Source: Nitrosovibrio sp. Nv4
Lineage (GTDB): Bacteria > Pseudomonadota > Gammaproteobacteria > Burkholderiales > SG8-39
Direction of reading: 5' to 3'
Assembly (NCBI GenBank): GCA_945906765.1
Contig: CAMDRF010000002.1
Location: forward strand, 2,313-66,312
Length of the DNA stretch: 64,000 nucleotides
The position numbers and the translations under genes are program-made. This document shows positions 1 through 64,000 of this stretch, one piece after another. The notes below the pieces were generated by a model that worked only from the letters and a program-made list of their open reading frames with translations, did no database searches and was not told the origin of the DNA. The stretch's first letter is position 1. Each line of letters begins with the position of its first letter.

Positions 1-261
1 TCGAACAACTCCTGCGTTTCGGCGACGCCGTCGCCGACGCGTTTCAGCGTCTCGACGACGGCCTCGAGCGCCTTCTTTTCCCTGCCGAGTTCCTGCGCGT
101 GCTGCTGGTTGGACCAGAGCTTGGGGTCTTCGAACTCCCGGTTCAGCGCCTGCAGGCGCTTTTCCTTGGCGTCGAAGTCAAAGATACCTCCGCAACTCGG
201 CCGACTGGGTCTGCAGTCCGGCGAGCGTCGAGGCGATCTGGTTGATGCGTTCGGCTTCCAC
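1..261 (-). CDS. prfB: peptide chain release factor 2, N-terminal part (partial at window edge, programmed +1 frameshift)
   Basis: Absent from the ORF track because it is split. GTG at 261 opens VEAERINQIASTLAGLQTQSAELRRYL, which ends at an in-frame TGA (180-178). Shifting +1 continues DFDAKEKRLQALNREFEDPKLWSNQQHAQELGREKKALEAVVETLKRV..., colinear with RF2 N-termini. Confidence 0.9.
177..191 (-). other. prfB programmed +1 frameshift site (SD-like GGAGG, then TAT CTT TGA C)
   Basis: The minus strand reads GGAGG TAT CTT TGA C. This is the classical RF2 autoregulatory slippery CUU-UGA-C context with an upstream internal Shine-Dalgarno-like element. Confidence 0.85.
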
Positions 262-271
262 GGCGCGCGAA

Positions 272-481
272 TTATACGCGCCGTCCCGTATATTCCTCGT
301 CGATCTTGTCGTCGAAAAAAGCGGTGGGGTTGGGCGCCGCCATGAAGCGGCGATAGACCTCGGGATAGACCTTCGGGTACTGGTAGACCTGCCCGTTGGA
401 CATCTCGACTTCGAGCGTCATCGATTTCTCGTCGTAGCCGACCGAGCGGAGCTTCGAAGAATTGACGCGCTTGCGCTCCAT
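272..481 (-). CDS. KTSC domain-containing protein
   Basis: 69-aa ORF. The segment VGYDEKSMTLEVEMSNGQVYQYPKVYPEVYRRFMAAPNPTAFF fits the small KTSC domain pattern. Its start abuts the stop of the upstream methyltransferase gene. Confidence 0.7.
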   Translation of the reverse strand: MERKRVNSSKLRSVGYDEKSMTLEVEMSNGQVYQYPKVYPEVYRRFMAAPNPTAFFDDKIDEEYTGRRV

Positions 482-1324
482 TTACTTTGTCGCGGCGGCG
501 CTCCAGGCGGCTTTCGAGCCGCCGCCGTCCACCGAGCCCTCGATGGCCTGGCCTTTGACGATGCCGGTGAAATCGTAGGGCTTGCCGCCGATGGCGAGCT
601 TGAAAGTGAGGCGTTCGCCCCTCAGCCTTGCGTCTTCCAGCGGCACGTCCTTGCCGCCGACGCGCGCGCTGCCCGAGATGCGGGTGATCTGCTGCTTCAG
701 GCTGAAACGAACCGGCTCCTTGCTCAGGTTAGCCGGCAGCCTTGCGCTCCAGGCGCCTTCGGCCTTCGCCGGGACCACATACAGGTAGATCAGCGTCGTG
801 CTGACGCCGGTGATGGCTACCTTGTCCTCAAGGTCGAACTGCCGGTACTGCTCCGGTATCCAGCCCGACAACGGATAGTCGTGCGACAGGATGCGGGTGC
901 CCGGATTGAGTTCGGAGAGCAGCTTGTCCTTGAGCATGTTCACCGTGTTCGGCAGCAGATACATGGTAAGCACGGTGGCCTTGCGGATGTCGGTCTTGAA
1001 CAGATCCTGGATCGTGAAGCTCGCGCGGTCGGCGACGCCCTGGAGCTTGGCCGATTCGTTGGATTCCTTGACCAGTTTCTCGTTGATGTCCACGCCGAAG
1101 CCGCGCGCGCCGAACACCTTGGCGGCGGTGAGCACGATGCGCCCGTCGCCCGAGCCCAGGTCGATGACGAAATCCTTCGGCCCCACTTCGGCGAGCGTCA
1201 GCATGTCGGCCACCACGCTGGAGGGCGAGGGTACGTAGGGGCCGGCGTTGACCGGCGCCTTGTCGAGCGCTTGCGTTGCAAAGGAAACGAAAGCGGCCGA
1301 GAGGAAAAAAAGGGCGTAACGCAT
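482..1324 (-). CDS. class I SAM-dependent methyltransferase with signal-like N-terminus
   Basis: 280-aa ORF. Hydrophobic N-terminus MRYALFFLSAAFVSFATQA and SAM-binding motif I VIDLGSGDGRIV. Confidence 0.75.
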   Translation of the reverse strand: MRYALFFLSAAFVSFATQALDKAPVNAGPYVPSPSSVVADMLTLAEVGPKDFVIDLGSGDGRIVLTAAKVFGARGFGVDINEKLVKESNESAKLQGVADRASFTIQDLFKTDIRKATVLTMYLLPNTVNMLKDKLLSELNPGTRILSHDYPLSGWIPEQYRQFDLEDKVAITGVSTTLIYLYVVPAKAEGAWSARLPANLSKEPVRFSLKQQITRISGSARVGGKDVPLEDARLRGERLTFKLAIGGKPYDFTGIVKGQAIEGSVDGGGSKAAWSAAATK

Positions 1325-1376
1325 GGCAGCGACTGTATCGCAGAATCCCGGCCGAGGAAAGACTGCGGAGCGCCGG

Positions 1377-3086
1377 CTAACGCGGCGCCGCGGGCTCGAC
1401 GTTTTCGAGCGTCAGTTGCGGCCGCCTCAGGCCATTGAATTCGTTCACGCTCACGCGGTAGGCGGCGCGAATTCGGCCGTGAAGCGGGCCAGTGCGCGCC
1501 TCGAGCGCGTTGAACCACATCGCCTCCAGCCGTTGCCCGTCTTTCAGCAACCGCAGCTTGAGGTGTCGTTCGCCGACCACGCGCTGGTCCTGCACCGTGA
1601 AGGTGTCGCAGAACAGCGGCGGCGGAAATCCCTGGCCCCAGATCTGCGCTTCCAGCATCTGCGCCACTTCGAGCGAGTGGTAGGCGCTTTCCAGTTCACC
1701 GTCGGTCTCGACGACGCGCAGGCGTGCTGCATCTGGAAGTAGTTCTGCTGCCGTTGTTTCAAATAGATCCTGAAAAAGACCCAAATCCGACTCCCGGATG
1801 GTGAGTCCTGCTGCCTGAGCATGGCCGCCGAAGCGCAGGATCAATCCTGGCGCGCGTTTGGACACGAGATCGAGCGCATCGCGCAGATGAAACCCCGGAA
1901 TCGAACGGCCCGAGCCGCGCAGTTCACTTGAATTTGATCTTGCAAAACAAACGACAGGCCGGTGAATGCGTTCCCTCACGCGGGATGCAATCAGGCCGAC
2001 GACGCCCTGATGCCAGCCCGGCTGGAACATCGTCATCGTCGCCCCCGGCGGCTCGGCCAGTCCCTCAAGCGCAGCGCTCGCTTCGTCCAGCATCTCGCCT
2101 TCGATCTTGCGCCGCTCGCGGTTCAGGCGGTCGAGTTGCTGCGCGCAATTCGCGGCGCGGGCTTCGTCATCCGTGATCAGGCATTCGATGCCCAGGCCCA
2201 TGTCGGCGAGCCGGCCGGCGGCATTCAGCCGGGGTCCGAGTATGAAGCCGAGGTCGAAGCAGTTGGCCCGTGCCGCCTCGCGCCCGCCGGCGCGCGCCAG
2301 CGCGGTGAGGCCCGCCTTGCCGGTGCCTGCGCGCAGGCGCTTGAGTCCCTGTGCGACGAGTATCCGGTTGTTCGCGTCGAGCGGTACCACGTCGGCGACG
2401 GTGCCCAGCGCGACGAGGTCGGTCAGTGCGGCAAGATTGGGTTCTTGCCTGTCCTTGAAAACGCCCCTTTGCCGAAGTTCCGCGCGCAAAGACAACATCA
2501 CATAGAACATCACGCCGACGCCGGCGATCGCCTTGGACGGAAACCTGCAGCCCGGCTGGTTCGGGTTGACGATGCATTCGGCTTCCGGCAGGGTGTCGCC
2601 GGGCAGGTGGTGATCGGTGACCAGCGTCCCGATGCCGAGGCGCTTGGCGTGCGCCACGCCCTCGACGCTGGCGATGCCGTTGTCCACGGTAATCAGCAGG
2701 TCCGGCGCCAGCCTGGCGGCAATGTCCACCAGCTCCGGCGTCAGGCCGTAACCGAGCTCCATCCGGTTGGGCACCAGGTACTCAACCCGTGCGCCGAAGC
2801 CCCGCAGCGCCCGCACGCCCACCGCGCAGGCGGTGGCGCCGTCGGCGTCGTAGTCGGCGACGATGAGAAGTTTTTTCTGCTGCGCGATGGCATCGGCAAG
2901 CAGGCGTGCGGCGCGGTCGGCGTTGGTCAGGTCGGCGGGCGGAATCAGGCGCGAGAAATCCTGCTCCAGCTGGTCCTTGGAGCCGATGTGGCGCGCGGCG
3001 AACAGCCGGGCAAGCAGCGGATGCACGCCGGATTCGACGAGCCGGCTGCGGTCCGCCTCGGCATAGCGGCGTGTGACGATCTTCAA
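1377..3086 (-). CDS. recJ: single-stranded-DNA-specific exonuclease RecJ
   Basis: ORF 1377..3365 trimmed to TTG 3086 (MKIVTRRYAE..), about 569 aa. DHH-family motifs LIVADYDADGATA and LVTDHHLPG. The TTGA start/stop overlap with the upstream gene supports this start. Confidence 0.9.
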   Translation of the reverse strand: MKIVTRRYAEADRSRLVESGVHPLLARLFAARHIGSKDQLEQDFSRLIPPADLTNADRAARLLADAIAQQKKLLIVADYDADGATACAVGVRALRGFGARVEYLVPNRMELGYGLTPELVDIAARLAPDLLITVDNGIASVEGVAHAKRLGIGTLVTDHHLPGDTLPEAECIVNPNQPGCRFPSKAIAGVGVMFYVMLSLRAELRQRGVFKDRQEPNLAALTDLVALGTVADVVPLDANNRILVAQGLKRLRAGTGKAGLTALARAGGREAARANCFDLGFILGPRLNAAGRLADMGLGIECLITDDEARAANCAQQLDRLNRERRKIEGEMLDEASAALEGLAEPPGATMTMFQPGWHQGVVGLIASRVRERIHRPVVCFARSNSSELRGSGRSIPGFHLRDALDLVSKRAPGLILRFGGHAQAAGLTIRESDLGLFQDLFETTAAELLPDAARLRVVETDGELESAYHSLEVAQMLEAQIWGQGFPPPLFCDTFTVQDQRVVGERHLKLRLLKDGQRLEAMWFNALEARTGPLHGRIRAAYRVSVNEFNGLRRPQLTLENVEPAAPR

Positions 3087-4096
3087 ATGCCTGACTTTCC
3101 GTAGTTTGCGAGCGGCCGTGGCCGGCGCCAGAAACGGCGCAAGTCGCCGCGCGCTGTCTCGAAGGACGCGGCGGCGTCGGGAACGTGGATGGTCAGCATG
3201 CCGATGCGCCCCGATTTCAGCGCCGCGAGCAGCGGTGCGAACCATTGCGATTCCAGGTCCTGCAGCCGCCTCGCCAGCGCTTCGAAATCGCCCAGTGCAC
3301 GCACGCCGCGCAAGCCGTCGAGCACCAAGAGATGCCGCCCGTCTTCGGGCGCTCGCCCGAGCCAATCCGCGGCGCCGGCGCCCGGTGTCCGGTGGCGCAT
3401 TCCCGCAAGGCGTGCGAGGCCGATGGCGACCGGATCATCGGCGCTCACGGATTGCCAGGGGCCGCTCGCCGCGGCCGGCAGCTTTCCCGCGCCCCAGAGC
3501 CAGACGCTGTTGACCACCGGGTCGCCGCGCTGCTCGCGCGCCGTATTTGCCGGGTGTTCATACAGCGCCATCTGCAGTTCGGTGAGCAGGGGATGCCACT
3601 GTTTTGGCGGCAGATGCGGGTCGATGTTCTCGCCAGCGAGATCGACGGGAGGTTTCGCGCTGGCTTCGCTTTGCCCGTCAGCTTCGATCCGCAGGCACCA
3701 CTGATCGGGCCGCACCGCGTGCAGCGCAAATTTTCCGGCAAGCCATGGGGTCAACGCAGCCGCCAGGCTTTCCGCTTCCGCGGCCGTGACCGAAAACGCC
3801 TGGTTGGGCATCAGCAGCAGGCGGTCGCGGTCCGCGCGCAGGTGTACCGGGTCGGCACGCAGCCAGGGATCCGTGCCCGGGTCCAGGCCGTGCGCGTAGG
3901 CGGTGAGCGCGCCTGCGGGAATGGAAAGATCCTCAGCGTCGAACCCGTGCAAACCGAACGCCCGGCAAAGCCAGTTTTCCAGGCCGCCTTCCGGGCCGTT
4001 GGTCCGGCGGCTGCGCGCCAGCAACATCTCCAGCGCCGGCGCCGGCGGCAGGTCCTGCGCCGGGATCAGCGCCGGAACGACGAGTTCGAGATGCAT
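3083..4096 (-). CDS. conserved hypothetical protein (recalled as RpfE-type, a family often found next to recJ)
   Basis: ORF 3083..4522 trimmed to ATG 4096 (MHLELVVPALIPAQDLPP..), 337 aa. It is coupled to both neighbours: a TGATG overlap upstream and a TTGA overlap with recJ. The family name comes from memory only. Confidence 0.6.
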   Translation of the reverse strand: MHLELVVPALIPAQDLPPAPALEMLLARSRRTNGPEGGLENWLCRAFGLHGFDAEDLSIPAGALTAYAHGLDPGTDPWLRADPVHLRADRDRLLLMPNQAFSVTAAEAESLAAALTPWLAGKFALHAVRPDQWCLRIEADGQSEASAKPPVDLAGENIDPHLPPKQWHPLLTELQMALYEHPANTAREQRGDPVVNSVWLWGAGKLPAAASGPWQSVSADDPVAIGLARLAGMRHRTPGAGAADWLGRAPEDGRHLLVLDGLRGVRALGDFEALARRLQDLESQWFAPLLAALKSGRIGMLTIHVPDAAASFETARGDLRRFWRRPRPLANYGKSGI

Positions 4097-5535
4097 CAGT
4101 GGCGGACCGGTGGAATCCGCGCGCCCAGCTCGACCACCTTCGCGCGTCCTGATGAAAGGTGGCGCGCAAGAATTTTGTAGTGATCGAGGTCGAAGCGCGG
4201 CCGGATTTGTCCCTGGAGCAGTTCGCCGACGCCGTCTTCCGATTTCGCCGTACCGAGCAGGCACCAGTTGTCCACCACGTGCACTTCGGCGGCTTCCCGC
4301 TCGCGGTCTTCCTCGATGATGCCGATCGGCCCCCGCCAGGGCCAGGCGGCGGTTTTCAGGCCGGCCAGCGCCGCTGCGGCGCGCGCCAGATGGACCTGTG
4401 CGCTCTCCTGCCCGGCGCAGGCTCCGGCGCAGCGCTTGATCTGGTGGCGGAAACAGGCGCCGGGTTGGCCACTGCGGCCCCCCCGGTCGGAGAGATGCGC
4501 GAAGCCGAGCGTGCGCAGGCACAGGCGGTGCTCGTCCGCGACGCCGCGCAGGGCATCCATGGCGGATCGCTTCGAGCGGAACACGCCGCAGAGGCGCGAA
4601 ATAGTTGCCGAATTTATTTCCTCTTTTTTAACGAGTTTCAATTTATCCGAATCAAATACAAATCCACACAGGCCGCTCGCGCGCCTGAGCTGCCGGTTGA
4701 ACACGGGCAGCAGTTCCTTCACCAGCGCCGCTTCCAGCAGCAGCGCGCCCAGCTCGCCGCAGCTGCGCCGCCACTCGATGCGCCGGATCTCGCGCGCGAT
4801 CTGCGCCTCGCGCGGGGAGTGCACGTCGGCGGAGAAATGCTGCAACACGCGGCTGCGCATGGCGACGCTCTTGCCGACATAGAGCGGCGTGTCGTTCTCG
4901 CCGTAGAAAAGATAGACACCGGGCGATTCCGGGATCGCGTCGACGACTGTGCGGTCGATATGGGCGGGCAGCGCCGGCAACTGCGCCATCTGCCGTACCG
5001 CGCTTGCCATCGCCTCGGCGCCGTGCTCCTCGGTTGCCACGCGCAGGAACTGCCATACCGCCCTCGCATCGCCAAGCGCGCGGTGGCGCGAGTCGCAACG
5101 CAGTTGATGGCGGTCGATCAAGCTGTCCAGGTTGTGCCGCGCGTGTGCCGGATACAGGCGCCGCGACAGCTTTACCGTGCACAGCGTGCGTGCCTGGAAG
5201 CGCATCCCGGCGCGCTCGAAAGCGTGGCGCAGGAAGCCATAGTCGAAGCGCGCGTTGTGGGCGACGAAGATGCGCCCCTCGAGGCGTTCGTAGAGTCCCG
5301 GCGCGAGGTCTTCGAATTCCGGCGCGCCGGCCACCATCGCATTGGTGATGCCGGTGAGCGCCTGGATCGCGGGCGGGATCGAGGTGCCCGGATTCACCAG
5401 CGTGGACCATTCGGACAGCACCTCGCCCTGCGCAATCTCCAGCACCGCGATTTCGGTGACGCGATCCCAGGCAGGGTGCGCGCCGGTGGTCTCCAGGTCG
5501 ACGATCGCGAGCGGCGCGTCGAACAGCGGCTTCAC
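4096..5535 (-). CDS. DnaQ-like 3'-5' exonuclease fused to a GIY-YIG (Cho/UvrC-N-like) nuclease domain
   Basis: 479 aa. Exo motifs are LAIVDLETTG, VAHNARFDYGFL and HRALGDA. These are followed by GVYLFYGENDTPLYVGKS....R (GIY-YIG). Confidence 0.85.
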   Translation of the reverse strand: MKPLFDAPLAIVDLETTGAHPAWDRVTEIAVLEIAQGEVLSEWSTLVNPGTSIPPAIQALTGITNAMVAGAPEFEDLAPGLYERLEGRIFVAHNARFDYGFLRHAFERAGMRFQARTLCTVKLSRRLYPAHARHNLDSLIDRHQLRCDSRHRALGDARAVWQFLRVATEEHGAEAMASAVRQMAQLPALPAHIDRTVVDAIPESPGVYLFYGENDTPLYVGKSVAMRSRVLQHFSADVHSPREAQIAREIRRIEWRRSCGELGALLLEAALVKELLPVFNRQLRRASGLCGFVFDSDKLKLVKKEEINSATISRLCGVFRSKRSAMDALRGVADEHRLCLRTLGFAHLSDRGGRSGQPGACFRHQIKRCAGACAGQESAQVHLARAAAALAGLKTAAWPWRGPIGIIEEDREREAAEVHVVDNWCLLGTAKSEDGVGELLQGQIRPRFDLDHYKILARHLSSGRAKVVELGARIPPVRH

Positions 5536-5568
5536 GTCGCTTGATGGATATACATACAGTGGCGGACT

Positions 5569-6027
5569 CTACCGCAAAACCGTGGCGAGTTGCCAGAGCG
5601 CGAAGCCGAAGAGCGATTCGAGCGCCCTTTCTTCCGCAACGATCTGGAAGCGGTTCATGTAGCCGGCGAAAAAAAACAGCGCCGCGAGAGACAGAAGATT
5701 GGAAAGAAATATGCCCCAGCCGAGCAGCGCGAGCGCGAATCCGAGGTACATCGGGTTGCGCGTCAGGCCGTAGATGCCTCCGTCCACCAGCGAGGACGCG
5801 GCGCGGGGCTTGAGCGGATTCAGCGTGGTTCGCGCGCGGCGGAACTCGACAACGCCCGCGACAGTGGCCAGCGCGCCGATCAGCGCCGAGAGCACTGCCG
5901 CGGGCGTGCGGCCGGGGAGCGCCATATCCAGAGACGGAAGCGCCCACGCGATGGCCCACATCAGGCAGGCCGCGACGGCGACCACGATGACGGGGGGAAC
6001 CTTGAGTTCAAGCGACGAAAAATTCAT
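5569..6027 (-). CDS. isoprenylcysteine carboxyl methyltransferase (ICMT/PEMT-like) membrane protein
   Basis: 152 aa and multi-TM. The segment GIYGLTRNPMYLGFALALLGWG is typical of the ICMT/phospholipid methyltransferase family. Confidence 0.75.
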   Translation of the reverse strand: MNFSSLELKVPPVIVVAVAACLMWAIAWALPSLDMALPGRTPAAVLSALIGALATVAGVVEFRRARTTLNPLKPRAASSLVDGGIYGLTRNPMYLGFALALLGWGIFLSNLLSLAALFFFAGYMNRFQIVAEERALESLFGFALWQLATVLR

Positions 6028-6036
6028 GCCCCGATT

Positions 6037-6475
6037 TTATAGGGCGGCGATGATCCAGCCTTCGCAAAGGCAAACATCCGCAGGGATGCCAAAGCGTGGT
6101 TTTCTAGATGCCCAAGCGGCTTGGGTTGCGCAAAGAATTGCGTCCAGGATGTCCCCGGTTCCGTCCAGCAAGGCGCGGTCTCCAATTGCTTTCGATATCT
6201 GAACCGCTACGCCAAGAGACCTGGATAAGCTTCGAGAGCGATCTTGCCGGAAGCGGTTTCGTTCAGCAGTGGAATGCGAATGCCGTGAGAAAGCAGGCGC
6301 CAGGCTCCTTCATAGAACATTCTCCCGACGGGCGGGTTGGTATTTGTCTTGAGAGGGCTGTGCGATCCTGCCCTAAGGTCGGTACGACGGTGCTTGTCTT
6401 CTGGTGCCTTCGCCGCCATGAAGGCGCTCATCCCCGACTGAACCGTGCACGCGAGCTTTCCTCTCAGTTACCACC
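6037..6475 (-). pseudogene. DUF429 protein, middle and C-terminal fragments (frameshifted)
   Basis: The frame of ORF 6207..6431 gives ..EDKHRRTDLRAGSHSPLKTNTNPPVGRMFYEGAWRLL..KIALEAYPG. After the stop at 6207 a different frame continues ..GDILDAILCATQAAWASRKPRFGIPADVCLCEGWIIAAL*, ending at 6037. There is no N-terminus here. Confidence 0.6.
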
Positions 6476-6738
6476 CCGACATCGCCTGAAGCCGCCCGCG
6501 AGGAGGGCGGTCGTTTTCGCATGCGCCCGCGCTTGCGCGGGATTCCCACGCCGATTCCTTACCGCCAGGGGCGGGCGGCGCGGATAAATTTGCCCATCGC
6601 TCGGCGGAACTCGCGGCCAGCAGGAGAATCAGCCATGCGATGACCGATCCGGGGATGGCGTAGTATATCGGTTCACATTGTAAAATTTAGCGTGCCCGCC
6701 CCTATCCGATCGCGCCGCACAATCATCAGGGTTCCCGA

Positions 6739-7455
6739 ATGATCCGAACCGGTACGCTGGAAAAGGCGCGCGCCGAGCGCCGCCATCACATCCTTCCCAA
6801 CGGCACCGGGTACTGGCGCAACGGTTTGATCGCATCGCCGCCGGAGGACGCCGTCGCCCCGCAAGCCTTCCTGGTGGAGCAGGACCCCGGCACCGTGATC
6901 GAGCCGCATTTCCACCTGGAAAACGAATTCCAGGTGATGGTCGGCGGCAGCGGCTCGCTCGGACGGCATTGCGTCGAGCCCGTCAGCGTCCACTACGCCG
7001 GCGCGCATACCGGTTACGGGCCGATCACGGCGGGAAGCGACGGACTGTCCTACTTCACCCTGCGGGCACGGATGGACTCCGGCGCCCAGTTCCTGCCCGG
7101 CGCGCGCGACAAGATGCAACGAGTGCCCAAGCGGCATCTCCTCGGTCATGCCGTCCGTCCCTGCGAAGCGTCCGACCTGGCCGCGCGGCGCGAATCCGAA
7201 GTCGTCACGGTTCTCGAACCCGAGGCCGGCGGGATGGCCGCATGGATGCTCCGGCTTTCCGCCGGCGGCACCGCCGCCGCGCCGGTGCACCCGGGCGGCG
7301 GCCGCTTTCTGCTGGTCATCGGCGGCGTGCTGGAGCTGAACGGCGAGCGGCTGCCGCGGCTCTCGACGGTGTTCGTCTCCGCCGAATCGCCTGCGCCGCA
7401 GCTGCGCGCGGGCAACGAAGGCTTGGAGGTGCTGGTGCTGCAATTTCCGTCGTGA
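6739..7455 (+). CDS. cupin-fold protein, function unknown
   Basis: 238 aa. The metal-site-like stretch EPHFHLENEFQVMVGGSG suggests a cupin barrel. GTGA overlap with the next gene. Confidence 0.6.
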   Translation: MIRTGTLEKARAERRHHILPNGTGYWRNGLIASPPEDAVAPQAFLVEQDPGTVIEPHFHLENEFQVMVGGSGSLGRHCVEPVSVHYAGAHTGYGPITAGSDGLSYFTLRARMDSGAQFLPGARDKMQRVPKRHLLGHAVRPCEASDLAARRESEVVTVLEPEAGGMAAWMLRLSAGGTAAAPVHPGGGRFLLVIGGVLELNGERLPRLSTVFVSAESPAPQLRAGNEGLEVLVLQFPS

Positions 7456-8417
7456 GATCGATTTTCTTCCTGGCGGCATGCGCGTTCGCTGGACTGGCGC
7501 TCGCCCAGCCCGCCGCTCTTCCCGCATATCCCGCAAAGCCGCTCCGGATGATCGTCCCTTTCCCGCCGGGCGGCGTGACCGACGTCATGTCGCGCGCCGT
7601 GGCGGCCCGGCTTTCGGGCGAGATCGGCCAGCCCGTGGTCGTGGAAAACCGCGCCGGGGCCAGCGGAATCATCGGGGCCGAAGCGGCCGCGAAGTCGCCC
7701 CCTGACGGCTACACCCTCCTGATGGGCAACATCTCTACGCTCGCGGTCAACGCGGCCATGTTTGCGAAGCTGCCCTATGATCCCGTCGCAAGCTTCGCGC
7801 CGGTCAGCATGGTCGCCATCCAACCCCTGCTCGTCGCGGTGCATCCGTCGGCGCCGGTGCAGTCGATCCCCGAGCTCGTCAGCATGGCGAAATCAAAGCC
7901 GGGCCAGCTTTCCTACGGCACCGCCGGCAGCTCGATTCATCTCGCGGTGGAGTTCTTTTCCAGCGCCGCCGGCATCCGCATGAACCACGTGCCCTACAAG
8001 GGAAGCGCGCCCGCCATCACCGACCTGATCGGCGGCCAGCTGCAGGTTTTGTTCGACCCGTTTTCGACGCTCTACCCGCAGGTGCGTGCGGGTAAGGCGC
8101 GCGGCCTGGCGGTCACGACGGAGCGCCGCTCCCCGGTGGCGCCCGAACTGCCGACCGTCTCGGAGCTCGGGTTCAAGGGCTTCGACGTCAGCTCATGGCA
8201 GGGGCTGGTCGTTCCGGCCGCAACGCCGAAGGAACTCGTGGAGAGGCTGCACCGCGAGACCGTCAAGGTTCTGGCGTCTGCGGAAATCAAGGAGCAGTTC
8301 GCGAAGCATGGCGCCGAAGCCGCGCCGACGACGCCGGAGAAGTTCGGCGAATACATCCGCGGGGAAATCGCCCGCTGGCAGAAGGTCGCGCGCGATGCCG
8401 GCGTAAAACCTGAGTAA
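7452..8417 (+). CDS. Bug/TctC-family tripartite tricarboxylate transporter substrate-binding protein
   Basis: ORF 6969..8417 trimmed to GTG 7452 (signal peptide VRSIFFLAACAFAGLALAQP). Family hallmarks PLRMIVPFPPGGVTD, ENRAGASG and YGTAGSSIHL. Confidence 0.85.
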   Translation: MRSIFFLAACAFAGLALAQPAALPAYPAKPLRMIVPFPPGGVTDVMSRAVAARLSGEIGQPVVVENRAGASGIIGAEAAAKSPPDGYTLLMGNISTLAVNAAMFAKLPYDPVASFAPVSMVAIQPLLVAVHPSAPVQSIPELVSMAKSKPGQLSYGTAGSSIHLAVEFFSSAAGIRMNHVPYKGSAPAITDLIGGQLQVLFDPFSTLYPQVRAGKARGLAVTTERRSPVAPELPTVSELGFKGFDVSSWQGLVVPAATPKELVERLHRETVKVLASAEIKEQFAKHGAEAAPTTPEKFGEYIRGEIARWQKVARDAGVKPE

Positions 8418-8444
8418 GCAATTGCGCAAACAGGAGGAATAATC

Positions 8445-9413
8445 ATGAGAGTTGTTGCCGCATTCATTGCCTTCGCGTGCATGGTATCGGGCGCGCCCGC
8501 CGCGCTCGCGCAGGCCTTTCCGTCGAAGCCCGTTCGAGTCATCGTGCCCGCGCCGCCGGGCAGCGCGCCCGACTTTCTGTCGCGGCTGCTCGCACCGAAG
8601 CTGGGCGACATGTGGGGGCAGCCGCTCGTCATCGACAACGTGCTGGGCGCCGGCGGCAACATCGGCACCGAGCGCGCCGCCAAGGCACCGGCGGACGGCT
8701 ATACGCTGCTCTTCAACACGATCGGCCCGATCGGCGTGAACATCAGCATGTATTCCAATCTATCCTTCGATCCGGTCAAGGACTTCGCGCCGATCACGCT
8801 GGTTGCCAAAGTGCCCAACATCCTGGTCGTCCATCCGAGCGTTCCGGTGAAGAGCGTCCAGGAGCTGATCGCCTACGCCAGGCAGAACCCCGGCAAGCTG
8901 CGCTACGGCTCACCCGGCAGCGGCACCTCGAACCACTTGTCCGCCGAGCTGCTGAAGCTCATGGCAGGCATCGACCTTCTGCACATCCCCTACAAGTCGA
9001 GCGCGCAAATGACGACCGACATCCTCGGCGGCCAGGTGGAGGTGGTGTTCCACAACGCGCCGGTGCTGCTACCGCACGTGAAGTCGGGCGCGTTGCGCGG
9101 CCTGGGCATCACCAGCGCGACGCGCAATGCGTCCGCGCCCGAGCTCCCGTCGATCGCCGAAGCCGGCGTGCCCGGCTTCGAAGTCACCGCATGGTTCGGG
9201 TTCATGGCCCCAGCCAACACCCCGCCGGCCGTGGTGAACAAGATCCACGCCGACGTGGTGAAAGCGATGGCGCTCCCCGACGTGCGGGAGCGCATGCTCC
9301 TTCAGGCGGCCGAGCCGGTGGGCAGCACGCCGCAGGAGTACGCGGCCTTCATCGCCTCCGAGATCGTCAAGTGGGCAAAGGTCGTGAAGCAGTCCGGCGC
9401 GAAAGTCGAATGA
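8445..9413 (+). CDS. Bug/TctC-family substrate-binding protein (second paralog)
   Basis: 322 aa with SD AGGAGG upstream. Signal peptide, then PVRVIVPAPPGSAPD, DNVLGAGG and YGSPGSGTSNHL. Confidence 0.85.
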   Translation: MRVVAAFIAFACMVSGAPAALAQAFPSKPVRVIVPAPPGSAPDFLSRLLAPKLGDMWGQPLVIDNVLGAGGNIGTERAAKAPADGYTLLFNTIGPIGVNISMYSNLSFDPVKDFAPITLVAKVPNILVVHPSVPVKSVQELIAYARQNPGKLRYGSPGSGTSNHLSAELLKLMAGIDLLHIPYKSSAQMTTDILGGQVEVVFHNAPVLLPHVKSGALRGLGITSATRNASAPELPSIAEAGVPGFEVTAWFGFMAPANTPPAVVNKIHADVVKAMALPDVRERMLLQAAEPVGSTPQEYAAFIASEIVKWAKVVKQSGAKVE

Positions 9414-9414
9414 T

Positions 9415-10539
9415 CTAGCGGCCTGGCAGCTCTGCCACTGCCGTTGCGAACGCCGAGCGCTCGCCGTCCTGGTTGACCGCGAGCATCTCGAACTCGGCGT
9501 AATTCTTGCCGTCCTGCTCGAATTTCCCCGTCACGCTGCCGTCGATGTAGAGCGTGTCGCCTTCGGGATTGTGGCGGCGGATCTCGCAATACAGCTTGTG
9601 CAGCATGCCGTCGTCACCGATCCAGTTGGTGATGTAGTGGCTCATCCAGGAGCAGCGCTCCGGTCCGTAGTCGTAGGCGTCCGGGGCGCCGACCTTGAGC
9701 GCCATCTCCTGCTCCCAGTGCACGCGCTCGGGGACATCCGGGATGCCGAAGCGGTTCTTGATCCCGGCCTTGGGATGCTTTTTCATGAGCTGCCACGCGA
9801 GCTTGTGCGCCCGGATGTAGAGACCGCCCCAGCCCTGCGCGTACGCGATGAAGCCGGTGACCGTCATCGGCCCTTTCACCATCCGCGGCAGCTTCGTGCC
9901 TACGGCGACGTCTTCCCAGTACCGCGGGGTCGCGCCGCGGACCTCCTCCTGCTCGTACAGCGCGTAGATCTTGCGCAGCTCCTCGTCCGTGTAGACCTTC
10001 TGTGGCTTGTTCTTGAGGTCCTTGTACTTCGTGCCGGACTCGCGGGCGATGTCGCGGTCGGTGCGGAAGCACCAGGTGTCGGCGGCGGCGAGGAGCTCGC
10101 CGTTGCCGTCGTGGAAATCGACGTGGTAGATCTGCTGGATCGAGCGGCCGGCGAACTTGGTCTCGTGCGCGATCAGATCCTTGAGGTAGGCGCTCGCCTT
10201 GATCGGGGTGTTGCGCAGGATGGGCTTGTGCCACGTGAAGTCGCAGCCCGCGTACATGGCATGCACGCCCGGCAGGCCGCCGACGTAGCCGCTGACGATG
10301 CGGTCGCAGGCCAGCAGGAAGGAAGGCGGCGCGATGACCTCGCCGTACCTGGTTTTCTTGGCATAGCCGGGATCGCACCAGAGCGGGTTGTCGTCGCCGA
10401 TGCCGTGCGCGTAATGCCGGATGTTGTCGCGCGTGGCCTCATAGCACCACGGCTCCACCGTGTCCTCGATCTTGACGCCGATGCGCTGCCGCAGCTCGTC
10501 CAGCGCCTGGTCGGTGATGCCGATAAATTCCCGCTTCAT
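9415..10539 (-). CDS. double hot-dog MaoC-like (R)-specific enoyl-CoA hydratase/dehydratase
   Basis: 374 aa. The N-terminal half resembles the FAS1-like/MaoC_N dehydratase fold and the C-terminal half a MaoC hot-dog. ATGA overlap with the upstream synthetase gene. Confidence 0.7.
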   Translation of the reverse strand: MKREFIGITDQALDELRQRIGVKIEDTVEPWCYEATRDNIRHYAHGIGDDNPLWCDPGYAKKTRYGEVIAPPSFLLACDRIVSGYVGGLPGVHAMYAGCDFTWHKPILRNTPIKASAYLKDLIAHETKFAGRSIQQIYHVDFHDGNGELLAAADTWCFRTDRDIARESGTKYKDLKNKPQKVYTDEELRKIYALYEQEEVRGATPRYWEDVAVGTKLPRMVKGPMTVTGFIAYAQGWGGLYIRAHKLAWQLMKKHPKAGIKNRFGIPDVPERVHWEQEMALKVGAPDAYDYGPERCSWMSHYITNWIGDDGMLHKLYCEIRRHNPEGDTLYIDGSVTGKFEQDGKNYAEFEMLAVNQDGERSAFATAVAELPGR

Positions 10540-12074
10540 GGTTTTCTCCTAAGCTCGCGCAGTGCCTTGCGATTGACCTTGCCCGCGGGCGTCTTCGGCA
10601 GCTCGCCGACCAACTCCACCTGCCGCGGATACTCGTGCTTGCTCAGCCGTTCCTTCATGAACGACTGGATGTCCTCGACCACGTCCGCCCGCGCGTCGCG
10701 CGCGACGATGTAGGCCTTGGCGACCTGCCCGCGCAGCGGATCCGGCACGGCCACCACTGCGGCTTCCAGCACCGCGGGATGCTTCAGCAGGGTGTTCTCG
10801 ATCTCGAGCGCGCTCATCGTCCACCCAGCGGAGATGATCACGTCATCCGACCGTCCCTCGATGTAGAAGTAGCCTTCCTCGTCGGTGTAGCCGCGGTCCT
10901 TCAGCGGGAACCACTTGCTTTTCTTGCGGACCGAGATCTCCCCGGTCTGCAGGGGGGCCAGCTCGTCGCCCGCCGCGTCGAGAATGGCCATTTGCGCGCC
11001 GGGCACCGGTTTGCCGAGCGAGCCCGGCTTGATGCGGTAACCGTCGAGTCCGGGATAGTTCACCATCACCACGCCGACCTCTGTCGTGCCGTACATGCTG
11101 GCCGGGGTGACGCCGAACGCCTGCTCGACCCACGCCATGGTCTCGCTGTCCATCGGCTCGCCGGCATATGAGATTTTATTCAGACCGATCTCGTACTTTT
11201 CCCTTAGCCCCGAATTACGCAGCATCCGGAAAACAGTCGGTGCCGCGGCGACGTTGCTGATCTCGAACTCCTGCAGCGCCTCGAAGATGCGCTGCGCATC
11301 GAACTTGCCCGAGTAACTCGCGGTGCGAATGCCGAGCGCGAGCGGCGAGATCGTGCCGTGCGACAGGCCGTGCCCCCACGCGGGGGACGACGGGCAGAAG
11401 TAGCGGTCGCCGTGCCGCAGGCCCAGCCCGTACAGCGCCGCGACCATCAGCGTGACCACGGCGCGATGCGTGTGCTTCACCGCCTCCGGCAGCTCGCGCG
11501 TCGTGCCGGAGGTGTACTGAAACAGCGCGTAATCCGAGGCGCTGGTGGTGGCAACGTATGCGGATTTTTCCGCAGCAAGCTCGGCCCAGAACGCGTCATC
11601 CGCGCGCACTACCTGCGTGTCCGGGAACTGCGTGCGCATCGGCTCCGGATCGGACTGCGTGAGGATCAGCTTCGGCTTGCAGTCATTGATGCGCAGCGCG
11701 AGCCCCTCGGGACCGAACAGCGTGAACATCGGCACCGCGATGGCGCCGTACTTCATGGCGCCGAACATGCCGACGTAGAAGGCGCGCGAAGGCTCGACGA
11801 TGACGGCGACGCGGTCGCCCTTCGCGATGCCGCGGCGCTCGAGCCAGTGGGCGAAGCGCCCGGTGAGGTCGGCGAGCGTCGCGAAGTCGTAGTGCTCGCT
11901 GCGGCCGTCGGCGAACTTGACGCTGATCGCGGTGCCCTTGCCCCGGTGGCGGTCGATGCACTCGTGGGCGAGGTTCATGCGGGCCTCGTTGCCATCGAAA
12001 AGCGCCCAGAGCTTTTCCCACGAGAAGCCGCGCAGCACCTCGTCGTAGGTGGTGAGGTCGAGAATGCTGTTCAC
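10536..12074 (-). CDS. AMP-dependent acyl-CoA synthetase/ligase
   Basis: The 782-aa ORF is trimmed to GTG 12074 (VNSILDLTTYDEV..), which overlaps the transferase stop as GTGA. Motifs YGTTE, GRSDDVIISAGWTMS and PKTPAGKVNRKAL. The A3 motif is atypical (YTSGTTRELPEAV instead of TSGTTGxPKG). Confidence 0.85.
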   Translation of the reverse strand: MNSILDLTTYDEVLRGFSWEKLWALFDGNEARMNLAHECIDRHRGKGTAISVKFADGRSEHYDFATLADLTGRFAHWLERRGIAKGDRVAVIVEPSRAFYVGMFGAMKYGAIAVPMFTLFGPEGLALRINDCKPKLILTQSDPEPMRTQFPDTQVVRADDAFWAELAAEKSAYVATTSASDYALFQYTSGTTRELPEAVKHTHRAVVTLMVAALYGLGLRHGDRYFCPSSPAWGHGLSHGTISPLALGIRTASYSGKFDAQRIFEALQEFEISNVAAAPTVFRMLRNSGLREKYEIGLNKISYAGEPMDSETMAWVEQAFGVTPASMYGTTEVGVVMVNYPGLDGYRIKPGSLGKPVPGAQMAILDAAGDELAPLQTGEISVRKKSKWFPLKDRGYTDEEGYFYIEGRSDDVIISAGWTMSALEIENTLLKHPAVLEAAVVAVPDPLRGQVAKAYIVARDARADVVEDIQSFMKERLSKHEYPRQVELVGELPKTPAGKVNRKALRELRRKP

Positions 12075-13246
12075 CCGCCAGCGCCTTTTTCTTTCAGCTT
12101 GCAAATCTCCTCTCCGCTGAATCCTGCGGCGAGCAGGATCTCGCTCGTGTCGGCGCCAAGGCGCGGCGGCGCGCGCCGCACGCTGCCCGGGGTGCGGCCG
12201 AGCTTCACGGCGACGCCGAGCCCGCGGTAGCCGTCTTTTTCGACCACCATGTCGCGCGCCACGGTGTGCGGGTGCTGCAGCGCCTGCGGCACCGAGTGAA
12301 CCGGTCCGGCGGGTACGCCAGCCGCCATCAGGTGCTCGCACAGCGGACCCGCATCCTCTTTCGCGAAGACTTTTTCCAGCTCTTGCCGCAGCTGCGCCCG
12401 ATTCTCGAGCCTGGGCCCGTTGCGCGAGAACCGCGGGTCCTCGAGCAGGTCTCCGCGGCCGATGAACCGGCACAGCTTGGCGAACTGCCCGTCGTTCACC
12501 ACCCCGAGGAACATCTCGCCGCTGCCGGTGCTGAACTTCTCGTACGGGCTGATGCTGGGATGCGCGCTCCCCGTGAGCTTCGGCGTGACGCCCGAGGCGA
12601 ACCAGTTGGCCGCGTGCGGATGCAGCAGGGCCATGGCGGTGTCGTAGAGGCTGCAATCGACCAGCTGGCCGCGCCCGGAGCGCTCGCGCTCCGACAGGGC
12701 GAGCAGAATGCCGAACGCGGCGGACAATCCGGTCGCGAGATCGATGATCGGCACGCCGACCCGCGTCGGACCGGTGCTGTCGTCCCCGTTCACGCTCATC
12801 AGGCCGCACATCGCCTGCAGCACGGCGTCGTAGCCCGGCAGGTTGCCGAGCGGACCGGTGGCGCCGAATCCGCTGATGCGGCAATACACCAGCCGCGGCA
12901 AGCGCGGCGCGAGAACCGCGTCATAGCCAAGCCCCCACTTTTCCATCGTCCCGGGCAGGAAGTTCTCGATCAAGACGTCCGCGTCCTGCAGCAGCCGCAA
13001 AAGCGCGTCACGCGCTTCGGGCCGGCCCAGGTCGAGCGAGAGACTAAGCTTGTTCCGGTTCAGGCCGGTGAAGTACGCGGCGGTGCCGTCGACGAACGGC
13101 GGGCCGAGCTTCCTCGTTTCGTCTCCCTGCGGAGACTCGACCTTGATCACCAGGGCACCGTGGTCCGCCAGCATCTGGGTGCAGAAGGGCCCGGCCACGA
13201 CACGCGTCAGGTCGACAACGCGTTTGCCTTCCAGTGCTCCGCTCAT
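12071..13246 (-). CDS. family III (CaiB/BaiF) CoA-transferase
   Basis: ORF 12071..13372 trimmed to ATG 13246 (MSGALEGKRVVDLTRVVAGPFCTQMLADHGA..), 391 aa. The catalytic-Asp region is LPGYDAVLQAMCGLMS. Confidence 0.85.
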   Translation of the reverse strand: MSGALEGKRVVDLTRVVAGPFCTQMLADHGALVIKVESPQGDETRKLGPPFVDGTAAYFTGLNRNKLSLSLDLGRPEARDALLRLLQDADVLIENFLPGTMEKWGLGYDAVLAPRLPRLVYCRISGFGATGPLGNLPGYDAVLQAMCGLMSVNGDDSTGPTRVGVPIIDLATGLSAAFGILLALSERERSGRGQLVDCSLYDTAMALLHPHAANWFASGVTPKLTGSAHPSISPYEKFSTGSGEMFLGVVNDGQFAKLCRFIGRGDLLEDPRFSRNGPRLENRAQLRQELEKVFAKEDAGPLCEHLMAAGVPAGPVHSVPQALQHPHTVARDMVVEKDGYRGLGVAVKLGRTPGSVRRAPPRLGADTSEILLAAGFSGEEICKLKEKGAGG

Positions 13247-13384
13247 CAACGGATTTTCTTGGAGCAGCCAGCTGAAGAGGCGATGAGCAGCGAGCGCGAT
13301 TTTAAAATGTAAAACATACGAGGGACGCAGAGCATCGTCGACATTGTGGGTTCCAACTGCGGAATTGTCCACATGGACACACCG

Positions 13385-13617
13385 GAGGCGATTACCGAGA
13401 AGTGCTCAGACGACATCAATCCTTTTTTTCGCGCCTGCTCGATGACCCGCGAGAACAGCTCTCGGATCACGTCATGCTCCAGCAGCCGCTCCGGCGGGAT
13501 CGAATCGCGACCGCTCGCCGCGTGCATCTGCTCAAACGTCTGGTCCATTTCGCGCAGATGGTAGAGCGGATCGTGAAGCGCTTCGCGCCGGAGAGAGTCA
13601 TTCTCTTCGGGTCGCAT
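13385..13617 (-). mobile_element. transposase fragment (DUF772-type N-terminal region of IS5/IS1182-family transposases), internally deleted
   Basis: ..SGRDSIPPERLL directly joined to VIRELFSRVIEQARKKGLMSSEHFSV. In intact transposases of this type (recalled ..GRPSIPPE.LL.. and ..QAR..GLLSDEHF.VDGT) these blocks lie about 100 aa apart. No DDE domain follows. Confidence 0.5.
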
Positions 13618-13790
13618 GCCACGCGAAAAGCGGGGTCCGACAGCGACAGCGACAGCGATCTGCTCGTTGTCATGCCTCTGAAGCGCACGAAGGCGGCGCT
13701 CGAAGGACGCGTGCTGTATGCGAAATGCTGAGGGCGCTCTCGCCGTCTTGCGGGAGTGGATTGCCAGGGCGGAGAACGACCCGCTTAGTG
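13540..13790 (+). pseudogene. MNT nucleotidyltransferase antitoxin fragment plus about 25-codon stub of its HEPN partner
   Basis: ..VERIVKRFAPERVILFGSHATRKAGSDSDSDSDLLVVMP matches the minimal nucleotidyltransferase core (GS..(D)xD). The overlapping ATG at 13718 opens MRNAEGALAVLREWIARAENDP, which is HEPN N-terminus-like. The similarity is then lost. Confidence 0.5.
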
Positions 13791-14035
13791 ACCATTTCAG
13801 GCCACGTGCCTGTCCAATTCTGTTGCTTTACGAATCTCTCCGGGAGTCCGAACCGAAAATCGAATCCGCCGATCCAACTATCGTCCGCACCGAGCCATAG
13901 TTCGTAGGCAGGCCAGTCCGAGAACTCCAAAATCGTCGTCACCATCGGTTCTCGATTCAACGTACAGACCGCAACAGTGATTTTTTTGTCGCGTTTTGGC
14001 GCAGATGTGAAATCGACCCCGACAATTTTCGTCAT
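13670..14035 (-). pseudogene. DUF429 protein, N-terminal fragment
   Basis: MTKIVGVDFTSAPKRDKKITVAVC...DSWIGGFDFRFGLPERFV fits the DUF429 N-terminus. Only the first 80 or so codons (about 14035 to 13790) look genuine. The rest of the ORF is antisense to the HEPN/MNT fragments. Confidence 0.6.
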
Positions 14036-14093
14036 GGCCGCTTAAGCGTGACCCAGAGGATCGCGTCGAAAATGCCGCGCGGCGCCGCGGCGA

Positions 14094-14579
14094 TCAGGAT
14101 TTCGAACAGGCGGCGAGCTCGGCGGCGGATAGGTTCCGGATGCGGCCGAAACCGGCGACGAAGCGCGCGTCGCGCGGCACGATGCGCCAGAAGGAAAAAT
14201 CCGCGAGCTCGAAATTGATGGCTTGTGCCGGGAAGCGAAGCAGCCATAGACGCTTGAGGTCCGGTTGCTCTCCCTCGAGCTGTTGCGCATTGCCGCGAAT
14301 TGAAATTCTCTTGAAGGTAAAAGGATCGGCGCGGCCGTCATCCGTCTCGGCGATCGAGAGCGCGATGCGCGGGTCCTGCGCCATGTCCTGGGTATGCCAG
14401 GCGAGGCGGCTGACGTGGACATGGAATGCAGTGAATCCTTCATCGGGCAGATAGAGGGTCATCGAAGCCATCGGCGCGTCCTGGCGCAGCGTCGCCAGAT
14501 GCGCGATGCGCTCGCCGCGCAGCAGGCGGGCGAGGGCCGCCGCGTCGTCCCCCGGAAGGTTCTTGTCCATGCATGCCAT
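14094..14579 (-). CDS. pyridoxamine 5'-phosphate oxidase-like FMN-binding split-barrel protein
   Basis: The 426-aa ORF is trimmed to ATG 14579 (MACMDKNLPGDDAAALARLLRGERIAHLATL..), 161 aa. General PNPOx/HugZ-like pattern. Confidence 0.6.
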   Translation of the reverse strand: MACMDKNLPGDDAAALARLLRGERIAHLATLRQDAPMASMTLYLPDEGFTAFHVHVSRLAWHTQDMAQDPRIALSIAETDDGRADPFTFKRISIRGNAQQLEGEQPDLKRLWLLRFPAQAINFELADFSFWRIVPRDARFVAGFGRIRNLSAAELAACSKS

Positions 14580-14603
14580 TCTAGTATCGAGTATCCTCGA
14601 CGC

Positions 14604-15845
14604 GTGCGTTACGAGCTCCTCGTCGGCCTGCGCTACACCCGCGCCAAGCGCCGCAACCACTTCATCAGTTTCATTTCGGCGATCTCGATGGCGGGCATCG
14701 CGCTGGGGGTCGCCGCGCTGATCGTGGTGCTCTCGGTGATGAACGGCTTCCAGAAGGAACTGCGCGCCCGCATCCTCGGCGTCGCCTCGCACGTGCAGAT
14801 CAGCGGCCCGGACAACCAGCTCGCCGACTGGCAGTCGGTGGCGAAAATCGTCATGCAGGACCCGCGCGTCAAGGGCGCGGCGCCGTTCGTCAATGCGCAG
14901 GGGATGCTCGCGGCGGGCCAGGCGGTGCGCGGCAGCGTGGTGCGCGGCATCATTCCGCAGCGCGAGGCGCAGGTGGCGGAGATCGGCCTGCACATGCGCG
15001 CAGGCTCGCTCGAGGCGCTCAAGGCCGGCGAGTTCGGCATCGTGCTTGGCTCGGAGCTGGCGCGCGCGCTTGGCGCGCTGAGCGGAGACAAAGTGGCGTT
15101 GATCGCGCCGCAGGGACTGGTGACGCCGGCCGGCGTGATCCCGCGCCTGAAGCAGTTCACCGTGGTCGGCCTGTTCGAGGTCGGCATGTTCGAATACGAC
15201 TCCGGCCTCGCGCTGGTGCACCTGGAAGACGCGCAGAAGCTCTACCAGATGGGCGACGCGGTGTCGGGGGTGCGCTTGAGGCTGGACGATCTGTTCGCCT
15301 CGCGCTCGGTGGCGCGTGACCTGATAGCGAAGCTGGATCCTTCCTATTTCGCCACCGACTGGACGCGCAGCCACGCCAATTTTTTCCGCGCGGTGGAGAT
15401 CGAGAAGCGCGTGATGTTCATCATCCTGCTGCTGATCGTCGCGGTGGCGGCGTTCAACATCGTCTCCACGCTGGTGATGCTGGTGACCGACAAGCAGGCC
15501 GACATCGCGATCCTGCGCACGCTGGGGGCCTCGCCGGGTTCGATCGTGCAGATCTTCATGGTGCAGGGCGCGCTGATCGGCGTCATCGGCACCTTCGCGG
15601 GCCTGGTGCTCGGCGTGCTGGTCGGCTTCAACGTCGATACCGTGGTGCCCTTCGTCGAGAACCTGCTCGGCTTCAAGTTCCTCGCCAAGGACATCTACTA
15701 CATCTCCGACCTGCCCTCGGACGTGCAGCTGGGCGATGTGACGACCATCGGCATCGTCTCGCTGGTGCTGTCCTTCATCGCCACTTTGTACCCGAGCTGG
15801 CGCGCTTCCCGCACCAACCCGGCGGAGGCGCTCAGATATGAGTGA
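14604..15845 (+). CDS. lolC: lipoprotein-releasing ABC transporter permease LolC/LolE
   Basis: GTG 14604 ([25 protein letters not shown]..), 413 aa. MacB-like FtsX topology, followed by lolD with an 8-nt overlap. Confidence 0.9.
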
Positions 15846-16515
15846 CGTGGTGTTGTCCTGCCGTGGATTGAAGAAGACCTACCAGGGCCCGGCGCCCGTG
15901 CACGTCCTGCTGAACGTTGACCTGGAAGTGCGCGCGGGCGAGCGCGTCGCGATCATGGGCCGCTCGGGCTCCGGAAAGTCGACGCTGCTGCATCTGTTGG
16001 GTGGATTGGATTTTGCGACGGAAGGGGTTGTCGTGGTGCAGGGCAGGGCCTTGAACGAAATGTCCGAAAAAGAAAGAGGTAACACCAGAAACCGGACCCT
16101 CGGGTTCGTCTACCAGTTTCATCACCTGCTGCCCGAATTCACCGCGGAGGAGAACGTCGCCATGCCGCTCTGGATCCGGCGCATGGACCGCGGCACGGCG
16201 CTCGCCAAAGCCAGAGCCGCCCTGAAAGAAGTGGGTTTGGCGGCGCGCGCCGCGCACCTGCCGGGAGAACTCTCGGGCGGCGAGCGCCAGCGCTGCGCCT
16301 TCGCGCGCGCCATGGTCACCGCGCCCGCCTGCGTGCTGGCTGACGAACCCACCGGCAACCTCGATACGCAGACCGCGGACGAAGTGTTCGAAGCGATGGT
16401 GCGCCTTTCCAACGCGCACGGCACCGCCTTCGTGCTGGTGACCCATGATGCCGCCCTGGCCGCGCGCACCGAGCGCGTGCTCGAATTGAAGGACGGCGCC
16501 CTGCATCCGGCCTGA
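15838..16515 (+). CDS. lolD: lipoprotein-releasing ABC transporter ATP-binding protein LolD
   Basis: 225 aa. Walker [10 protein letters not shown], the LolD signature region [26 protein letters not shown], and Walker [11 protein letters not shown]. Confidence 0.92.
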
Positions 16516-16593
16516 TGCTGGTGCGGCGACTGTAGTTCGGGTTCGCCGCGTACTACGATGGTTTTTGCAGGCATGGCGAACTGTGGAGGCATC

Positions 16594-16918
16594 ATGGATG
16601 CGATTTCGGTGGAACAGCTCATCAAGGAGTCCGGGCAAGCTGATCGAGGGCGCCGAAAACGGCCAGCTTGCGGTGGTCACCAAGGCGGGCCGCCCGCTGT
16701 TTCTCGCCGTGCCTTACGACGAGCGCCTGGCGGAGGAGGATGTGCACGTCGCCGTCGCGGTGCGTCTGTACGAGAGCGACGCCGTGAGCCTCGGCAAGGG
16801 CGCGAGAATCGCGGGGCTTTCGACGAGCGAATTCATCGACTGGCTCGGCGCGCTGCAGATTCCCGTCATTCGCTATTCCGCCGAGGAGCTCGAGCGGGAA
16901 CTCGCCGCGTTTGGCTGA
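16594..16918 (+). pseudogene. Phd/YefM-like plus UPF0175-like fused antitoxin, frameshifted near 16633
   Basis: ATG 16594 gives MDAISVEQLIKESG, then the frame must shift to continue KLIEGAENGQLAVVTKAGRPLFLAVPYDE (Phd pattern). Next comes ..LYESDAVSLGKGARIAGLSTSEFIDWLGALQIPV (UPF0175 pattern). The span is 325 nt, which is not a multiple of 3. An in-frame ATG at 16598 could still express an N-terminally scrambled product. Confidence 0.6.
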
Positions 16919-16955
16919 GATCGTCGTCGCGGACGCGGGGCCGCTGATTGCGTTC
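16911..16955 (+). pseudogene. 15-codon stub of a DUF3368-type PIN toxin
   Basis: TTG 16911 overlaps the antitoxin stop and encodes MAEIVVADAGPLIAF, the typical PIN/DUF3368 N-terminus. Similarity ends exactly where the CRISPR-like repeat begins. Confidence 0.5.
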
Positions 16956-16984
16956 GTGTTCCCCGCGTGCGCGGGGATGAACCA
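16956..16984 (+). repeat. solitary type I-E-like CRISPR repeat (no array)
   Basis: GTGTTCCCCGCGTGCGCGGGGATGAACCA is 29 nt. It has the same architecture as the recalled E. coli I-E repeat GAGTTCCCCGCGCCAGCGGGGATAAACCG: a CCCCGC/GCGGGG stem, a 4-nt loop and an AT(G/A)AACC tail. I saw no second copy in the window. Confidence 0.6.
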
Positions 16985-17123
16985 TCGGCCTGAACGGCGC
17001 GATCCTGGGCTACGTGATCTCGATCGAGCGGCGCCTGACGCGCCTTGAGACTTTCCAGGAGGTCCGGCGCGCGCCGCGCCAGGCGGCGGTACAATGATTC
17101 CCTTCGATCCGGTAGGGGGTTCG

Positions 17124-17282
17124 ATGAGCAAAGCACCGAAGCAAAAAGCGAGCGCGCGCCGCGGCGGCCGCGTGCACTACGTGACGATCCGCGGCAAGAA
17201 AATCAAGACCACGGCACGAGGGGCGCGTATGTTTCGCGCTGTCACGCGGGCGCTGAAGGGCGTAGACGTACCGCCGCCTTGA
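17124..17282 (+). CDS. small basic protein in the antitoxin position upstream of vapC (unclassified)
   Basis: ATG 17124 (MSKAPKQKASARRGGRVHYVTIRGKK..), 52 aa. Its stop overlaps the vapC TTG start as TTGA. No recognisable antitoxin fold. Confidence 0.4.
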   Translation: MSKAPKQKASARRGGRVHYVTIRGKKIKTTARGARMFRAVTRALKGVDVPPP

Positions 17283-17684
17283 TCTACCTCGTTGATGCAA
17301 ACGTCCTGGTGCACCTGGCCAACCGGGTGTCCGGGTCCGAGCGCATACTCGCCCGGTATGACGCGCAGCCGCGCGGCCGGGTGCGGCTTTCCGCCGCGAC
17401 GGCGCACGAGCTGCGCTTCATGATCCTGATGGCGAAGGCCTCCGCGAAGCACGTCGCGAGCCTCGACTCGATCGCGCGCGCGTATCCGGTCGAGCCCTTC
17501 GAGCTGGCCGCGGCCGCACGCCGCGGCCGACGTGCGGTATCAGCTCGAAATCGCCGGCAAACGGCTGGGCATCTTCGACATGCTGCTCGCGGGTCATGCG
17601 CGGTGCTTGGGCGCCACGGTGGTCAGCGATGATGCGGACTTTGACCGGGTGCCCGGCCTGAAAACCGAAAACTGGCTGCGCTGA
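17279..17684 (+). pseudogene. vapC: PIN-domain toxin VapC, frameshifted near 17520
   Basis: LIYLVDANVLVHL...SAATAHELRF...VEPFELAAAA is in one frame and ..ADVRYQLEIAGKRLGIFDMLLAGHARCLGATVVSDDADFDRVPGLKTENWLR* in another. The span is 406 nt (3n+1). All four PIN acidic positions are recognisable. Confidence 0.75.
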
Positions 17685-17712
17685 GCGCGGCCGCGGGGCA
17701 CGAACTCAGCGT

Positions 17713-17907
17713 TCACCGCTTGCCGTGGTTTGCGATCAGTGCGCGAATCTTCGCGAAGACTTCCTCGGCCGGGATGCCTTTGGTGTTTCCAGCCTCGAAG
17801 TCGGTGATGCGCCGGGAAATTTCCTCATCCCACGCCCGCGCGATTTCCTCCGGCGCGCCCTCCGGTTCGCCGTCGATGCTCTCGATCACCGTGCCAGCCA
17901 ACTGCAA
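17713..17907 (-). CDS. Unstab_antitox (TIGR02574-like) addiction-module antitoxin, N-terminally shortened, no toxin partner
   Basis: ..PEEIARAWDEEISRRITDFEAGNTKGIPAEEVFAKIRAL aligns with the C-terminal two thirds of the neighbouring paralog at 18027..18251. The N-terminal helix is missing and no toxin gene lies downstream. Confidence 0.55.
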   Translation of the reverse strand: MQLAGTVIESIDGEPEGAPEEIARAWDEEISRRITDFEAGNTKGIPAEEVFAKIRALIANHGKR

Positions 17908-17911
17908 TGTC

Positions 17912-18026
17912 GCTTCGCCCAGTAATCCGGTCGCCGGCTAGGGTGAGCGAGCGCAAGAACGTCAAGTACATCGCCGCGGACGCGATAAATCGGCGTGTAC
18001 GGAAATCGCTTGAATACGAAACCGCT
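17912..18026 (-). pseudogene. C-terminal fragment of a RelE/ParE-family toxin
   Basis: Directly after the antitoxin stop the same frame reads SGFVFKRFPYTPIYRVRGDVLDVLALAHPSRRPDYWAKR, the conserved RelE/ParE C-terminus. The N-terminal half is missing. Confidence 0.6.
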
Positions 18027-18251
18027 TCAACGCAGCTTGGCGCGCAGCCCCGCCATAAGCTGTTCGGAAGGAATGGTTTCGACCTCTCCGCTGTCGATCT
18101 GCGCGATGCGGCGTTCGATCTCGGCGTCCCAGGCGGCCGCCACCTCTTCAGGCGTGTCGACGCTTATCCAGAGCTTGTCGGCGAGATCGGCGCGTTCCTC
18201 CGCGGAGAGCCGCATCGCTTCGGCGGCAATTTGTTCGTAGGTGAGTGACAT
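18027..18251 (-). CDS. Unstab_antitox (TIGR02574-like) addiction-module antitoxin
   Basis: ATG 18251 (MSLTYEQIAAEAMRLSAEERADLADKLWISVDTPEEVAAAWDAEIERRIAQIDSGE..), 74 aa. Confidence 0.75.
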   Translation of the reverse strand: MSLTYEQIAAEAMRLSAEERADLADKLWISVDTPEEVAAAWDAEIERRIAQIDSGEVETIPSEQLMAGLRAKLR

Positions 18252-18370
18252 AACCGCTCCTTGAGGCGAAAGCTTGCCCGGAATTCTATTCCGGATTGGA
18301 AGGAATTTCAGCCTATGCCAGAACCCAGCGGCGAGTCGAGAGACCCGATGCCGATTTCCGCCCTTTCGCA

Positions 18371-20185
18371 CTAGACGGGCTTGTCCGCGGCGTTGCCGGC
18401 CTTCGCGTTGAGCGCCGCCTCGTCCTCGCGCAAGGTCCGGGCGAACTGGTCGCGCAGTTCGTTGGATACGGAGACGTTGGCGTCCGGGCCGCTTTTGTGC
18501 ACGCTGTACAGCTTGGCCAGCACCACGTCGTCATGTTCGGCGAAGCTCTGTATCGCGCGCGCCGCGCGCTCGGCATCGGCGCCCACGGCCGCCAAGGTCG
18601 CCCGGCCCAGCGCCAGCGCCGACTGGAAGGTCTCGCGCTCGATGATCTCGACGCCGATGTCGCGCAACTCGAACAGGTGGCGCATGTCGTGCGCCCGCGC
18701 GATGATCCTGAGTTTCGGGAAATTTTTGGCCGCCGTCCTCGCCAGACCCGTGGTCGCTACCGGGTCATTCAGCGTGATGATGAGAAAGTCGGCCTGCGCG
18801 GCGCCCGCTGCCTGCAGCAGGTCGAGCCGCGTGGCGTCGCCGTAGAACACGCGAAAGCCGAAGCGCCGTGACTGCTCGACGTGGTCGGGATCGTCGTCGA
18901 GGATGGTCGGCTCGTAGCCGCTGCCATGCAGCAGGCGCGCGACCACCTGGCCGACGCGCCCGAGTCCGGCGACGATGACCTTGCTCGGTTCGGGCGGCAG
19001 GTGCGTACGCTCCGGCGCCTTGCCGGTGAAGCGCGGCGCCAGCACGCGGTCGTGGAATACCAGCAGGAAGGGTGTCGAGAGCATGGACAGCGCCACCGCC
19101 AGCGTCATTGCCTGCGCGGTCGCCAAGGGCAGCACCTCGCGCTGCACGCCGAGCGTCAGCAGCACGAACGCGAACTCGCCGCCCTGCGCGAGCAGCAGGA
19201 TGAACAGCGGCCGCTCGCTCGGCGGCAGCTTCGCGAAACGCGCGATCGCCCAGAGCACCGCGCTCTTGAGGACGAACAGGCCGACGATCAGGCCGGCGAT
19301 GAGCAGCGGCCTGTCGAGCAACAGCCCGAAATCGACGCTCATGCCGACCGCGATGAAGAACAGGCCAAGCAGCAGGCCCTTGAAGGGCTCCACCGCCGCC
19401 TCGATTTCGTGACGGTACTCGGATTCGGCGAGCAGCACGCCGGCGAGAAACGTACCAAGCGCCATCGACAGGCCCGCGGACTCGAAGCCCCAGGCGATTC
19501 CCAGCACCAGCAGCAGCGCAAAGGCGGTGAAAATCTCGCGTTGCCGGGTGCGCGCGATGTGGCGGAATACCGGCTGGGCGAGGAAGTGTCCGCCGACGAG
19601 CGTGGCGGCGATCACGGCGCCGGCAAACCCCAGGCCGCCCCAGGAAAAGCTCGCGCCGGCGCCGGCCGCCCCCAGCAACGGCAGCAGCGCCAGCATCGGG
19701 ATCACGGCGATGTCCTGGAACAGCAGGATGGCGAATACCGCCTGGCCGCCCTTGTTTTGCAGTGCCCCGCGCTCCCTGAGCGGCTGCAATGCCAGCGCGG
19801 TCGAGGACAGGGCGAGCGCCATTCCGGCAACGATACCCAAGCGCAGGTCGATGCCCGCGGCCCAGGCCACCGCGGCGATCAGCGCGATTGAGCCCGCGAC
19901 CTGCGATACGCCCAGCGACAGCAGCCGGGCACGCATGCTCCAGAGGCGCTTGGGCTCCAGCTCCAGGCCGATGACGAAGAGCAGGAACACCACGCCCAGT
20001 TCGGCGATGTGGCGCACGTCCTCGACTTTTTCGACCAGCTTCAAGCCGAAGGGGCCGATGGCGATGCCGGCGAGCAGGTAGCCCGCCACCGAGCCCAGTC
20101 CCAGGCGGTGCGAAAACACCACCGCGAGCACCGCCGAGGCGAGAAACACCACGCTCTGGATCAGGTAGCCGCTGACGTGCTCCAT
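18371..20185 (-). CDS. CPA2-family monovalent cation:proton antiporter, KefB/KefC-like, with C-terminal RCK/TrkA-N domain
   Basis: ORF trimmed to ATG 20185 (MEHVSGYLIQSVVFLAS..), 604 aa. About 12 TM segments, then VIVAGLGRVGQVVARLL (Rossmann/RCK). Confidence 0.85.
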   Translation of the reverse strand: MEHVSGYLIQSVVFLASAVLAVVFSHRLGLGSVAGYLLAGIAIGPFGLKLVEKVEDVRHIAELGVVFLLFVIGLELEPKRLWSMRARLLSLGVSQVAGSIALIAAVAWAAGIDLRLGIVAGMALALSSTALALQPLRERGALQNKGGQAVFAILLFQDIAVIPMLALLPLLGAAGAGASFSWGGLGFAGAVIAATLVGGHFLAQPVFRHIARTRQREIFTAFALLLVLGIAWGFESAGLSMALGTFLAGVLLAESEYRHEIEAAVEPFKGLLLGLFFIAVGMSVDFGLLLDRPLLIAGLIVGLFVLKSAVLWAIARFAKLPPSERPLFILLLAQGGEFAFVLLTLGVQREVLPLATAQAMTLAVALSMLSTPFLLVFHDRVLAPRFTGKAPERTHLPPEPSKVIVAGLGRVGQVVARLLHGSGYEPTILDDDPDHVEQSRRFGFRVFYGDATRLDLLQAAGAAQADFLIITLNDPVATTGLARTAAKNFPKLRIIARAHDMRHLFELRDIGVEIIERETFQSALALGRATLAAVGADAERAARAIQSFAEHDDVVLAKLYSVHKSGPDANVSVSNELRDQFARTLREDEAALNAKAGNAADKPV

Positions 20186-20205
20186 GGTCGAGGCGCAATC
20201 CTGAT

Positions 20206-20775
20206 CTAGTGGCGTTCGCGATTCGCGCGGCGCCGCGCCCGGGAGCGCCAGGCGAGGGTGACGTAGACGCGCCAGCCGATCTGTACGGCGGCGTAGCCGG
20301 CGGTGGCAAGGGTGGTGGCGAGGGCCACGAGGCCGATCGCCAGCGGCGGGCCAAGCGAGAGGGTCCAGTGCGCCAGCGCTTGCGCCGAATCGATCCAGGC
20401 CGTCCAGTCCCAGACGAAGGGCTCGATCTTGACGGCGTGGTTGCTCGCGCCCATCAGGAAGCGGCCATAGCCGAAGGCGAGCAGGTACAGCGGCACGATG
20501 GTAAAGGGGTTGGTATAGAGGGTGGTGAGCAGCGCCACTGGCAGGTTCTTCTTCAGCGGTACGGCGATCAGGGCAGCGGTGAGCATCTGCAGCGGCCCGG
20601 GCATCAGGCCGGCGAACAGGCCGATGGCGAAGCCGCCGGCGACCGAATGGCGGTTCAGGTGCCACAGGTTCGGGTGATGCAGCCAGGTGCCCCACGTGTC
20701 CAGCCGCGCCAGGTAGCGGTTGGCGCGGATGGCGTCCCGGTCGGGCAGGAAGCGGCGGAAGTGTTTTCTTGGCAT
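20206..20775 (-). CDS. DUF2062 domain membrane protein
   Basis: 189 aa. The segment HSVAGGFAIGLFAGLMP..LKKNLPVALLTTLYTNPFT fits DUF2062. This family is commonly divergent from comEC. Confidence 0.7.
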   Translation of the reverse strand: MPRKHFRRFLPDRDAIRANRYLARLDTWGTWLHHPNLWHLNRHSVAGGFAIGLFAGLMPGPLQMLTAALIAVPLKKNLPVALLTTLYTNPFTIVPLYLLAFGYGRFLMGASNHAVKIEPFVWDWTAWIDSAQALAHWTLSLGPPLAIGLVALATTLATAGYAAVQIGWRVYVTLAWRSRARRRANRERH

Positions 20776-20825
20776 GCGGCAGGTGGCGAGTCAGCGCTCA
20801 AGGGCGCTGGTGCGTTTGATTCTAG

Positions 20826-23135
20826 ATGACGCTCGCGATCCTGAGTTTCGCCTCGGGGGTTCTTTTTCTCCAACTGCAGCCCGAATTGCCCGGGATGGCC
20901 TGGATCGGGCTTTTCGTACTCATGCCGTGTTTTTTCTCGCGGAAAAAGATCCTTTACCTTCCGGCGGCGTTCGCAGCCGGCTTCTGCTGGACGCTGGGGA
21001 TGGCGCACCTGAGGCTCGCAGACCGGCTGGCGCCCGAGCTCGAGGGCAGGGATATCGAGTTGGTCGGCATCATCGCCAGCCTTCCCGCGGTGGGAGAGCG
21101 CAGCCTGCGCTTCGAGTTCGAGCCAGAGTCGGCAGACGTGAAGCTGCCGGGCCGGATCCTCCTCTCCTGGTACCGAAGCATGTCCTATGAAGAGCAGCCG
21201 GCCATCCTTGCCGCGCCGGTGCATCCGGGTGAGCGCTGGCGCTTCACGGTGCGCCTGCGGCGGCCGCACGGCAACTTCAACCCGCATGGTTTCGACTACG
21301 AAGCCTGGCTGCTGGAGCGGGGCATCGGCGCGACCGGCTACGTTCGTTCCGCGAAAAAGTCGCTGCCGCAATTGCTTGGCGCAAGAAACAGCTTCTCCGA
21401 CCGGGTCGAACAACTGCGCGAGAGCATCCGCGACCGGTTCAAGCGCGTGCTTGGCGAGACGCCGGCGAGCGGCATCCTCGCCGCGCTCGCGGTCGGCGAC
21501 CAGCGCTCGATTTCCGCCGAGGAGTGGCGCCTGTTCAACCGCACGGGCGTAACCCACCTGATGAGTATCTCGGGACTGCATGTGACGCTGATTTCGGGGC
21601 TTTTCGCCTGGCTGGCGAGCTGGTTGTGGCGCCGGTCGCCCTGGCTCACGCTGCGGCTGCCAGCGCGCAAGGCGGGCGCCACCGCGGCGATCGTCGGCGC
21701 CCTTGGCTACTCGCTCATCGCCGGGTTCGCCGTACCGGCCCAGCGCACTTGCTGGATGGTGACCGTGTTCGCGATCGCGCTCTGGTCGGGGCGCATTTCA
21801 TCGCCCGTGCGTACGCTCGCTTTGGCACTGGCGGTGGTGCTGCTGTTCGATCCCTGGGCGGTATTCGCAGCGGGGTTCTGGCTGTCATTCGGCGCCGTCG
21901 CGCTCATATTTTTCGTTGCGGATGAAAACAGCTCCACGGCAAGGCAGTGGCTGCAGGTGCAATGGGCGATCACTGTCGGTCTCGCCCCCGCATCGCTGTT
22001 CCTCTTCTCGCAGGTATCCATCGTCGGACCGCTCGCCAACGCGGTCTCGATTCCGGCGGTTTCGGCGGTTGTCACGCCGCTCGCGCTGGTGGCGGCGGTC
22101 CTGCCCTGGGACGCGCCGCTCGAGTTCGCCGCCTGGCTGATGCAGTGGCTGCTGCAGTTCCTCGAGTGGTGCGCGTCCTTGCCGGCCGCGGTCTGGCAGC
22201 AGCATGTGCCGCCGCTCTGGAGCGTGCTGCTCGCGCTGGCGGGCGTGCTCTGGCTGCTCGCGCCGCGCGGCGTACCCTGGCGCGCGACCGGTCTTGCCCT
22301 CATGCTCCCGGCCGTCGCCCTGCCGCCGCCGGCGCCGGCGCCGGGCGCGGCCTGGATCACGACGCTTGACGTCGGGCAGGGCCTTGCGGTGCTGGTGCGT
22401 ACGGCGAACCGGTCGCTGCTCTACGACGCCGGCCCCGCGTTCGGCGCCGAGGCGGATAGCGGCGAGCGCATCATCGCGCCCTACCTTCGCGCCGCCGGCA
22501 TCGAACGTCTGGACGTGATGATCGTGACCCACAAGGATATCGACCATTCCGGTGGCGCCGCCTCCGTGCTCGAGAACTTCGATGTGGCAACCCTGCTTTC
22601 TTCGCTGCCCGCCGGTGATCCGCTGCTGGGCCTTGCACCCGTCGCGCAACGCTGCGCCGCCGGGCAGAACTGGATTTGGGATGGCGTGCGCTTCGAAGTC
22701 CTGCATCCCGAAAACGCGGCGGCGAGGGCGAGGAAGACGAACGATCTGAGTTGCGTGCTGAAGGTGAGTGCGGGGGGCCGCTCGATGCTGCTGACCGGCG
22801 ACATTGAGAATCCCGCGGAAGCCGATCTGCTGAAGAGGGTTCCCGGCGCCCTGCCCGCCGACGTGCTGCTGGTGCCGCACCACGGCAGCCGCACCTCCTC
22901 GAGCGCGGGGTTCCTTGCCGCGGTGCGCCCATCGGTGGCGGTGGTGCCGGTGGGCTACCGCAACCGCTTCGGCCACCCGAACGCCGAGGTACTGGGCCGG
23001 TATTCCTCCATGAACATTCGGATATATCGCACCGACCAGGACGGAGCGCTGACGGTGGGTCTTTCGAGCGGGGGCCTTGAAATAGCCGGCGAAAGGCAGC
23101 AGCGCCGCCGGTACTGGCACGATGCGCCATCCTAG
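20826..23135 (+). CDS. comEC: DNA internalization-related competence protein ComEC/Rec2
   Basis: 769 aa. A multi-TM competence domain plus a C-terminal metallo-beta-lactamase domain (LDVGQGLAVLV, VTHKDIDHSGG, VPHHGS). Confidence 0.9.
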   Translation: MTLAILSFASGVLFLQLQPELPGMAWIGLFVLMPCFFSRKKILYLPAAFAAGFCWTLGMAHLRLADRLAPELEGRDIELVGIIASLPAVGERSLRFEFEPESADVKLPGRILLSWYRSMSYEEQPAILAAPVHPGERWRFTVRLRRPHGNFNPHGFDYEAWLLERGIGATGYVRSAKKSLPQLLGARNSFSDRVEQLRESIRDRFKRVLGETPASGILAALAVGDQRSISAEEWRLFNRTGVTHLMSISGLHVTLISGLFAWLASWLWRRSPWLTLRLPARKAGATAAIVGALGYSLIAGFAVPAQRTCWMVTVFAIALWSGRISSPVRTLALALAVVLLFDPWAVFAAGFWLSFGAVALIFFVADENSSTARQWLQVQWAITVGLAPASLFLFSQVSIVGPLANAVSIPAVSAVVTPLALVAAVLPWDAPLEFAAWLMQWLLQFLEWCASLPAAVWQQHVPPLWSVLLALAGVLWLLAPRGVPWRATGLALMLPAVALPPPAPAPGAAWITTLDVGQGLAVLVRTANRSLLYDAGPAFGAEADSGERIIAPYLRAAGIERLDVMIVTHKDIDHSGGAASVLENFDVATLLSSLPAGDPLLGLAPVAQRCAAGQNWIWDGVRFEVLHPENAAARARKTNDLSCVLKVSAGGRSMLLTGDIENPAEADLLKRVPGALPADVLLVPHHGSRTSSSAGFLAAVRPSVAVVPVGYRNRFGHPNAEVLGRYSSMNIRIYRTDQDGALTVGLSSGGLEIAGERQQRRRYWHDAPS

Positions 23136-23151
23136 AGGGCGCGTCCTGCGA

Positions 23152-23736
23152 TCAGACGTTCTTGAGGTACCTCGCCTCAAGCTCGCGCCAGCGCCCTGAG
23201 TTCACCGCCTCCTCGCGATCGTTGAACGTCGCCAGCTCGCTCTCGATCGCCGCGGTGTCGCCGGCGCGCGCGTCCGAGCGCGCGATGATGACCATGTCCG
23301 GCTCGCGCCGCGCGTTCACCGCGGCCTTGATCTTGCCGACCATCTCCGCCTTGCTCACCAACTGCTTGCCTTCATAGTGGCCGCATTTCTTGGGTGATAC
23401 CTGGTCTTCGAGGTGGAATGCCGCAACCCCGGTCTTTTCGTATTCGCGCACACTGCGCACCACGTTGAGGGCATTGCCGTGGCCGGCATCCATGTCGGCG
23501 ACCACCGGAATCTCGACTGCTTCCACGGTGCGTGATATCCATTGCGTCACCTCGGTCATCGTTAGCAGCCCGATGTCGGGGTAACCGTTGGCGCGTGAAT
23601 AACCGCCTCCGGTCAGGTACACCGCGTCGAAGCCCGCCAGCTGCACCAGCCTTGCGGTCAGCGTGTCGTAGGCCCCGGGCACGATGGCATAGCCGTGCTT
23701 CGCCACCAGCGCGCGGAACTTCTTCCTTGGGTTCAT
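23152..23736 (-). CDS. isocitrate lyase/PEP mutase-family protein (PrpB-like) with a probable in-frame internal deletion of about 100 aa
   Basis: 194 aa against about 290 expected. The N-terminal part is colinear with methylisocitrate lyases (VADMDAGHGN, HLEDQVSPKKCGH, IIARSDA). It then jumps to a C-terminal-tail-like ELATFNDREEAVNSGRWRELEARY. ATGA overlap with the aconitase stop. Confidence 0.65.
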   Translation of the reverse strand: MNPRKKFRALVAKHGYAIVPGAYDTLTARLVQLAGFDAVYLTGGGYSRANGYPDIGLLTMTEVTQWISRTVEAVEIPVVADMDAGHGNALNVVRSVREYEKTGVAAFHLEDQVSPKKCGHYEGKQLVSKAEMVGKIKAAVNARREPDMVIIARSDARAGDTAAIESELATFNDREEAVNSGRWRELEARYLKNV

Positions 23737-26414
23737 GCGGCGACCTCACGAGTAAGGCGATGGCGCACCACATGGTGCAGCAGCCCGCCGTGGCGATAAT
23801 ATTCGACATCGCGCGTCGTATCCAGGCGCGAGAGCAAGCTGAGCGTCTCGCGCCTGCCGTCGGCGCGCGTGATGGCGCACCCGAGCTCGCTCCTCGGCGC
23901 GGCATTGCCGCTGATGCCGGTGATCTCGAATAGCTCGGTGCCGTCCAGCGAGAGCGTCTTGCGGCTGACACCGCGAGGAAACTGCAGCGGCAGCACGCCG
24001 ATGCCAACTAGATTGGAGCGATGGATGCGCTCAAACGATTCCGCGATCACCGCGCGCACCCCGAGCAGACACGTGCCCTTGGCTGCCCAGTCGCGCGAGG
24101 ACCCGGCACCGTACTCCGAGCCGGCAATCACGACCAGCGGCACGTTTTCCCGCCGGTAGAGTTCGGCCGCCGCATGGATTGTCATCAGCGCGCCGTCCGG
24201 CAGGTGGCGCGTGCTGCTGCCCTCGCTGCCGGGGGTCATCTCATTGCAAACGCGGACGTTGGCAAAGGTGCCGCGGATCATCACGTCGTGGTTGAGCCGG
24301 CGCGCGGCGTAGTTGACGAAATCGCGCGGCGCGACGCCGAGCGATTGCAGGTATTCGGCCGCCGGCGTGCGCGCCGAGATCTCTCCGATCGGAGAAATGT
24401 GATCGGTGGTGAACATGTCGCCGAACATCGCCAGCACGCGCGCGCCCGAAATGTCTTGCATTGGACTTGCTTCACGTTCCATATGATCAAAAAAGGGCGG
24501 GCGTCTGATGAACGTGCTCCCGGTTTTCCACGGGAAGGTCTTGCCGGTGCCGCCCGCCAGCGCGCGCCATTCGGGTGTGCCCTCCAGCAAAGTCGCGTAG
24601 CGCTCGCGAAAAAGCGCCGGCGTGATGATCTCGCCGATGATCTTGCCGATCTCGCCGCCGTCGGGCCAGATGTCGCGCAGGTACACCGGCGTGCCCTCGC
24701 GGTCTTCGCCCAGCGGCTGGTTGGCGAGATCGGTGAGCACGCTGCCCGCCAGGGCGTAAGCCACGACCAGCGGCGGCGAGGCGAGGTAGCTCGCGCGCAC
24801 CGATGGATGGATGCGGCCTTCGAAATTGCGGTTGCCCGAAAGCACCGCCACGGCGGTGAGTCCGCCGGCTTCGATGGCCTCGGCGACCGGCGCGGACAAG
24901 GGGCCGGAATTCCCCATGCAGGTCATGCAGCCGAAGCCCGCCGGCTGGAAGCCGAGCGCATCGAGCGGCGCCTGCAGGCCGCTCTTCGCGAGGTAATCGG
25001 CGACGACGCGCGATCCGGGCGACAGCGAGGTCTTCACCCAGGAACGCGTCGTCAGCCCGCGCGCCAGCGCATTGCGCGCAAGCAGGCCGGCGCCGATCAT
25101 CACGGAAGGATTAGAGGTGTTGGTGCAGCTGGTTATGGCGGCGATCACGACGTCGCCGTCCTTCATGGACGATATGGAAGATTCCTTTTTCCTCTTCTTG
25201 GAAACCGATAGAAAATTCCTGAAAGTTTCCGGCACCTGCCCCAAGGGAACACAGTCCTGCGGCCGGCTGGGCCCGGATACGCTCGGCTCCACGGTTGACA
25301 GGTCGATCTCGATGATCCCGGTGAATTCGGCCGGCGGCGTGTCCGGGTCGCGCCACAATCCCTGCGCCCTGCAGTAGGCCTCGACGAGTGCGACCTGCGC
25401 TTCATCCCTGCCCGACAGCCGCAAATAGCGCAGCGTCTCCGCATCCACCGGAAAAAACCCCATGGTCGCGCCATTCTCGGGGCTCATGTTGGCGATCGTG
25501 GCGCGGTCGGGGAGCGAGAGCTCGGCGACGCCGGTGCCGAAATATTCGACGAACTTGTCCACCAGCTTGTGCCTGCGCAGGATCTGCGTGATCGCGAGCA
25601 CGAGGTCGGTCGAGGTGACGCCGGGCCGCAGCTTGCCGCTGAGACGGCAGCCGATCACTTCGGGCACCAGCATCGCGACCGGCTCGCCCAATGCGCCGGC
25701 GCCGCCTTCAAGGCCGCCGACGCCCCAGCCGAGGATCCCGAGGCTGTTGATCATCGCCGTATGGCTGTCCATGCCGAGAACCGAATCCGGATAGGCGAGC
25801 CGTCTTGCCCCATCCGGGCCGTCCTGATCGCTCGTCCACACGACCCGCGCGAGGTATTCGAGGTTGATCTGGTGGCAGATGCCGTTGCCCGGCGGCACGA
25901 TGCGCAGATTGTCGAACGCCTGCGCGCCCCAGCGCAGGAAGGCGAAGCGCTCGGCGTTGCGTTGCAGCTCGAGCGCCTGGTTGCGGGTCGCTGCATCCGC
26001 CGCGCCGTAGGCATCCACCATCACCGAATGATCCACGATCAGGTCCACGGGCACCGACGGATTGAGCCGCCTGGGGTCGCCACCGAGGCGAATTATCGCG
26101 TCGCGCATCGCGGCGAGGTCGCCCAGCAGCGGCACGCCGGAGGAATCCGGCATCAGCACCCGGGTGAAACGGAACGCGATCTCACGCTCGGCACGGCGCC
26201 GCGCCAGCCATCCGCCGAGCGCGGCGATGTCCGCGCCGTCCGAGCGCCCTTGCGCGTGCTGCCGCAGGACATTTTCCAGCACCACCTTGAGCGAACAGGG
26301 CAGGCGTGATACGCCGGCGAGGCCGAGTTCCTGCGCTGCCGCGAGACTGTAGTAATCGAACACTCCGCCGCCGGCGCGCAGCTCTCGCCGGGTTGCGCTG
26401 CCGCTGATGCTCAT
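23733..26414 (-). CDS. aconitate hydratase (AcnA/AcnD-type)
   Basis: 893 aa. Fe-S ligand motifs ITSCTNTSNP and GCMTCMGNSG. ATGA overlaps at both ends. Confidence 0.9.
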   Translation of the reverse strand: MSISGSATRRELRAGGGVFDYYSLAAAQELGLAGVSRLPCSLKVVLENVLRQHAQGRSDGADIAALGGWLARRRAEREIAFRFTRVLMPDSSGVPLLGDLAAMRDAIIRLGGDPRRLNPSVPVDLIVDHSVMVDAYGAADAATRNQALELQRNAERFAFLRWGAQAFDNLRIVPPGNGICHQINLEYLARVVWTSDQDGPDGARRLAYPDSVLGMDSHTAMINSLGILGWGVGGLEGGAGALGEPVAMLVPEVIGCRLSGKLRPGVTSTDLVLAITQILRRHKLVDKFVEYFGTGVAELSLPDRATIANMSPENGATMGFFPVDAETLRYLRLSGRDEAQVALVEAYCRAQGLWRDPDTPPAEFTGIIEIDLSTVEPSVSGPSRPQDCVPLGQVPETFRNFLSVSKKRKKESSISSMKDGDVVIAAITSCTNTSNPSVMIGAGLLARNALARGLTTRSWVKTSLSPGSRVVADYLAKSGLQAPLDALGFQPAGFGCMTCMGNSGPLSAPVAEAIEAGGLTAVAVLSGNRNFEGRIHPSVRASYLASPPLVVAYALAGSVLTDLANQPLGEDREGTPVYLRDIWPDGGEIGKIIGEIITPALFRERYATLLEGTPEWRALAGGTGKTFPWKTGSTFIRRPPFFDHMEREASPMQDISGARVLAMFGDMFTTDHISPIGEISARTPAAEYLQSLGVAPRDFVNYAARRLNHDVMIRGTFANVRVCNEMTPGSEGSSTRHLPDGALMTIHAAAELYRRENVPLVVIAGSEYGAGSSRDWAAKGTCLLGVRAVIAESFERIHRSNLVGIGVLPLQFPRGVSRKTLSLDGTELFEITGISGNAAPRSELGCAITRADGRRETLSLLSRLDTTRDVEYYRHGGLLHHVVRHRLTREVAA

Positions 26415-26965
26415 TGCATCAGTTCATCCGACCGCACGATCCGTGACTTGGCCATCGCCGCAATGAAATCGAGCGACCACTTCTGGGTCTCTTCGACCGC
26501 GTGGCCGCCCCAGGCGTGCGAAACGGTGAGGTCGCTCACCACCGTGGTCGGAAAGCCGAGCTGCCAGGCATCGACGGCAGTCGTGGCGACCGCGAGCGAG
26601 GTCGACCAGCCGATGAGTTGCAGCGCGTCCACGTCCAACTCGCGCAGCGTCAGTTCCAGATCGGAGCCGAAGAAGCCGCTGTAGCGCCGTTTGTGGACGA
26701 TGGTGTCCTTGCGCGCATCGAACAGTTCCGGGATCGGCGCCTGTCCCGGCGTCCAGATCTCGTTCGCAAGCTCCCAGAATTTCAGGAACCACTTGTCGGT
26801 CCGTCGCCGCGCGCTGCAGACAAACACCACCGGCATGCCCTTGTTGCGCGCCCATGCAAGGTACGCCGCGGTCCGCGGAAGGATGGCGCGCCGCTTCTCT
26901 ACCGCGCGCGCGCTTGGCGCGATCGAGTCCTGCGTCATGTCGAGAACCAGGACGGCTTCGCTCAT
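26411..26965 (-). CDS. isochorismatase-fold protein lacking the nucleophilic cysteine
   Basis: 184 aa. The Asp (VLVLDMTQD) and Lys (HKRRYSGF) positions are present. The Cys position reads GWSTSLAVATTAVDA, where the paralog next door has GCTTSGCVRGSVVDG. Confidence 0.7.
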   Translation of the reverse strand: MSEAVLVLDMTQDSIAPSARAVEKRRAILPRTAAYLAWARNKGMPVVFVCSARRRTDKWFLKFWELANEIWTPGQAPIPELFDARKDTIVHKRRYSGFFGSDLELTLRELDVDALQLIGWSTSLAVATTAVDAWQLGFPTTVVSDLTVSHAWGGHAVEETQKWSLDFIAAMAKSRIVRSDELMQ

Positions 26966-26978
26966 CGCCGCGCGCGCC

Positions 26979-27689
26979 TCAACCGGCCATGCGCTTCGCG
27001 GCTGTCGCAGCGCCCAGCGGTCGCAGTTTCTCGAGTATCTCGGCCGCGGTTCCTACATCGGCGTACTTCGATGCCATGTCGAACAGATTCACGGCGTGGG
27101 AGGTGGCGCTGCGGTCATAGACGCAATCGGAGGGCACCAGCACACGAAAGTTGTAGGCGAAACCATCCACTACGCTGCCGCGCACGCAGCCGCTGGTGGT
27201 GCAGCCGGTCACGACCAGCGTATCGGCGCCGAGGTCGATGAGGTGGCTTACCAGCGGGGTGGCGAAAAATGCGCTCGGGTGCTTCTTCGGGATCAGCACG
27301 TCGCCCTCGCGCGGCGCGATCTCGGGCGGGAACTCATAGCCCTTTTCCGCGATGTTCATGATCGCCGGAACCTTCTGCGCGAGGCGCCCGCCGTCGGTGG
27401 CCTTGTTCTTCGGCGCCACGTGCGGATAGAGCACCGGCCAGCCGTTGGAGCGGAACTCGGCCAGCAGCGTCGCGATATTGCGCATCGCATTCCAACCGAT
27501 GTCGCCGCACGAGGTGGGAAATTCCTTGATCGCCTCCCAGAACGGCTTCGGCGCTGTGCCGATCGTGCGGTACTGCACGTCGATGATGAGGAGCGCCGGC
27601 CGCTTGCCGACGCCCGATGGCCGGCCGAATCCGGCGGCGTGGTAGGCCTTCTGTTCTTCCTCGCTGATGATCTCGTCCCAGGGTTTCAT
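26979..27689 (-). CDS. isochorismatase-family cysteine hydrolase (N-carbamoylsarcosine amidase/maleamate amidohydrolase-like)
   Basis: 236 aa. LLIIDVQ, KKHPSAFF and VVTGCTTSGCVRGS give a complete Asp-Lys-Cys triad context. Confidence 0.8.
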   Translation of the reverse strand: MKPWDEIISEEEQKAYHAAGFGRPSGVGKRPALLIIDVQYRTIGTAPKPFWEAIKEFPTSCGDIGWNAMRNIATLLAEFRSNGWPVLYPHVAPKNKATDGGRLAQKVPAIMNIAEKGYEFPPEIAPREGDVLIPKKHPSAFFATPLVSHLIDLGADTLVVTGCTTSGCVRGSVVDGFAYNFRVLVPSDCVYDRSATSHAVNLFDMASKYADVGTAAEILEKLRPLGAATAAKRMAG

Positions 27690-27741
27690 CGATGGATCCT
27701 TTCAGACTTCTATAATAGCCACAACCCGAGGTAATCCGGCG

Positions 27742-28584
27742 GTGAGAATCGAAACAGCGCGTACTCCGGCGTTCCTTCTGACCGGCTTTCTCGGCAGCGG
27801 CAAGACCACGCTGCTGAACGCCGCGCTGCGCGTCCCCGCCATGGCCAATACGGCGGTGGTGGTGAACGAACTGGGGGATATCGGCCTGGACAACCTGATC
27901 ATCGCGCAAGCCACCGACAACGTGGTACTGCTCGACGCGGGCTGCCTGTGCTGCGCGAACACCGGCGCGCTGCACGAAACGCTGGCCGACCTCGTCGGGC
28001 GGCGCGCACGTGGTGAGATTCCGCCCTTCAAGCGCGTGATCATCGAGACCAGCGGCGCCGCGGATCCTGTCCCGGTCGTTGCGTTCCTTAAAGAACTGAA
28101 TCCGGGCGCGGAATTCGTGGATTCGGTTGCAGACTCTTTTTCAGTTCATTCAGGTTACAAAAAGCCTTTTGCGCCGCTCGCTTCCCTCGGCCCGATCCGC
28201 AGCCGCGAGCACTTCTCCGGCATTCGCGCCTTCGCGTTCCGGCCGCCCGCGCCGGTCACGTGGGCCGGCTGGTCGGCGTGGTCGCGGCTGGTGGGGTCCG
28301 AATTCGGCGCGCGGCTGATCCGCGTCAAAGGGCTGTTGCACATGGAAGACGGCGGCGAGATCGCGTTCGTGCAGGGCGTGCAGGGAGTGTTCCACCCGCC
28401 GCAGCGCTTCCGCGAGTGGCCCGGCGGCGAAGGTGCGGGTGACCATGGCCACCGGCTCGTGTGCATCGCGCGCGACCTGCGCGAGCAGGACATCGCGGCG
28501 ACGCTGCCGGCACTCAATACACCGGCCGGCACCCAGGCCGTTTATTCGATGAAGGAACTCCAGGAAAGGCAGGCACAATCATGA
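27742..28584 (+). CDS. CobW/G3E-family P-loop GTPase-like protein with the central segment replaced (no NKxD/TKxD motif)
   Basis: GTG 27742, 280 aa. Walker A GFLGSGKTT, the metal motif GCLCC and IIETSGAADP are present. The 70 or so aa that normally carry the (N/T)KxD G4 motif are missing, and an AT-rich stretch (28085-28160) sits at that position. The C-terminal CobW_C-like part is retained. Confidence 0.65.
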   Translation: MRIETARTPAFLLTGFLGSGKTTLLNAALRVPAMANTAVVVNELGDIGLDNLIIAQATDNVVLLDAGCLCCANTGALHETLADLVGRRARGEIPPFKRVIIETSGAADPVPVVAFLKELNPGAEFVDSVADSFSVHSGYKKPFAPLASLGPIRSREHFSGIRAFAFRPPAPVTWAGWSAWSRLVGSEFGARLIRVKGLLHMEDGGEIAFVQGVQGVFHPPQRFREWPGGEGAGDHGHRLVCIARDLREQDIAATLPALNTPAGTQAVYSMKELQERQAQS

Positions 28585-29969
28585 GCGATTTTGTATTGCG
28601 CGGCGGGGAAGTGGTGTTTGCGGACCGCAAACCGGCGAAGCACGACATCCTGGTCGAGGCGGGCAAAATCAAGGCGCTGCTCGCACCCGGCGCGGCGGCC
28701 CCCGCCGGGATTGCCGAACAATCGGCGACCGGCCTGCATGTGTTTCCGGGACTTATCGACGCCCATGTCCATTTCGGCTTCGGCGAGAAGATCACGGAAT
28801 ACTCGACCGAGACGGCGTATGCCGCGCAGGGCGGCATCGCCACCATCCTCGGCTACTTCCTCAACAACGAGGCGTATGCCGATGTCTACAAGCGGGAGCA
28901 GGAGTATGCGCGCGCGCGCTGCCATGTCGACTACGGCTTTCATTTCAGCACCGCGAACGAACAGCACATCAAGGAACTCGGCAAATACGTGAGCGATTAC
29001 GGCGTCACCTCGTTCAAGTACTTCATGAACTTCAAGGGCGAGGAAGGCCGCTACCTCGGCCTGGACGGCACCGACGACGGTTTCTTCTGGGACCTGCTCG
29101 GCGAGTCCGCGCGCGTCGGCAGGCCGATCATCGTCTGCCATACCGAAAACATCGAGATCGTCAACCGCACGCGCGCCAGAGTGCAGGCGGCGGGCGGCAA
29201 GACGCTCAAGGACTGGTCCGCGTGCAAGCCCGCGGTCACCGAATCCGAACCCGCGCTGCGCGCCATGTATTTCGCCGAGCGCAGCGGCGCGCGCGTCTAC
29301 TTCCCGCACATTTCCTCGCGCCTCGCGCTGGACGAAGTGCGCAAATGGCGCAAGCGCTACGACCAGGTGTGGATCGAGACCTGCCCGCACTACCTGACGC
29401 ACACCGAGGATTCAGAGCTGGTGGGTATCGGCAAGGCGAACCCGCCGTTCCGCAGCAAGGACGATCAGGACGCGCTCTGGGAGGCGGTCGCCGACGGCAC
29501 CATCGACCTCATTGCCTCCGATCATTCGGCGCGCAAGCGCGCCACCAAGGACAAGCCGCTCTGGCTCGCCGCGCAGGGCTTCCCCGGCATCGCCGCCATC
29601 CTGCCGGTGATGCTCTCCGAGGGTTACCACAAGCGCAAGCTGCCGCTGCAGCGCATCTGCCAGCTGCTCGCGTCTGGTCCGGCGAAAATCTTCGACCTCG
29701 AACCGGTCAAAGGCCGCATTGCGCCGGGCTCCGATGCCGACTTCACCATCGTGGATCTGAACAAGGAGCGCAAATTCATCCCCGCAGAAATGGGCTCCGA
29801 GGCCGACTACAGCCTCTACGAGAACCAAGTGCTGAAGGGCTGGCCGGTGCGCACCGTCGTGCGCGGCGTCACCGTGATGGACAACGGCAGGATCGTCGGC
29901 CCTGGCGGCCACGGCACCTACCTGTGGCGCCGCATCGGACAACCGCCGATTCATGGCAAGCTGAGTTAG
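28581..29969 (+). CDS. cyclic amidohydrolase (dihydropyrimidinase/hydantoinase/dihydroorotase-like)
   Basis: ATG 28581 (ATGA overlap with the cobW-like stop), 462 aa. Metal ligands IDAHVHF, FKYFM (Lys), VCHTEN, FPHIS and ASDHS. Confidence 0.85.
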   Translation: MSDFVLRGGEVVFADRKPAKHDILVEAGKIKALLAPGAAAPAGIAEQSATGLHVFPGLIDAHVHFGFGEKITEYSTETAYAAQGGIATILGYFLNNEAYADVYKREQEYARARCHVDYGFHFSTANEQHIKELGKYVSDYGVTSFKYFMNFKGEEGRYLGLDGTDDGFFWDLLGESARVGRPIIVCHTENIEIVNRTRARVQAAGGKTLKDWSACKPAVTESEPALRAMYFAERSGARVYFPHISSRLALDEVRKWRKRYDQVWIETCPHYLTHTEDSELVGIGKANPPFRSKDDQDALWEAVADGTIDLIASDHSARKRATKDKPLWLAAQGFPGIAAILPVMLSEGYHKRKLPLQRICQLLASGPAKIFDLEPVKGRIAPGSDADFTIVDLNKERKFIPAEMGSEADYSLYENQVLKGWPVRTVVRGVTVMDNGRIVGPGGHGTYLWRRIGQPPIHGKLS

Positions 29970-29994
29970 CGCGGCAAGGCCGTTGGCGCTGGCC

Positions 29995-30016
29995 GAAGCC
30001 GCCCTCAGGCGGCTTC
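29995..30016. terminator. perfect 9-bp hairpin between convergent genes (possible bidirectional terminator, no U-tract)
   Basis: GAAGCCGCC-ctca-GGCGGCTTC lies between the stops at 29969 (+) and 30005 (-). The loop contains the minus-strand stop codon. Confidence 0.35.
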
Positions 30017-30997
30017 GTGGCTGCGCTCGATCTTGCGTTTGATGTGCTCGCCCGCGGTGATCGCCGGATAACGCGGCGTCTCGCCCGATTTGAGGCACGT
30101 CGGCACGCATTCGATGCGCTGGTCGTAATTGGGATGCACGAACATGCCGATCGACAGGCGCCGGCTCTGGGCCATCCCGAGCGGTGGATTGGCCACGCGG
30201 TGCAGCGTCGATGCCCAGCGCTCATTGGTCCAGCGCGCCATCATGTCGCCTAGGTTGACGACGAACTCTCCCGCCCGCGGCCTGATCGCCGACCAGCTGC
30301 CGTCGGGCAGCTGCACTTCGAGCCCGCCCTCGGCATCGGTCGCGGCGATGATCGTCATCGCGCCGTAGTCGGTATGCGCGCCGGTGCGAAGCTGGCCCGG
30401 TAGCGGCGGCTCGGTGAGCGCCGGATAGTGGTGGCAGGACAGGATGCTGAAATGGCGCGCGAGGGTGCCGCCGAAAAAATCCTCCGGCAACCTGAGCGCG
30501 GCGGCAAATACGCGCAGCATGTCGCCGGCGAGCCTTTCGTATTCGCGATACAGCGCCACCAGCGTGGCGTCGAGTCCGGCCGGTTCGGTCGGGATCAGGT
30601 TGGGCGCATAGCTGGTTGCGGCCTCCGGCATGCCCGCGTAGTGGCCGCGATGGTCGTCCACCGGGCCAAGGAACACGGTCTCCCTGAGATCCGGCGGCGT
30701 CTGCTGGCCCAGCGTGCCGGCAAGACCGCGGGTAGCGAAGCCGTGGTAGCCGCGCTGCTTGGCTGGGCCGGTCGGGTGCCAGCGGTTCTTGGTCGCGGTC
30801 GGCAGATCAAAGAAAGCGAACAGCTGGCGCGTGGCGCGCGCGAGCAGGTCCGCCGGAAAGCGGTGGCCGGAAATGATCAGGAAGCCGGTGCGCTCGCAGG
30901 TCTGCGCCACCTGCGTGGCAATCGCGCGCCGTGCCCCGGCATCGCCGTCGAGGAATGGGCCGATGTCGATCGTCGGGACGGCTGAGGGTAACGCCAT
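30005..30997 (-). CDS. 2-oxoglutarate/Fe(II)-dependent oxygenase (isopenicillin N synthase-like family)
   Basis: ATG 30997 (MALPSAVPTIDIGPFLDG..), 330 aa. HxD...H triad: GAHTDYGAMT and STLHRV. Confidence 0.85.
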   Translation of the reverse strand: MALPSAVPTIDIGPFLDGDAGARRAIATQVAQTCERTGFLIISGHRFPADLLARATRQLFAFFDLPTATKNRWHPTGPAKQRGYHGFATRGLAGTLGQQTPPDLRETVFLGPVDDHRGHYAGMPEAATSYAPNLIPTEPAGLDATLVALYREYERLAGDMLRVFAAALRLPEDFFGGTLARHFSILSCHHYPALTEPPLPGQLRTGAHTDYGAMTIIAATDAEGGLEVQLPDGSWSAIRPRAGEFVVNLGDMMARWTNERWASTLHRVANPPLGMAQSRRLSIGMFVHPNYDQRIECVPTCLKSGETPRYPAITAGEHIKRKIERSHEAA

Positions 30998-31016
30998 TGG
31001 TTCGTTTCTCCAGGGT

Positions 31017-31934
31017 TCAAGCGGCACGCGAAAGCTCGGGATCGACGACGTTTTCATAGGCGGGGTCGGTACGGATCAGGCCGCCGGATATCAATGCCGC
31101 CTTGAGCCGCAGGTAGGGCGCGGGGGGCAGATCCGGTTGCCGCGCCCACAGGCCGGCGGCGCGGTAGGCGCCGATGATGCGCACCAGCGCCTCGCGCGAG
31201 AGTTCCGGCAGGAACGGCGCGACGGCGTCGGCCACTGCGCCCGGGGTCGCCGCAAACAGCGCGGCCTGCGCGCGCGCCATGCCGTGCACCAGTCGATGGC
31301 AGGCGTCGCGCCGGGCGCGCGTGACGCGGCGCATCGCGTAAAACGTGGTGTAGGCAATGTCGCCGCGCTCGGTAAAGCGATGCCAGACATGGCCGCGGCC
31401 TTCGCGCACCAGGCGGTCGGCGTGGGGCTCGAAGACCTGCACCACGTCCAGCGCGCCGCGCAGGAATGCCTGCAGGTTGCGCGCCATCGGGCGGATGCGG
31501 TTCCCGGCAATCGCCGCGGGGTCTAGCCCCGCGCGCTGCAGATCGTCCTGGAACGTCATCCACGGCGTCGGCACGTCGCCCGCCGGCCCCACGCGCAGGC
31601 CGGCGAGATCGCGCCAGCGGAATCCCGGTTTGCGCCCGCGGCCGACGAGCAGGAACGGATCGCGCGACACGACCTGAGCGAAGCAGACCAGCGGGCAGTC
31701 CGGATCGGCGTCGTGGTGCAGCATCACCCGCATCGGCCCGCCCCAGGACACGTCCACGCTGCCATCGAGCAGTTTGGTCGCCGTCTGCGCCGTGCTCGGC
31801 GAGACCACATGGGTGATATCCAGTCCTTCGCTGCGCCAGAAATCCCCTGCGAGGGCGAGGTAGAACGGAACGTAGGGAACGGCGCGCATGTTCTCGCACA
31901 GCGTCAGCCGCCGCTGCTGGGAACCGGTGCCGCG
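31017..31934 (-). CDS. NMT1/THI5-like (SsuA/TauA-fold) periplasmic-binding-fold protein without signal peptide
   Basis: The start is uncertain: GTG 31934 (SD-like AGGA 7 nt upstream) or ATG 31889. The segment ..AVPYVPFYLALAGDFWRSEGLDI..LLDGSVDVSWGG is typical of the fold. No hydrophobic leader is seen. Confidence 0.6.
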   Translation of the reverse strand, partial: RGTGSQQRRLTLCENMRAVPYVPFYLALAGDFWRSEGLDITHVVSPSTAQTATKLLDGSVDVSWGGPMRVMLHHDADPDCPLVCFAQVVSRDPFLLVGRGRKPGFRWRDLAGLRVGPAGDVPTPWMTFQDDLQRAGLDPAAIAGNRIRPMARNLQAFLRGALDVVQVFEPHADRLVREGRGHVWHRFTERGDIAYTTFYAMRRVTRARRDACHRLVHGMARAQAALFAATPGAVADAVAPFLPELSREALVRIIGAYRAAGLWARQPDLPPAPYLRLKAALISGGLIRTDPAYENVVDPELSRAA

Positions 31935-31957
31935 CACTGGGATTCCTGGCCTGCCTA

Positions 31958-32815
31958 CTAACGCTTGAGCAGAAACCGGCTCGCCGCCCTGGCGATATCC
32001 GCTGCGCGTGCGTCCGTCGCGTCGAAGCCCGCGCCCTTCAGCGTCACCAGTTCGCCGCGCTTGAGCAGCCTGACCATCTTCGGCCCCTGGGCGCCGAGGT
32101 GCGCCTCCTCGGGAACGCGGCACTCGATCACCAGGGCCGGCAGCTTGACGCGGCGCACCGTGGCCGACAGATCGAAGCCGAAATTCATGCCGTAGATTTG
32201 CTTGATGCTGCGGCGGCACTCGATCATCTCGATCGTGCGCAATTCCTGCCGGCGCAGCGCCTCGTCCTTGATCCTGCGCCCGGTCATGACCGCCGGGTCC
32301 CACCAGATGCCGGCAAGACTGTGGTAGTCGGCCGCCCACGCGCGCATGAGGTGACTGCCGTCCGGACTCTCGCGATAGGCGGTCATGTACTTCTTGACGA
32401 TATTCATGATCGCCGCATCGCGATCCTTGCGCGACACCACGAGGCTGTGGGTCATGCCGATGAGAACGGCTTTACCGACCCTGTCCGGATACGCGGCGGC
32501 CATCGCGGCGGCAATCTTGTTGCCGGTGTGAAAGCCGAGGACGTGGGCCCGCTTGATTCCCTGCGCATCGAGGAAATGGATCATGTTGCGGGCGAGATCT
32601 TCCATCTTCGCCTTCGCGGGGAGCGGGTCGGAGCCGCCGAAGCCCAGAGTGTCGGGCGCGACACAGCGGAACTTGCCGCCGAGCTGGCGCATGATGGGCG
32701 CGAAGCTGCGTGCGGAGCGCGGCGTCTCATGCAGCAGCAGCAGCAGCGGCTCGCCCCGGCCGTGGATGTAGTAATGGATCTGCCCCTCCGGCGTGTCCGC
32801 GTAGCCGCGCTTCAT
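31958..32815 (-). CDS. alpha/beta-fold hydrolase
   Basis: 285 aa. Oxyanion LLLLHETP and nucleophile elbow GFHTGN. ATGA overlap with the upstream gene. Confidence 0.75.
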   Translation of the reverse strand: MKRGYADTPEGQIHYYIHGRGEPLLLLLHETPRSARSFAPIMRQLGGKFRCVAPDTLGFGGSDPLPAKAKMEDLARNMIHFLDAQGIKRAHVLGFHTGNKIAAAMAAAYPDRVGKAVLIGMTHSLVVSRKDRDAAIMNIVKKYMTAYRESPDGSHLMRAWAADYHSLAGIWWDPAVMTGRRIKDEALRRQELRTIEMIECRRSIKQIYGMNFGFDLSATVRRVKLPALVIECRVPEEAHLGAQGPKMVRLLKRGELVTLKGAGFDATDARAADIARAASRFLLKR

Positions 32816-33705
32816 GATCCGGGAACCGTGCCTTTCGGCAGGTTCATGCAGTAGGTGGCGATTTCACCCGGCGTCGTGAGCCAGATGTCATTGCGGTGAT
32901 CCATGATGTGCTTGATCGCCTCGCGCAGCGGCCGCAGGCGGAATGGCTGACCGACGATGAAGCCGTGCAGCACGATGCCGCAAACCAGCGGCTGCTTGCG
33001 CGATTGCTCCAGCATCTCGTCGAACTGGTCGATGACCATCTCCTTGAACTCGCGCGCAGAGTGGTTGCGAGACACCATCGCCGGGGAATCGTTGATCTCA
33101 AGCGGATAGGGCACCTGAAGGATCGGGCCCGAACGCGTCCGGAACCAGAACGGCTGGTCGTCGCAGGGCCAGTCGAGCAGGTATTCGTAACCGGCCTCCT
33201 TGAGCAGATCGGCCGTGACGTAGGTCTCGGTCATCCAGGGCCCCATCCAGCCGCGCGGGGCTTTTCCCGCAATCCGCTTGAGCGAGGCGGTGCAGTCCTC
33301 GATCAGGCGTTTCTCATCCTCCTCCCACATGCCGCTCTGCCGTTCCGAGTTGGTGCGGCCATGGCCGATCAGTTCGTCGCCGCGCTTCTTGATCCGCTCG
33401 AAGATTTCGGGATGGTATTCAAGCGCCGTCGAGTTGGTGTTATGGGACATGGGCGCGTGGAATTCGTCCATCATGTCGAAAAGGCGCCACAGTCCGACGC
33501 GATTGCCGTAATCGCGCCAGGCGTAGTTGCGATGGTTGGGCGGCGGTTGCTCCGCGGCGCTGGAGGGCCCCAGGCCAGCGCCGAACGCGAAGTACTCGAT
33601 GTTGTTGCCGAAGTAGACCGCCAGCCGCTTGCCGCCCGGCCAGGAATAGTCCGGCCGCCGGTCGATGGGAATGTAGTCAAAACGCGTGTGAGTGGGAAGC
33701 TTCAT
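32812..33705 (-). CDS. polysaccharide deacetylase-family (PuuE-like) hydrolase
   Basis: 297 aa. Overall pattern of the divergent deacetylase/allantoinase PuuE family (..YSWPGGKRLAVYF.., ..LIGHGRTN..). Confidence 0.65.
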   Translation of the reverse strand: MKLPTHTRFDYIPIDRRPDYSWPGGKRLAVYFGNNIEYFAFGAGLGPSSAAEQPPPNHRNYAWRDYGNRVGLWRLFDMMDEFHAPMSHNTNSTALEYHPEIFERIKKRGDELIGHGRTNSERQSGMWEEDEKRLIEDCTASLKRIAGKAPRGWMGPWMTETYVTADLLKEAGYEYLLDWPCDDQPFWFRTRSGPILQVPYPLEINDSPAMVSRNHSAREFKEMVIDQFDEMLEQSRKQPLVCGIVLHGFIVGQPFRLRPLREAIKHIMDHRNDIWLTTPGEIATYCMNLPKGTVPGS

Positions 33706-33756
33706 TGTTTTTCCTTGCTGGGTGGATCGGCGACGAATTGAAGCGGAACTGGAGCG

Positions 33757-35160
33757 CTAGGTTTTGATCAACGTCGCCGCAGCCTCCCCCGCGAGGCGCC
33801 CCATGTTGGTCGCCGCCATCAGGCCCGAGCCCGACAGGTAGCCCCAATCGGCCGGACCGGACAGGCCGCGCGCCGCGCCGCCGCCGGCAAAGAGGTTCGG
33901 GAACGGCTTGCCGTCCTCGCGCAGCACGCGCATTTCCCTGTTCACTTCCAGCCCGCCCTGCGTGTGCGTGAGCGCGCCCATGATCTTCGACATGCAGTAG
34001 GGCGCCTGCAGGTCGGGCTTGCCGCCGAAGTCGCGGCCGAACTCGTCCCTCTTCTCGCCGCGCACGATCGCCGCGACGTCCGCGAAGGTCTGCGCCAGCG
34101 CCCCCGCGTCGCAGCCGATGGCGCGCGCCATGGCCTCGGCCGAGTCGTAGTGCCTGATCGCCCCGGTCTCGTTCGCCTGCATGTGGCTGTGCTGCCGGTT
34201 GGCGATGTGCTCGCAGCGCTCGTCCCAGATTCCCCAGGCCACGTTGCCGGGCTGGCGCTGGACGTTCAGCGCCTGCTCCGAGTAGCCGGCGTTCTCGTTC
34301 GAGAAGCGCTGGCCGTGCTGGTTGACGTGGAAGCCGCCTTCGGTGACCGTGCCCCAGCCCAGGTGCATGCCGTGCGGCGAGCAGACCGCGCCGTGCCCCT
34401 GGAACGAGCCCAGGTCCTTGATCGAGGCGCCGAGTTCCTCGCCCCAGCGCACCGCGTCGCCCTGGTTGCCGACATGCCCTTCGTAGAAGAGATCGACGGC
34501 ATCGGGAATGTGTTTCTTGAGCATGTCCTTGTTGCCGCCGAAGCCGTTGCAGGCGAGGATCAGCGCACCGCAGCCGATCTCCTCGAGCGCGCCATCGGGC
34601 CGCCGCACGCGTACGCCGAGGATGCGTCCCGCGCCGTCGGCGTACAGATCGGTCACGTGCGCGGAGGTGGCGATCGGGATGCCTTCGGCTTCCACTGCCG
34701 CGACAAGCACGGCGTGCAGTTCCGCGCCATAGCGCGAGGGCGACGCATGCATGTGCGGCCGGCTGTGGCCGGGATACTGGAAGTCGAGGACGCACGACAG
34801 CGGCAGCTTGTAGCGCTCGACCAGCCATTCCACGGTGTTCTTCGCCTCGTCGGCGATGCGGCGCGCGATTTCGTGGTCGCATTCGCCGTGCGACTTGGCG
34901 AGGATGTCCTGGTACAGGAGCTCCGGCGTGTCGTCGAGCAGGCCCGCGGCCTTCTGCAGCTTGGTTCCCGCCGCCGGGATCTGCCCGCCCGAGAGTGAGG
35001 TGTTGCCCGAGGGTTTCGCGTCGCGCTCGAGGATGAGCACGTCCGTGCCGCGCTCGTTCGCGGCCAACGCAGCAATGGTGCCGCAGGCGCCCGCGCCGAT
35101 GATGAGTACCGGCACCTGGGTAGGAAACGATTTCCCGCCAACCTTCAGTACCGGCATCAC
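33757..35160 (-). CDS. FAD-binding fumarate-reductase/KstD-like flavoprotein dehydrogenase
   Basis: 467 aa. Dinucleotide motif VLIIGAGACGTIAALAA and C-terminal FAD motif NLFAGGGAARG. Confidence 0.8.
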   Translation of the reverse strand: MMPVLKVGGKSFPTQVPVLIIGAGACGTIAALAANERGTDVLILERDAKPSGNTSLSGGQIPAAGTKLQKAAGLLDDTPELLYQDILAKSHGECDHEIARRIADEAKNTVEWLVERYKLPLSCVLDFQYPGHSRPHMHASPSRYGAELHAVLVAAVEAEGIPIATSAHVTDLYADGAGRILGVRVRRPDGALEEIGCGALILACNGFGGNKDMLKKHIPDAVDLFYEGHVGNQGDAVRWGEELGASIKDLGSFQGHGAVCSPHGMHLGWGTVTEGGFHVNQHGQRFSNENAGYSEQALNVQRQPGNVAWGIWDERCEHIANRQHSHMQANETGAIRHYDSAEAMARAIGCDAGALAQTFADVAAIVRGEKRDEFGRDFGGKPDLQAPYCMSKIMGALTHTQGGLEVNREMRVLREDGKPFPNLFAGGGAARGLSGPADWGYLSGSGLMAATNMGRLAGEAAATLIKT

Positions 35161-35184
35161 AATTTCCTGGAAGTTTTCCCCACG

Positions 35185-36504
35185 CTACGGCGACATGAGG
35201 TTGGGCAACCACAGGATCATCTCCGGAAAGGCGACGTAGAGTCCCAGGGAGAGGAAGTCAAGGGCGATGAAGGGCACCACCCCGGTGAAGACCTGGCCGA
35301 GCGTGACCGGAACCGGTGATGAACTCTTCACCACGAAGACGTTCAGTCCCACCGGCGGCGTGAGCACGCCGATTTCGGCGAGCTTGACGGAGACCACGCC
35401 CAGCCAGATCGGATCGAAGCCCTGCGCTTTCATCACCGGGTACATGATCGGCAGGGTCATCACCATGATCGCGATCGGCTCGATGAAACAGCCGAGAATG
35501 GTGAAGAGCACCACGTACCCCACCAGGTAGGTGTACTTGCCGGTGCCGAGGGAGAGCAGTCCCTCCGAGATTATCGTCACCAGCCCGGAATAGGTGAGGA
35601 AACGCGCGAACAGCATCCCGCCCACCACGATGATGAAAATCACCGAGGTGGTGACGGCCGCTTCCTTGAGGACTTCGACCAGGGTGCCCATGCCGAGCCG
35701 GCGCTTGACGAGGGCGATGAGGAAGGCGCCGAAGGCGCCCACCGCCCCCGCGTAGGTGGCCGGGAAATAGCCGCCATAGATCCCGCCCACCACGATGAAG
35801 AAGAGGACCGCGATCCCGGTTACGCCGTAGAGCGACTTCCACCGCTCGCCCCAGGTAATGCTGATCTTGGCCAGCGGCGCGAGGTCCGGCCGGAAACGGG
35901 CGATCAGGTAGATCCCGCTGCAGTAGATGAGCGCCGTGACGATGCCCGGAATGATGCCGGCGATGAGCAGCTTGCCGATGGACTGCTCGGTGATGACCCC
36001 GTAGATGACCATCAGGATGCTGGGTGGGATCAGGGCGGCCAGGGTTCCCGCCGCGGCGATGCAGCCCGAACTCAGGCGCACGTCGTAGCCGAAGCGGGTC
36101 ATCTCCGGCATCGCCATCTTCGTGAACACGGCGGCGTTGACGATGGTGGAGCCGGAGGCCGCACCGAAGGCCGCCGAGGACATGACGGTGGCCATCGCGA
36201 GTCCGCCGCGCAGGTTGCCGAGCCAGAGATAGGCGGTGCGGAACAGTTCGGTGACGATCCCGGCCGCGGTGGCGAAGGAGCCCATCAAGATGAACAGCGG
36301 GATCACCGCCAGGGTGAAGGAGTTGGTGGTGCTGAAGGGGATCGCGGCGAGCTGCGCGAAGGCCGCGTCCGGTCCCACCGTGAGAAAGATGCCGAGGAAT
36401 CCGGACAGGCCGAGGGCGACACCGATGTGCGCGCCGAGAGCGAGCCAGATGAGCAGCTGCCCTATGACGATGTAGCCGGCAACCTCGGGGGTAAGTAAGG
36501 GCAT
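35185..36504 (-). CDS. dctM: TRAP transporter large permease (DctM family)
   Basis: 439 aa and polytopic. Follows the small permease gene by 9 nt. Confidence 0.88.
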   Translation of the reverse strand: MPLLTPEVAGYIVIGQLLIWLALGAHIGVALGLSGFLGIFLTVGPDAAFAQLAAIPFSTTNSFTLAVIPLFILMGSFATAAGIVTELFRTAYLWLGNLRGGLAMATVMSSAAFGAASGSTIVNAAVFTKMAMPEMTRFGYDVRLSSGCIAAAGTLAALIPPSILMVIYGVITEQSIGKLLIAGIIPGIVTALIYCSGIYLIARFRPDLAPLAKISITWGERWKSLYGVTGIAVLFFIVVGGIYGGYFPATYAGAVGAFGAFLIALVKRRLGMGTLVEVLKEAAVTTSVIFIIVVGGMLFARFLTYSGLVTIISEGLLSLGTGKYTYLVGYVVLFTILGCFIEPIAIMVMTLPIMYPVMKAQGFDPIWLGVVSVKLAEIGVLTPPVGLNVFVVKSSSPVPVTLGQVFTGVVPFIALDFLSLGLYVAFPEMILWLPNLMSP

Positions 36505-36513
36505 GGGCTTCTC

Positions 36514-37053
36514 TTAGCTGACTTTCGCCGTATCGGCCGGTGCGTGCGCCTGCGGAGGTCCTTCGCCGCGCCACATGCGCCCCGTGTCCGAAATGACGTC
36601 AAGCGCGAGCTGTACGATCAGCAGCGCGGTACCTGCGGTCAGGAGGAGGCGTGCCGGATAGAGGGGGAAGCGAATGGCGCCCATGGTCGCCTCGCGCATC
36701 TCCCAGCTGTAGCTGAGCTCACCGATGCTTTTCCAGCCGAGCAGCGCGAAGAACACGAACGCGAGAATGTGCGTCACCGCGTCCATGAACGACTTTACCC
36801 GCGGGCTCATGTAGCCGTGCAGGAGCTCGACGCGGATATGGCCGCGCCGCTCCTGGGTGTAGGCGAGCGCACCGAAGACGATGAGCACCATGGTGCTCTC
36901 GGTGATCTCGAGCGTTCCGGGTACCGGCCAGCCGAAGAAATTGGTCCCCGTCACATCGGCGACGCAGATGAACATCGAGAGCATCATGCCTACGGAGCCC
37001 AACAGCACCATGCCCACCGCGAGGCGCTGCACCTTCTCGCTAATCCACCGCAC
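36514..37053 (-). CDS. dctQ: TRAP transporter small permease (DctQ family)
   Basis: 179 aa with 4 TM segments, positioned between dctP and dctM. Confidence 0.8.
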   Translation of the reverse strand: MRWISEKVQRLAVGMVLLGSVGMMLSMFICVADVTGTNFFGWPVPGTLEITESTMVLIVFGALAYTQERRGHIRVELLHGYMSPRVKSFMDAVTHILAFVFFALLGWKSIGELSYSWEMREATMGAIRFPLYPARLLLTAGTALLIVQLALDVISDTGRMWRGEGPPQAHAPADTAKVS

Positions 37054-37131
37054 GCGTTCCTCTCCTGGGGCTCAGGGATCAAACGATCCGCGCCCGGAAG
37101 GACCGGGCGCGGGATTGTTCCTTACTAATTA

Positions 37132-38160
37132 TTATTGCGCGAGCAGCTGTCTCCAGCGCGCCGCTACCTTCTTGGGCGTTTCTGCATCGCCGGTGGCGGC
37201 CGCGGTCGCCTTCTCCCATTCCGCGAGGAAATCCGGGGTCATGGAGCGCCACTTCTTGAGTTCGGCCGCCGGGAACGGGGTAAAGGTCGCGCCCTGCGCC
37301 TTCAGGTTGGCCACTGCCTTTTGCTCGAAATCCCCGACCCACGCCAGGTATTCCGCCATCGTCTCGCGCGACTGGTCGAGGAAAATCTTCTGCACGTCCG
37401 CGGGCAACCGCTCCCAGGTGCGCTTGCTGATGGAGATGTTGTGGCCGGTTATCGCCATTATCGGGCCGCAGTTGATCTTGGCGACCTCGCGCAGCTTGTA
37501 CTGCTGGATGTTGCCCGCGTTGATGAACGAGTAGTCGAGGGTGCCGTGCTGCAGGGCCTCGTAGATGCCGGGCGGAGGCACGGTCACCGGTACCGCGCCG
37601 ATGGCAGTGAAGGCCTTCGGGATGTCGGCCCCGAAGCTGCGCATCTTCTTGCCGCGGAGCTTGTCCACGCTGAGGCAGTCCTCCGACTTGCCGGTCATGT
37701 AGTACTCGCCGAGCGGCTGCTGGAACAGCCACTGCGTGCCGATCTTTTCGAACTCCTGCTTGTAGACCGGGAACTCTTCTATGACCTTGACCAGGAGTTC
37801 CATTGCCTGCTTGCTGGACTGGAACACGAAGGGAGTCTGGAACGCCCGCCAGTACCGCAGCTGGTCGGGGTTGTAACCCGGCGCGGTGGAGGTCATGTCG
37901 AGGGCGCCCTTGCCGACCAGCATCAGCAGTTCCGTGTCCTTGCCGAGTCCGCCCGCGAAGGTGATGGTGATCTTCACGCGCCCGTTGGTGCGCTTCTCGA
38001 TCTTGTTCGCGAAATCCTTCTCCAGCTGGACGAACGGACCGTCAGCGAGGTAGTGACCCCAACGCAGTTGCATCGGGGCCTGGGCGAGCGCCGCCCCCGC
38101 CACCGCGAGGCCCAAGGCGCCCGCGAACGCGGATAGCAGCAGCGGAACTCGATGTTTCAT
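37132..38160 (-). CDS. dctP: TRAP transporter substrate-binding protein (DctP family)
   Basis: Signal peptide MKHRVPLLLSAFAGALGLAVAGAALAQA from ATG 38160. Alternative in-frame ATGs reach up to 38202 because the SD-start motif is duplicated. Confidence 0.85.
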   Translation of the reverse strand: MKHRVPLLLSAFAGALGLAVAGAALAQAPMQLRWGHYLADGPFVQLEKDFANKIEKRTNGRVKITITFAGGLGKDTELLMLVGKGALDMTSTAPGYNPDQLRYWRAFQTPFVFQSSKQAMELLVKVIEEFPVYKQEFEKIGTQWLFQQPLGEYYMTGKSEDCLSVDKLRGKKMRSFGADIPKAFTAIGAVPVTVPPPGIYEALQHGTLDYSFINAGNIQQYKLREVAKINCGPIMAITGHNISISKRTWERLPADVQKIFLDQSRETMAEYLAWVGDFEQKAVANLKAQGATFTPFPAAELKKWRSMTPDFLAEWEKATAAATGDAETPKKVAARWRQLLAQ

Positions 38161-38399
38161 ATCCATCCCCTTGATATACGTATCCATCCGCTTCATATCC
38201 ATCCCCTCCTGTTGATTTCCGTCGAACCGACGGCCCACTCAGTCTTCCGCCGGCAGCAGGAAATGTCAAGCTGCCGCAAACGAGCGGCGGATGCCGCGCG
38301 GTGTTGGTGTGCGCCGCAGGGTGGCATATGATGATCCGATGGGGCACGGCGCGGCGCGCGGGTTCCGCGCGGCAGGCATATCGGAAAGGGATGATGACG

Positions 38400-39428
38400 A
38401 TGAAGGTGTCCTGGTTCCATAAGCACGGTGGCCCGGAAGTCCTGGTCTGCGAGGAGACGCGCCAGCCCACGCCGGGGGCCGGCGAGGCGGTGGTGCGGGT
38501 GCGGGCGGTGGGCATCAATCATGTGGACCTGGATGTTCGCTCGGGCACCTCGCGCATTCCGCTGACCTTTCCGCATATTCTCGGACGGGAATTCGCCGGC
38601 GAGGTCGCCGCCATTGGGGGCGAGGCAGGCCCCTTGAAGGAGGGGGACCGCGTCTGGGTTTCATGCCGCATTCCCTGCGCCACCTGCGAGTTCTGCCTCA
38701 CCGGCCGGGACAACCTGTGCGAGCGCGGCGGCTACTTCGGCATGGATTTGCCCGGCGGCTACGCCGAGTACGTGAAAGTCCCGCTTTCCTCCTTGCAGTC
38801 CCTGCCATCGCAGGTCAGCTTTCAGGACGCCGCCGCGAGCCAGATCGCTTTCGGTACCGCCTGGCACGTGCTCATCAACCGCGGGGGCCTGCGCGCAGGC
38901 CATACCGTTCTCATCCAGGCAGCGGGCTCCGGAATCGGTAGTGCTGCCGTCCAGGTGGCCAGATTGGCAGGAGCCACCATTTTTGCCACCGCCAGCAGCG
39001 ATCAGAAGCTGCAGCGGGCCAAGGCGCTGGGCGCCCACCACCTCATCAACTACAGCAAGGAGAATTTCGCCGAGCGCGTCCTGGACCTCACGGGCGGCAA
39101 GGGGGTGGACGTGATCATGGAGCACATCGGCGGCGAGGTGTTCACGCGAAGCCTCGAATGCCTGAAGATGGATGGCGTGATCGTCACAGTGGGCGCGCAC
39201 GCCGGCGAGGTCGTCTCCTTCGACATCATTCCGTTTTTTCGCAAGCAGCTTCGGCTGGTCGGATCGAAGAACGCCTCGACGACCGAGCTCAGGACCGTCA
39301 TGGGCATGGTCGCGGAGGGCAGGCTGAAGCCGGTTATCCATGCCGCTTTCCCGCTCGCCGACGCCGCCGAAGCCCACCGGGTCGTAGACTCCAGGGAAAT
39401 CTTCGGCAAAGTCCTCCTGCTTCCCTAG
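38400..39428 (+). CDS. zinc-type alcohol dehydrogenase/quinone oxidoreductase (MDR superfamily)
   Basis: ATG 38400 (MKVSWFHKHGGPEVL..), 342 aa. CATCEFC structural-Zn-like loop and AAGSGIGSAAVQ NAD(P) motif. Confidence 0.85.
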   Translation: MKVSWFHKHGGPEVLVCEETRQPTPGAGEAVVRVRAVGINHVDLDVRSGTSRIPLTFPHILGREFAGEVAAIGGEAGPLKEGDRVWVSCRIPCATCEFCLTGRDNLCERGGYFGMDLPGGYAEYVKVPLSSLQSLPSQVSFQDAAASQIAFGTAWHVLINRGGLRAGHTVLIQAAGSGIGSAAVQVARLAGATIFATASSDQKLQRAKALGAHHLINYSKENFAERVLDLTGGKGVDVIMEHIGGEVFTRSLECLKMDGVIVTVGAHAGEVVSFDIIPFFRKQLRLVGSKNASTTELRTVMGMVAEGRLKPVIHAAFPLADAAEAHRVVDSREIFGKVLLLP

Positions 39429-39429
39429 G

Positions 39430-39741
39430 TCAAATCGGAATATCGACATCGAGCAGCGGCGCATGCTGCTGGGCGCCGTAGACATCGGTATCGCCCACCG
39501 CACCCGAAACGATCCTGCGCTCGAACGTGGCCTTGTATGCGAATGCCGGCGGGTACTCGGTGAGCAGGACGGAGCCTTCGGGCACGCTGTAGAGCCTGGC
39601 GAACAGCGCGGGCGTGATCACGCCGCTGCGGCGTACCTTGTCGAAGGTTTCCCGGTCGCCGAACATGACGTCGAGGGTTATCTCGTAGGGACCCGCATTC
39701 TTGCTCTTGCAGGCCCGGGCGAGATCACGGATCTTGGCCAT
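39430..39741 (-). CDS. DUF4387 protein (partner of AtuA-like DUF1446 proteins)
   Basis: 103 aa. MAKIRDLARACKSKNAGPYEITLDVMF..YGAQQHAPL fits DUF4387. It starts 8 nt after the AtuA-like stop. Confidence 0.7.
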   Translation of the reverse strand: MAKIRDLARACKSKNAGPYEITLDVMFGDRETFDKVRRSGVITPALFARLYSVPEGSVLLTEYPPAFAYKATFERRIVSGAVGDTDVYGAQQHAPLLDVDIPI

Positions 39742-39748
39742 GGACGCC

Positions 39749-41110
39749 TCAGATCGTCTCGTATTCGATGGGAAACATTTCGCAGGGATCGTTCGGCTCG
39801 ACCACGTGCCGCAGCGAAAACTGGTAGATCGGCCCGCGCTCGATGTCGGAGGGCGAGAACGGAAACGCCATGTTCCCCTCCTTGCACATCCGTCCGGCGA
39901 AATCCGTGTGCAAAAGGCTGGCCCGCGCGACCGCCACCACGGCGTTCGCGATCTCCTGGGATGGGGCGATGACCTCGGCGAGGATGCCGATCTCGTGCGA
40001 GGCAGATTTGCGCTTCGGCTCCCAATCGCCCATCACGCCGTTCTTGCCATAGAGGCGGAACACCAGGCGATAGTCCCCGGGGCGTACACCGAACGTGGCC
40101 ACCTTGATGGCGAGGGAGGCGCGCACGCTGTCGAGGAAGCTGTCAATCGTCTCGACCAGACCCGGATCGCGCGTGCCGGCAAACGTAATCGCACTGTAGC
40201 CCACCTGCTCGGCGCCTTCGAGCTTGATCGTATACGTCTGCGGCGTCCAGCGCATGCCGGTGATGCGCGTGGCGCGGTCGCTCAGCGCCCGAATGTCGCA
40301 ATCGGTGGTATCGAGCTGACCGCCGGGTTCCCGGTGAAGCACCGGGCTGGCGTTCTCGTGCAGCGCCTGGACCGCCACTGACAGCGGCGTGCAGCGCAGC
40401 GCCGGGTTCACGGGCTCACATTCGACCGAGTCGCTGCGCACCGTTGCGAACAGACAATCGTGGCTTTTGGGCAGAGCCGCATTGCACGCGCACTCCAGCA
40501 TCTTGCCCGCATACCAGGAGGGACCCGGGCCGATGCCAAGATGCATCGCCAGCGCGGCCCAGGGCGCCGGATCGGTGCTGCGACCGGCGAGAATCACCTG
40601 CGCGCCGGCATTCAGCGCCCGCATATAGGGCTCAGGCCCCATCATGCCGACGATGCGGGCGGCGCGATCGATGGTTGCCTCATCCAGCGCCGCCGCGGGC
40701 CCGAGCGGCCTGATCTTTCCCGCCGCGAGACGCGATTTGATATAGCGCTTGTCCTGTTCCGAATGGATCACCGCGAGCTTGAAGCTCAGCCGGTCCTCGC
40801 GGGCAATTTCGCGCAGGATCTCGACGCAGCGCTGCAGATGAGGCTCGCCTCCGGCTCCGCCGCAGGTCCCGATCATCATTGGAATCCCGTTGGCGATCGC
40901 GCCGTTGAGTAACAGGCGCATGTCGCGCCGGATCGCGAGCGATGACGTGAACGACTTGCCCGAACCCAGATAGTGCGGCCCGGGATCCGAGCTGCCGCCG
41001 TCCACGCCGATCATGTGAGGCTTGCGTTCGAGGCCCGCCTTTAGAGAAGCCTCGGGATAGCCGTAGCCCAGGATTCCGCTCGCCGACAGCATGCGAACTT
41101 CCTTGCTCAC
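39749..41110 (-). CDS. AtuA-like acyclic terpene utilisation family protein (DUF1446)
   Basis: GTG 41110 (SD GAGGGGA 6 nt upstream; ATG 41092 is the alternative), about 453 aa. The N-terminus ..RMLSASGILGYGYPE.. and the overall length fit DUF1446. Confidence 0.7.
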   Translation of the reverse strand: MSKEVRMLSASGILGYGYPEASLKAGLERKPHMIGVDGGSSDPGPHYLGSGKSFTSSLAIRRDMRLLLNGAIANGIPMMIGTCGGAGGEPHLQRCVEILREIAREDRLSFKLAVIHSEQDKRYIKSRLAAGKIRPLGPAAALDEATIDRAARIVGMMGPEPYMRALNAGAQVILAGRSTDPAPWAALAMHLGIGPGPSWYAGKMLECACNAALPKSHDCLFATVRSDSVECEPVNPALRCTPLSVAVQALHENASPVLHREPGGQLDTTDCDIRALSDRATRITGMRWTPQTYTIKLEGAEQVGYSAITFAGTRDPGLVETIDSFLDSVRASLAIKVATFGVRPGDYRLVFRLYGKNGVMGDWEPKRKSASHEIGILAEVIAPSQEIANAVVAVARASLLHTDFAGRMCKEGNMAFPFSPSDIERGPIYQFSLRHVVEPNDPCEMFPIEYETI

Positions 41111-41129
41111 CGATTTCCCCTCGTTCCGG

Positions 41130-42059
41130 TCATTTGTCTGCAGGGCTGCCGTTGAGGAAAGGCTTGAGGCACGCATATGCCATCGCGTGAAGCGGCGTCG
41201 GCACGCCCAGCTCGCGTCCCTTCCTGATGATCAGCCCGGAGAGGCTGTCCAGTTCAAGGCGCCGGCCGCGCGTGAGATCGTGGTACATGGACGCATACAT
41301 GCTCGGCGGGAAATTACGGTGGTTCTGGATCTGCCACGCCACGATGTCGTCGGGCAACTCGATGCCCATCGCGCCGGCCACCGCCGCGCCTTCCGCAAAC
41401 ATGGCGCTCGCAAGCGCCGCGATATCGGGGTCGTGATAGACGACTCCCGCGGGCTTGCGCGTTACGCTCGTGAGAGCCGCATTCACCGTCAGGCCCACGA
41501 ACTTGTGCCACTGCGCAATGCGTATGTCCGCGACGACTTCCGCGCCGAAGCCCGCCGCCACGCAGGCGTCGCGGAAGCGGGTGGCGCGCTGCGTCATCCG
41601 CCCGTCCGCCTCGCCGAACTTGATCGACGGTGCTTTCGACATGTAGCGGATGATGCCGGGCGATTCGATCAGTGCCGAAACAAACGCGATGCCGCCCATC
41701 ACCCGGTCGTTGCCGAGGATCGCGCCGATGCGATGCTGGCCGTCCACGCCATTCTGCAGCGTGATGCACGCCCCGCCCTTCGAGAGCAGCGGCGCGATAG
41801 CGCGCGCCGCGTCCTCGGTATCGAACAGCTTCACGCAGAACAGCACGATATCCGCCGGCGCGAGCCCCGTGGGATCGTCAGTGGCCTGCGCGCTCGTGAT
41901 GACGGCGTCACCCGCCGCCCCAACCAGTTTCAATCCTCCCGCCTGTATCGCGCGCAGATGCTCCCCGCGCGTGATGAACGCGACATCGTGCCCCGCCTGG
42001 GCGAGCCGACCGCCGTAATATCCACCGATTGCGCCGGCCCCCATGACGGCGACGCGCAT
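41130..42059 (-). CDS. 2-dehydropantoate 2-reductase family (PanE/ApbA-like) NAD(P)H oxidoreductase
   Basis: 309 aa. MRVAVMGAGAIGGYYGGRLAQAG Rossmann motif and a ketopantoate reductase C-terminal pattern. Confidence 0.8.
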   Translation of the reverse strand: MRVAVMGAGAIGGYYGGRLAQAGHDVAFITRGEHLRAIQAGGLKLVGAAGDAVITSAQATDDPTGLAPADIVLFCVKLFDTEDAARAIAPLLSKGGACITLQNGVDGQHRIGAILGNDRVMGGIAFVSALIESPGIIRYMSKAPSIKFGEADGRMTQRATRFRDACVAAGFGAEVVADIRIAQWHKFVGLTVNAALTSVTRKPAGVVYHDPDIAALASAMFAEGAAVAGAMGIELPDDIVAWQIQNHRNFPPSMYASMYHDLTRGRRLELDSLSGLIIRKGRELGVPTPLHAMAYACLKPFLNGSPADK

Positions 42060-42233
42060 GGCTCAGACGCCTGTGGACAAGGATACGAATATCAATCCTA
42101 CGCCGGCCGCGCCACGTTCCATGAAACGCCCCTCTTTTTAATATTTCAGCCCTGCTAGACTTTCTATTGTTACAGAAGAAAGCGAGCGTCGCTTGATATC
42201 GTCCCGAAACACTGGAATTTTCACGAGGCGTCT

Positions 42234-43517
42234 ATGAACGACCTCCATCACCTCGATGCAGCGGAGGCCGCGCGGCAGATCGCTGCCGGCAGAATCACTT
42301 CCGAACAACTGGTCAGGGCCTGTCTGGATCGCATCGCGGCGCGCGAGCGCGAGGTCAGGGCATGGGCGCATTGTGATCCCGATGCGGCGATCGCGCAGGC
42401 GCGCGCAGTGGACAGAGCGGGCGCGAAAGGCGTGCTTGGCGGCGTACCCGTCGGCTTCAAGGATGTGATTGACACCGCCGACCTGCCGAGCCAGTACAAC
42501 TCGCCGATCTACCGCGGCAACCGGCCGCGCGTCGACGCCGCCTGTGTCGCGCTGTTGCGAAATGCGGGCGGCATCGTCCTCGGCAAGACGGTGACGACGG
42601 AGTTCGCCTGGCGTTTTCCCGGCCCCACGCGCAACCCCCACAACCTCGCGCATACACCCGGCGGTTCGTCGAGCGGGTCTGCGGCTGCAGTGGCTGATTT
42701 CATGGCGCCGCTCGCCTTCGGCACGCAGACCGGCGGCTCTACCATCCGCCCTGCCGCGTACTGCGGCATCGTCGGCTACAAGCCGAGTTTCGGCACGATC
42801 AATCGCGCAGGCCTCAAACCGCTCGCGGAGTCCCTCGACACCCTCGGCGTAATGGCACGCAGCGTCGAGGACTGCGCGCTGCTCGTGCATGCGGTTTCGG
42901 GTCGCGCCCTTCCCGATTTCGCCGCTGCCCTCGCCGGCGCCCCGCGCATCGGACTGTGCCGCACCTCACGTTGGAAGGACGCATCACCCGACTCGCAGGC
43001 GTTGCTGGAACGCACTGCTGCCGCTCTGTCCGGCAGAGGGGCGGTGGTGCACGAGGTCGAACTGCCCGCGGAATTCGACCGTCTTTACGAAGACCAGGTG
43101 CGCATCATGGATTTCGAAGCTGCGCGCAGCCTCGCCTGGGAACGATTCAATCACCCGGACGACCTGAGCGATCTGCTGCGCAACGCCCTCACCGCCGCTG
43201 CCGCGACGCCGCGCTCGAAGTACGATGAAGCGATGCGCCATGCGCGGCTCTGCCGGCAGGTCTTTGCCGGATGCTTCGTCGATTGCGACGTGCTGCTCAC
43301 GCCCAGCGCGACCGGTGAGGCGCCGGCCGGGATAGAAAGCTGCGGCAGTTCGCTCTTCAACCGCAGTTGGACGCTGCTCGGCGTGCCGTGCGTGACGCTC
43401 CCTGCGGGTCGCGGCGCATCCGGATTGCCGCTCGGCGTACAGTTGGTGGGCAATTACGACGATGACGAACGGGCGCTGCTCGCTGCCGAGTGGGCGCGGC
43501 GTGCGTGCTCCCGCTAG
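42234..43517 (+). CDS. amidase-signature family amidase
   Basis: 427 aa. Catalytic Lys context GVPVGFKDVID and signature GGSSSGSAAAV. Confidence 0.88.
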   Translation: MNDLHHLDAAEAARQIAAGRITSEQLVRACLDRIAAREREVRAWAHCDPDAAIAQARAVDRAGAKGVLGGVPVGFKDVIDTADLPSQYNSPIYRGNRPRVDAACVALLRNAGGIVLGKTVTTEFAWRFPGPTRNPHNLAHTPGGSSSGSAAAVADFMAPLAFGTQTGGSTIRPAAYCGIVGYKPSFGTINRAGLKPLAESLDTLGVMARSVEDCALLVHAVSGRALPDFAAALAGAPRIGLCRTSRWKDASPDSQALLERTAAALSGRGAVVHEVELPAEFDRLYEDQVRIMDFEAARSLAWERFNHPDDLSDLLRNALTAAAATPRSKYDEAMRHARLCRQVFAGCFVDCDVLLTPSATGEAPAGIESCGSSLFNRSWTLLGVPCVTLPAGRGASGLPLGVQLVGNYDDDERALLAAEWARRACSR

Positions 43518-43539
43518 ATGCGCGTGAGCGCTGCGATGG

Positions 43540-43860
43540 CGCGAACTTGCGGCAACGCGGCATCTGCGTCGGCGAGCGCGCACGCAGTCGCTGCTCAAGC
43601 TGGTCGGGCTGGAGGGATTCGAGAATTACTATCCGTCGCAGCTCTCCGGGGGCATGCGGCAACGCGTGAACCTCGCCCGCGCCCTCGCGATCAATCCCGA
43701 TGTGCTGCTCATGGATGAGCCTTTTTCGGCGCTCGATGCACAAACGCGTGAGATCATGTAGACGGGGATGCTGCGGATCTGGAACGTCGGCCGCAAGACC
43801 GTCAAGTAGATGATCGAGCACGACGTCCGCGAAAGCATCTCCGAGGAAGGCGACCGCCCC
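43540..43860 (+). pseudogene. ABC transporter ATP-binding protein fragment (NitT/TauT-type), 5'-truncated with in-frame stops
   Basis: ..[77 protein letters not shown].. has the Q-loop/signature/Walker B region but no Walker A. It contains two TAG stops. Confidence 0.75.
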
Positions 43861-43963
43861 AAATCAAATCGCAACCTTGGGGGCGCAGTGGAGTAAGGGG
43901 CAGCCTCGAAGCCGCCGGCTCGAGCCGGTGTCAGTTATGCAATCGATCAAGGGGAGCAATCAC

Positions 43964-44722
43964 ATGGATCTTCAACTCGCAGGCAAGGTCGCGCTGGTCA
44001 CGGGCGCCAGCATAGGACTTGGACGCTCGATCGCGGCTCTTCTTGCGGAGGAAGGCTGCCGCCTGGCGATCGTGGCGCGACGCGTCAACCTGCTGGAGAA
44101 AGCAGCGAATGAAATCGCGTCAACGGGCAGGGAGCGGCCGCTGACCATCGTCGAAGATATTACGGCCGACGGTGCCGCCGAACGCATCAAGGCGCAGACG
44201 ATGGCGCGCTTCGGGAGCCTGGACGTCCTGGTAAACAACGCCGGCGGCTCACGGCCCCTGACGGGTCTCGGTACAGAGGCGGAATGGGAAGAAGCGATGC
44301 TGCTGAATTACACCGCCGGGCGGCGCCTGGCCCATGCCTTCGTGCCGGTGATGCGTGAAAGAAAGTTCGGCCGGATCATCAACGTTACCGGGGGCGATGA
44401 GCCTACGATTATCAATGCCGCGAACCCGCCGAACGGCGCCGTTCACATCTGGGCCAAGGCCCTGTCGCGCACCGTCGCCAGGGATGGCATCACGGTGAAC
44501 AGCATCGTGCCCGGCCGCATCCATTCCGAGCAGATAGACCAGCGCATCCTTCCCACGGAACAGGCCCGCGAAGCCTGGGTCGCGGAGCATTGCCCCGTGG
44601 GCTATATCGGCGAGCCGGATGATCTGGGCGTCCTCGTGACATTCCTGTGCTCTCCGCGGGCGCGCTACATCACCGGTCAGGTCATCCATGTCGACGGGGG
44701 CGTTCGTCGCTATGCGCATTGA
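43964..44722 (+). CDS. short-chain dehydrogenase/reductase (SDR)
   Basis: ATG 43964 (SD AAGGGGAG), 252 aa. The TGASIGLG cofactor motif is present. The usual YxxxK is not obvious (..VHIWAKAL..), so this is an atypical SDR. Confidence 0.8.
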   Translation: MDLQLAGKVALVTGASIGLGRSIAALLAEEGCRLAIVARRVNLLEKAANEIASTGRERPLTIVEDITADGAAERIKAQTMARFGSLDVLVNNAGGSRPLTGLGTEAEWEEAMLLNYTAGRRLAHAFVPVMRERKFGRIINVTGGDEPTIINAANPPNGAVHIWAKALSRTVARDGITVNSIVPGRIHSEQIDQRILPTEQAREAWVAEHCPVGYIGEPDDLGVLVTFLCSPRARYITGQVIHVDGGVRRYAH

Positions 44723-44761
44723 GTCGCGCGGTCGCCACTGCGCATCATAGATTCTGGAATT

Positions 44762-45154
44762 ATGAAGAAAGAAATCATAGATGTCCCCGGGATAAGCAGG
44801 CATCTGAAGAAGGAAGGGATTCCCCTTTCGGCGGTGGTTCGCGCCGGGGGATTCGTCTTCGTCTCGGGCCAGCCGCCGGTCGACCGCAGGACCGGCAAGA
44901 TCCCGCTGGTCAACGTCAAGAAGCAGACGCAGATGGTGCTCGACAACATCAAGGTGTGCCTGGAGGCGGCGGGGTCGTCCATGGACAAGGTGGTCAAGTG
45001 CACGGTCTACATTACCAACGCCGCGTACTTCGATGAAGTGAACGACGTGTATCGCAGGTACTTCAGGCGCAATCCGCCGGCGCGCGTGTTCTGCAACGTA
45101 GGGTCGTGGCCGAAGAAGTTCGACATCGAGATCGACTGCATCGCCATCGTGTGA
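44762..45154 (+). CDS. RidA/YjgF/Rid-family protein (1 of 3 in tandem)
   Basis: 130 aa. ..FVFVSGQ.., ..NPPARVFCNV..IEIDCIAIV, with the conserved Arg retained. Confidence 0.85.
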   Translation: MKKEIIDVPGISRHLKKEGIPLSAVVRAGGFVFVSGQPPVDRRTGKIPLVNVKKQTQMVLDNIKVCLEAAGSSMDKVVKCTVYITNAAYFDEVNDVYRRYFRRNPPARVFCNVGSWPKKFDIEIDCIAIV

Positions 45155-45552
45155 TTGCGGACAGTCGGATCATCGTTCCGCCTCCAAGCCGCGGGCTCGA
45201 CATGGCCGCAGGCTACGGCTGGGCGCAAAGCACCGCAATTCGCGCCGGGAACTACCTGTTCGTATCCGGCGTGGTCGCGATAGATTCCGAGAGCGGCGAG
45301 CGGCTGAACGGTACCGTGGCGAGCGAGGCCCATGTCGTTTTCCGGAACCTGAAGCTGGTGCTGGAAAGCGCCGGGACGTCGCTTGAGCGCTTGGTGCAGG
45401 TCCGCGCCATGATCTACGACCGAATCGAATACGACGCATTGAACCGCGTCTACCGGCAATACCTGCCTGAAGGTCCGCCCGCGCGGACCGTGTGGAGCGT
45501 CCAGATCATCGACGCATTCAAGGTGCAGCTCGACGCGATTGCCGTCATCTAA
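45151..45552 (+). CDS. RidA/YjgF/Rid-family protein (2 of 3)
   Basis: GTG 45151 overlaps the previous stop, 133 aa. ..YLFVSGV.., ..GPPARTVWSV..LDAIAVI. Confidence 0.8.
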   Translation: MIADSRIIVPPPSRGLDMAAGYGWAQSTAIRAGNYLFVSGVVAIDSESGERLNGTVASEAHVVFRNLKLVLESAGTSLERLVQVRAMIYDRIEYDALNRVYRQYLPEGPPARTVWSVQIIDAFKVQLDAIAVI

Positions 45553-45568
45553 CGCCGGAACATCCGCT

Positions 45569-45970
45569 ATGCCCATCGCGCGCGAAATCATCACCCCGAA
45601 AAACGACAAGCTCAATGTATCGCGCAATCTCAACCTTCCGCACAGTCCGGGTATCCGCGCAGGGAACTTGATCTTCCTGTCGGGCATGCTGTCGGTTGAT
45701 CCGCTCACCGGCGAGCGCAGCCAGGGCACGGTTGCGCACGAGACCCGCCAGACGCTGGCGAACATGCGCCACCTGCTGGAGTCGGCCGGTTCCTCGCTCG
45801 AGCGCGTGGTCAAGATCAACGTTCTCCTCTACGACATGCTCGAGTTCGATAACATGAACGCGGTCTACCGGGAGTTTTTTCCCAACGATCCGCCGGCCCG
45901 CACCACCTGCGGCGTGCAGCTGAGCGCGGGCATGAAAATCGAGATCGAGTGCATCGTGCTCGCCGGCTGA
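45569..45970 (+). CDS. RidA/YjgF/Rid-family protein (3 of 3)
   Basis: ATG 45569 (MPIAREIITPK..), 133 aa. ..LIFLSGM.., ..DPPARTTCGV..IEIECIVLA. Confidence 0.85.
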   Translation: MPIAREIITPKNDKLNVSRNLNLPHSPGIRAGNLIFLSGMLSVDPLTGERSQGTVAHETRQTLANMRHLLESAGSSLERVVKINVLLYDMLEFDNMNAVYREFFPNDPPARTTCGVQLSAGMKIEIECIVLAG

Positions 45971-46186
45971 GGCATGTGCGGCGTTAGCCTGAGTCGGCCT
46001 CGGAGTTATCCGGACGAATCACCAGAAGGTCCCGGCCGGCATCCGCGAGATCAGCCCCGACATGTGGCGCCGGTTCGTGGCGACGAATTTCTCTGGCGCC
46101 GAGACCTGGACAAATTGTGGTTCGCCATGTCGCGGACCCCGATGCGGCACCTCGTACATAATGAGCATCTTTGACCCTGGCACACC

Positions 46187-47353
46187 ATGCGCCAGCTGAA
46201 GATACCGGCGGTTTTCATGCGCGGCGGCACCAGCAATGCCGTCGTATTTAACGCAAGCGATCTGCCGCGCGACCGTGCCCGGTGGGACGAGATCTTTCTC
46301 GCCGCGATTGGCAGCCCGGATCCCTACGGGCGGCAGCTCGATGGTATGGGCGGCGGCGTATCATCGCTCTCCAAGGTTTGCGTCGTGGGGCCCCCGACGC
46401 GAGGGGACGCCGACATCGACTACACCTTCGCGCAGGTGCAGGTGCGGGAAGCCAGGGTGGACTACAGTGGGAACTGCGGCAACATGTCCTCCGCCATGGG
46501 CCCGTACGCGGTGGACGAGGGACTGGTGAAGGTGTCGGGCCCGGACGCGCTGGTGCGTGTCCATAACACCAACACGGCAAAAATCATCTGGTCGCGGTTT
46601 GCGCTCGATGGCGGCATGGCGGCAGTAGACGGCAACCTCGCCATCCCGGGCGTGGCCGGGACCGGCGCGCCGGTCAGGCTCGAGTTCCGCGAGCCGGGCG
46701 GCGCGACCACCGGAAATCTCCTGCCCACAGGCAACGTGGCGGATATCCTGGAGGTGCCGGGCTGCGGCAGGTACCGCGTTTCGATGGTGGATGCGGCCAA
46801 CGCATGCGTCTTCGTCCGCGCAACAGATCTCGGGATCAAGGGAACGGAGCTTCCGGACGAGATCGACGCCAATCCCGGTCTGCTGGGCAAGCTCGCCGCG
46901 ATCCGGATCGCCGCTTCGGTCGCGATGGGCATCGCCAGGACCGCGAAGGAAGCGCAGGAGCGCGCCATGGTGCCTTTCGTGGGATTCGTTTCGACGCCGC
47001 AGGACGCGAAGACGCTGACGGGCGAGACGCTCAAAGGGACGGAAGTGGATCTCACCGGCCGCATGATGTCGAACGGGCAACCGCACCGTGCGCTGCCGCT
47101 CACCGCTTCGCTGTGCATGGCTGTGGCGGCACGGCTCCCGGGCAGCGTGGTGTTCGATGCGATCATGCCCGGCGGCAACCCCGCGTCCGAAATCCGGATC
47201 GCCATGCCCTCCGGCGTACTGACGGTCGCCGCGGCAGTGAATAAACTTGATGGTCAGTGGTACGCCGAGCAGGGCGCTTTCTACCGCACCCAGCGGCGCA
47301 TGTTCGAGGGTAATGTGCTCGTGCGCCTCGCGCCTGGCCGCGGCATCAGCTAA
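46187..47353 (+). CDS. prpF: PrpF-family isomerase (methylaconitate/aconitate isomerase, 4-oxalomesaconate tautomerase-like)
   Basis: 388 aa. N-terminus IPAVFMRGGTSNAVVF and GNCGNMSSAMGPYA. The 3' end overlaps the convergent tcuA-like gene by 4 nt. Confidence 0.85.
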   Translation: MRQLKIPAVFMRGGTSNAVVFNASDLPRDRARWDEIFLAAIGSPDPYGRQLDGMGGGVSSLSKVCVVGPPTRGDADIDYTFAQVQVREARVDYSGNCGNMSSAMGPYAVDEGLVKVSGPDALVRVHNTNTAKIIWSRFALDGGMAAVDGNLAIPGVAGTGAPVRLEFREPGGATTGNLLPTGNVADILEVPGCGRYRVSMVDAANACVFVRATDLGIKGTELPDEIDANPGLLGKLAAIRIAASVAMGIARTAKEAQERAMVPFVGFVSTPQDAKTLTGETLKGTEVDLTGRMMSNGQPHRALPLTASLCMAVAARLPGSVVFDAIMPGGNPASEIRIAMPSGVLTVAAAVNKLDGQWYAEQGAFYRTQRRMFEGNVLVRLAPGRGIS

Positions 47354-48840
47354 CAGGCGCGGCGTCCGGCGCTGCTTCCCGCGATGCGCCCGAAAACGGC
47401 GCCTGACATCAGGCCCGCGCCGCCAAGGTAATTTTCGTAGAAGATGCCGCCCACGATTTCCCCGGCGGCATACAGTCCGGGTATGGTGCGGTCGCTGGTA
47501 TTCTGCACCTCGCAGTGCTCGTTGATACGCAGGCCGCCGAACGAGAACGTGATGCCGCAGGTGACGACAAAGCCCGTATAGGGCGGCTTGTCGAGGGGCA
47601 GTGCCCAGTTCGACTTCGGCGGCGTGATGCCCGAGGTCGATACGCCGTCGAGGATGGCCGGGTTGTACTTGCCCGGGTTGCAGGCGGCATTGAACTCGCG
47701 CACCGTGCGCGACAGTCCGTTCACATCGATCTCGAGCTTTGCCGCGAGTTCCTCGATGGTCGGCGCTTCTGCCTTGGTCACCTGGTGAATGCGGTATTCG
47801 TCGCGCACCATGCCGATCGTCTTGGCGTCGAAGATCTGAACCGCGGCGCGCTTCGGCTGCTTCATCACTTCCCGTCCGTACTTGGCGTAGGTGTGGTTGC
47901 GGTAGTCCGCGCCTTCATCGACGAAGCGCTCACCCTTCAGGTTGACGATGATGCCGATCGGATAGGAGTGCTTCTGGAAATTGTCCAGCACCACCCTGTC
48001 GCCGAAGGGCGGGGCGCTGATGTCCCACTGGACGGCATGGCAAGTGGACCATCCGCCGAAGGCCTGGGCATCGATGTCCAGCGCAGCGCGCAGGCCATCG
48101 CCGGTGTTGTAGCGCGTGCCCCTGACCAGGCACGATTCCCAACCCGCCCCGTAGTAGCGCACGCGCATTTCCGGGTTGGCCTCGAAGCCGCCGCAGGCGA
48201 GCACGACGTTCTTCGCATGGACATCGGCGTAACCGTCCGGGCCCATGACGTGGACGCCGGTGACAGCGCCTGACTTGTCCTGCAGCAGCCGGCGCATCGC
48301 CGTCGCATAGCGGATTTCGACGCCCAAGCGCTCGGTCTGCTTGATCAGCTGGTCGACCAGTCCCCAGCCGCCGCCGACGGCCTCGATATTGACCCCGCCG
48401 TAGAAGTGATGTTTGCCTTCGACCTTGAAGGACTGGCGTCCGAACATCGGCAGGAAGCGCACACGATTATGGCGCATCCAGCGCATGGTGTCGCGCGAGC
48501 GGCCCACCAGCAGCTCCGACAGCGTGTCGTCGGTCTGACCTTCGGTGACGCGGCGCAGGTCGTCCAGGTAGTCTTCTTTCTTCAGTACCGGCAGGACGAT
48601 CTGGTTCGCTTCGGCCTCCGACAGATCGTCCAGGATGTCACCGCGCAGGTCATCGAGCCCATCGTGGACGAAACGGAACCCGCCCGCGGTGAACAGCGAA
48701 TTTCCGCCGCGCTCGTCGATGGGTGCTTTTTCGAGCACCAGCACTCTTGCAGCGCCCTGCTCCATCGCGGAAATGGCGGCGCACAGGGCGGCGTTGCCCG
48801 CGCCGACAACGATGACATCTAACTTCTGATCTGACGGCAT
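47350..48840 (-). CDS. FAD-dependent tricarballylate dehydrogenase TcuA-like flavoprotein
   Basis: 496 aa. VIVVGAGNAALCAA, and a C-terminal GLYAAGEIVGG. Overall colinear with my recollection of the TcuA family. Confidence 0.75.
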   Translation of the reverse strand: MPSDQKLDVIVVGAGNAALCAAISAMEQGAARVLVLEKAPIDERGGNSLFTAGGFRFVHDGLDDLRGDILDDLSEAEANQIVLPVLKKEDYLDDLRRVTEGQTDDTLSELLVGRSRDTMRWMRHNRVRFLPMFGRQSFKVEGKHHFYGGVNIEAVGGGWGLVDQLIKQTERLGVEIRYATAMRRLLQDKSGAVTGVHVMGPDGYADVHAKNVVLACGGFEANPEMRVRYYGAGWESCLVRGTRYNTGDGLRAALDIDAQAFGGWSTCHAVQWDISAPPFGDRVVLDNFQKHSYPIGIIVNLKGERFVDEGADYRNHTYAKYGREVMKQPKRAAVQIFDAKTIGMVRDEYRIHQVTKAEAPTIEELAAKLEIDVNGLSRTVREFNAACNPGKYNPAILDGVSTSGITPPKSNWALPLDKPPYTGFVVTCGITFSFGGLRINEHCEVQNTSDRTIPGLYAAGEIVGGIFYENYLGGAGLMSGAVFGRIAGSSAGRRAC

Positions 48841-49003
48841 CCAACGCTCCCGTTATGTCAGGCGTCTGCGCATTTGTTTCGAACTGATTTGATTACTCTA
48901 AGGCAAGAAAAGTGGTGAAACAAGCGCGCGTTCGCATCGCCGGCGATTGAGTCGGTCCCGCGGGCGCAGTACCATGGAAATCCTCAGGCATCGGAGATCG
49001 GAA

Positions 49004-50404
49004 ATGCAACTCGACAATCCTAATCCGGCCCGCGCGCTGGCAGCCGGTAACCTGCGCGAACTGATGCGCTGGGCCACCGAGGCCCGCGGCCGACCGCTGC
49101 CGGAAGCTGTGCGACGCCGTGCCGCGACGATCCTCTCGGATGACATTGGCGCCATCGTCGCCGGCTCGCTCGAACCGCAGGTGGCGCGCGCGCGCGAAGG
49201 ATTCGTGCGCACCGCGTCCGGAACCGCGGAGGCCACGGTGTTCGCAAAAGGCGCGCCTCGCCTCGATCGGTATTCGGCGGCCTGCGCGAACGGCATGGCG
49301 ATCACCTGGTGCGAACTCGATGAAGGGTTCCGGAATGCTTCCTGCCACGCGGGCGCCTACACGATCCCCGCGCTGCTCGCCGAGGCAGAGTCGCGCGGAC
49401 TGAGCGTGGACGAAGTGCTGCGCGCGCTCGCCGTTGCCTACGAGGTAACGACCCGCTTTGCGCTCGCCTTCCCGTTCCCCACGTTCAACGTCCATCCGCA
49501 CGCCGCGTTCGCGACGATCGGTGCCGCGGCCGCGGTATCGCTGGTGCGCGGGCATGACGCGAAGACGTTGCAGGATGCGGTGACTGGCGCCGCCACCATG
49601 ACCTTCGCGGGTCCTTTCGATACCGCGGTGGAAGGCTCGCTGGTGCGCAACGGCTGGACCGCGGCCGGCGCCTGGATCGGGTTGCGCGCCGCGGAGTGGG
49701 CGGAAGCGGGCATCGCCGGCGGCATCGATACGCCTTACGACGTCTTCGCCGGCATCTTCAGGACGCGCGCCATTCCGGAGGCACTGGTCGAAGGCCTCGG
49801 CACGGCGTGGTCGGTCGCCAACGGTTACCACAAGATTTACGCGTGCTGCAACTACGCTCATGCGGCGGTCGAAGCGACGCTGAATCTACGCGGCCGCCTG
49901 AAGCAGCGCAAGGCGGAGGACATAGAGGAAATCCTGGTGGAGGCCGGCCCGGGCGGCCTCGCGCTCACGACGGTCGAACCCGAGACTGTGCTCGCCGCCA
50001 AGTTCTCGATTCCGCACGCGGTCGCCGCAACCACGCACCTGGGTACGGCGGGCGCGGCGGCGTTCACGTTCGACACGCTGCGCGATGAAAGCATCGCTCG
50101 ATTGCGCCGGCGCGTCCGCCTCGCACCCTACGCCGACGTCGGACCTGCGCCGCGAGACCGCCCCGCGCGCGTAGTGTGGAAGTTTCGGGACGGCGAAGAG
50201 ATGTCCGCCGTCGTCGAAAATCCGCGCGGCGGCGCCGACCAACCCTTCGACGAACCCACCTTGCTCTCGAAACTTGCCGATAACGCGGGCGGCGTTTTCC
50301 CCTCAGCTCCAAAAACGCTATCGGCCATCATTCGAGGAGAGGGTGCAGTGCTATCGCGATCATGGCGCGACGTTGTTGCGAGCGTGGTAGAGGGAAAAAC
50401 CTGA
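49004..50404 (+). CDS. MmgE/PrpD-family protein (2-methylcitrate dehydratase superfamily)
   Basis: ATG 49004 (GGAG 7 nt upstream; longer alternatives at 48947 and 48974), about 466 aa. The two-domain PrpD pattern is seen (..SDDIGAIVAG.., ..YHKIYACCNYAHAAV..). Confidence 0.8.
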   Translation: MQLDNPNPARALAAGNLRELMRWATEARGRPLPEAVRRRAATILSDDIGAIVAGSLEPQVARAREGFVRTASGTAEATVFAKGAPRLDRYSAACANGMAITWCELDEGFRNASCHAGAYTIPALLAEAESRGLSVDEVLRALAVAYEVTTRFALAFPFPTFNVHPHAAFATIGAAAAVSLVRGHDAKTLQDAVTGAATMTFAGPFDTAVEGSLVRNGWTAAGAWIGLRAAEWAEAGIAGGIDTPYDVFAGIFRTRAIPEALVEGLGTAWSVANGYHKIYACCNYAHAAVEATLNLRGRLKQRKAEDIEEILVEAGPGGLALTTVEPETVLAAKFSIPHAVAATTHLGTAGAAAFTFDTLRDESIARLRRRVRLAPYADVGPAPRDRPARVVWKFRDGEEMSAVVENPRGGADQPFDEPTLLSKLADNAGGVFPSAPKTLSAIIRGEGAVLSRSWRDVVASVVEGKT

Positions 50405-50517
50405 AACTCGCGCGAGAACTTGTTCTTGCGCTGCGGCAGGTCGGGTCATCGTGAAATTGTGGTGCGAAGCCGCGCGCAGTCTCACATTTGATTGAACAGG
50501 ATAAGATCCCTGCAGCC

Positions 50518-50940
50518 ATGATCCATATCCGGGGAATCGACCATGTCGTCCTGCGCGTCAAGGACATCGAGGTGATGCGCCGGTTCTACTGCGACGTCCT
50601 TGGTGCCGAGCACGTGGCCTACCGCCCGAAATTCGGCATGAGCCACCTGCGCGTTGGCGCCTCGATGATCGATCTGGTCGAGGTCGATGGCCCGGTCGGC
50701 ATGCGCGGCGCCGCCGCCGGCAGGGAAGGCCGGAACATGGATCACCTGTGCCTGCGCATCGAGCCATTCGACCAGGAGGCGATCGCAGAACACCTCAGGC
50801 GCCACGGCGTCCCGGTCGGCGACATCAAGCCGCGGTTCGGCGCAGAGGGCAACAGCGTCTCGATACACCTCACCGATCCGGAAGGCAATGGCGTCGAGCT
50901 CAAGGGGCCTTCCGACGGCAGCGCCAAGCCGCCTAGCTGA
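50518..50940 (+). CDS. VOC/glyoxalase-family protein
   Basis: MIHIRGIDHVVLRVKD...DHLCLRI...SIHLTDPEGNGVEL. The start is either 50518 or TTG 50488. Confidence 0.75.
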   Translation: MIHIRGIDHVVLRVKDIEVMRRFYCDVLGAEHVAYRPKFGMSHLRVGASMIDLVEVDGPVGMRGAAAGREGRNMDHLCLRIEPFDQEAIAEHLRRHGVPVGDIKPRFGAEGNSVSIHLTDPEGNGVELKGPSDGSAKPPS

Positions 50941-50980
50941 AAAAGATGCGCGAGATAGAGATAGAGCAAAGAAAGAACCG

Positions 50981-51453
50981 CCCTAGCAGCCTGTCGGACT
51001 TACCCGACCGAAATAATCTGAGTGACCGAAACGATACGTTGATGGGCTTGTCATAAGTGTGTCCTAACTGACGCGGCGCGAAGAGCGCCTGGCGGCGATC
51101 CGGCAGGCCAAGGCGCAGATCGAGGCGCGCGCCGCCGAGCGCGATGCGCAGGAGAAAGCCGACTTTGATGCGAAGATAAAAGCGCGCGAGGACAACACAA
51201 CGCGCACTGGAAAGAAGCCTGGGGGCAAGCCGCCGGCGCCGCCCAGCCCCGGTGCGAGGGGAGTGGACGCTGGTCACGATGGCATGGAACATCAAAAGGA
51301 TGGCGGTCATAGCGGGATAAACGAGCAGGTACGGGTGCGCACACATTCCATTCAGACCGCATAGCACCCAATTTTCCCCGTTTCTTTGTCCCGCTCGCTT
51401 TCCATGGCCGCTATGGCTCGCAAAATCAACTCAAGTCCGACAGGCTGCTAGGG
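50981..51453 (+). mobile_element. internally deleted IS1182-family element (MITE-like, 473 bp) with perfect 21-bp terminal inverted repeats
   Basis: Left IR CCCTAGCAGCCTGTCGGACTT (50981-51001) is the reverse complement of the right IR (51433-51453). Inside are out-of-frame remnants: ..REERLAAIRQAKAQIEARAAERDAQEKADFDAKIKARED..GKKPGGKPPAPPSPG and ..EWTLVTMAWNIKRMAVIAG*. These are the middle and C-terminal signatures of IS1182-type transposases as I recall them. No DDE core is present. Confidence 0.65.
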
Positions 51454-51515
51454 TCATAATATTTCCGCGGACGACCCGCCGGGTTGTCCCCACCATTGCT
51501 CAAGGAGGGCAGATC

Positions 51516-51737
51516 ATGGCCCAAAAGGAACGCAACGCTGTGTACCGGGTCACGGACGTCATCGGCACGAGTTCGGTCTCCTGGGAAGACGCCGCGCGCA
51601 GCGCGGTCAAGACGGCCGCCAAGTCGCTGCGCGACCTGCGCATCGCTGAAGTGACCAAGCTCGACGTCAAGGTCGAGGATGGCAAGGTGACGCAGTTCCG
51701 CACGCGCCTGTCGCTGTCTTTCAAATACGGCACATGA
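51516..51737 (+). CDS. dodecin-family flavin-binding protein
   Basis: 73 aa with SD AAGGAGG. VYRVTDVIGTSSVSWEDAARSAVKTAAKSLRDLRIAEV is the dodecin pattern. Confidence 0.85.
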   Translation: MAQKERNAVYRVTDVIGTSSVSWEDAARSAVKTAAKSLRDLRIAEVTKLDVKVEDGKVTQFRTRLSLSFKYGT

Positions 51738-51763
51738 GCCGTATCCGGCACGTCGGGACCTGA

Positions 51764-52075
51764 TTGTCGTTCACGGCAGTCGTTCGCGTCACCGGCAGCG
51801 CCGGGCGCTTCGAGGAATTCCGCGAGCGCGTCCGCTGGCTGCTGGTGCGCGACCCCGATGCCGAGCCGTACACCGAGCACCATGCGGGCAACCGGCTCGA
51901 GTATCGCTTCGAGCTGGCGAAGGGCCTGCCGTTCCCGACGTTCGTCGCCGCCAGCGCGGAATTTCCGGAGCTGCGCGTCGAGGCCGAGTGGAACAAGGAC
52001 GGCGCCAAAGGCGGCGCCGTGATTGAAAGCGGCCGGCTGGTCGACAAATGGAACGGCGAGAAAAGTGCGGCATGA
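51764..52075 (+). CDS. hypothetical protein
   Basis: 103-aa ORF (TTG start) with backbone-like codon usage. No recognisable family. Confidence 0.4.
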   Translation: MSFTAVVRVTGSAGRFEEFRERVRWLLVRDPDAEPYTEHHAGNRLEYRFELAKGLPFPTFVAASAEFPELRVEAEWNKDGAKGGAVIESGRLVDKWNGEKSAA

Positions 52076-52943
52076 GGAGCCTGGTCTGAGTCTGGTTTCG
52101 CGCCGGCGCGTCGTGCAGTGCGCCTCGCCCGGGGGGTTGCACCGCATTTCCTATCAGGAGTGGGGCGATGCGCGCAACGAGCGGGTACTCGTCTGCGTTC
52201 ACGGCCTGACGCGCTGCGCGCGGGATTTCGATGCGCTCGCATCGGCATTGAGCGTGCACTACCGGGTCGTCTGCCCGGATGTTGCCGGGCGCGGGGATTC
52301 GGAATGGCTTTCCGATCCGATGCTCTACCAGCTGCCGCAGTACCTCGCCGACATGGTGACGCTGGTCGCACGCCTGGACGTCGAGAAAGTAGACTGGATC
52401 GGCACTTCGATGGGCGGTGTCATCGGCATGGCGCTGGCGGCGCAGCCGGATACGCCGGTGCGCAAGTTCGTCATCAACGATGCGGGACCGGTGATCAGCA
52501 AGGTTTCGCTGGATCGCATTGCGACCTACGTCGGCATGGCGCCGGCGTTTCCGGACATCGCCACCGCCGAAAAATACATCCGCGCGGTGAGTGCGACCTT
52601 CGGTCCGCATACGGACGCCGAGTGGCGCTTCCTCACCGAGGTGGTGTTGCGCGCGAATCCCGGCGGCGGCCTGCGGCTGCACTACGACCCAAAGCTCGCC
52701 GAGCCGTTCCGCGCCAGCATGCCGGAGAAGGACCTCGAACTCTGGCCGCTGTGGGACGCGATCCGCTGCCCGACCCTGGTGCTGCGCGGCGCGCAATCGG
52801 ACCTGTTGACGCAGGAAACCTGTGCGCAGATGACCCGGCGCGGGCCGAAAGCGAAAGTGGTGGAGATCCCCGGCGTCGGCCATGCGCCGACGCTGATGCA
52901 TGACGATCAGATCACGATCGTGCGCGATTTCCTGCTGCAGTAA
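52065..52943 (+). CDS. alpha/beta-fold hydrolase
   Basis: Start probably GTG 52065 (the ORF opens at 52023). VLVCVHGLTR oxyanion region and GTSMGG nucleophile elbow, with GVGHAP near the C-terminus. Confidence 0.8.
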   Translation: MRHEEPGLSLVSRRRVVQCASPGGLHRISYQEWGDARNERVLVCVHGLTRCARDFDALASALSVHYRVVCPDVAGRGDSEWLSDPMLYQLPQYLADMVTLVARLDVEKVDWIGTSMGGVIGMALAAQPDTPVRKFVINDAGPVISKVSLDRIATYVGMAPAFPDIATAEKYIRAVSATFGPHTDAEWRFLTEVVLRANPGGGLRLHYDPKLAEPFRASMPEKDLELWPLWDAIRCPTLVLRGAQSDLLTQETCAQMTRRGPKAKVVEIPGVGHAPTLMHDDQITIVRDFLLQ

Positions 52944-54285
52944 TCCAGAATTTTTCCAGATTGGAGATCAGCGCCGGGCTGAAGTGGCAATGCGCCTGCT
53001 CGCGCGCGTATACCGCCATGTAGCGCCGGAAAGCGTCCAGGGGCTCCTCGCTGATGCGCAATGCGCGCCGATTGCCGGCGGCGCTGACCATCCCGGAACC
53101 GGTGACGTGCCCGACGAGGCGGTCGATCTCGAAATCCATCGCGTCCGGGGCCACGATGTAGTCGCAGATCAGGCGGCCCTCGGGGCTGGCGCAGTCGATG
53201 CGCCGCTCGGCGAGGATCGCCTGGCGCGCGATGCGGTCGCCGAGATGCCGTGGCAGGCGCAGGTTGGCGGCGCCCGGGATGATGCCTTCCTTCCTCGCGG
53301 GCAGCGTCATGTAGGCATCCTTTGCCGCGATCACCTGATCAATCGTTAACAGGAGTTGGCAATGGCCGCCGATGGCGAAACCCTCGACCGCGGCGATCCA
53401 GAGCTTCTCGATGGAGTCTTCCTCGGGCGATGCATCCGGCAGCGCGAGGCCGCGGTAGAGCTTGTTGACGAGGCCCAGGTCGCGGAGCAAATACCAGAGG
53501 AAGCGGATTTTCCCCCGATAGAGGTGGGTCAGGTTGATGCCGGCGCCGAACAGCCGCTTGCCCGCGTGCTTCGCGTGCGTGACCGTGTCGCCGCGCAGCA
53601 CGCAGACCTCGGTCTGCGGATCGAGCAGCGCCAGGTCGATGGCGGTTTCCAATCCCGCCAGCGTGCCTTCGTCCTCGGCGTTCAGGTGCCTGGGGTTGCT
53701 CATCGTAAGCACCGAGGCCTTGCCGTGGCGCTCGAGGCGCGCCCCGTTGAATCTGATTTTCCCGGTCTTGGAAAAATCCGCAAGGAGCTCCTGCGACTCC
53801 GCTTTCGGCAGCAACATGGCGTGGCACAGATGCGCGCCTGCCAGGGGATCGCCCAGTACCTGGGACAGGAAAATACCCTGATCGACCTCCAGGCCGTCTT
53901 TCTCGCCCTGCGCGATCCCTGAATCGTGTTCCAGGGCCTTCGCGTCCGGCACCAGCCCGGGATACTCCTTCGCGGCGCGCACGCACAGCTCGTCCACGCG
54001 CAGGAACACGCTTCGCTTCGCGCTAAGAGCATCGTAGACGCCGCGCGCATGCGCGCGCATGAAGCGGGTGCGCGACTCGCGCGCCAGGCCGAGGACCTCG
54101 GCCGCTGCCGCTGCTTCTCCCGCATTCCGCTTCGATTTCGCCGGCAGGCGCGCCAGCAGCTCGGCCGAGCGCTGCCAGAAATGGCCGAAGCCGGCCTTGT
54201 CGGAAGACAGTTCCGTGGTGCGCGCCGGCGCCGTGCGCGCCCAGCCCTTCACTGCCTGTTCCAATACGTTGTCGGTCATGTGCAA
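52912..54285 (-). CDS. crotonase-fold protein resembling DpgC-type cofactor-independent acyl-CoA dioxygenases
   Basis: 457 aa. An enoyl-CoA hydratase-like core (..VCVLRGD..FGAGINLTHL..AAVEGFAIGGHCQLLL..) with a long helical N-terminal extension, as I recall for DpgC. The subfamily assignment is from memory. Confidence 0.55.
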   Translation of the reverse strand: MHMTDNVLEQAVKGWARTAPARTTELSSDKAGFGHFWQRSAELLARLPAKSKRNAGEAAAAAEVLGLARESRTRFMRAHARGVYDALSAKRSVFLRVDELCVRAAKEYPGLVPDAKALEHDSGIAQGEKDGLEVDQGIFLSQVLGDPLAGAHLCHAMLLPKAESQELLADFSKTGKIRFNGARLERHGKASVLTMSNPRHLNAEDEGTLAGLETAIDLALLDPQTEVCVLRGDTVTHAKHAGKRLFGAGINLTHLYRGKIRFLWYLLRDLGLVNKLYRGLALPDASPEEDSIEKLWIAAVEGFAIGGHCQLLLTIDQVIAAKDAYMTLPARKEGIIPGAANLRLPRHLGDRIARQAILAERRIDCASPEGRLICDYIVAPDAMDFEIDRLVGHVTGSGMVSAAGNRRALRISEEPLDAFRRYMAVYAREQAHCHFSPALISNLEKFWITAAGNRARS

Positions 54286-54955
54286 TAGTATCGGCTGGAA
54301 AGACGGCGTGGGAGTGTACGTGGACGAGCGGCCGCAGTCGACGGGCGAGGAAATTGCGAACAGCGTGAGTCACGGCGTTGGCCTGCTTCTGGCCCTGGCT
54401 GGATTTGCGGTGCTCGTCGTTGTCACGCTGCAGCGCGGAGCTGTGCTGGAAATCGTGGCTGCGACGGTATTTGGAGCGACAATGGTCCTGCTGTATTCCA
54501 CGTCGATGCTGTTTCACGCTTTTCCGCAGAGCCGCACCAAGCGGGTGTTCCAGGTGCTCGATCACTCGGCGATCTACCTGCTGATCGCCGGGACCTACAC
54601 GCCGTTCACGCTGGGCGTGCTGCACGGCACCTGGGGCTGGATCCTGTTCGGGCTGGTCTGGAGCATGGCCGTGGTCGGCATCGTGCTCAAGGCCTTCGGC
54701 GGCATCCGGTACAACACGGTATCGACCCTGGTGTATATCGCGATGGGTTGGCTGGTCGTCATCGCGGCCGACGAGGTATGGACACTGGTGCCGAAGTGGG
54801 GAATTTTCTGGTTGTTCGCGGGTGGTATCGCATACACACTGGGCGCGGTGTTTTTCCTGGCGGAGCGAATCAGATACTTCCACTTCGTATGGCACCTGTT
54901 CGTCGTCGCGGGTACCGCTTGCCACTTTATCGCGGTGTTGTGGTACGCCGCCTGA
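54278..54955 (+). CDS. hemolysin III/PAQR-family membrane protein
   Basis: EEIANSVSHGVG.., HAFP.., DHSAIYLLIAGTYTP, ..FHFVWHLFV. ATG 54278 would overlap the divergent gene start, so GTG 54308, 54314 or 54320 are more likely true starts. Confidence 0.8.
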   Translation: MCNSIGWKDGVGVYVDERPQSTGEEIANSVSHGVGLLLALAGFAVLVVVTLQRGAVLEIVAATVFGATMVLLYSTSMLFHAFPQSRTKRVFQVLDHSAIYLLIAGTYTPFTLGVLHGTWGWILFGLVWSMAVVGIVLKAFGGIRYNTVSTLVYIAMGWLVVIAADEVWTLVPKWGIFWLFAGGIAYTLGAVFFLAERIRYFHFVWHLFVVAGTACHFIAVLWYAA

Positions 54956-54959
54956 AGCG

Positions 54960-55544
54960 ATGACGCCCGATTTGCAGGTAGTTCAGTCCGTCGCCCTGGC
55001 CTCGCTCCTTGCGTGGGCGAGCGGGATACGACTGTACCTGGTGATCTTCGCGGTGGGCCTGGCCGGCCACTTCGGCTACATCGATCTGCCGCCAGGACTC
55101 AAGGTGCTTCAGCATCCCTGGGTGATCGGGGCCGCCGGCATCCTGCTGGTGATGGAATTTCTCGTCGACAAGGTGCCGGGAATCGACAGCGTCTGGGATG
55201 CGGCCCATACCTTCATCCGCATTCCCGCCGGCGCGCTGCTCGCCGCCGGAGCGACGGGCGACACGCTGGGCGCGCTGACGGTGGCGGCAGGGTTGCTCGG
55301 CGGGACGATCACGGCGGGAACGCATTTCGCCAAGGCCGGCGGCCGCGCGATCATCAACACGTCGCCGGAGCCGTTTTCAAACTGGGGCGCGTCGTTCACC
55401 GAAGATGCGATGGTGCTGGCGGGAATCTGGTTCGCGTTCCTGTACCCGCTGGTTTTTCTCGCCGCGCTCGCGCTGTTCGCGGCGCTGGTGATCTGGTTCC
55501 TGCAGAAGTTCTGGACCAGGTTTCGAACCCGTAAAGCCGTTTAG
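54960..55544 (+). CDS. DUF4126 membrane protein
   Basis: ATG 54960 (MTPDLQVVQSVALASLLAWASGIRLYL..), 194 aa. The EFLVDKVPGIDSVWD motif is typical of DUF4126. Confidence 0.7.
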   Translation: MTPDLQVVQSVALASLLAWASGIRLYLVIFAVGLAGHFGYIDLPPGLKVLQHPWVIGAAGILLVMEFLVDKVPGIDSVWDAAHTFIRIPAGALLAAGATGDTLGALTVAAGLLGGTITAGTHFAKAGGRAIINTSPEPFSNWGASFTEDAMVLAGIWFAFLYPLVFLAALALFAALVIWFLQKFWTRFRTRKAV

Positions 55545-55566
55545 GGTTTTCTGAACCGCTGCTAAA

Positions 55567-56037
55567 ATTGTCGGACCAATCAAATTCTTCATCGTCGACG
55601 ACGACCCTGACACGCTGGCGCTCGTTTCGCGCCTGCTGACCGACGCGGGCCACGAGGTCGTGGTGCGCGCCTCCAGCACCGGCGCCGTGAGGGACATCCC
55701 GGAGGCGCGTCCCGACTGCGTCATCACCGACCTGATGATGCCGGTGATGGACGGCTTCGAGCTGACGCGCCAGCTGCGCAACCGCCCTGAGCTGGCGGCG
55801 ATGAAGATCGTGATCCTGTCGGCGAAGAGCTACGACTTTGACCGCAGGCGCGCGAAGGAGATGGGCGCGGACGGCTACCTCACCAAGCCGATCAACCGCG
55901 AGACCTTCCTCAAGTCGATAAACGAGATGGTGTCGGACATCGACGCCAAGCTCGACGAAACGCGCAAGGAACTCGCGCGGCTCGGATCGAGCGTGATATG
56001 CGAAGCGCCTGCCGAGGGGTCCGAGCTGGTGCTTTAA
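55567..56037 (+). CDS. single-domain response regulator (CheY-like receiver); start codon unresolved
   Basis: Receiver residues are all present in frame: FFIVDDDPD, VITDLMMP, ILSAKS, YLTKP. The acidic-pocket DD lies upstream of the first ATG/GTG/TTG (55660). Only ATT 55567, ATC 55579 or CTG are available after the stop at 55552. Confidence 0.6.
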   Translation: MVGPIKFFIVDDDPDTLALVSRLLTDAGHEVVVRASSTGAVRDIPEARPDCVITDLMMPVMDGFELTRQLRNRPELAAMKIVILSAKSYDFDRRRAKEMGADGYLTKPINRETFLKSINEMVSDIDAKLDETRKELARLGSSVICEAPAEGSELVL

Positions 56038-56489
56038 AACACACCGAGCGCGAGCCCGGTGGCAAATGCCGCTCCAAGTTCTTCGCATTTTGAAAGAACT
56101 TCAGGAGTAAGGTCGCGAAGGCAAATGAGTGCTTCCGCTTTCTTCTCCAATCTCAGCCCGGCCACGATGCGTTCCGCGGAACCGACTGCGCCGCTGCCGT
56201 CTTGCCCGGCGCTGACAAAGAGCGCCCAGGGCCTGCCGTTGACCTTGCCCTCGCAGGGATAGAACACGCGCTCGAGGAAGTCCTTCATCATCCCCGACAT
56301 GTAGCCGAAGTTCTCCGGCGTGCCGAGGATCAGTCCATCCGCCGCCAGCACGTCGTCCGGGCCCGCCTCGGCGCAGCGCTTGACGACCACATTCACTCCG
56401 GATTCACTGCGCGCGCCGCGTTCGACGGCCTCGGCCATCTTCGCCGTCTTCACTCCGCCGGTGTGGTAGACGATGAGCAGGGTTTTCAT
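56034..56489 (-). CDS. flavodoxin-like fold NAD(P)H-dependent FMN reductase-type protein
   Basis: ATG 56489 (MKTLLIVYHTGGVKTAKMAEAV..LILGTPENFGYMSG), 151 aa. ATGA overlap with the upstream gene. Confidence 0.7.
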   Translation of the reverse strand: MKTLLIVYHTGGVKTAKMAEAVERGARSESGVNVVVKRCAEAGPDDVLAADGLILGTPENFGYMSGMMKDFLERVFYPCEGKVNGRPWALFVSAGQDGSGAVGSAERIVAGLRLEKKAEALICLRDLTPEVLSKCEELGAAFATGLALGVF

Positions 56490-57259
56490 GAGTTGAGCCG
56501 CTTTGCCGGATCCTGCTTGTAGAAGCCCGTGAACAGTTCGTAGAGGCGGGGATACTCGCGGCGCAGCGCGTTGGGCGATTCGAAGAAGGCCTCGCTGGCC
56601 ACCGCGAAGAACTCGGCTTCGTGCTCCGCCGCGTAGGGATCGAGGAAGATCTCCTTGCCCGCTTCGATGTCGGCGCAAAAGTGGTCGAACTCGGCGTCGA
56701 ACACTTTGGTCCAGTGCTCGCGCGCCTCGCGCGAGGGTAGCGGCGGCACGCCATCAGCCTCGCCCGACATCATGTCGAGCTTGTGCGCGAATTCGTGGAT
56801 CACGATGTTCACGCCGCCCTCTGCGACCGAGCCCGCGTCATCCAGCGCCTCCCAGGACAGGACCACCGGCCCGCCCGGCCAGGATTCGCCCGCCAGCTCG
56901 TCGTCCCACTCGTGCACTACGCCGTCCTCGCCGGTCTCGGCGCGCTGCACCTTGAAATCCGACGGATGCACCACGATGCCGACCCAGCCGTCGTACCAGT
57001 CGAGGCCGAGTTCGAGCACCGGCAGGCAGGCCTGCAGCGCGATTTCGACGCGGTCGTCCTCCGAGAGCACGAGCCCGTGCACCGGCGTGAGCTGCTTTTC
57101 CGCGAGAAACACGACGGCGAGTTCTTTCAGCCGCCGCTCCTCGTGCGCGAGCAGGCCGTGCAGGAATGGAAGGTGCTTTTTCGCGCGCCGCCACAGGGCA
57201 TCGTCAATGCGGTGCCGCTTGAGTATGCGCTTGCGTTTCCAGTCGCGGAGCCAGCCCAT
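56486..57259 (-). CDS. mtfA: MtfA-like zinc-dependent peptidase (DUF980/M90 family)
   Basis: ATG 57259, 257 aa. HEFAH zinc motif (VIHEFAHKLD) plus EFFAVASEAFF. Confidence 0.75.
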   Translation of the reverse strand: MGWLRDWKRKRILKRHRIDDALWRRAKKHLPFLHGLLAHEERRLKELAVVFLAEKQLTPVHGLVLSEDDRVEIALQACLPVLELGLDWYDGWVGIVVHPSDFKVQRAETGEDGVVHEWDDELAGESWPGGPVVLSWEALDDAGSVAEGGVNIVIHEFAHKLDMMSGEADGVPPLPSREAREHWTKVFDAEFDHFCADIEAGKEIFLDPYAAEHEAEFFAVASEAFFESPNALRREYPRLYELFTGFYKQDPAKRLNS

Positions 57260-57297
57260 CGAGAATCCATCCAAACCAATGCCACTACAATAGCAGC

Positions 57298-59496
57298 ATG
57301 GTTTCCGTCGTCCAGCTTCATCCACAGTCCGGCGCTGCCGCGATCGGACTGCTCGCCCAGGGGCTGGCGGCGCCCGAGCGCGACCTGGTCGCGCGCGCGC
57401 TTGAATTTGCCGAGCCGCTCTATGCGGGCCAGACACTCTCGACGGGCGAGCCGGTGTGGCCGCACGCGCTCGGGCTTGCCTCGAGCCTTGCCGCCATCGG
57501 CATGGATCCGGCGGCGCGCGCCGCCGGCATCCTGTTCGCCGCGCCGAAGCATCTCGATGGTGTGGACCGGCTGCAGGAGGTCTTCGGGCCGGAAATCGCG
57601 GCGCTCGCCGGCGGCGTGGAGAAGCTCCATCAGCTGCGGGTGCTGACGCGGGCCGCGCCCGGCGAGCAGAACGAAATCCTGCGCAAGATGGTGCTCGGCA
57701 TGGTCGAGGACATCCGCGTGGTGCTGATCCGGCTTGCTTCTCGTACGCAGACGCTGCGCTGGTTCGCGAAGCATCCTTCTGACGGGAGAAAGGCCTACGC
57801 GCGCGAATCGCTCGACATTTACTCGCCGCTGGCCAACCGGCTCGGCGTCTGGCAGCTCAAGTGGGAGCTGGAAGACCTGTCGTTCCGCTACCTCGAGCCC
57901 GAGCTGTACAAGAAGATCGCGCAGATGCTGGATGAAAAGCGCATCGAGCGGAAACACTACATTTCGAATGCTATTGAAATACTGGGAAATGAACTGAGAA
58001 AAACAGGTTTGAAAGCCGAGGTTACCGGACGTCCGAAGCACATCTATTCCATCTGGAACAAGATGCGCGTCAAGCAGCTCGACTTCTCCGATGTGCACGA
58101 CGTGCGCGCGCTGCGCGTCATCGTGCCTACGCCGGGCGAGTGTTTCAGCGTGCTGGGCATCGCGCACGACTTATGGGAGCCGATTCCGAAGGAGTTCGAC
58201 GACTATATCTCGCGGCCCAAGGGCAACAACTACCAGTCGCTGCATACGGCGGTGATCGGACCCGGCGGCCGCACGCTTGAAGTGCAGATCCGCACCGAGG
58301 AAATGCATCGCCAGGCGGAATTCGGCATCGCGGCGCACTGGCGTTACAAAGAAAGCAGAAAAACGTCGAAAGCAGAAGGCGCCTTCGACAACAAGATCGC
58401 CTGGCTGAGAGAGCTGCTGGCGTGGCGCGATGAAGTCGCGGACGGCGCGGGATGGGCCGAGAAAACGAAAAGGGCGTCCCTCGACGACACCATCTACGTC
58501 GTTACGCCGCAGGGCAAGGTGATCGATCTGCCGGCCGGCGCTACGCCGGTCGACTTCGCCTACACCCTGCACACCGATCTCGGCCACCGCTGCCGCGGCG
58601 CAAAGGTCGATGGGGCGCTGGTTTCGCTTGAAACTCCCTTACATAGCGGCCAGCGCGTGGAGATCGTCGCCGCGAAGAGCGGCGGGCCGTCGCGCGACTG
58701 GCTGAACCCCGCGCTCGGTTTCCTGAAAAGCCACCGCGCGCGCGGCAAGGTGCGGCAGTGGTTCAACGCGCAGCAGCTCGCCGAGACCGTCGCGCAGGGC
58801 CGCGCCACGGTGGAAAAGGAGCAGCGGCGCGAGGGCGCGATGCAGGCCAATCTCGAGCAGCTTGCGCAGAAGCTCGGTTTCGCCAAGCACGACGAACTGT
58901 TCGCCGCGGTGGCGCGCGACGAGGTCAATCTGCGTAAATTGCAGGCGGCGCTGCGGCAACTGGTGGGGTCTGTTGTTCATCCTTCTGAGGACGTTCAACC
59001 CGGGAAAATAAAGAGAAGCAAACCCAAATCCGGTTCGGACGGCGGCATTCTCGTCGTCGGCGTGGACCGGCTGATGACGCAGCTCGCCAGGTGCTGCAAG
59101 CCGGTGCCGCCGGACCCGGTGCGCGGCTTCGTTACGCGCGGCAAGGGCGTCTCGGTGCACCGCGAGGACTGTGCCGGCCTCAAGCGCCTGGCTGAGCGCA
59201 GTCCCGAGCGGCTGATCGATGCGCAATGGGGGACAAGTGCCAAGGCGGGCGTGCGCTCCGACGGGCTTTACCCGGTGGACGTTCTGGTGACGGCCTCGGA
59301 TCGCCAGGGACTGCTGCGCGACATCGGCGAGGCGCTGGCGCGCGAGCGCATCAACGTCACTGCGGTGCGCACGCAGAGCCGCAGCGACCTCGCGCACATG
59401 CGCTTCAGCTTCGAGGTGGCGGATGTCGCCCACCTGAGGCGCGCGTTCGCTGCGGTGAAGGACGTCAGCGGCGTAATCCGGGTGGGCAGAGGGTAG
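57298..59496 (+). CDS. relA: GTP pyrophosphokinase RelA ((p)ppGpp synthetase I)
   Basis: 732 aa. Degenerate HD region (no HD dyad), synthetase motifs GRPKHIYSIWNKM and YQSLHTAV, and TGS and ACT domains. Confidence 0.9.
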   Translation: MVSVVQLHPQSGAAAIGLLAQGLAAPERDLVARALEFAEPLYAGQTLSTGEPVWPHALGLASSLAAIGMDPAARAAGILFAAPKHLDGVDRLQEVFGPEIAALAGGVEKLHQLRVLTRAAPGEQNEILRKMVLGMVEDIRVVLIRLASRTQTLRWFAKHPSDGRKAYARESLDIYSPLANRLGVWQLKWELEDLSFRYLEPELYKKIAQMLDEKRIERKHYISNAIEILGNELRKTGLKAEVTGRPKHIYSIWNKMRVKQLDFSDVHDVRALRVIVPTPGECFSVLGIAHDLWEPIPKEFDDYISRPKGNNYQSLHTAVIGPGGRTLEVQIRTEEMHRQAEFGIAAHWRYKESRKTSKAEGAFDNKIAWLRELLAWRDEVADGAGWAEKTKRASLDDTIYVVTPQGKVIDLPAGATPVDFAYTLHTDLGHRCRGAKVDGALVSLETPLHSGQRVEIVAAKSGGPSRDWLNPALGFLKSHRARGKVRQWFNAQQLAETVAQGRATVEKEQRREGAMQANLEQLAQKLGFAKHDELFAAVARDEVNLRKLQAALRQLVGSVVHPSEDVQPGKIKRSKPKSGSDGGILVVGVDRLMTQLARCCKPVPPDPVRGFVTRGKGVSVHREDCAGLKRLAERSPERLIDAQWGTSAKAGVRSDGLYPVDVLVTASDRQGLLRDIGEALARERINVTAVRTQSRSDLAHMRFSFEVADVAHLRRAFAAVKDVSGVIRVGRG

Positions 59497-59499
59497 GCC

Positions 59500-60318
59500 T
59501 TGCAGGATCTGCTCAACAATCCGGCGGTGCAATCCAGCGTGGCGCCTTTTCTCGCCGGCTTGCTGGTCGCCGGCTTGCTGTTCCCTTTGCGGCTCGGGGG
59601 ATTGGCGGCCGCGGCCGGATTCTTCACCACGGTCTACCTGGTCGGCGATTTCACGCTGGAATCCCTGGACTCGAAGCGCAGGCTGGTGCTGGTGGCGATG
59701 GCGGCGCCGGTGTTCGGCGTGATCGCCGACCTGGCGTTCAAGCCGACGCGCGCCAGCGGGCCGGTGCTCGGCGCGGTGTTCGCGGCGGCGGGCGGATGGG
59801 TGTTCCTGAACCTGCTGAAGCAGAAGTCGGGGGTTGATCTCGCGCTGCATGGCGCCGGATTTGCGGCGTTCGTGATCTGGACGGTCTCCTTCAGCGTTGC
59901 GCTGCACGCCGATACGCTGCGCGCGGGCGCCGCCGGCCTGGGCCTTGGCCTGGGCGCCGGTGTGGGCGCGGTACTCGGGGCCTCCGCGCTGCTCGGTCAG
60001 TATGGCATGGGCCTGGGCGCGGGTTGCGGCGCGTTCCTGCTGCTCAACATGATCTTCGGTCCGCGCATTGTGCCGGGCACGACCCTCACGCTTACTGCAG
60101 GCGTGGCTGCGAGCCTGGTCGCGGTAGGCGCGGTGCTGACCGGGCAGATGCCCTGGTATGCGCTGCTGGCGCTGGCGCTGGTCCCGGTGCTGGTGCGGCT
60201 GCCGCTGCCGAAGGACGCACCGTGGATGCAGGCCATCGTCGCCGCGCTATACGCCGCGTCCGCCGCGGTGGCCGCGTGGGTGCTAGCATGGCTGGCAAGC
60301 CGTGGTTCGCCCGGCTGA
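59500..60318 (+). CDS. Gly/Ala-rich polytopic membrane protein, unknown function
   Basis: 272-aa ORF (TTG start 4 nt after the relA stop) with about 8 hydrophobic segments. Confidence 0.5.
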   Translation: MQDLLNNPAVQSSVAPFLAGLLVAGLLFPLRLGGLAAAAGFFTTVYLVGDFTLESLDSKRRLVLVAMAAPVFGVIADLAFKPTRASGPVLGAVFAAAGGWVFLNLLKQKSGVDLALHGAGFAAFVIWTVSFSVALHADTLRAGAAGLGLGLGAGVGAVLGASALLGQYGMGLGAGCGAFLLLNMIFGPRIVPGTTLTLTAGVAASLVAVGAVLTGQMPWYALLALALVPVLVRLPLPKDAPWMQAIVAALYAASAAVAAWVLAWLASRGSPG

Positions 60319-60354
60319 ATTTTTTCCCGTAATCAAAACACCAGAGAGGAATAC

Positions 60355-60942
60355 ATGAAGACGAAGTTAATAGGCGCGCTTGCGATTGCCCTGCCGCTGG
60401 CGGCAATGGCGGCGCCGGAGAACTACACCATCGACCCGACTCACAGCTACGCCTATTTCGAGGTCGATCACCTCGGCGTGTCGAACCAGCGCGGGCGCTT
60501 CGATCGCACCAGCGGCAAGTTCGTCCTTGACCGCGTGGCCAAGTCGGGCAGCGTCGAGCTGAACATCGAAAGCGCATCGGTGTCCACCGGCGACAACCTC
60601 AAGGGCAGCCGGCCGCGCACGCTCGACGACCACCTGAAGACGGCGGACTTCTTCAACGTCGCCGAATTCCCCCGCATGGCCTTCAAGTCCACCGGCGTCA
60701 AGTTCTCCGGCGACAATCCCGCCGAGATCGTCGGCAATCTCACGTTGCTCGGCGTCGCCAAGCCGGTCACGATGAAGGTCGAACGCTGGGTCTGCAAGGA
60801 CAACCCGATGAACAAGAAGCCGATGTGCGGCGGCAATGCCTCGGCCAGCCTCAAGCGCACCGATTTCGGCATGAAGTACGCCGTGCCGGCGATCGGCGAC
60901 GAGATCCGGCTCTGGTTCTCGGTAGAGGGTTACAAGGACTAG
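60355..60942 (+). CDS. yceI: YceI-family periplasmic polyisoprenoid-binding protein
   Basis: 195 aa with a signal peptide. YTIDPTHSYAYFEVDHLGVSNQRGRF is the YceI signature. Confidence 0.88.
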   Translation: MKTKLIGALAIALPLAAMAAPENYTIDPTHSYAYFEVDHLGVSNQRGRFDRTSGKFVLDRVAKSGSVELNIESASVSTGDNLKGSRPRTLDDHLKTADFFNVAEFPRMAFKSTGVKFSGDNPAEIVGNLTLLGVAKPVTMKVERWVCKDNPMNKKPMCGGNASASLKRTDFGMKYAVPAIGDEIRLWFSVEGYKD

Positions 60943-60973
60943 CGCTCCATGACGGACTAGAAGCGGGGGAATG

Positions 60974-61010
60974 GAAGCGGGAAAATCCCTGTAAAATCCG
61001 CTTCTTTTTT
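60974..61010 (+). terminator. rho-independent terminator after yceI
   Basis: GAAGCGG ...17-nt loop... CCGCTTC followed by TTTTTT. It ends 2 nt before the tRNA. Confidence 0.6.
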
Positions 61011-61012
61011 GC

Positions 61013-61089
61013 AGGCGCGTAGCTCAGCTGGTTAGAGCACCACCTTGACATGGTGGGGGTCGTTGGTTCGAGTCCAATCGCGCCTACCA
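61013..61089 (+). tRNA. tRNA-Val (anticodon GAC)
   Basis: Hand-folded cloverleaf. Acceptor AGGCGCG/CGCGCCT, D arm GCTC-AGCTGGTTA-GAGC, anticodon arm CCACC-TTGACAT-GGTGG, T arm GTTGG-TTCGAGT-CCAAT, and an encoded ACCA. Confidence 0.9.
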
Positions 61090-61180
61090 ATTTCCTCAAG
61101 CAGTTACGTCGATGCGACTCGCGTCAAGCACGGTGCGGAATCGCATCGGCTGATGCCGCTGGCGAAATATTGAACCTCGT

Positions 61181-61504
61181 TCAGGCCCGGACTTCTTCGA
61201 TCGGCTTTACCGGGACGATCCGCGCGACGCGTTTCATGACCTTGTGGTTTTTCTCAGCCTTCTTGAGGTCGTAGGCTGCCTGCAACCGCATCCATACTTC
61301 CGGCGAGCCGCCAAACAGACGGGACACCTTCAGGCACATGACGGCGGACAGTGGCTTGCGCTTCGCCAGAATGTCGTGAAGCATCTGGCGGGACACGCCC
61401 AGCGCTTTCGCCGCGGCCGTCACGGACAGGCCGGCGGAGGGCAGGATGTCTTCCTTGATAATCTCGCCCGGATGGACGGGCGGCAGTCCGTTCTTGCTCT
61501 TCAT
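61181..61504 (-). CDS. higA: HigA-family antitoxin (XRE-type HTH)
   Basis: ATG 61504 (SD GAGGAGG), 107 aa. PVHPGEIIKEDILPSAGLSVTAAAKALGVSRQMLHDIL. Confidence 0.88.
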   Translation of the reverse strand: MKSKNGLPPVHPGEIIKEDILPSAGLSVTAAAKALGVSRQMLHDILAKRKPLSAVMCLKVSRLFGGSPEVWMRLQAAYDLKKAEKNHKVMKRVARIVPVKPIEEVRA

Positions 61505-61514
61505 AACTTCCTCC

Positions 61515-61790
61515 TCAATGGTAGTCTTCAAAATCGACATGCAGGGCGTTTTCGCCTGACCAGCCGAAAGTGATCCGGTAATTTCCGGTCACGCGCATTG
61601 ACCAGCGTTTTGGGTTGCCTTGCAAGCCATGGAAGCGAAAACCCGCGATGTTCATGTCCTCTGGACGCCCCGCTACTTCCAGCAATTGCAGGATACGCAT
61701 GCACTTCCTGATATGCCCGGCACCGATCCGGCGTGTCTTGCCGGTGAGGTAAAGCTCTTCAAGCCCTTTATGTCTGAAGCCAACGATCAT
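61515..61790 (-). CDS. higB: HigB toxin (RelE superfamily, plasmid maintenance system killer family)
   Basis: 91 aa. FRHKGLEELYLTGKTRRI....RFHGLQGNPKRWSMRVTGNYRITF. It precedes higA, the characteristic toxin-first order. Confidence 0.88.
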   Translation of the reverse strand: MIVGFRHKGLEELYLTGKTRRIGAGHIRKCMRILQLLEVAGRPEDMNIAGFRFHGLQGNPKRWSMRVTGNYRITFGWSGENALHVDFEDYH

Positions 61791-61820
61791 TCTTCACTGT
61801 AAATGCTTAAGTTGCCGTCT

Positions 61821-61838
61821 GTCAACTAAATAGTTGAC
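61821..61838. promoter_or_regulatory. palindromic putative HigA operator overlapping a -35-like TTGACA of the higBA promoter
   Basis: GTCAACTA-AA-TAGTTGAC lies 31 nt upstream of the higB start. In the minus-strand reading the half-site contains TTGACA. Confidence 0.5.
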
Positions 61839-61957
61839 TTTTTTGAGAACGCGGAATGGCGGTCGCACAGCCGATCCCGGCGGGCACGCGCCAGGTGGGC
61901 GCAGATCGGCCTGGAGTAAAATATTGATTCGGAACGACCACTTTGCCAGTTGCGAGA

Positions 61958-62003
61958 TTGACATGGTAAGGGTCGTTGGTTCGAGTCCAATCGCGCCTAC
62001 CAA
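61958..62003 (+). repeat. 46-nt copy of the 3' half of tRNA-Val (att-type direct repeat)
   Basis: TTGACATGGTAAGGGTCGTTGGTTCGAGTCCAATCGCGCCTACCAA compared with tRNA positions 61045-61090. It is identical except GG to AA at two adjacent positions. Confidence 0.9.
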
Positions 62004-62007
62004 CTTC

Positions 62008-63930
62008 TTGATAAACATAAAACTGCCCGACGGCGCGGTGAAGGGCTTTCCAGGCCCGGTCACCGTCGCCGAAGTAGCCCAATCCATCGGCGCGGGCCTC
62101 GCGCGCGCCGCGCTCGCCGGCAAGGTGAACGGCAGGCTCGTTGACACGAGCTACCGCATCGAGGCCGACGCGGAGCTCTCGATCGTCACGGGGAAGACCC
62201 CGGAAGGCGTGGAGATCTTGCGCCATTCCGCCGCGCACCTGCTTGCGCACGCGGTGAAGCAATTGTTCCCGGAAGCCCAGGTCACCATCGGGCCGGTGAT
62301 CGAGAACGGCTTCTTCTACGACTTCGCCTACAAGCGCCCTTTCACACCCGAGGACCTCGTTGCCATCGAGAAAAAGATGACCGAACTGGCGAAGAGGGAT
62401 TTTGCTGTTACCAGAAAAATTCTTCCCAGAAATGACGCGGTGAAATTCTTCCGCGAGCAGGGCGAGATCTACAAAGCCGAAATCATCCAGTTGATTCCGG
62501 AAGATCAGGAGATTTCGCTCTACAGCCAGGACGATTTCATCGACCTGTGCCGCGGGCCGCACGTGCCCTCGACGGGCAAGCTGAAGGTCTTCAAGCTGAT
62601 GCGCGTCGCCGGCGCCTACTGGCGCGGCGATTCGAAGAACGAAATGCTGCAGCGTATTTACGGCACCGCCTGGGGCAGGAAGGAAGACCAGGACGCCTAC
62701 CTGACGATGCTGGAGGAGGCGGACAAGCGCGACCACCGGCGCCTCGGCAAGAGCCTGGACCTGTTCCACATGGAGGAAACGGCGCCGGGCCTCGTGTTCT
62801 GGCATTCCAAGGGCTGGGTGCTCTGGCAGCAGGTCGAGCAGTACCTGCGCCGCGTCTACCGCGACAACGGTTACGCCGAAGTGCGCTGCCCGCAGATCCT
62901 CGACAAGAGCCTGTGGGAGCGCACCGGCCACTGGCAGAACTACCGCGAGAACATGTTCACCACGGAGTCGGAGAAGCGCGACTACGCGGTGAAGCCGATG
63001 AACTGCCCGGGCCACATCCTCGTCTTCAAGCAGGGCATCAAGAGCTACCGCGATCTGCCGTACCGGCTGGGCGAGTTCGGCGCCTGCCACCGCAACGAGC
63101 CCTCGGGCGCACTCCATGGCCTGATGCGGGTGCGCGGCTTCACCCAGGACGACGGCCATATCTTCTGTACCGAGGCGCAGATCCTGGACGAATGCGTCGT
63201 CTACACGGCGCTGCTGCAGAAGGTCTACCGCGACTTCGGCTTCAGCGAGATCGTCTACAAGGTGGCGACCCGGCCGGAGAAGCGCATCGGCTCGGATCAG
63301 GTCTGGGACAAGGCGGAAGCCGCGCTCATCGAGGCGCTCAAGCGCTCCGGGGTGGAGTACGTGATTTCGCCGGGCGAGGGCGCTTTTTACGGGCCGAAGA
63401 TCGAGTATTCGCTCAAGGACGCGATTGGCCGTCTCTGGCAGTGCGGCACCATGCAGGTAGACTTCAGCATGCCGGGGCTGCTGGGCGCGGAGTACGTGGG
63501 CGAGGACAACGCCCGCCATACCCCGGTGATGCTGCACCGGGCGATCGTCGGCTCCATGGAGCGGTTCCTCGGCATCCTCATCGAGAATTTCGGCGGCGCC
63601 TTCCCGGTCTGGCTGGCGCCGGAGCAGGCGGTGGTCATAAATGTGTCGGAGGCCCAGGCGGAGTACGCCGAAAGTGTTGCTTTTAAGCTGCGGCAGGCCG
63701 GTTTCCGGGTCAGCGCGGATTTGCGAAACGAGAAAATTTCCTATAAAATTCGGGAACATAGCTTGCAGAAGCTGCCCTACCAGTTGGTGGTCGGGGACAA
63801 GGAAAAGCAGGCAGGAAGCGTGGCTGTGCGCACGCGCGGCGGTGAAGACTTGGGGGCCGTGGCTCTTGAGACTTTCATCGAGCGCCTCGGCAACGAGGCG
63901 CGCGCGGTGCGGCACGGCCGCTTTTTTTGA
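62008..63930 (+). CDS. thrS: threonine--tRNA ligase
   Basis: ORF 61834..63930 trimmed to TTG 62008 ((M)[13 protein letters not shown].., compare E. coli MPVITLPDGS), 640 aa. Class II motifs are present, including [13 protein letters not shown] and GAFYGPKIE. Confidence 0.92.
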
Positions 63931-63951
63931 CGAGAAGAGGAGTTTTCACCC

Positions 63952-64000
63952 ATCGCACTCGAGAGATCGCAACGCATCAACGGGGAGATCACGTCGCCGC
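63952..64000 (+). CDS. infC: translation initiation factor IF-3, 5' end (partial), probable non-canonical AUC start
   Basis: The frame reads I-ALERSQRINGEITSP, and RINGEI is the conserved IF-3 N-terminal motif. No ATG/GTG/TTG lies between the thrS stop (63930) and this motif. SD AGAGGAG is at 63935-63941. Confidence 0.75.
   Translation, partial: MALERSQRINGEITSP

Follow-up and report, generated by a model that had tools for sequence, protein, structure and literature searches.

The window, the 64-kb stretch of DNA analyzed here, carries the remains of a DUF429 gene on its minus strand. When intact 265/266-amino-acid (aa) DUF429 proteins (P0001, P0002, and P0007) were used as tblastn queries against the window, residues 2 to 83 of P0002 aligned with 14029..13784 (85% identity; E value of 1e-45, with a range over the queries of 1e-45 to 6e-47), residues 85 to ~171 with 6467..6210 (E value of 2e-41), and residues ~208 to 264 with 6216..6043 (E value of 2e-28), while every further DUF429 match in the 64 kb had an E value above 0.1. 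At the DNA level (blastn), the first piece matches gene nucleotides 1 to 252 (80% identity to the intact gene of relative L002, nucleotides 3 to 242, and 73% to that of L001, nucleotides 1 to 252), the second is 84% identical to L002 nucleotides 277 to 510, with weaker similarity reaching back to approximately nucleotide 256, and the third is 82% identical to L002 nucleotides 617 to 798. Overall, identity to P0002 amounts to 70 to 85% in protein and 80 to 84% in DNA. Judged by these alignments, the three minus-strand pieces (14035..13784, ~6467..6210, and 6218..6037) are confirmed as parts, without overlap, of what would be a single 265-aa gene. A preliminary description had claimed just that, i.e., one DUF429 gene split by ~7.3 kb into tiling pieces, and the nonoverlapping tblastn coverage on one strand, in collinear order, bears it out; the fragment coordinates proposed there (14035 to ~13790, ~6475 to 6207, and 6206 to 6037) were right to within ~10 bases.

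The N-terminal fragment (13784..14035, minus strand; tblastn and blastn) holds codons 1 to 84, including the first-strand motif VGVDFTSAP, and its open reading frame (ORF) continues through the junction DNA (13732..13783) up to a stop at 13670. The middle fragment (6210..6467, minus strand; tblastn, blastn, and junction alignment) holds codons ~86 to 171; small indels have scrambled its opening ~10 codons, and an out-of-frame stop (6207-6209) ends it. The C-terminal fragment (6037..6218, minus strand), in a third reading frame, comprises codons ~207 to 265 and the stop and contains a GDILDAILCA motif. The RNase H-like domain, the candidate catalytic residues of which belong to strands 1 and 4 and the C-terminal helix, is broken after codon 84, lacks ~38 codons (roughly 172 to 209), and is spread over three reading frames. 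Moreover, the fragments have five unique changes at sites that are invariant in 25 homologues, compared with 0 to 2 in each homologue. By its sequence, the DUF429 gene in the window is a pseudogene and a nonfunctional member of its family. An alignment of the concatenated fragments to the DUF429 profile (PF04250), suggested earlier as a check on tiling, met with silence from the profile itself: neither the fragments nor the concatenate gave a significant match (at best, an E value of 0.11 and 12.7 bits for the C-terminal piece, with a cutoff of 23). This is expected, since these are pieces of a subfamily that is weakly scored by the model, and tiling was demonstrated by means of the intact homologues instead. 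It is thus through intact homologue P0002 that the gene is assigned to the family: this protein reaches 36.6 bits (gathering score of 23) over profile positions 1 to 205 of 214; P0007 scores 31.8 bits, and PF04250 is found in nearly all of the best 120 of 5904 DUF429 homologues (E value of ≤1e-3).

What had been taken for a frame change between the middle and C-terminal pieces is really a frameshifting loss of 115 bp from between direct repeats of 9 bp, at a cost to the gene of ~38 codons. The intact gene has two such repeats, 115 nucleotides apart, of which a single CTCTTGGCG copy is left at the deletion scar (6210..6218, minus strand). Correspondingly, the two blastn alignments overlap at query positions 343 to 351, matching both L002 502 to 510 (CTCCTGGCG) and L002 617 to 625 (CTCTTGGCG). 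Comparable short-repeat deletions were observed in the orf167 relic upstream and also, on visual inspection, in that of the transposase (both described below).

Upstream, the pseudogene adjoins a 58-bp relic (14036..14093, minus strand) of a gene, orf167 in L001, that some relatives have between their PNPOx and DUF429 genes. According to blastn against L001 and L006, all that is left of this gene is the final ~12 codons and an internal piece of 22 nucleotides (window 14068..13986 matches L001 4930 to 5012, and the 22-nucleotide piece matches L001 4776 to 4797). The next gene (14094..14570, minus strand; 158 aa) belongs to the PNPOx family (PF01243, E value of 6.5e-7) and, as a conserved upstream neighbor, provides a synteny anchor: it is 86 to 88% identical to its counterparts in L001, L022, and L023 and adjoins lolCE in all of them. 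On the other side lies a 152-aa ICMT/PEMT-like ORF (5569..6027, minus strand; PF04191, E value of 3e-9, aa 44 to 141) that is a chimera lodged within a LysE shell. Comparing its 5' and 3' ends with L001, L006, and L002 (blastn), we found that three LysE features have been kept, namely, the start context, the 3' flank, and a tail of no more than 14 codons, with a clear alignment for 11 residues; homologues of ~153 aa align to aa 4 to 143 only. The ORF covers PF04191 positions 6 to 103 of 105, and its last ~10 residues are LysE derived; in alignment A1, the LysE tail has taken the place of the native one (...FGxEYxxYxxxVRRWL). Because LysE start codon and tail are retained, ICMT must be regarded as a later replacement. 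The syntenic TctC has been cleanly deleted, and an intergenic scar (5536..5568, minus strand) now links the 3' flank of LysE to the start of Cho, as judged by comparison with L001, L006, and L002, the relatives having LysE-TctC-Cho. The ancestral PNPOx-DUF429-ICMT operon postulated earlier does not survive this comparison: ICMT is there in no relative, and most have LysE, then TctC, and then Cho. From the gene content of the relatives, the ancestral order was probably PNPOx-(orf)-DUF429-LysE-TctC-Cho.

The DNA between the DUF429 pieces (6468..13783, ~7.3 kb) contains six intact genes. Three of these form a minus-strand cargo operon, starting with a family III CoA-transferase (12071..13246; 391 aa; PF02515 on the identical L007 gene) that is 87.5% identical to its L019 homologue and shows NCBIfam similarity to succinate-glutarate CoA-transferase (E value of 6e-95, under the equivalog cutoff). 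It is followed by an AMP-binding acyl-CoA synthetase (10536..12074, minus strand; 512 aa; PF00501, PF13193, and NCBIfam; 83% identity to L019) and a MaoC/FAS1-like acyl dehydratase (9415..10539, minus strand; 374 aa; PF13452; 87% identity to P0121 in L019). On the plus strand, there are two Bug/TctC-family periplasmic binding proteins and a cupin-like protein. The first binding protein (8445..9413; 322 aa; PF03401 on the identical L007 gene) is only 42 to 45% identical to the syntenic TctC of the relatives and is therefore a paralogue; the second (7548..8417; PF03401, ORF list) was called at 289 aa, and its true start may be earlier, since the ORF extends upstream. The cupin-like protein (6739..7455; 238 aa) has weak Pfam cupin matches (Cupin_7, E value of 8e-5). 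The cargo genes recur elsewhere as one operon, in L020, where a 44%-identical cupin homologue leads a cupin-CoAT-ACS-MaoC-TctC operon, and a close copy of CoAT-ACS-MaoC occurs in another context in L019 (84% nucleotide identity that stops precisely where CoAT starts). Its predicted functions suggest that the insert is a self-contained module for the uptake and CoA activation of a carboxylic acid as the putative substrate.

Toward the right-hand end of the insert, two relics were found. An IS5-family transposase relic (13348..13590, minus strand) has ~75 of 366 residues left, with an internal deletion and without the C-terminal catalytic part: aa 116 to 168 of WP_062174050.1 align with window 13491..13348, and the similarity was extended upstream to ~13590 by eye (GRDSIPPERL versus GRPSIAPEKL). 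In tblastn against plasmids, the relic peptide matched 81 records annotated as "IS5 family transposase" (~48% identity; E value of 2e-5). Next to it, ~57 aa of roughly 100 to 114 are left of an MNT-type (minimal, antitoxin-like) nucleotidyltransferase (NTase; 13558..13731, plus strand), with matches to PF01909 (E value of 1.4e-4, profile positions 6 to 43 of 93) and PADLOC candidate PDC-S09 (E value of 1.5e-6, positions 18 to 58 of 114). The IS5 relic stops short of the break; in between come the NTase relic and the right-hand junction DNA (13732..13783, 52 bp). DUF429 homology stops at 13784, or at most at 13775. The left-hand end is a noncoding spacer upstream of the cupin gene (6468..6738), with two GC-rich hairpins (identified by eye); its sequence is unrelated to DUF429 genes, to other parts of the window, and to the right end.

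Neither end bears the usual marks of transposition. End-to-end alignment gave no terminal inverted repeats (the observed score was reached in 59 of 300 shuffles), and searches for direct and inverted repeats, along with targeted end-to-end alignment, yielded no target-site duplication or direct repeat at the break; nor were IS5 or the end sequences found anywhere else in the 64-kb window. An intact transposase gene is absent, the IS5 relic being all that remains. The preliminary description was correct in stating that the segment has no integrase, as the ORF list and Pfam revealed no integrase ORF or site-specific recombinase in 6468-13783. Since Rfam and tRNA scans identified tRNA-Val (61013-61089) as the sole tRNA in the window, tRNA-linked integration can be discounted. 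The tetranucleotide composition of the insert is no outlier (r = 0.979, versus 0.970 to 0.990 for other 7.3-kb windows) and hence does not demonstrate a foreign origin. In PLSDB, a close search with the whole insert found no plasmid with a close copy, and a distant search with the relic zone returned nothing useful. To speak of an acquired segment, as was done before, is thus to go further than a host-like composition, ends without terminal repeats or target duplication, and a transposase relic allow: given the matching composition, the repeat-free ends, and a transposase that is only a relic, both external origin and vehicle are matters that we infer. Likewise, the base-level bounds previously announced do exist as bounds, to ~9 bp rather than to the base.

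Comparison with the syntenic locus of insertion-free relatives, another check put forward at the outset, did reveal a contiguous gene at the site: L001, L022, L023, L005, and L006 all have an intact DUF429 gene (260 to 266 aa) between PNPOx and LysE/TctC/Cho. Truncated and frameshifted relative to these intact syntenic orthologues, the window copy is a pseudogene by the operational definition. A search among PNPOx homologues for a nearer relative or an intermediate found none closer than ~90% and yielded the best empty-site reference, L022 (identities of 86% for LolD, 94% for LolCE, 86% for PNPOx, 84% for Cho, and 79% for p337); L001 (95% for LolCE and 86% for PNPOx), L023, L005, and L006 are concordant. 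No relatives nearer than ~86 to 95% protein identity in the flanking genes were found, nor was an intermediate state. The GTDB species representatives do not include the species of the window; when they were scanned with the reconstructed protein, three loci with 48% identity were all that came back, and a degenerate empty-site DNA pattern across the break, run against JGI metagenome contigs, matched the L003 contig only. The same split structure is present in 11 contigs from independent assemblies (99.7 to 99.99% identity; at least 99.87% for every contig of >1 kb), with the same junctions in ENA (ERZ27280223, 224, 196, and 197), Logan (ERR3719144, ERR3719140, ERR5863107, and ERR5863117), and an NCBI MAG (GCA_947485155.1). 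The right junction is bridged by contigs of at least four assemblies and the left one by at least seven contigs. Because independent assemblies share it, the structure is real and fixed in the population, among whose contigs no empty-site allele was seen.

Taken together, the locus is very probably an ordinary insertional pseudogene, in which a single DUF429 gene was broken by a 7.3-kb block and then decayed, in an interval prone to rearrangement. The ancestor of this uncultured Burkholderiales population would have had a single-copy DUF429 gene between a PNPOx-family gene and LysE-TctC-Cho. Into this gene, a segment that today measures 7.3 kb would have inserted between codons 84 and ~86, with a loss of at most ~9 bp of the gene at the break. 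The presence of IS5 and NTase relics at the right edge makes a mobile element the most likely vehicle, perhaps a small islet or a unit bounded by ISs, the mobility genes of which were later eroded by deletions; that this vehicle was an IS5-linked element is a possibility to which we give somewhat less than an even chance. Deletional decay of the same kind would have taken 115 bp from the downstream DUF429 half as well as the small upstream gene and the syntenic TctC, and the LysE interior would have been swapped for an ICMT-like coding sequence. The direction of these events is inferred by parsimony; the donor may have been a separate genome or a different site within this one.

With regard to the donor, a resident catabolic cluster may instead have been relocated into DUF429 within the genome, e.g., by recombination or transposition via IS5 copies, which would amount to translocation rather than horizontal transfer. 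We consider this rather unlikely, even though the insert has the composition of the rest of the window, its genes are all typical of Burkholderiales (with best homologues in Burkholderiales or betaproteobacterial metagenomes), and an IS5 relic is at hand; the part of the genome covered, 64 kb, holds no second IS5 copy, and the nearest CoAT-ACS-MaoC copy (L019, 84% nucleotide identity), which does have another context, is in another organism and so does not discriminate. Much less can be said for the idea that partial deletion of a pair of DUF429 paralogues left remnants that lie 7.3 kb apart by chance. The bare separateness of the fragments and the existence of two very divergent allele types among relatives could suggest as much, but aa 1 to 84, ~86 to 171, and ~207 to 265 are covered without overlap, in shared strand and order, by pieces that are equally diverged (80 to 84% nucleotide identity) from one intact gene and that keep the right ancestral flanks (PNPOx with the orf167 tail at one end and the LysE start at the other); this alternative is effectively refuted.

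Two further alternatives are, if anything, even less credible. The metagenomic source might raise the suspicion of a chimeric contig, a suspicion answered by identical junctions in independent ENA, Logan, and NCBI MAG contigs. A gene broken cleanly within ~9 bp might also suggest a regulated excisable element, of the skin element or phage regulatory switch type, whose removal restores a working DUF429 gene. Yet the insert has no recombinase and no flanking repeats, its transposase is a 20% relic, and the contigs of the population include no allele from which it has been excised; as the downstream half has suffered the 115-nucleotide frameshifting deletion, excision could not restore the gene anyway. 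Paralogues, assembly chimera, and excisable element were accordingly rejected, on the grounds of nonoverlap, independent contigs, and the deletion plus missing recombinase, respectively.

The interval around the pseudogene is itself variable. Among close relatives with 85 to 95% identical flanking proteins, DUF429 alleles are only ~42% identical, one of them having anomalously low GC content, and in another lineage (L021), the gene has been truncated independently. Its neighbors (orf167 or DUF2459, LysE, an 86-aa ORF, TctC, and a GST-like gene) come and go, and in the window, the ICMT coding sequence was exchanged in frame into LysE. This turnover resembles that of defense/conflict genes, and it could be speculated that the PNPOx-Cho interval is a recombinase-independent gene exchange hotspot centered on DUF429, with the cargo having landed at a permissive or recombinogenic site; if true, the DUF429 nuclease would have a defense or conflict role. 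We deem this hotspot reading improbable. The type-B DUF429 allele weakly matches PADLOC candidate PDC-S44, and with an E value of only 8e-4, this match is insufficient to call DUF429 a defense gene. Still, the unusual allelic turnover at a fixed site hints at a conflict-related role for this uncharacterized nuclease family and is the sole wider lead to come from the locus. Otherwise, the practical value of the insertional pseudogene is modest: the scar bounds the cargo block to within ~9 bp, the block arrived after the split from the nearest sampled relatives, and annotators of MAGs from the population should enter DUF429 as a pseudogene, leave the 121-aa and 74-aa ORFs uncalled, and label the ICMT ORF chimeric. 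The locus further illustrates clearly how deletions at short repeats wear down an interrupted gene together with the mobile element that accompanied the insert. No new kind of element or mechanism is involved; this is ordinary gene loss at a locus that often rearranges.

Compared with known systems, the insert has catabolic and transport cargo beside an IS-family transposase within a chromosomal gene, as in composite (compound) transposons with catabolic genes; in contrast to these, it has one IS relic, internal to its right end, and neither a second copy nor inverted repeats, so that it is at most a candidate member. It differs from integrase-type genomic islands in lacking a recombinase gene, a tRNA/att flank, and deviant composition and from excisable intervening elements in having no recombinase of its own and a host ORF that is not restorable. 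The closest parallel is with insertional pseudogenes and IS-associated gene disruption: relatives have an intact syntenic orthologue, the halves in the window are collinear on one strand, foreign-looking IS5 transposase and NTase relics lie at the edge, and frameshifting deletions followed the break. Unlike a simple IS disruption, the insert consists of 7.3 kb of intact metabolic cargo, without recognizable ends, target duplication, or a working transposase. The loss of 115 nucleotides exactly between 9-bp repeats, with one copy kept, is typical of microhomology-mediated (slipped-strand) deletion in pseudogene decay, and nothing sets the present case apart from it. Finally, DUF429 (PF04250) has been placed in clade D of the RNase H-like superfamily, as predicted nucleases with conserved context that are unlikely to be mobile (Majorek et al. 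2014, PMC3985635). The fragments in the window retain the N-terminal GVDF and C-terminal GDxLDA motifs of this family, from whose description they differ in belonging to a dead gene, at a locus where close relatives have two allele types that are ~42% identical.

The locus lies in a betaproteobacterial (Burkholderiales-like) chromosome segment with a GC content of 65%. Along the minus strand, a PNPOx-family gene (14570..14094) precedes an ORF that begins MTKIVGVDFTSAP at 14035, the N piece of a DUF429 gene, after which 530 bp without intact genes lead to a family III CoA-transferase gene (CoAT; 13246..12071), an acyl-CoA synthetase gene (ACS; 12074..10536), and a MaoC/FAS1-like dehydratase gene (10539..9415). 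Two Bug/TctC binding-protein genes (the first at 8445..9413, the second at 7548..8417) and a cupin gene (6739..7455) follow on the plus strand, and a 270-bp spacer separates the latter from two short ORFs (6431..6207 and 6171..6037), an ICMT/PEMT-like ORF (6027..5569), and a Cho-like exonuclease gene (5535..4096), all on the minus strand. The sole Rfam or ARAGORN match in the window, tRNA-Val(GAC) (61013-61089), is unconnected to the insertion described here.

The DUF429 pieces tile one split gene, as the preliminary description had proposed. The suggested check against PF04250 was uninformative, since neither the fragments nor their concatenate gave a significant Pfam match (the sole match was that of the C piece, with an E value of 0.11), but full-length homologues demonstrated the tiling instead. 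Searched against 5.8 billion proteins, the concatenated fragments recovered thousands of full-length DUF429 proteins (265 to 268 aa), the best at 61 to 68% identity across 99 to 100% of the query; the closest intact homologue, P0002, scores 36.6 bits against a Pfam gathering score of 23 and covers profile positions 1 to 205 of 214. In tblastn searches with intact DUF429 proteins, exactly three minus-strand pieces in three different frames were matched, corresponding to P0002 residues 2 to 83 (N piece, 14029..13784), 85 to ~171 (mid piece, 6467..6210), and ~208 to 264 (C piece, 6216..6043), with no further DUF429 match at an E value of <0.1 across the 64-kb window. DNA identity of the N, mid, and C pieces to the intact gene on metagenome contig L002 is 80% (nucleotides 3 to 242 of that gene), 84% (277 to 510), and 82% (617 to 798), respectively. 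Since the pieces do not overlap, retain order and strand, and are equally diverged from one gene, we ruled out two paralogues.

As anticipated, relatives without the insertion (L022, L001, L023, L005, and L006) carry a contiguous DUF429 gene at this position. The best empty-site reference, L022 (NCBI MAG GCA_025358705.1), has the order DUF2062...KefB, LolD, LolCE, PNPOx, DUF429 (intact, 260 aa), LysE, an 86-aa ORF, TctC, Cho, a 314-aa protein, RecJ, a methyltransferase, and KTSC, with protein identities to the window of 86% (LolD), 94% (LolCE), 86% (PNPOx), 84% (Cho), and 79% (p337); L015, a contig of the window's own population, has the same flanks on both sides. L001 (LolCE, 95%; PNPOx, 86%) is arranged as PNPOx-orf167-DUF429-LysE-TctC-p337-RecJ, L023 as PNPOx-DUF429-LysE, and L002 as DUF429-(LysE relic)-TctC-Cho, in agreement with the more distant L005 and L006. 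No closer relative was present in the searched collections. Judged from these arrangements, contiguous DUF429 would be the ancestral state and the insertion derived. KefB and LolD abut in L022; in the window, ~1.85 kb separates them (~16516-18370, mapped from L015 2170-4024) and holds antitoxin-like ORFs (PF03683 UPF0175, ~16598-16918; PF09720 Unstab_antitox, ~18027-18251), likely representing another lineage-specific insertion near the DUF429 locus.

Exact-protein look-ups returned 11 contigs for the ICMT protein and 8 for the MaoC protein, originating from ENA assemblies (ERZ27280223, -224, -196, and -197), Logan assemblies (ERR3719144, ERR3719140, ERR5863107, and ERR5863117), and an NCBI MAG (GCA_947485155.1). 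Because gene order was identical in all of them, identity to window 5400-14800 was 99.7 to 99.99%, and each junction was crossed by several contigs, an assembly artefact and a rare variant can both be dismissed.

Base-level bounds, as claimed previously, overstate the resolution at the break. The N piece can be aligned to intact genes as far as 13784 (...GAAATGGTCACTAAG, codon 84), perhaps a few bases beyond, and homology of the mid piece is clear from 6443 and weaker, in frame (AGA GGA AAG versus GGA GGC AAA), back to ~6465. With at most ~9 bp of gene sequence unaccounted for, the insert thus spans 6468..13783 (~7.3 kb). Small indels scramble the first ~10 codons past the break, and no target-site duplication is visible there in alignments to intact DUF429 genes. 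Between the mid and C pieces, the supposed simple frame change is actually a 115-nt deletion: the two blastn alignments covering the downstream half share 9 window nucleotides, CTCTTGGCG (6218..6210), matching both L002 502-510 (CTCCTGGCG) and L002 617-625 (CTCTTGGCG), so that 115 nt between 9-bp direct repeats were lost and one copy was kept, a classic short-repeat deletion that removed ~38 codons and shifted the frame. Otherwise, the fragments are well preserved, with 5 unique substitutions (0 to 2 per homologue) at 88 sites invariant among 25 homologues, and 3 of these 5 substitutions adjoin the break; the disruption is therefore of no great age compared with the divergence from the L001/L002 lineage.

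The proposed ancestral PNPOx-DUF429-ICMT operon did not hold up, as none of the relatives compared has ICMT beside DUF429 and the ICMT/PEMT-like ORF occupies a LysE shell (window 5569-6027, minus strand, compared with L001 5763-6410, L006 9601-10311, and L002 2049-2116). Its start context (TAAAATCGGGGCATG) is the DUF429-stop/LysE-start of L001; from 5612, at most 14 codons are LysE-like, 11 residues (FALWQLATVLR) clearly aligning, and this 3' end with stop and 3' flank (5612..5545) shares 76 to 78% identity with the 3' end of LysE in L001 and L006 and with the relic in L002. Alignments to homologues of ~153 aa cover residues 4 to 143 only, the native tail (...FGxEYxxYxxxVRRWL) being swapped for that of LysE, and the ORF is an in-frame chimera. 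Within the LysE shell, it consists of a near-complete ICMT-like coding sequence missing the native C-terminal ~10 residues; the closest ICMT representative is just 59% identical.

Further scars surround it. A clean deletion has removed the syntenic TctC gene from between LysE and Cho (window 5536-5568, versus L006 10296-11300 and L022 8664-9622), and the two TctC genes of the insert, only 42 to 45% identical to that gene, are paralogues rather than a relocated copy. Of orf167, a small gene between PNPOx and DUF429 in L001 and L006 without a family match, 58 bp are left (window 14036-14093, versus L001 4463-4966), namely the final ~12 codons and 22 nt from the interior, a pattern implying two short-repeat deletions. 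The LysE interior is also missing from L002, where DUF429 and TctC are separated by only a ~70-nt relic of the LysE tail (L002 2024-2131); LysE was thus lost more than once. In the window lineage, decay has affected the entire PNPOx-Cho interval, which bears at least five scars, the split of DUF429 among them.

The DUF429 site itself carries, among close relatives, two allele types that are ~42% identical and flanked by proteins 84 to 95% identical: a low-GC type (0.50 to 0.57, in genomes of 0.62 to 0.66) in the window (13784-14035 plus 6037-6467), L001 (4963-5763), and L002 (1226-2023), and a normal-GC type (0.63 to 0.64) in L022 (6961-7743) and L023 (1437-2222). Such a pattern points to in-situ xenologous replacement or strong diversification, and turnover at this site is the single aspect of the locus that may merit a survey. 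In another Burkholderiales lineage (L021 10001-10747; PNPOx-DUF2459-DUF429), the DUF429 ORF has 248 aa and no C-terminal GDxLDA region, which may reflect independent decay of the same gene.

None of the six cargo ORFs is truncated compared with its homologues, and all NCBIfam matches fall below equivalog cutoffs. In L020, cupin-CoAT-ACS-MaoC-TctC form one codirectional operon with the same five functions, and the closest CoAT-ACS-MaoC copy (L019; 84% nucleotide identity) is flanked by unrelated genes, its homology breaking off precisely where CoAT begins (window 13247). Both arrangements point to a coherent accessory module, predicted to take up some carboxylic acid and to activate it with CoA or hydrate it. 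In the left spacer upstream of the cupin gene (6480-6560), two putative GC-rich hairpins, cccgcgc-aa-gcgcggg and gccgcccgcgaggagggcggtc, were recognized by eye.

How the block arrived is inferred. Two relics in the stretch from the start of CoAT to the break in DUF429 suggest a mobile-element vehicle. One, an IS5-family transposase, matched 81 plasmid records by tblastn (~48% identity; E value, 2e-5); residues 116 to 168 of a 366-aa IS5-family transposase align to 13491..13348, with an upstream piece, aligned by eye, joined via an internal deletion. The other, an MNT-type nucleotidyltransferase (13558..13731; PF01909, E value of 1.4e-4; PADLOC candidate PDC-S09, E value of 1.5e-6), matches just the N-terminal ~45 residues of a ~100- to 114-aa profile. 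Against such a vehicle, the IS relic lies away from the junction, terminal inverted or direct repeats are absent (the end-to-end inverted match was reached by 59 of 300 shuffles), the window holds no second IS copy, PLSDB contains no similar plasmid, and tetranucleotide composition is host-like (r = 0.979, versus 0.970 to 0.990 for other 7.3-kb windows). The block may instead derive from a larger, since eroded islet or from intragenomic translocation. An IS5-linked element is, in our tentative view, the most likely route, held at somewhat less than even confidence. That a ~7.3-kb insertion splits DUF429 and that no integrase occurs among its ORFs and annotated genes both stand, but calling the segment acquired goes too far, given its host-like composition and lack of terminal repeats.

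DUF429 has been described as a probable nuclease of the RNase H-like superfamily (clade D, alongside RuvC-like resolvases) that is not mobile and whose context is conserved (Majorek et al. 2014, PMC3985635); the window copy is a nonfunctional member of this family. The insert qualifies neither as an intact IS or composite transposon nor as an integrase island or a regulated excisable element. The event is ordinary insertional pseudogenization followed by deletional decay, and the split DUF429 gene is a further example of an already known kind of event.

What the first reader, a model, noticed from the sequence alone, without database searches (positions are those of the whole stretch)
16594..18251. 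Toxin-antitoxin graveyard: five modules, no intact toxin
Between lolD and the kefC-like gene I read five modules. (a) A Phd-UPF0175 fused antitoxin with a 1-nt frameshift, followed by only 15 codons of its DUF3368 PIN toxin. (b) A small basic ORF followed by a VapC that has all catalytic acidic residues but a +1 frameshift in a GC run near 17520. (c) An intact Unstab_antitox antitoxin followed in the same frame by only the C-terminal 38 or so residues of a RelE/ParE toxin. (d) A second, N-terminally shortened Unstab_antitox antitoxin with no toxin at all. Toxins are systematically lost while antitoxin reading frames are retained. This is the pattern expected for anti-addiction or decaying addiction modules, and it marks a former mobile-element hotspot.
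Basis: partly seen in the sequence, partly recalled or inferred. Interest (0 to 1): 0.55.

Follow-up and report, generated by a model that had tools for sequence, protein, structure and literature searches.

The report
Decayed toxin-antitoxin and CRISPR-Cas relic island
A 1.86-kb stretch between two housekeeping genes of an uncultured soil Burkholderiales bacterium is the eroded remnant of a defence island (four toxin-antitoxin pairs, a cas4 stub and one lone CRISPR repeat) in which every toxin is dead while most antitoxins survive; it is an instructive example of an ordinary kind of decay.

Summary
Between lolD (stop at 16515) and a kefC-like gene (stop at 18371) lie four type II TA modules with no intact toxin. 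Homologues confirm each lesion: a +1 A in the 107-aa UPF0175 antitoxin, a 15-codon DUF3368 stub, a +1 C in a 134-aa VapC, a 38-residue ParE tail and an Unstab_antitox lacking about 20 N-terminal residues. Seven assemblies (99.8-100% identical, no gaps) reproduce both frameshifts, so they are not one-off assembly errors. There are four modules, not five.

A perfect solitary type I-E CRISPR repeat (16956-16983) sits exactly where the DUF3368 gene breaks off. A truncated small membrane-protein gene lies at 16984-17097. A 19-codon cas4 stub (18315-18371) abuts kefC.

Intact relatives of modules c and d sit between cas7 and cas4 of type I-C operons. Two related mosaics, one also beside kefC, and a cas4::antitoxin chimera carry other decay states.

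Best reading: deletional erosion of a CRISPR-Cas/TA defence island. Toxins die first because the reverse order is lethal. Anti-addiction is possible but untested. Moderate interest.

The parts
15838..16515 (+). lolD (ABC ATPase), left flank of the island
   Evidence: 225-aa ORF. 82% identical to LolD of the closest GTDB MAG, L001. ABC_tran hit on the same gene in L084.
16543..16593 (+). Upstream region of module a, with GGAGG at 16585-16589
   Evidence: DNA homology to the intact loci L088/L090 (95%) starts at 16543.
16594..16918 (+). Antitoxin a, UPF0175 family with a weak Phd-like N-terminus. It is frameshifted by a +1 A at 16624/16625. An alternative ATG at 16598 is in the downstream frame and gives a 106-aa ORF.
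   Evidence: Pfam PF03683, 1.9e-15, on the repaired product. 107-aa homologues up to 93% identical. Indel shown in alignment A1. dN/dS 0.15 against L088 and L093.
16911..16955 (+). Stub of the DUF3368 (PIN-like) toxin: TTG start plus 14 codons
   Evidence: 15/15 identical to the N-terminus of 163-aa PF11848 proteins downstream of the intact antitoxins. Homology ends at 16956.
16956..16983 (+). Solitary, perfect type I-E CRISPR repeat GTGTTCCCCGCGTGCGCGGGGATGAACC, at the junction of modules a and b
   Evidence: Single copy in the window even with 3 mismatches allowed. The identical 28-mer is the repeat of many arrays with 61-nt period in metagenomes, for example 90 copies in L164. It folds into a 7-bp stem and 4-nt loop. 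Copies with 1-3 mismatches lie in the related mosaics L178 (two) and L181 (one).
16984..17097 (+). X: C-terminal 37 codons plus stop of a small single-helix membrane protein, lacking its start and first 12 codons. TACAAT at 17090-17095 reads as a -10 box by eye.
   Evidence: phmmer hits to 48-56-aa proteins, matching residues 13-49 of P0165 at 78% identity, E 2.6e-9. The same truncated segment lies next to a repeat in L178 at 87% identity.
17121..17282 (+). Antitoxin b: 52-aa basic protein, intact, no Pfam or NCBIfam family
   Evidence: 52-53-aa homologues sit directly upstream of, and overlap by 4 nt, the intact VapC genes in L095 and L096. No family hit.
17279..17684 (+). VapC (PIN) toxin pseudogene, with a +1 C at about 17514-17515 inside GCGGCCGC
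   Evidence: PIN, 1.1e-14, on the repaired product. 134-aa homologues at up to 74% identity and 100% coverage. Acidic residues invariant. Single-base indel in alignment A3.
17713..17907 (-). Antitoxin d: Unstab_antitox lacking about 20 N-terminal residues, its promoter and any toxin
   Evidence: PF09720, 1.1e-9, matching HMM positions 9-54. TIGR02574 positions 12-64. Homologues are 84 aa at up to 89% identity. dN/dS 0.51 against L178, from 8 differences.
17911..18026 (-). ParE/RelE toxin remnant: the C-terminal 38 residues only
   Evidence: 82-89% identical to residues about 59-96 of the 97-aa PF05016 proteins P0157, P0158 and P0161. 160 nt deleted relative to L177 between TTCGT repeats, and start ATG changed to AAG. 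5 of 6 differences are nonsynonymous.
18027..18251 (-). Antitoxin c: Unstab_antitox, 74 aa, intact
   Evidence: PF09720, 4e-14. TIGR02574, 5e-13. 68/74 identical to the antitoxin of the intact pair in L177. dN/dS 0.18.
18283..18311 (-). Promoter-like site for antitoxin c (CTGAAA-17-TAGAAT), overlapping the palindrome CCGGAATTCTATTCCGG
   Evidence: The only sigma-70-like hit in the island; shuffles give a mean of 0.2. The segment is conserved in L177 and L182.
18315..18374 (+). cas4 stub: 19 codons (MPEPSGESRDPMPISALSH) plus TAG, divergent from antitoxin c and overlapping the kefC stop
   Evidence: 8/10 identical to the Cas4 N-terminus of the type I-C locus L179, E 1e-4. 89-91% DNA identity to L177 and L182. 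In L182 the ORF continues as Cas4 for 46 residues.
18371..20185 (-). kefC-like K+/H+ antiporter, right flank of the island
   Evidence: 604-aa gene with Na_H_Exchanger, TrkA_N and KefB_C hits in the identical contigs L081 and L082. 76% identical to the gene next to lolD in L001.

Best explanation
The island (16516-18374) is a non-functional, deletion-compacted remnant of a defence island acquired between lolD and kefC. That island combined CRISPR-Cas components with several type II toxin-antitoxin modules. The CRISPR-Cas components included a type I-C-like cas operon carrying an Unstab_antitox-ParE pair next to cas4, and DNA carrying type I-E repeats.

Decay proceeded by small indels and microhomology-mediated deletions. 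It was bounded on both sides by selection on lolD and kefC.

A cell that loses an antitoxin while its toxin is still active dies. Only lineages that inactivated the toxin first, or lost both together, survive. What remains is therefore biased towards dead toxins plus antitoxins. Antitoxins b and c keep intact ORFs and promoter-like upstream sequences, and are probably still made as small autoregulated proteins. Antitoxin a may be made from the alternative ATG. Antitoxin d looks dead.

Shown: the lesions, their reproducibility across assemblies, the homologies, and the cas-embedded context of relatives. Inferred: the ancestral architecture, the order of events, and present-day expression.
For: All four toxins carry different inactivating lesions, verified against intact homologues. 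The lesions recur in 4-7 other assemblies with zero gaps.

The closest relative has lolD and kefC 26 nt apart with no island. None of 80 related lolD loci has related TA genes.

The cas4 stub is divergent from antitoxin c, exactly as in intact loci. In the five relatives with sequence on the toxin side (L177, L179, L180, L185, L186), the Unstab_antitox-ParE pair lies against cas7 of a type I-C operon. In four of them cas4 is seen on the other side; L177 starts 103 nt upstream of the antitoxin. L185 shows fragmented cas genes with the TA pair still intact.

Two related mosaics and a chimera show other decay states of the same modules. L178 lies at the kefC stop and has an intact 84-aa d-type antitoxin, a mostly deleted VapC, a solitary I-C repeat, a cas4 stub and two I-E repeats. 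L181, whose flanks are unknown, has an intact c-type pair followed by a toxin-less d-type antitoxin. L182 is a cas4::antitoxin-a chimera with a decayed DUF3368.

The repeat is identical to array repeats and marks the exact breakpoint of the DUF3368 gene. dN/dS is 0.15-0.18 for antitoxins a and c but 1.65 for the ParE remnant.
Against: No cas gene or array is present in the 64-kb window. The CRISPR-Cas ancestry therefore rests on 57 nt of cas4, one repeat, and context in relatives.

L182's gene order (c, cas4, a) is a circular permutation of the window's order. It cannot be derived from the window by simple deletion.

The I-E repeat lies in opposite orientation relative to X in the window and in L178. 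I cannot explain this.

The relatives were chosen from top hits with long contigs, not sampled at random. dN/dS values rest on 6-40 differences and mix time spent before and after toxin loss. The full-length orphan d-type antitoxins of L178 and L181 still show dN/dS 0.19. That would also fit continued selection.
Confidence: 0.7

Rival explanations
1. Selected anti-addiction or toxin-immunity set. The orphan antitoxins a, b and c are kept by selection because they neutralise homologous DUF3368, VapC and ParE toxins. Those toxins arrive on plasmids, phages or cas-linked TA cassettes circulating in the same community. This reading is compatible with decay as the origin of the island.
For: Antitoxins b and c are intact and keep upstream promoter-like sequence. 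Antitoxin a keeps 96 of 107 codons readable from a well-spaced alternative ATG. dN/dS is 0.15-0.19 for antitoxins, including the orphan-to-orphan comparison L178 against L181. Close homologues of all three toxin families are abundant in related metagenomes. Surveys report abundant orphan antitoxins and propose this role (PMC7192599).
Against: There is no functional test. The same pattern follows from viability alone. Antitoxin d is truncated and shows relaxed constraint (0.51). Antitoxin a carries a frameshift. Low dN/dS may simply reflect time spent as a functional pair before a recent toxin loss.
Confidence: 0.2
2. The solitary type I-E repeat is functional. It could be a Racr-like decoy RNA that titrates Cas6e/Cascade. 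It could instead be a CreA/crRNA-like regulator transcribed from the antitoxin-a promoter.
For: The repeat is perfect and forms the canonical hairpin. It lies 37 nt downstream of the antitoxin-a stop on the same strand. In L178 a repeat likewise lies 1 nt after a toxin-less UPF0175 gene. Solitary repeats can act as RNA anti-CRISPRs, including type I-E ones (PMC10651486).
Against: It sits in a chromosomal relic, not in a virus or plasmid, and viral contigs hold no copy. No seed-matched target with a PAM was found for the adjacent 32 nt in the window. Functional ectopic repeats are typically degenerate (PMC9458426), whereas this one is identical to array repeats, as expected of a recent array remnant. 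Other solitary copies in metagenomes sit behind leader-like sequence or abut truncated genes. No cas genes lie nearby.
Confidence: 0.07
3. Assembly or sequencing artefact: the two frameshifts are errors and full-length antitoxin a and VapC are really encoded.
For: Both indels lie in GC-rich sequence, and the VapC one lies inside a GCGGCCGC palindrome. All data are short-read metagenome assemblies.
Against: Seven assemblies from several runs and an NCBI MAG agree base for base, with no gaps, across both sites. Repairing the frameshifts would still leave the DUF3368, ParE and d-type lesions, which are deletions of 100 nt or more.
Confidence: 0.02

Closest known systems
Degraded chromosomal type II TA loci and orphan antitoxins (for example the Klebsiella pneumoniae survey, PMC7192599)
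   Same: [quoted passage not shown] Degradation and anti-addiction are the standard explanations.
   Different: Here four different modules are packed into 1.86 kb. Every lesion is mapped against intact relatives. The cluster is tied to CRISPR-Cas remnants.
Anti-addiction modules (chromosomal antitoxins neutralising plasmid toxins; concept reviewed in PMC7354431)
   Same: Chromosomal antitoxin genes have close homologues paired with active toxins elsewhere in the community.
   Different: No cross-neutralisation has been shown. One antitoxin is truncated and another is frameshifted.
CreTA, the CRISPR-regulated RNA toxin-antitoxins that make cells addicted to cas genes (PMC9458426, PMC10097628)
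   Same: An addiction module is physically embedded in a cas locus, with ectopic CRISPR repeats outside arrays.
   Different: The modules here are protein type II pairs (Unstab_antitox-ParE). They are not repressed through a crRNA-like RNA, and no psi-spacer target was found. The repeat is not degenerate.
Solitary repeat units and RNA anti-CRISPRs (Racrs; PMC10651486)
   Same: A single full-length CRISPR repeat is not associated with other repeats or with cas genes.
   Different: Racrs are encoded on viruses and plasmids, usually just downstream of a promoter. This repeat lies at a deletion breakpoint in a chromosomal relic.
VapBC, ParDE/RelBE-type and UPF0175-DUF3368 (COG2886-COG2405) type II TA families
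   Same: Domain content, antitoxin-then-toxin order and overlapping stop/start codons all match.
   Different: No toxin is intact. The 52-aa antitoxin of the VapC module belongs to no described family.

Membership tests
UPF0175 antitoxin (PF03683) | Profile match above the gathering score | tested here: met
   56.7 bits against 27.9, on the repaired 107-aa product.
UPF0175 antitoxin (PF03683) | Uninterrupted ORF from the ancestral start | tested here: not met
   +1 A at 16624/16625. A 106-aa ORF from ATG 16598 remains.
Phd/YefM antitoxin (PF02604, TIGR01552) | Profile match above the curated cut-off in the N-terminal part | tested here: not met
   13.1 bits against 29.8 and 12.8 against 20.8. 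Some homologues carry precomputed PF02604 or PF24001 hits, and PGAP names a distant plasmid homologue a Phd family antitoxin. A Phd-like fold is plausible but not shown.
DUF3368 PIN-like toxin (PF11848) | Full-length domain downstream of the antitoxin | tested here: not met
   Only 15 codons remain. They are identical to the N-terminus of 163-aa PF11848 proteins.
VapC / PIN (PF01850) | Profile match and four conserved acidic residues | tested here: met
   55.5 bits against 23.6. D6, E44, D100 and D117 are invariant in alignment A2.
VapC / PIN (PF01850) | Intact reading frame | tested here: not met
   +1 C at about 17514-17515. The frameshifted product would lack D100 and D117.
Unstab_antitox (PF09720 / TIGR02574) | Profile match above the cut-off | tested here: met
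   Module c: 52.8 and 48.8 bits. Module d: 38.7 and 34.6 bits. Module d covers only HMM positions 9-54 and lacks 20 residues relative to the 84-aa homologues.
ParE/RelE toxin (PF05016) | Full-length toxin of about 97 aa downstream of the antitoxin | tested here: not met
   Only 38 C-terminal residues remain, 82-89% identical to PF05016 proteins. There is no profile hit on the fragment alone.
Type I-E CRISPR array | Repeat sequence and hairpin of I-E type | tested here: met
   The exact 28-mer is the repeat of arrays with 61-nt period. It folds into a 7-bp stem and 4-nt loop. The I-E assignment rests on the period and on my own knowledge of I-E repeat consensus sequences.
Type I-E CRISPR array | Two or more repeats separated by spacers, with a leader and cas genes nearby | tested here: not met
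   There is one copy in 64 kb with 3 mismatches allowed. No cas domains were found in 30 window ORFs scanned here or in the genes already annotated on the identical contigs. Some gaps in the window were left unscanned.
Cas4 (PF01930) | Homology to the Cas4 N-terminus in the position divergent from the antitoxin | tested here: met
   DPMPISALSH against DPIPISALQH, E 1e-4. The same DNA continues as Cas4 in L182. Only 19 codons remain, so it is a stub and not a gene.
Racr / solitary repeat unit | Solitary repeat on a virus or plasmid, downstream of a promoter, in a host with the matching subtype | tested here: inconclusive
   Solitary: yes. On a virus or plasmid: no. Host cas content cannot be determined from the window.
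CreTA-like CRISPR-regulated module | psi-spacer partially matching a toxin promoter, next to cas genes | tested here: not met
   No seed-matched target in the window, and no cas operon.
Anti-addiction module | A chromosomal antitoxin neutralises a homologous incoming toxin | not testable with these tools
   This needs co-expression assays.

The most novel reading that the evidence does not exclude
The island is a fossil of how a toxin-antitoxin-guarded CRISPR-Cas locus is lost. In this lineage of Burkholderiales, Unstab_antitox-ParE pairs inserted between cas7 and cas4 act as addiction modules for type I-C operons. Cells escape by first killing the toxin. Deletions can then strip the cas genes, leaving an antitoxin plus a cas4 stub. 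CRISPR repeats, both I-E and I-C, serve as recurrent recombination or deletion breakpoints that shuffle TA cassettes among such islands.
Probability: 0.3. Interest if true: 0.6.

Novelty: new member of a known kind. Interest (0 to 1): 0.4.

Why it matters
Degraded TA loci and orphan antitoxins are common, so the island itself is not surprising. Its value is as a well-resolved natural series. The same modules are seen in four states:
- intact inside type I-C cas operons
- intact beside fragmented cas genes
- as mosaics with solitary repeats
- almost fully eroded, as in this window

That series gives concrete, testable material for two questions. The first is whether protein TA pairs embedded in cas operons stabilise CRISPR-Cas, and how cells escape that addiction. 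The second is whether CRISPR repeats act as breakpoints in defence-island rearrangement. It also flags an undescribed 52-54-aa antitoxin family for a VapC clade.

Tried and rejected
- Profile searches on the short fragments (DUF3368 stub, ParE tail, X, the 52-aa antitoxin) gave nothing in Pfam, NCBIfam or PDB sequences. Identity was established through homologues and their neighbours instead.
- Rfam gave no CRISPR-DR or other credible hit in the island.
- The repeat is absent from viral contigs. The island has no phage match and only one distant plasmid match.
- I tested a CreA-like role by scanning for seed matches to the 32 nt after the repeat. No plausible target was found.
- I looked for a type I-C repeat in the window and found none.
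- I looked for flanking direct repeats or att-like sites around the island. Only chance-level short repeats appeared.
- GC content shows no anomaly.
- I considered programmed frameshifting for VapC and antitoxin a. I rejected it because homologues have a single frame and the indels are simple 1-nt insertions.
- I considered X to be non-coding promoter DNA. I rejected that after the phmmer hits to 48-56-aa proteins.
- I could not explain the flipped orientation of the repeat relative to X between the window and L178.
Full report
**Context**

The window is ordinary chromosome from an uncultured high-GC betaproteobacterium. The closest GTDB genome is a Burkholderiales MAG with LolD 82% identical. 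Genes found by Pfam across the window are metabolic or housekeeping: SpoT/RelA, ThrRS, TRAP and TctC transporters, aconitase, ComEC, plus tRNA-Val. No cas, integrase or transposase domains appeared among them, although some gaps were not scanned.

The finding lies between lolD (15838-16515, +) and a 604-aa kefC-like gene (18371-20185, -). In the closest relative, L001, these two genes are convergent and 26 nt apart. The next relative, L002, also has no insert. None of the 80 related lolD loci carries homologues of any island protein within 10 kb. The 1.86-kb segment 16516-18374 is therefore a lineage-specific insertion. Its GC content is not unusual.

**Are the lesions real?**

Seven contigs from other assemblies carry this locus: five Logan run assemblies, one ENA assembly and one NCBI MAG. 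They are 99.8-100% identical to the window with zero gaps. Four of them cover the first frameshift site and all seven cover the second. One-off assembly error is therefore excluded. Read-level confirmation is still desirable.

**Module a (16543-16955, +)**

With one base removed, the product is 107 aa. It hits UPF0175 at 56.7 bits, and Phd/YefM only below threshold. It matches a well-populated family of 107-aa proteins at up to 93% identity over full length.

In intact loci this antitoxin is followed, with an 8-nt overlap, by a 163-172-aa DUF3368 protein. Alignment to L088, L090 and L093 shows a single extra A at 16624/16625.

The second ATG at 16598 lies 8 nt from GGAGG and is in the downstream frame. 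A 106-aa protein with only its first 10 residues replaced could therefore still be made. This is inference.

The toxin is reduced to TTG plus 14 codons, 15/15 identical to the intact toxins. Homology to every intact locus stops at 16956.

**The junction (16956-16983)**

Base 16956 is the first base of GTGTTCCCCGCGTGCGCGGGGATGAACC. This 28-mer occurs once in the window. It is the exact repeat of many metagenomic arrays with a 61-nt period, up to 90 copies per contig. It folds into a 7-bp stem and 4-nt loop.

By my own knowledge of repeat consensus sequences, this is a type I-E repeat.

**Segment X (16984-17097)**

Directly after the repeat come 37 codons plus a stop. They match residues 13-49 of a family of 48-56-aa proteins with one N-terminal hydrophobic helix (E 2.6e-9). 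X has therefore lost its start and half of that helix. It belongs to no Pfam family.

**Module b (17121-17684, +)**

The 52-aa basic ORF has 52-53-aa homologues in the same position, with a 4-nt overlap, upstream of intact 134-aa VapC genes in L095 and L096. It has no family assignment.

The repaired VapC is 134 aa, like its homologues, at up to 74% identity and 100% coverage. It hits PIN at 55.5 bits, and D6, E44, D100 and D117 are invariant.

A three-way DNA alignment shows one extra C at about 17514-17515 within GCGGCCGC. The frameshifted product would lack two of the four acidic residues.

**Modules c and d (17713-18251, -)**

The 74-aa Unstab_antitox (c) is intact. After its stop come 38 residues that are 82-89% identical to the C-termini of 97-aa ParE_toxin proteins.

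Compared with the intact pair in L177, 160 nt have been deleted between two TTCGT copies. The toxin start codon is also changed from ATG to AAG.

The ParE tail runs straight into the 64-aa Unstab_antitox (d). Homologues of d are 84 aa long at up to 89% identity, so d lacks about 20 residues and its promoter. No toxin follows it.

L181 shows a likely precursor order: a c-type antitoxin, an intact ParE, then a full-length d-type antitoxin without a toxin.

The title's 'five' is not supported.

**The cas4 stub (18315-18374, +)**

Upstream of antitoxin c lies the only sigma-70-like site in the island, overlapping a palindrome. Beyond it, on the + strand, is MPEPSGESRDPMPISALSH followed by a stop. 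This is the N-terminus of Cas4. It is 8/10 identical to Cas4 of the type I-C locus L179. The same DNA in L182 continues as Cas4 for 46 residues. The stub ends on the kefC stop codon.

**Context of intact relatives**

In the five relatives with sequence on the toxin side (L177, L179, L180, L185, L186), the Unstab_antitox-ParE pair lies against cas7 of a type I-C operon. In four of them cas4 is seen on the other side. L177 begins 103 nt upstream of the antitoxin, so its cas4 side is not seen. L179 also has the adjacent 37-nt-repeat array. In L185 csd1 and cas3 are fragmented while the TA pair is intact.

- **L178** lies at the stop codon of a kefC that is 82% identical to the window's. It carries another mosaic of the same parts:
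  - an intact 84-aa d-type antitoxin and a mostly deleted VapC next to the b antitoxin
  - a cas4 stub and a solitary I-C repeat identical to the L179 array repeat
  - a toxin-less UPF0175 gene ending 1 nt from an I-E repeat
  - a second I-E repeat abutting the same truncated X, which there precedes a different and intact PIN pair
- **L181**, whose flanks are unknown, has one I-E repeat between its d-type antitoxin and a PIN gene.
- **L182** is a chimera of cas4(1-46) fused to antitoxin a(38-107), followed by a decayed DUF3368. JGI annotated it as Cas4.

**Interpretation**

The simplest account is deletional erosion of a defence island that combined CRISPR-Cas and TA modules. Erosion was stopped on both sides by selection on lolD and kefC. 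The toxin-first pattern follows from viability, because losing an antitoxin before its toxin kills the cell.

Substitution patterns agree, but the counts are small. dN/dS is 0.15-0.18 for antitoxins a and c. Five of six changes in the ParE tail are nonsynonymous. The truncated d gives 0.51.

The full-length orphan d-type antitoxins of L178 and L181 still show dN/dS 0.19. Continued selection on antitoxins, that is anti-addiction or toxin immunity, therefore cannot be dismissed. Published surveys find orphan antitoxins abundant and offer the same two explanations (PMC7192599).

**The repeat**

I rate a functional role as unlikely. Racr-type solitary repeats are carried on viruses and plasmids (PMC10651486). 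Regulatory ectopic repeats are typically degenerate (PMC9458426). No target for the adjacent sequence was found. Other solitary copies in metagenomes sit behind leader-like sequence or abut truncated genes. A recent array remnant used as a deletion or recombination endpoint fits best.

Two things remain unexplained. The repeat has opposite orientation relative to X in the window and in L178. The gene order in L182 is a circular permutation of the window's order.

**Verdict**

The island is a new, well-documented member of a known kind. Interest is moderate, mainly for what it shows about the link between TA modules and CRISPR-Cas loss.

Noticed in passing
L177:104-621; L179:4000-4544; L180:2247-2791; L185:8001-8545; L186:2222-2766: An Unstab_antitox-ParE pair lies against cas7 of a type I-C operon, on the opposite strand. 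cas4 is seen on the other side in L179, L180, L185 and L186. L177 starts 103 nt upstream of the antitoxin. I found no paper describing this specific association.
   Followed up: partly
L185:8559-14202: In this 188-kb contig csd1 is split into three ORFs and cas3 into two, while the embedded TA pair is intact. This looks like an intermediate stage of cas operon decay.
   Followed up: no
L178:1-3132: A mosaic at the kefC stop codon of a related organism. It has two direct type I-E repeats (535-562, 1395-1422) flanking a truncated X plus an intact PIN pair. It also has one solitary type I-C repeat (2338-2375), a cas4 stub and an intact 84-aa d-type antitoxin. The I-E repeat next to X is inverted relative to the window.
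   Followed up: partly
L182:256-606: A chimeric ORF of Cas4 residues 1-46 fused to antitoxin a residues 38-107, annotated by JGI as Cas4. Its gene order (c, cas4, a) is a circular permutation of the window's island.
   Followed up: partly
window 16984-17097; P0165-P0172: A family of 48-56-aa proteins with one hydrophobic helix and a conserved SIERRLTRLE motif. It has no Pfam family and sits upstream of different PIN-type TA pairs. It could be a small membrane toxin or a regulator.
   Followed up: partly
window 17121-17282; L095:991-1152; L096:3846-4004: A 52-53-aa, highly basic partner of a VapC clade with no Pfam or NCBIfam model. It is probably an undescribed VapB-type antitoxin family.
   Followed up: partly
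L140:1738-1765; L153:310-337; L145; L151: Other truly solitary copies of the same I-E repeat in metagenomes. By eye, two directly abut truncated coding sequence (a HEMAHL metalloprotease-like ORF and an IS200/RAYT-like N-terminus). One (L151) follows leader-like sequence.
   Followed up: partly
window 16281-16356 and 17550-17566: Strain variants show clustered SNPs: 5 within 76 nt of the lolD 3' end in L084, and 3 within 17 nt of VapC in L081. Several contigs also break at 16342, 16357, 17163, 17232 and 17392. This suggests co-existing haplotypes or paralogous TA copies in the source communities.
   Followed up: no
L091:1590-2088; L183:853-1188: DUF3368 toxins next to a-type antitoxins are also split or shortened in other contigs (102 + 56 aa in L091; 111 aa after a 130-nt gap in L183). 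Toxin decay appears frequent in this family.
   Followed up: no

Follow-up and report, generated by a model that had tools for sequence, protein, structure and literature searches.

A single repeat that is, by its sequence, a genuine type I-E CRISPR repeat (GTGTTCCCCGCGTGCGCGGGGATGAACCA, 29 nt) lies at positions 16956-16984 (+) of the 64-kb stretch of DNA analyzed here (hereafter the window), where it exactly bridges the 5′ stump of a PIN toxin gene and the 3′ stump of a small membrane-protein gene. We consider that this solitary repeat is probably a non-functional relic, or recombination scar, of a lost type I-E array, embedded in mosaic defence-island debris.

The repeat is the sole match in the window at up to three mismatches, a threshold at which shuffled sequences led us to expect none. 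In a permissive scan, the second-closest 29-mer proved to be the repeat's own reverse complement (10 mismatches), and every other site differed at 11 or more positions. No degenerate neighbouring repeat or mini-array was found, since the sequences located 60-62 nt to either side carry 17-22 mismatches, which is the random level. There is accordingly no array at 16956-16984, in the sense of two or more repeats with a spacer of ~32 nt between them; the locus instead holds a solitary repeat as defined in PMC10651486, without a partial repeat within 100 nt. RNA folding of the repeat yields a CCCCGC/GCGGGG stem of six G-C pairs with a closing U-A pair and a loop of 4 nt (GUGC), which is the stable, GC-rich hairpin with a four-base loop expected of type I-E repeats. 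The repeat sits 45 nt into the PIN toxin stump, within a chimeric ORF of 45 aa. The same junction can be found in five further contigs, namely one from an NCBI MAG (L001), one from an ENA assembly (L002) and three from Logan assemblies of three sequencing runs (L003, L011 and L012).

We searched for exact copies of the first 28 nt of the repeat in one genome per species (185,579 species). The 28-mer was recovered in 29 stretches from ~20 unrelated genomes belonging to several phyla, and nearly all of these stretches are regular arrays with a spacing of 61 nt, the largest being an array of 81 copies in Tepidiphilus succinatimandens. Among the spacer units (position 29 plus spacer) extracted from these arrays, 457 of 521 measure 33 nt. 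The arrays in L021 and L023 are preceded by genes for Cas5, Cse3/Cas6e (PF08798), Cas1 and Cas2-CT1978, which together represent the type I-E gene set. The window repeat shares with type I-E repeats the conserved 5′ GTGTTCCCCGC and 3′ GGGGAT(G/A)AACC(G) sequences, and is identical to the array repeats at 28/28 nt. It departs from them only in its last base. Position 29 is most often G in real arrays (G 324, T 8, A 5, C 2; n = 339 copies) and is A in the window, where the same base (A16984) is also the first base of homology to the gene on the right flank. The final G of a type I-E repeat derives from the PAM. Most of the recovered real arrays share a leader of the ...cggtagg...ggaaga type; no leader of this kind is present at the window repeat, which has PIN coding sequence upstream of it. 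A dispersed, REP-like family was rejected as the source of the repeat because only one copy occurs in 64 kb, and because the 28-mer elsewhere forms arrays with a 61-nt period beside the type I-E genes for Cas5, Cas6e, Cas1 and Cas2. The first-pass annotation had described a lone, leaderless 29-nt repeat of type I-E character with a CCCCGC/GCGGGG hairpin, and had named membership of an abundant REP-like family as grounds for giving up this reading. Its description holds in each of these respects, and no such family emerged from either the 64 kb or the 28-mer search.

The window is ordinary chromosome that carries recJ, lolCD, kefC, comEC, propionate and aconitase genes, TRAP transporters, spoT and thrS. 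The repeat lies between two core genes (Table 1). In relatives L049, L053 and L062, lolD is directly followed by kefC in convergent orientation, ~100 nt away. The DNA of L049, which was the best relative in a metagenome synteny search (85% LolD identity), aligns to the window until 16496 and resumes at 18414. Because lolD and kefC are only ~100 nt apart in the closest relatives, we interpret the intervening DNA of the window as an inserted island, which the first-pass annotation had not recognized. No CRISPR-Cas locus was found between lolD and kefC in the relatives recovered through LolD, a point that counts against the array-relic reading. The island is chromosomal and present in every sampled strain.

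Table 1. Features of the island and of its borders (window coordinates).
Feature	Position	Strand	Evidence
lolD (ABC ATPase), core gene, left bound of island	15838..16515	+	Pfam ABC_tran
Inserted island, ~1.85 kb, with decayed toxin-antitoxin (TA), phage and cas fragments	16516..18372		Absent from closest relatives found
UPF0175/Phd-type antitoxin gene, frameshifted	16594..16918	+	Pfam UPF0175 E=2e-15
DUF3368 PIN toxin 5′ stump, TTG start + 14 codons (MAEIVVADAGPLIAF)	16911..16955	+	100% identity to L004 PIN
Solitary CRISPR repeat	16956..16984	+	
Small membrane-protein gene 3′ stump, ~37 codons + stop	16984..17097	+	Homologues P0101-P0106
Small ORF, 62 aa, in antitoxin position of VapBC-like pair	17094..17282	+	No Pfam match
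VapC (PIN) toxin pseudogene, frameshifted near 17518	17279..17684	+	Pfam PIN
Orphan antitoxin (Unstab_antitox), no toxin partner	17713..17907	-	Pfam PF09720 E=1e-9
Second orphan antitoxin (Unstab_antitox)	18027..18251	-	Pfam PF09720 E=1e-13
cas4 5′ remnant, 19 codons (MPEPSGESRDPMPISALSH; 18315-18371) + stop	18315..18374	+	L130 alignment, profile matches
kefC-type K+/H+ antiporter, core gene, right bound of island	18371..20185	-	Pfam Na_H_Exchanger/TrkA_N/KefB_C (gene called in L011) and synteny

Most TA genes of the island are damaged or orphaned: the UPF0175 antitoxin and VapC are frameshifted, the DUF3368 PIN toxin is reduced to 15 codons, and two antitoxins are without a toxin. No toxin ORF is found downstream of the first orphan antitoxin, and the second, which is called as a 74-aa gene in L011, is 89% identical to its counterpart in L130. 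When the island DNA was compared with plasmids and phages, only a distant TA match on a Thiodictyon plasmid was obtained. A tRNA or att-type island boundary was not found, and the only tRNA is 43 kb away. No complete cas gene was detected in the window, either by Pfam searches of ~50 window genes or by tblastn with the ORFs that flank real type I-E arrays. The island is of mobile-element origin and persists as a 1.85-kb chromosomal remnant without a phage or plasmid backbone; it is a mosaic of defence-island and mobile-element debris.

The left junction of the repeat interrupts the first TA module. Its antitoxin gene carries a +1-nt insertion at 16624/16625 that is visible in the alignment with homologues, and is still open as a 106-aa ORF from an alternative ATG at 16598; many homologues of 107 aa exist, which cover only 92% of the window ORF. 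The adjoining toxin stump matches residues 1-15 of L004's intact PIN protein (163 aa) with 100% identity, and no counterpart of residues 16-163 was found in the rest of the window. L004, L006, L008 and L009 have a complete DUF3368 PIN gene (163-172 aa) behind the antitoxin; in L007 this gene is called as two ORFs, and in L010 no PIN gene is called. The DNA of L004 and of L006-L010 (88-95% identical) aligns to the window until 16956 and then diverges completely. Including L130, all seven loci that have the antitoxin together with the start or the whole of the PIN gene end their homology at 16956, which bears out at the DNA level the earlier claim that PIN similarity stops at the first base of the repeat. 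The alignment of L005 stops at 16929, because the contig ends there. Base G16956 is common to the PIN gene and the repeat.

A second gene breakpoint coincides with the right edge of the repeat, where homology starts at 16984; the first-pass annotation had correctly placed the repeat at the breakpoint of the PIN gene but had missed this one. A reading frame at 16981-17094, which begins within the repeat, shows a strong GC bias at third codon positions, like coding sequence in this genome. Searching with this frame recovered six small proteins (P0101-P0106; 47-53 aa) of a rare gene, which share a hydrophobic N-terminus followed by SIERRLTRLET, and the stump in the window is without ~10 N-terminal codons. 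At the DNA level, homology to the membrane-protein gene starts at 16984 in L013-L017 and at 16991 in L018 and L019. Between the two gene stumps, 27 nt (16957-16983) are explained by neither flank, with one ambiguous base at each end (G16956 and A16984).

The stop codon of the membrane-protein stump overlaps the ATG of the 62-aa ORF, which in turn precedes the VapC pseudogene; in the latter, positions 1-78 and 82-119 of the Pfam PIN model are matched in two different reading frames. The order of a small membrane-protein gene, an ORF of 65-67 aa and a PIN gene is also seen in L016 and L017, and is the same as that of window positions 17094-17684; in L018 and L019, a PIN gene comes next after the small membrane-protein gene, and no intervening ORF is called. 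The small membrane-protein gene closes a phage-like structural module (P2 capsid domains, Collar, DUF1353) in L013 and L014, and one distant relative is encoded in a viral contig. The DUF3368 PIN gene and the small membrane-protein gene are neighbours in no intact locus that we recovered.

At its far end, the island carries the start of a cas4 gene, which is cut at the island/kefC boundary and which tblastn places in the window with E=5e-6. The first-pass annotation had reported no cas genes, and this stands for complete genes but not for the 19-codon remnant at 18315-18371. The remnant came to light through an antitoxin homologue (P0079) that bears a JGI ‘Cas4’ annotation and is located on a contig of 929 nt (L130). 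Positions 1-313 of L130 correspond to window positions 18060-18372 (89.5% identity), a segment that takes in the second orphan antitoxin, the intergenic DNA and the first codons of an ORF (MPEP..ISALQH) that extends in L130 to codon 47 as a Cas4 N-terminus. Positions 394-644 of L130 correspond to window positions 16706-16956 (94% identity), comprising the 3′ part of the UPF0175 antitoxin gene and the start of the PIN gene, which in L130 runs on beyond the breakpoint in the window. The two ends of the window island, the truncated cas4 (cas4') and the antitoxin-PIN module, are thus adjacent in L130, making it a circularly permuted relative. The 47-aa fragment from L130 matched NF049935 cas4g_cas1g (E=5e-5), TIGR00372 cas4 (E=0.01) and PF01930 (E=0.06), scores that are mutually consistent and that are weak because the fragment is short. 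A search with the cas4 fragment returned 45 protein clusters, all of 40-83 aa and none of full length, with differing truncation points. In the contexts recovered, the cas4 stump elsewhere sits among other TA genes.

In one sister island with the cas4'-TA arrangement (L133), a type I-E array begins ~130 nt past the neighbouring TA pair; it consists of four copies of the repeat GTGTTCCCCACGCACGTGGGGATGAACCG at ~61-nt spacing. The sister contigs L131, L132 and L134 end where the L133 array starts. The L133 locus shows that such islands do adjoin type I-E arrays. Cas4 is not part of type I-E systems, so the remnant points to a CRISPR-rich ancestry and not to a type I-E locus as such. The contiguity of the cas4 remnant with the antitoxin-PIN module in L130 and the array in L133 both count for a CRISPR ancestry of the island DNA.

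These observations can be accommodated if the island DNA once adjoined, or recombined with, a type I-E array, as the sister island still does. Recombination between direct repeats would then have collapsed the array to one copy, and the flanking DNA would have been joined through the array itself, either by way of an abnormally long insert or through homology of spacer length. The two outer junctions differ from the repeat ends by no more than 1 nt. Type I-E Cas1-Cas2 cuts at position 1 of the repeat and after position 28, and base 29 is supplied by the incoming DNA. The membership of A16984 in the flanking gene agrees with this rule, and the location of both junctions at the Cas1-Cas2 cut sites leads us to infer that the flanks were joined via an array and not by random breakage. 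If deletion ends were random, two junctions exact to 1 nt would be expected at a frequency of ~(2-3/61)^2, or roughly 0.1-0.3% by a rough estimate, so that decay by simple deletion does not on its own account for the anatomy of the locus. The array stage is inferred and not observed, and no contig was found in which the PIN stump or the membrane-protein stump lies beside a multi-repeat array. The first-pass annotation had offered three explanations: a last survivor of a deleted array, a repeat acquired by illegitimate recombination, and an orphan repeat still processed by Cas6e. The first of these fits best, in view of the cas4 remnant and the L133 array, and illegitimate recombination alone fits poorly, given that the junctions are at the repeat ends within 1 nt and the parental sites are not repeat-like.

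Orphan and vestigial arrays that shrink by repeat-repeat recombination offer a close parallel to an array relic. They resemble the window in having a bona fide repeat without a cas operon, here in the company of a cas4 stump and a sister-island array. They differ in that the window is without leader, trailer or spacer, and in that its repeat abuts gene fragments on both sides to the nucleotide.

Other routes to the same anatomy were considered. We rejected microhomology or a pseudo-repeat at the parental sites, whose resemblance to the repeat does not exceed background: the PIN site ranks among the top 13% of windows, and the site in the membrane-protein gene does not stand out. Off-target recognition of a pseudo-repeat is unsupported because the parental sites are no more repeat-like than this. 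Integron attC or IS200-type hairpin recombination was dropped, since the junction is not at a G|TT core. An improbable alternative is that a deletion spanning the PIN and membrane-protein genes was sealed by one-off end joining, with a stray, repeat-sized filler of 27-29 nt unrelated to any nearby array. Microhomology of only 0-1 nt per junction is typical of end joining, and the island has no leader, spacer or type I-E cas gene. Such a filler, however, would have had to be a full-length repeat with zero extra bases, and the island is tied independently to CRISPR loci through the cas4 remnant and the L133 array. We know of no process that releases free DNA of exactly repeat length, and mature type I-E crRNAs bear split repeat halves and no intact repeat.

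It is also conceivable, though we regard it as rather doubtful, that the flanks are two adjacent former spacers against the PIN and membrane-protein genes, and that homologous recombination or gap repair copied a spacer-repeat-spacer unit into the targeted element, deleting the DNA between the protospacers. A single copying step of this kind would produce both exact boundaries and the lone repeat, and recombination between solitary repeat units (SRUs) and arrays has already been proposed (PMC10651486). The genes on either flank belong to mobile elements and are hence plausible CRISPR targets, and a leaderless set of four repeats in L026 is also bounded by apparent mobile-element gene fragments. 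The would-be PAMs are TCG (left) and TGA (right), however, and not AAG, the PAM expected from E. coli type I-E. The base after the 28-mer, A in the window, is G in 324 of the 339 copies in real arrays and A in only five; none of the 521 spacers matches the island or related phage-like loci beyond chance 13-19-mers; and the absence of any intact locus with the two genes as neighbours also weighs against this route. Two related processes have reportedly been described, namely ectopic spacer integration that makes mini-arrays and phage-array recombination through spacers. Both resemble the window in having junctions exactly on repeat boundaries. Ectopic integration differs in duplicating a local pseudo-repeat and not a canonical repeat, with the parental sites of the window at background level, and spacer-mediated recombination predicts proper PAMs, which are absent from the window.

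An artefactual origin, by which the junction would be a metagenome assembly chimera or the repeat a member of a REP-like family that merely resembles a CRISPR repeat, is very improbable indeed. The window comes from a metagenome-type assembly, in which the longest contig that carries its LolD protein measures 71.9 kb, and the repeat is palindromic like REP elements, but the same junction recurs in the five other contigs from separate assemblies, and 29 nt would be too short to mis-join contigs built at k=141, as the k141_ names of the ENA contigs imply. With one copy in 64 kb, a second-best site at 10 or more mismatches, and a 28-mer that is the repeat of cas-associated arrays, this reading is effectively refuted.

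A further reading, to which we give little weight, is that the CRISPR adaptation machinery produced a DNA circle of which the repeat would mark the joint. In this model, a kilobase-sized defence-island fragment, with one end inside the membrane-protein gene and the other inside the PIN gene, would enter a type I-E array at the two positions where Cas1-Cas2 cuts one of its repeats, as a giant ‘spacer’. Recombination of the two flanking repeats would free a circle closed by one repeat (PIN'-R-'membrane gene), which would re-insert between lolD and kefC after being opened between cas4' and the antitoxin. The model would account for both exact junctions, the single repeat, and the adjacency of cas4' and antitoxin-PIN in L130. 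A candidate trace of the opening of the circle, the hexanucleotide TGGTGC at the left island edge (16519-16524) that matches cas4 codons 20-21, was set aside as too short to count.

The repeat is most likely inert now, a scar. A consensus scan for promoters of the sigma-70 type and for intrinsic terminators found neither in 16400-17400. In an Rfam search, only a tRNA was found in the window at the gathering threshold, and 16850-17100 gave no match at E<=1. Transcription of the repeat would occur solely within a chimeric antitoxin-PIN' read-through RNA, and the antitoxin promoter may still drive transcription across the repeat. Cas6e could cut such an RNA only given a matching type I-E system elsewhere in the genome.

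Solitary repeats of another kind have been described as RNA anti-CRISPRs (Racrs), which occur on viruses and plasmids, where they are intergenic, follow a promoter directly and form clusters with acr genes (PMC10651486), and type I-E examples of which have been tested (Camara-Wilpert et al., 2023, PMC10651486). The window repeat resembles SRUs and Racrs (PMC10651486; Faure et al., 2019, cited there) in being one full-length repeat with an intact hairpin, without adjacent cas genes, in DNA derived from a mobile element. It differs in being neither intergenic nor promoter-proximal, in having no acr neighbour, and in joining two gene stumps in a decayed chromosomal island; of the Racr traits, it clearly shows only that of being solitary. 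We consider it quite improbable that the repeat is a working unit of this kind, a Racr or decoy that is expressed from the antitoxin promoter and binds Cas6e and Cas7 of a type I-E system elsewhere, titrating Cas proteins from real crRNAs. The single, perfect repeat with its intact hairpin, the mobile-element origin of the island, the lack of nearby cas genes and the precedent of tested type I-E examples would all suit such a role, as would the right-flank gene, which closes the phage-like structural module in L013 and L014. Against it, the repeat lies in a chimeric ORF, 45 nt inside a toxin-gene stump, with no promoter-like site in 16400-17400 and no match to an anti-CRISPR family among the neighbouring ORFs that were scanned. 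The neighbouring genes are decaying, every sampled strain carries the island as a fixed part of its chromosome, and the exact 28-mer has no match in 2.9 million viral contigs.

A further comparison can be made with stand-alone, repeat-like regulatory RNAs, the crRNA-like RNAs such as CreA of CreTA (Shmakov et al., 2023, PMC10120712; bioRxiv 10.1101/2024.01.05.574328). These are described as lying within functional cas loci and as carrying a partial spacer with complementarity to a promoter or a toxin gene. The window shares with them a stand-alone repeat beside toxin-antitoxin genes, and differs in having no cas operon, in a repeat that is canonical and not degenerate, and in TA genes that are decaying, ordinary type II modules.

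Two other leaderless occurrences of the 28-mer were noted among the genomes searched. In Tepidiphilus olei (L029), one solitary copy is located ~570 nt from an array with a different, 37-nt repeat, and its left flank is weakly similar to a fragment of a phage virion-morphogenesis gene (E=0.004). In a gammaproteobacterial MAG (L026), four copies occur without a typical leader, and the last repeat also ends in A; on one side lies what looks like the 3′ end of a gene on the minus strand, located upstream of a DUF2513 gene, and on the other a DUF3489 gene. L026 and L029 hint that scars of this type may also exist elsewhere.

Two forms of solitary CRISPR repeat are known, anti-CRISPR RNAs carried by phages and plasmids, and remnants of arrays that have been lost. 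The repeat in the window contributes little on the functional side, since it looks dead. Its architecture is unusually clean, with a canonical repeat that has no spacer or leader and whose junctions with two unrelated gene stumps are exact to within 1 nt, near a cas4 stump and with a circularly permuted relative (L130) known. Such scars record recombination between arrays and mobile elements and the decay of defence islands. If scars with exact boundaries prove to be common, they would point to a boundary-aware process, integrase- or spacer-mediated, that moves or deletes large pieces of DNA; to our knowledge, boundary-aware movement of this kind has not been described in natural genomes. The circle model, if true, would mean that CRISPR repeats and integrases occasionally mobilise large DNA pieces.

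The island of about 1.85 kb inserted between lolD and kefC has a permuted relative in the metagenome contig L130 (929 nt), of which positions 1-644 were compared with window positions 18060-18372 and 16706-16956. In L130, an orphan antitoxin and the 5' remnant of cas4, which make up the right end of our island, are directly joined to the antitoxin-PIN module that makes up its left end, so that our island is a circular permutation of the arrangement in L130. We also observed the sequence TGGTGC at window positions 16519-16524, immediately past the lolD stop codon; it corresponds to cas4 codons 20-21, which are the bases that come next after the cas4 stump in L130. Such a residue would be expected of a circle opened within cas4, and its 6 nt are too short to serve as evidence.

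The island is a graveyard of toxin-antitoxin genes, which are listed with the other gene remnants in the table below. Homologues of the cas4 N-terminal fragment form 45 protein clusters in public data, each of 40-83 aa and with differing truncation points; none of the 45 includes a full-length member.

Decayed genes and gene remnants of the island (window positions)
Feature	Position	Strand	Remarks
UPF0175 antitoxin	16594-16918		+1 nt insertion at 16624/16625
Small membrane-protein gene stump	16984-17097		homologues P0101-P0106
VapC PIN gene	17279-17684		frameshift near 17518
Unstab_antitox antitoxins (two, without toxins)	17713-17907 and 18027-18251	minus
cas4 5' stump (19 codons)	18315-18374	plus	adjoins kefC stop codon

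The small membrane protein whose gene stump forms the right flank of the solitary repeat has a length of 47-53 aa and the motif LNGAILAYVISIERRLTRLET; only six clusters of it occur among 5.8 billion proteins, which makes it very rare. Its gene is directly followed by a PIN/VapC-type toxin gene in four contigs, in two of which a small ORF is called between the two genes, and it is preceded by a DUF1353 gene in three contigs (L013-L015). The membrane-protein gene is the last of a phage-like structural module in L013 and L014.

A type I-E array (2854-3066) begins approximately 130 nt past a cas4'-PIN-antitoxin island in the contig L133, and its repeat is related to that of the window (25 of 29 nt identical). 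Three sister contigs (L131, L132 and L134) terminate where the array starts in L133; variable arrays are frequent stopping points of assemblies.

Copies of the window's repeat were also found in other genomes. A second truly solitary copy occurs in Tepidiphilus olei (L029, 2638-2665, minus strand). An array whose repeat is 37 nt long (3231-4901, plus strand) lies some 570 nt away from it; at two places in this array (3665-3812 and 4107-4254), a repeat-spacer unit is directly followed by an identical one. Another locus, L026, carries a mini-array of four copies (5039-5251) at which a typical leader is absent. On one side, this mini-array borders what looks like the 3' end of a gene on the minus strand, which lies upstream of a DUF2513 gene; its neighbour on the other side is a DUF3489 gene. 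The final repeat of the mini-array ends in A, as does the window copy.

In an Alkalilimnicola MAG (L046), the gene immediately upstream of a type I-E array is a RelA/SpoT homologue (5151-7392), so that cas genes are likewise missing from the leader side of this array; the homologue is 47% identical to the spoT of the window (57298-59496).

The DNA downstream of lolD differs among relatives (L050-L077). In some, kefC, DUF2062 or comEC directly follows lolD, while others carry 1-4 kb of other DNA at this position, such as the 4.4 kb in L056. The site after lolD seems to be prone to insertions.
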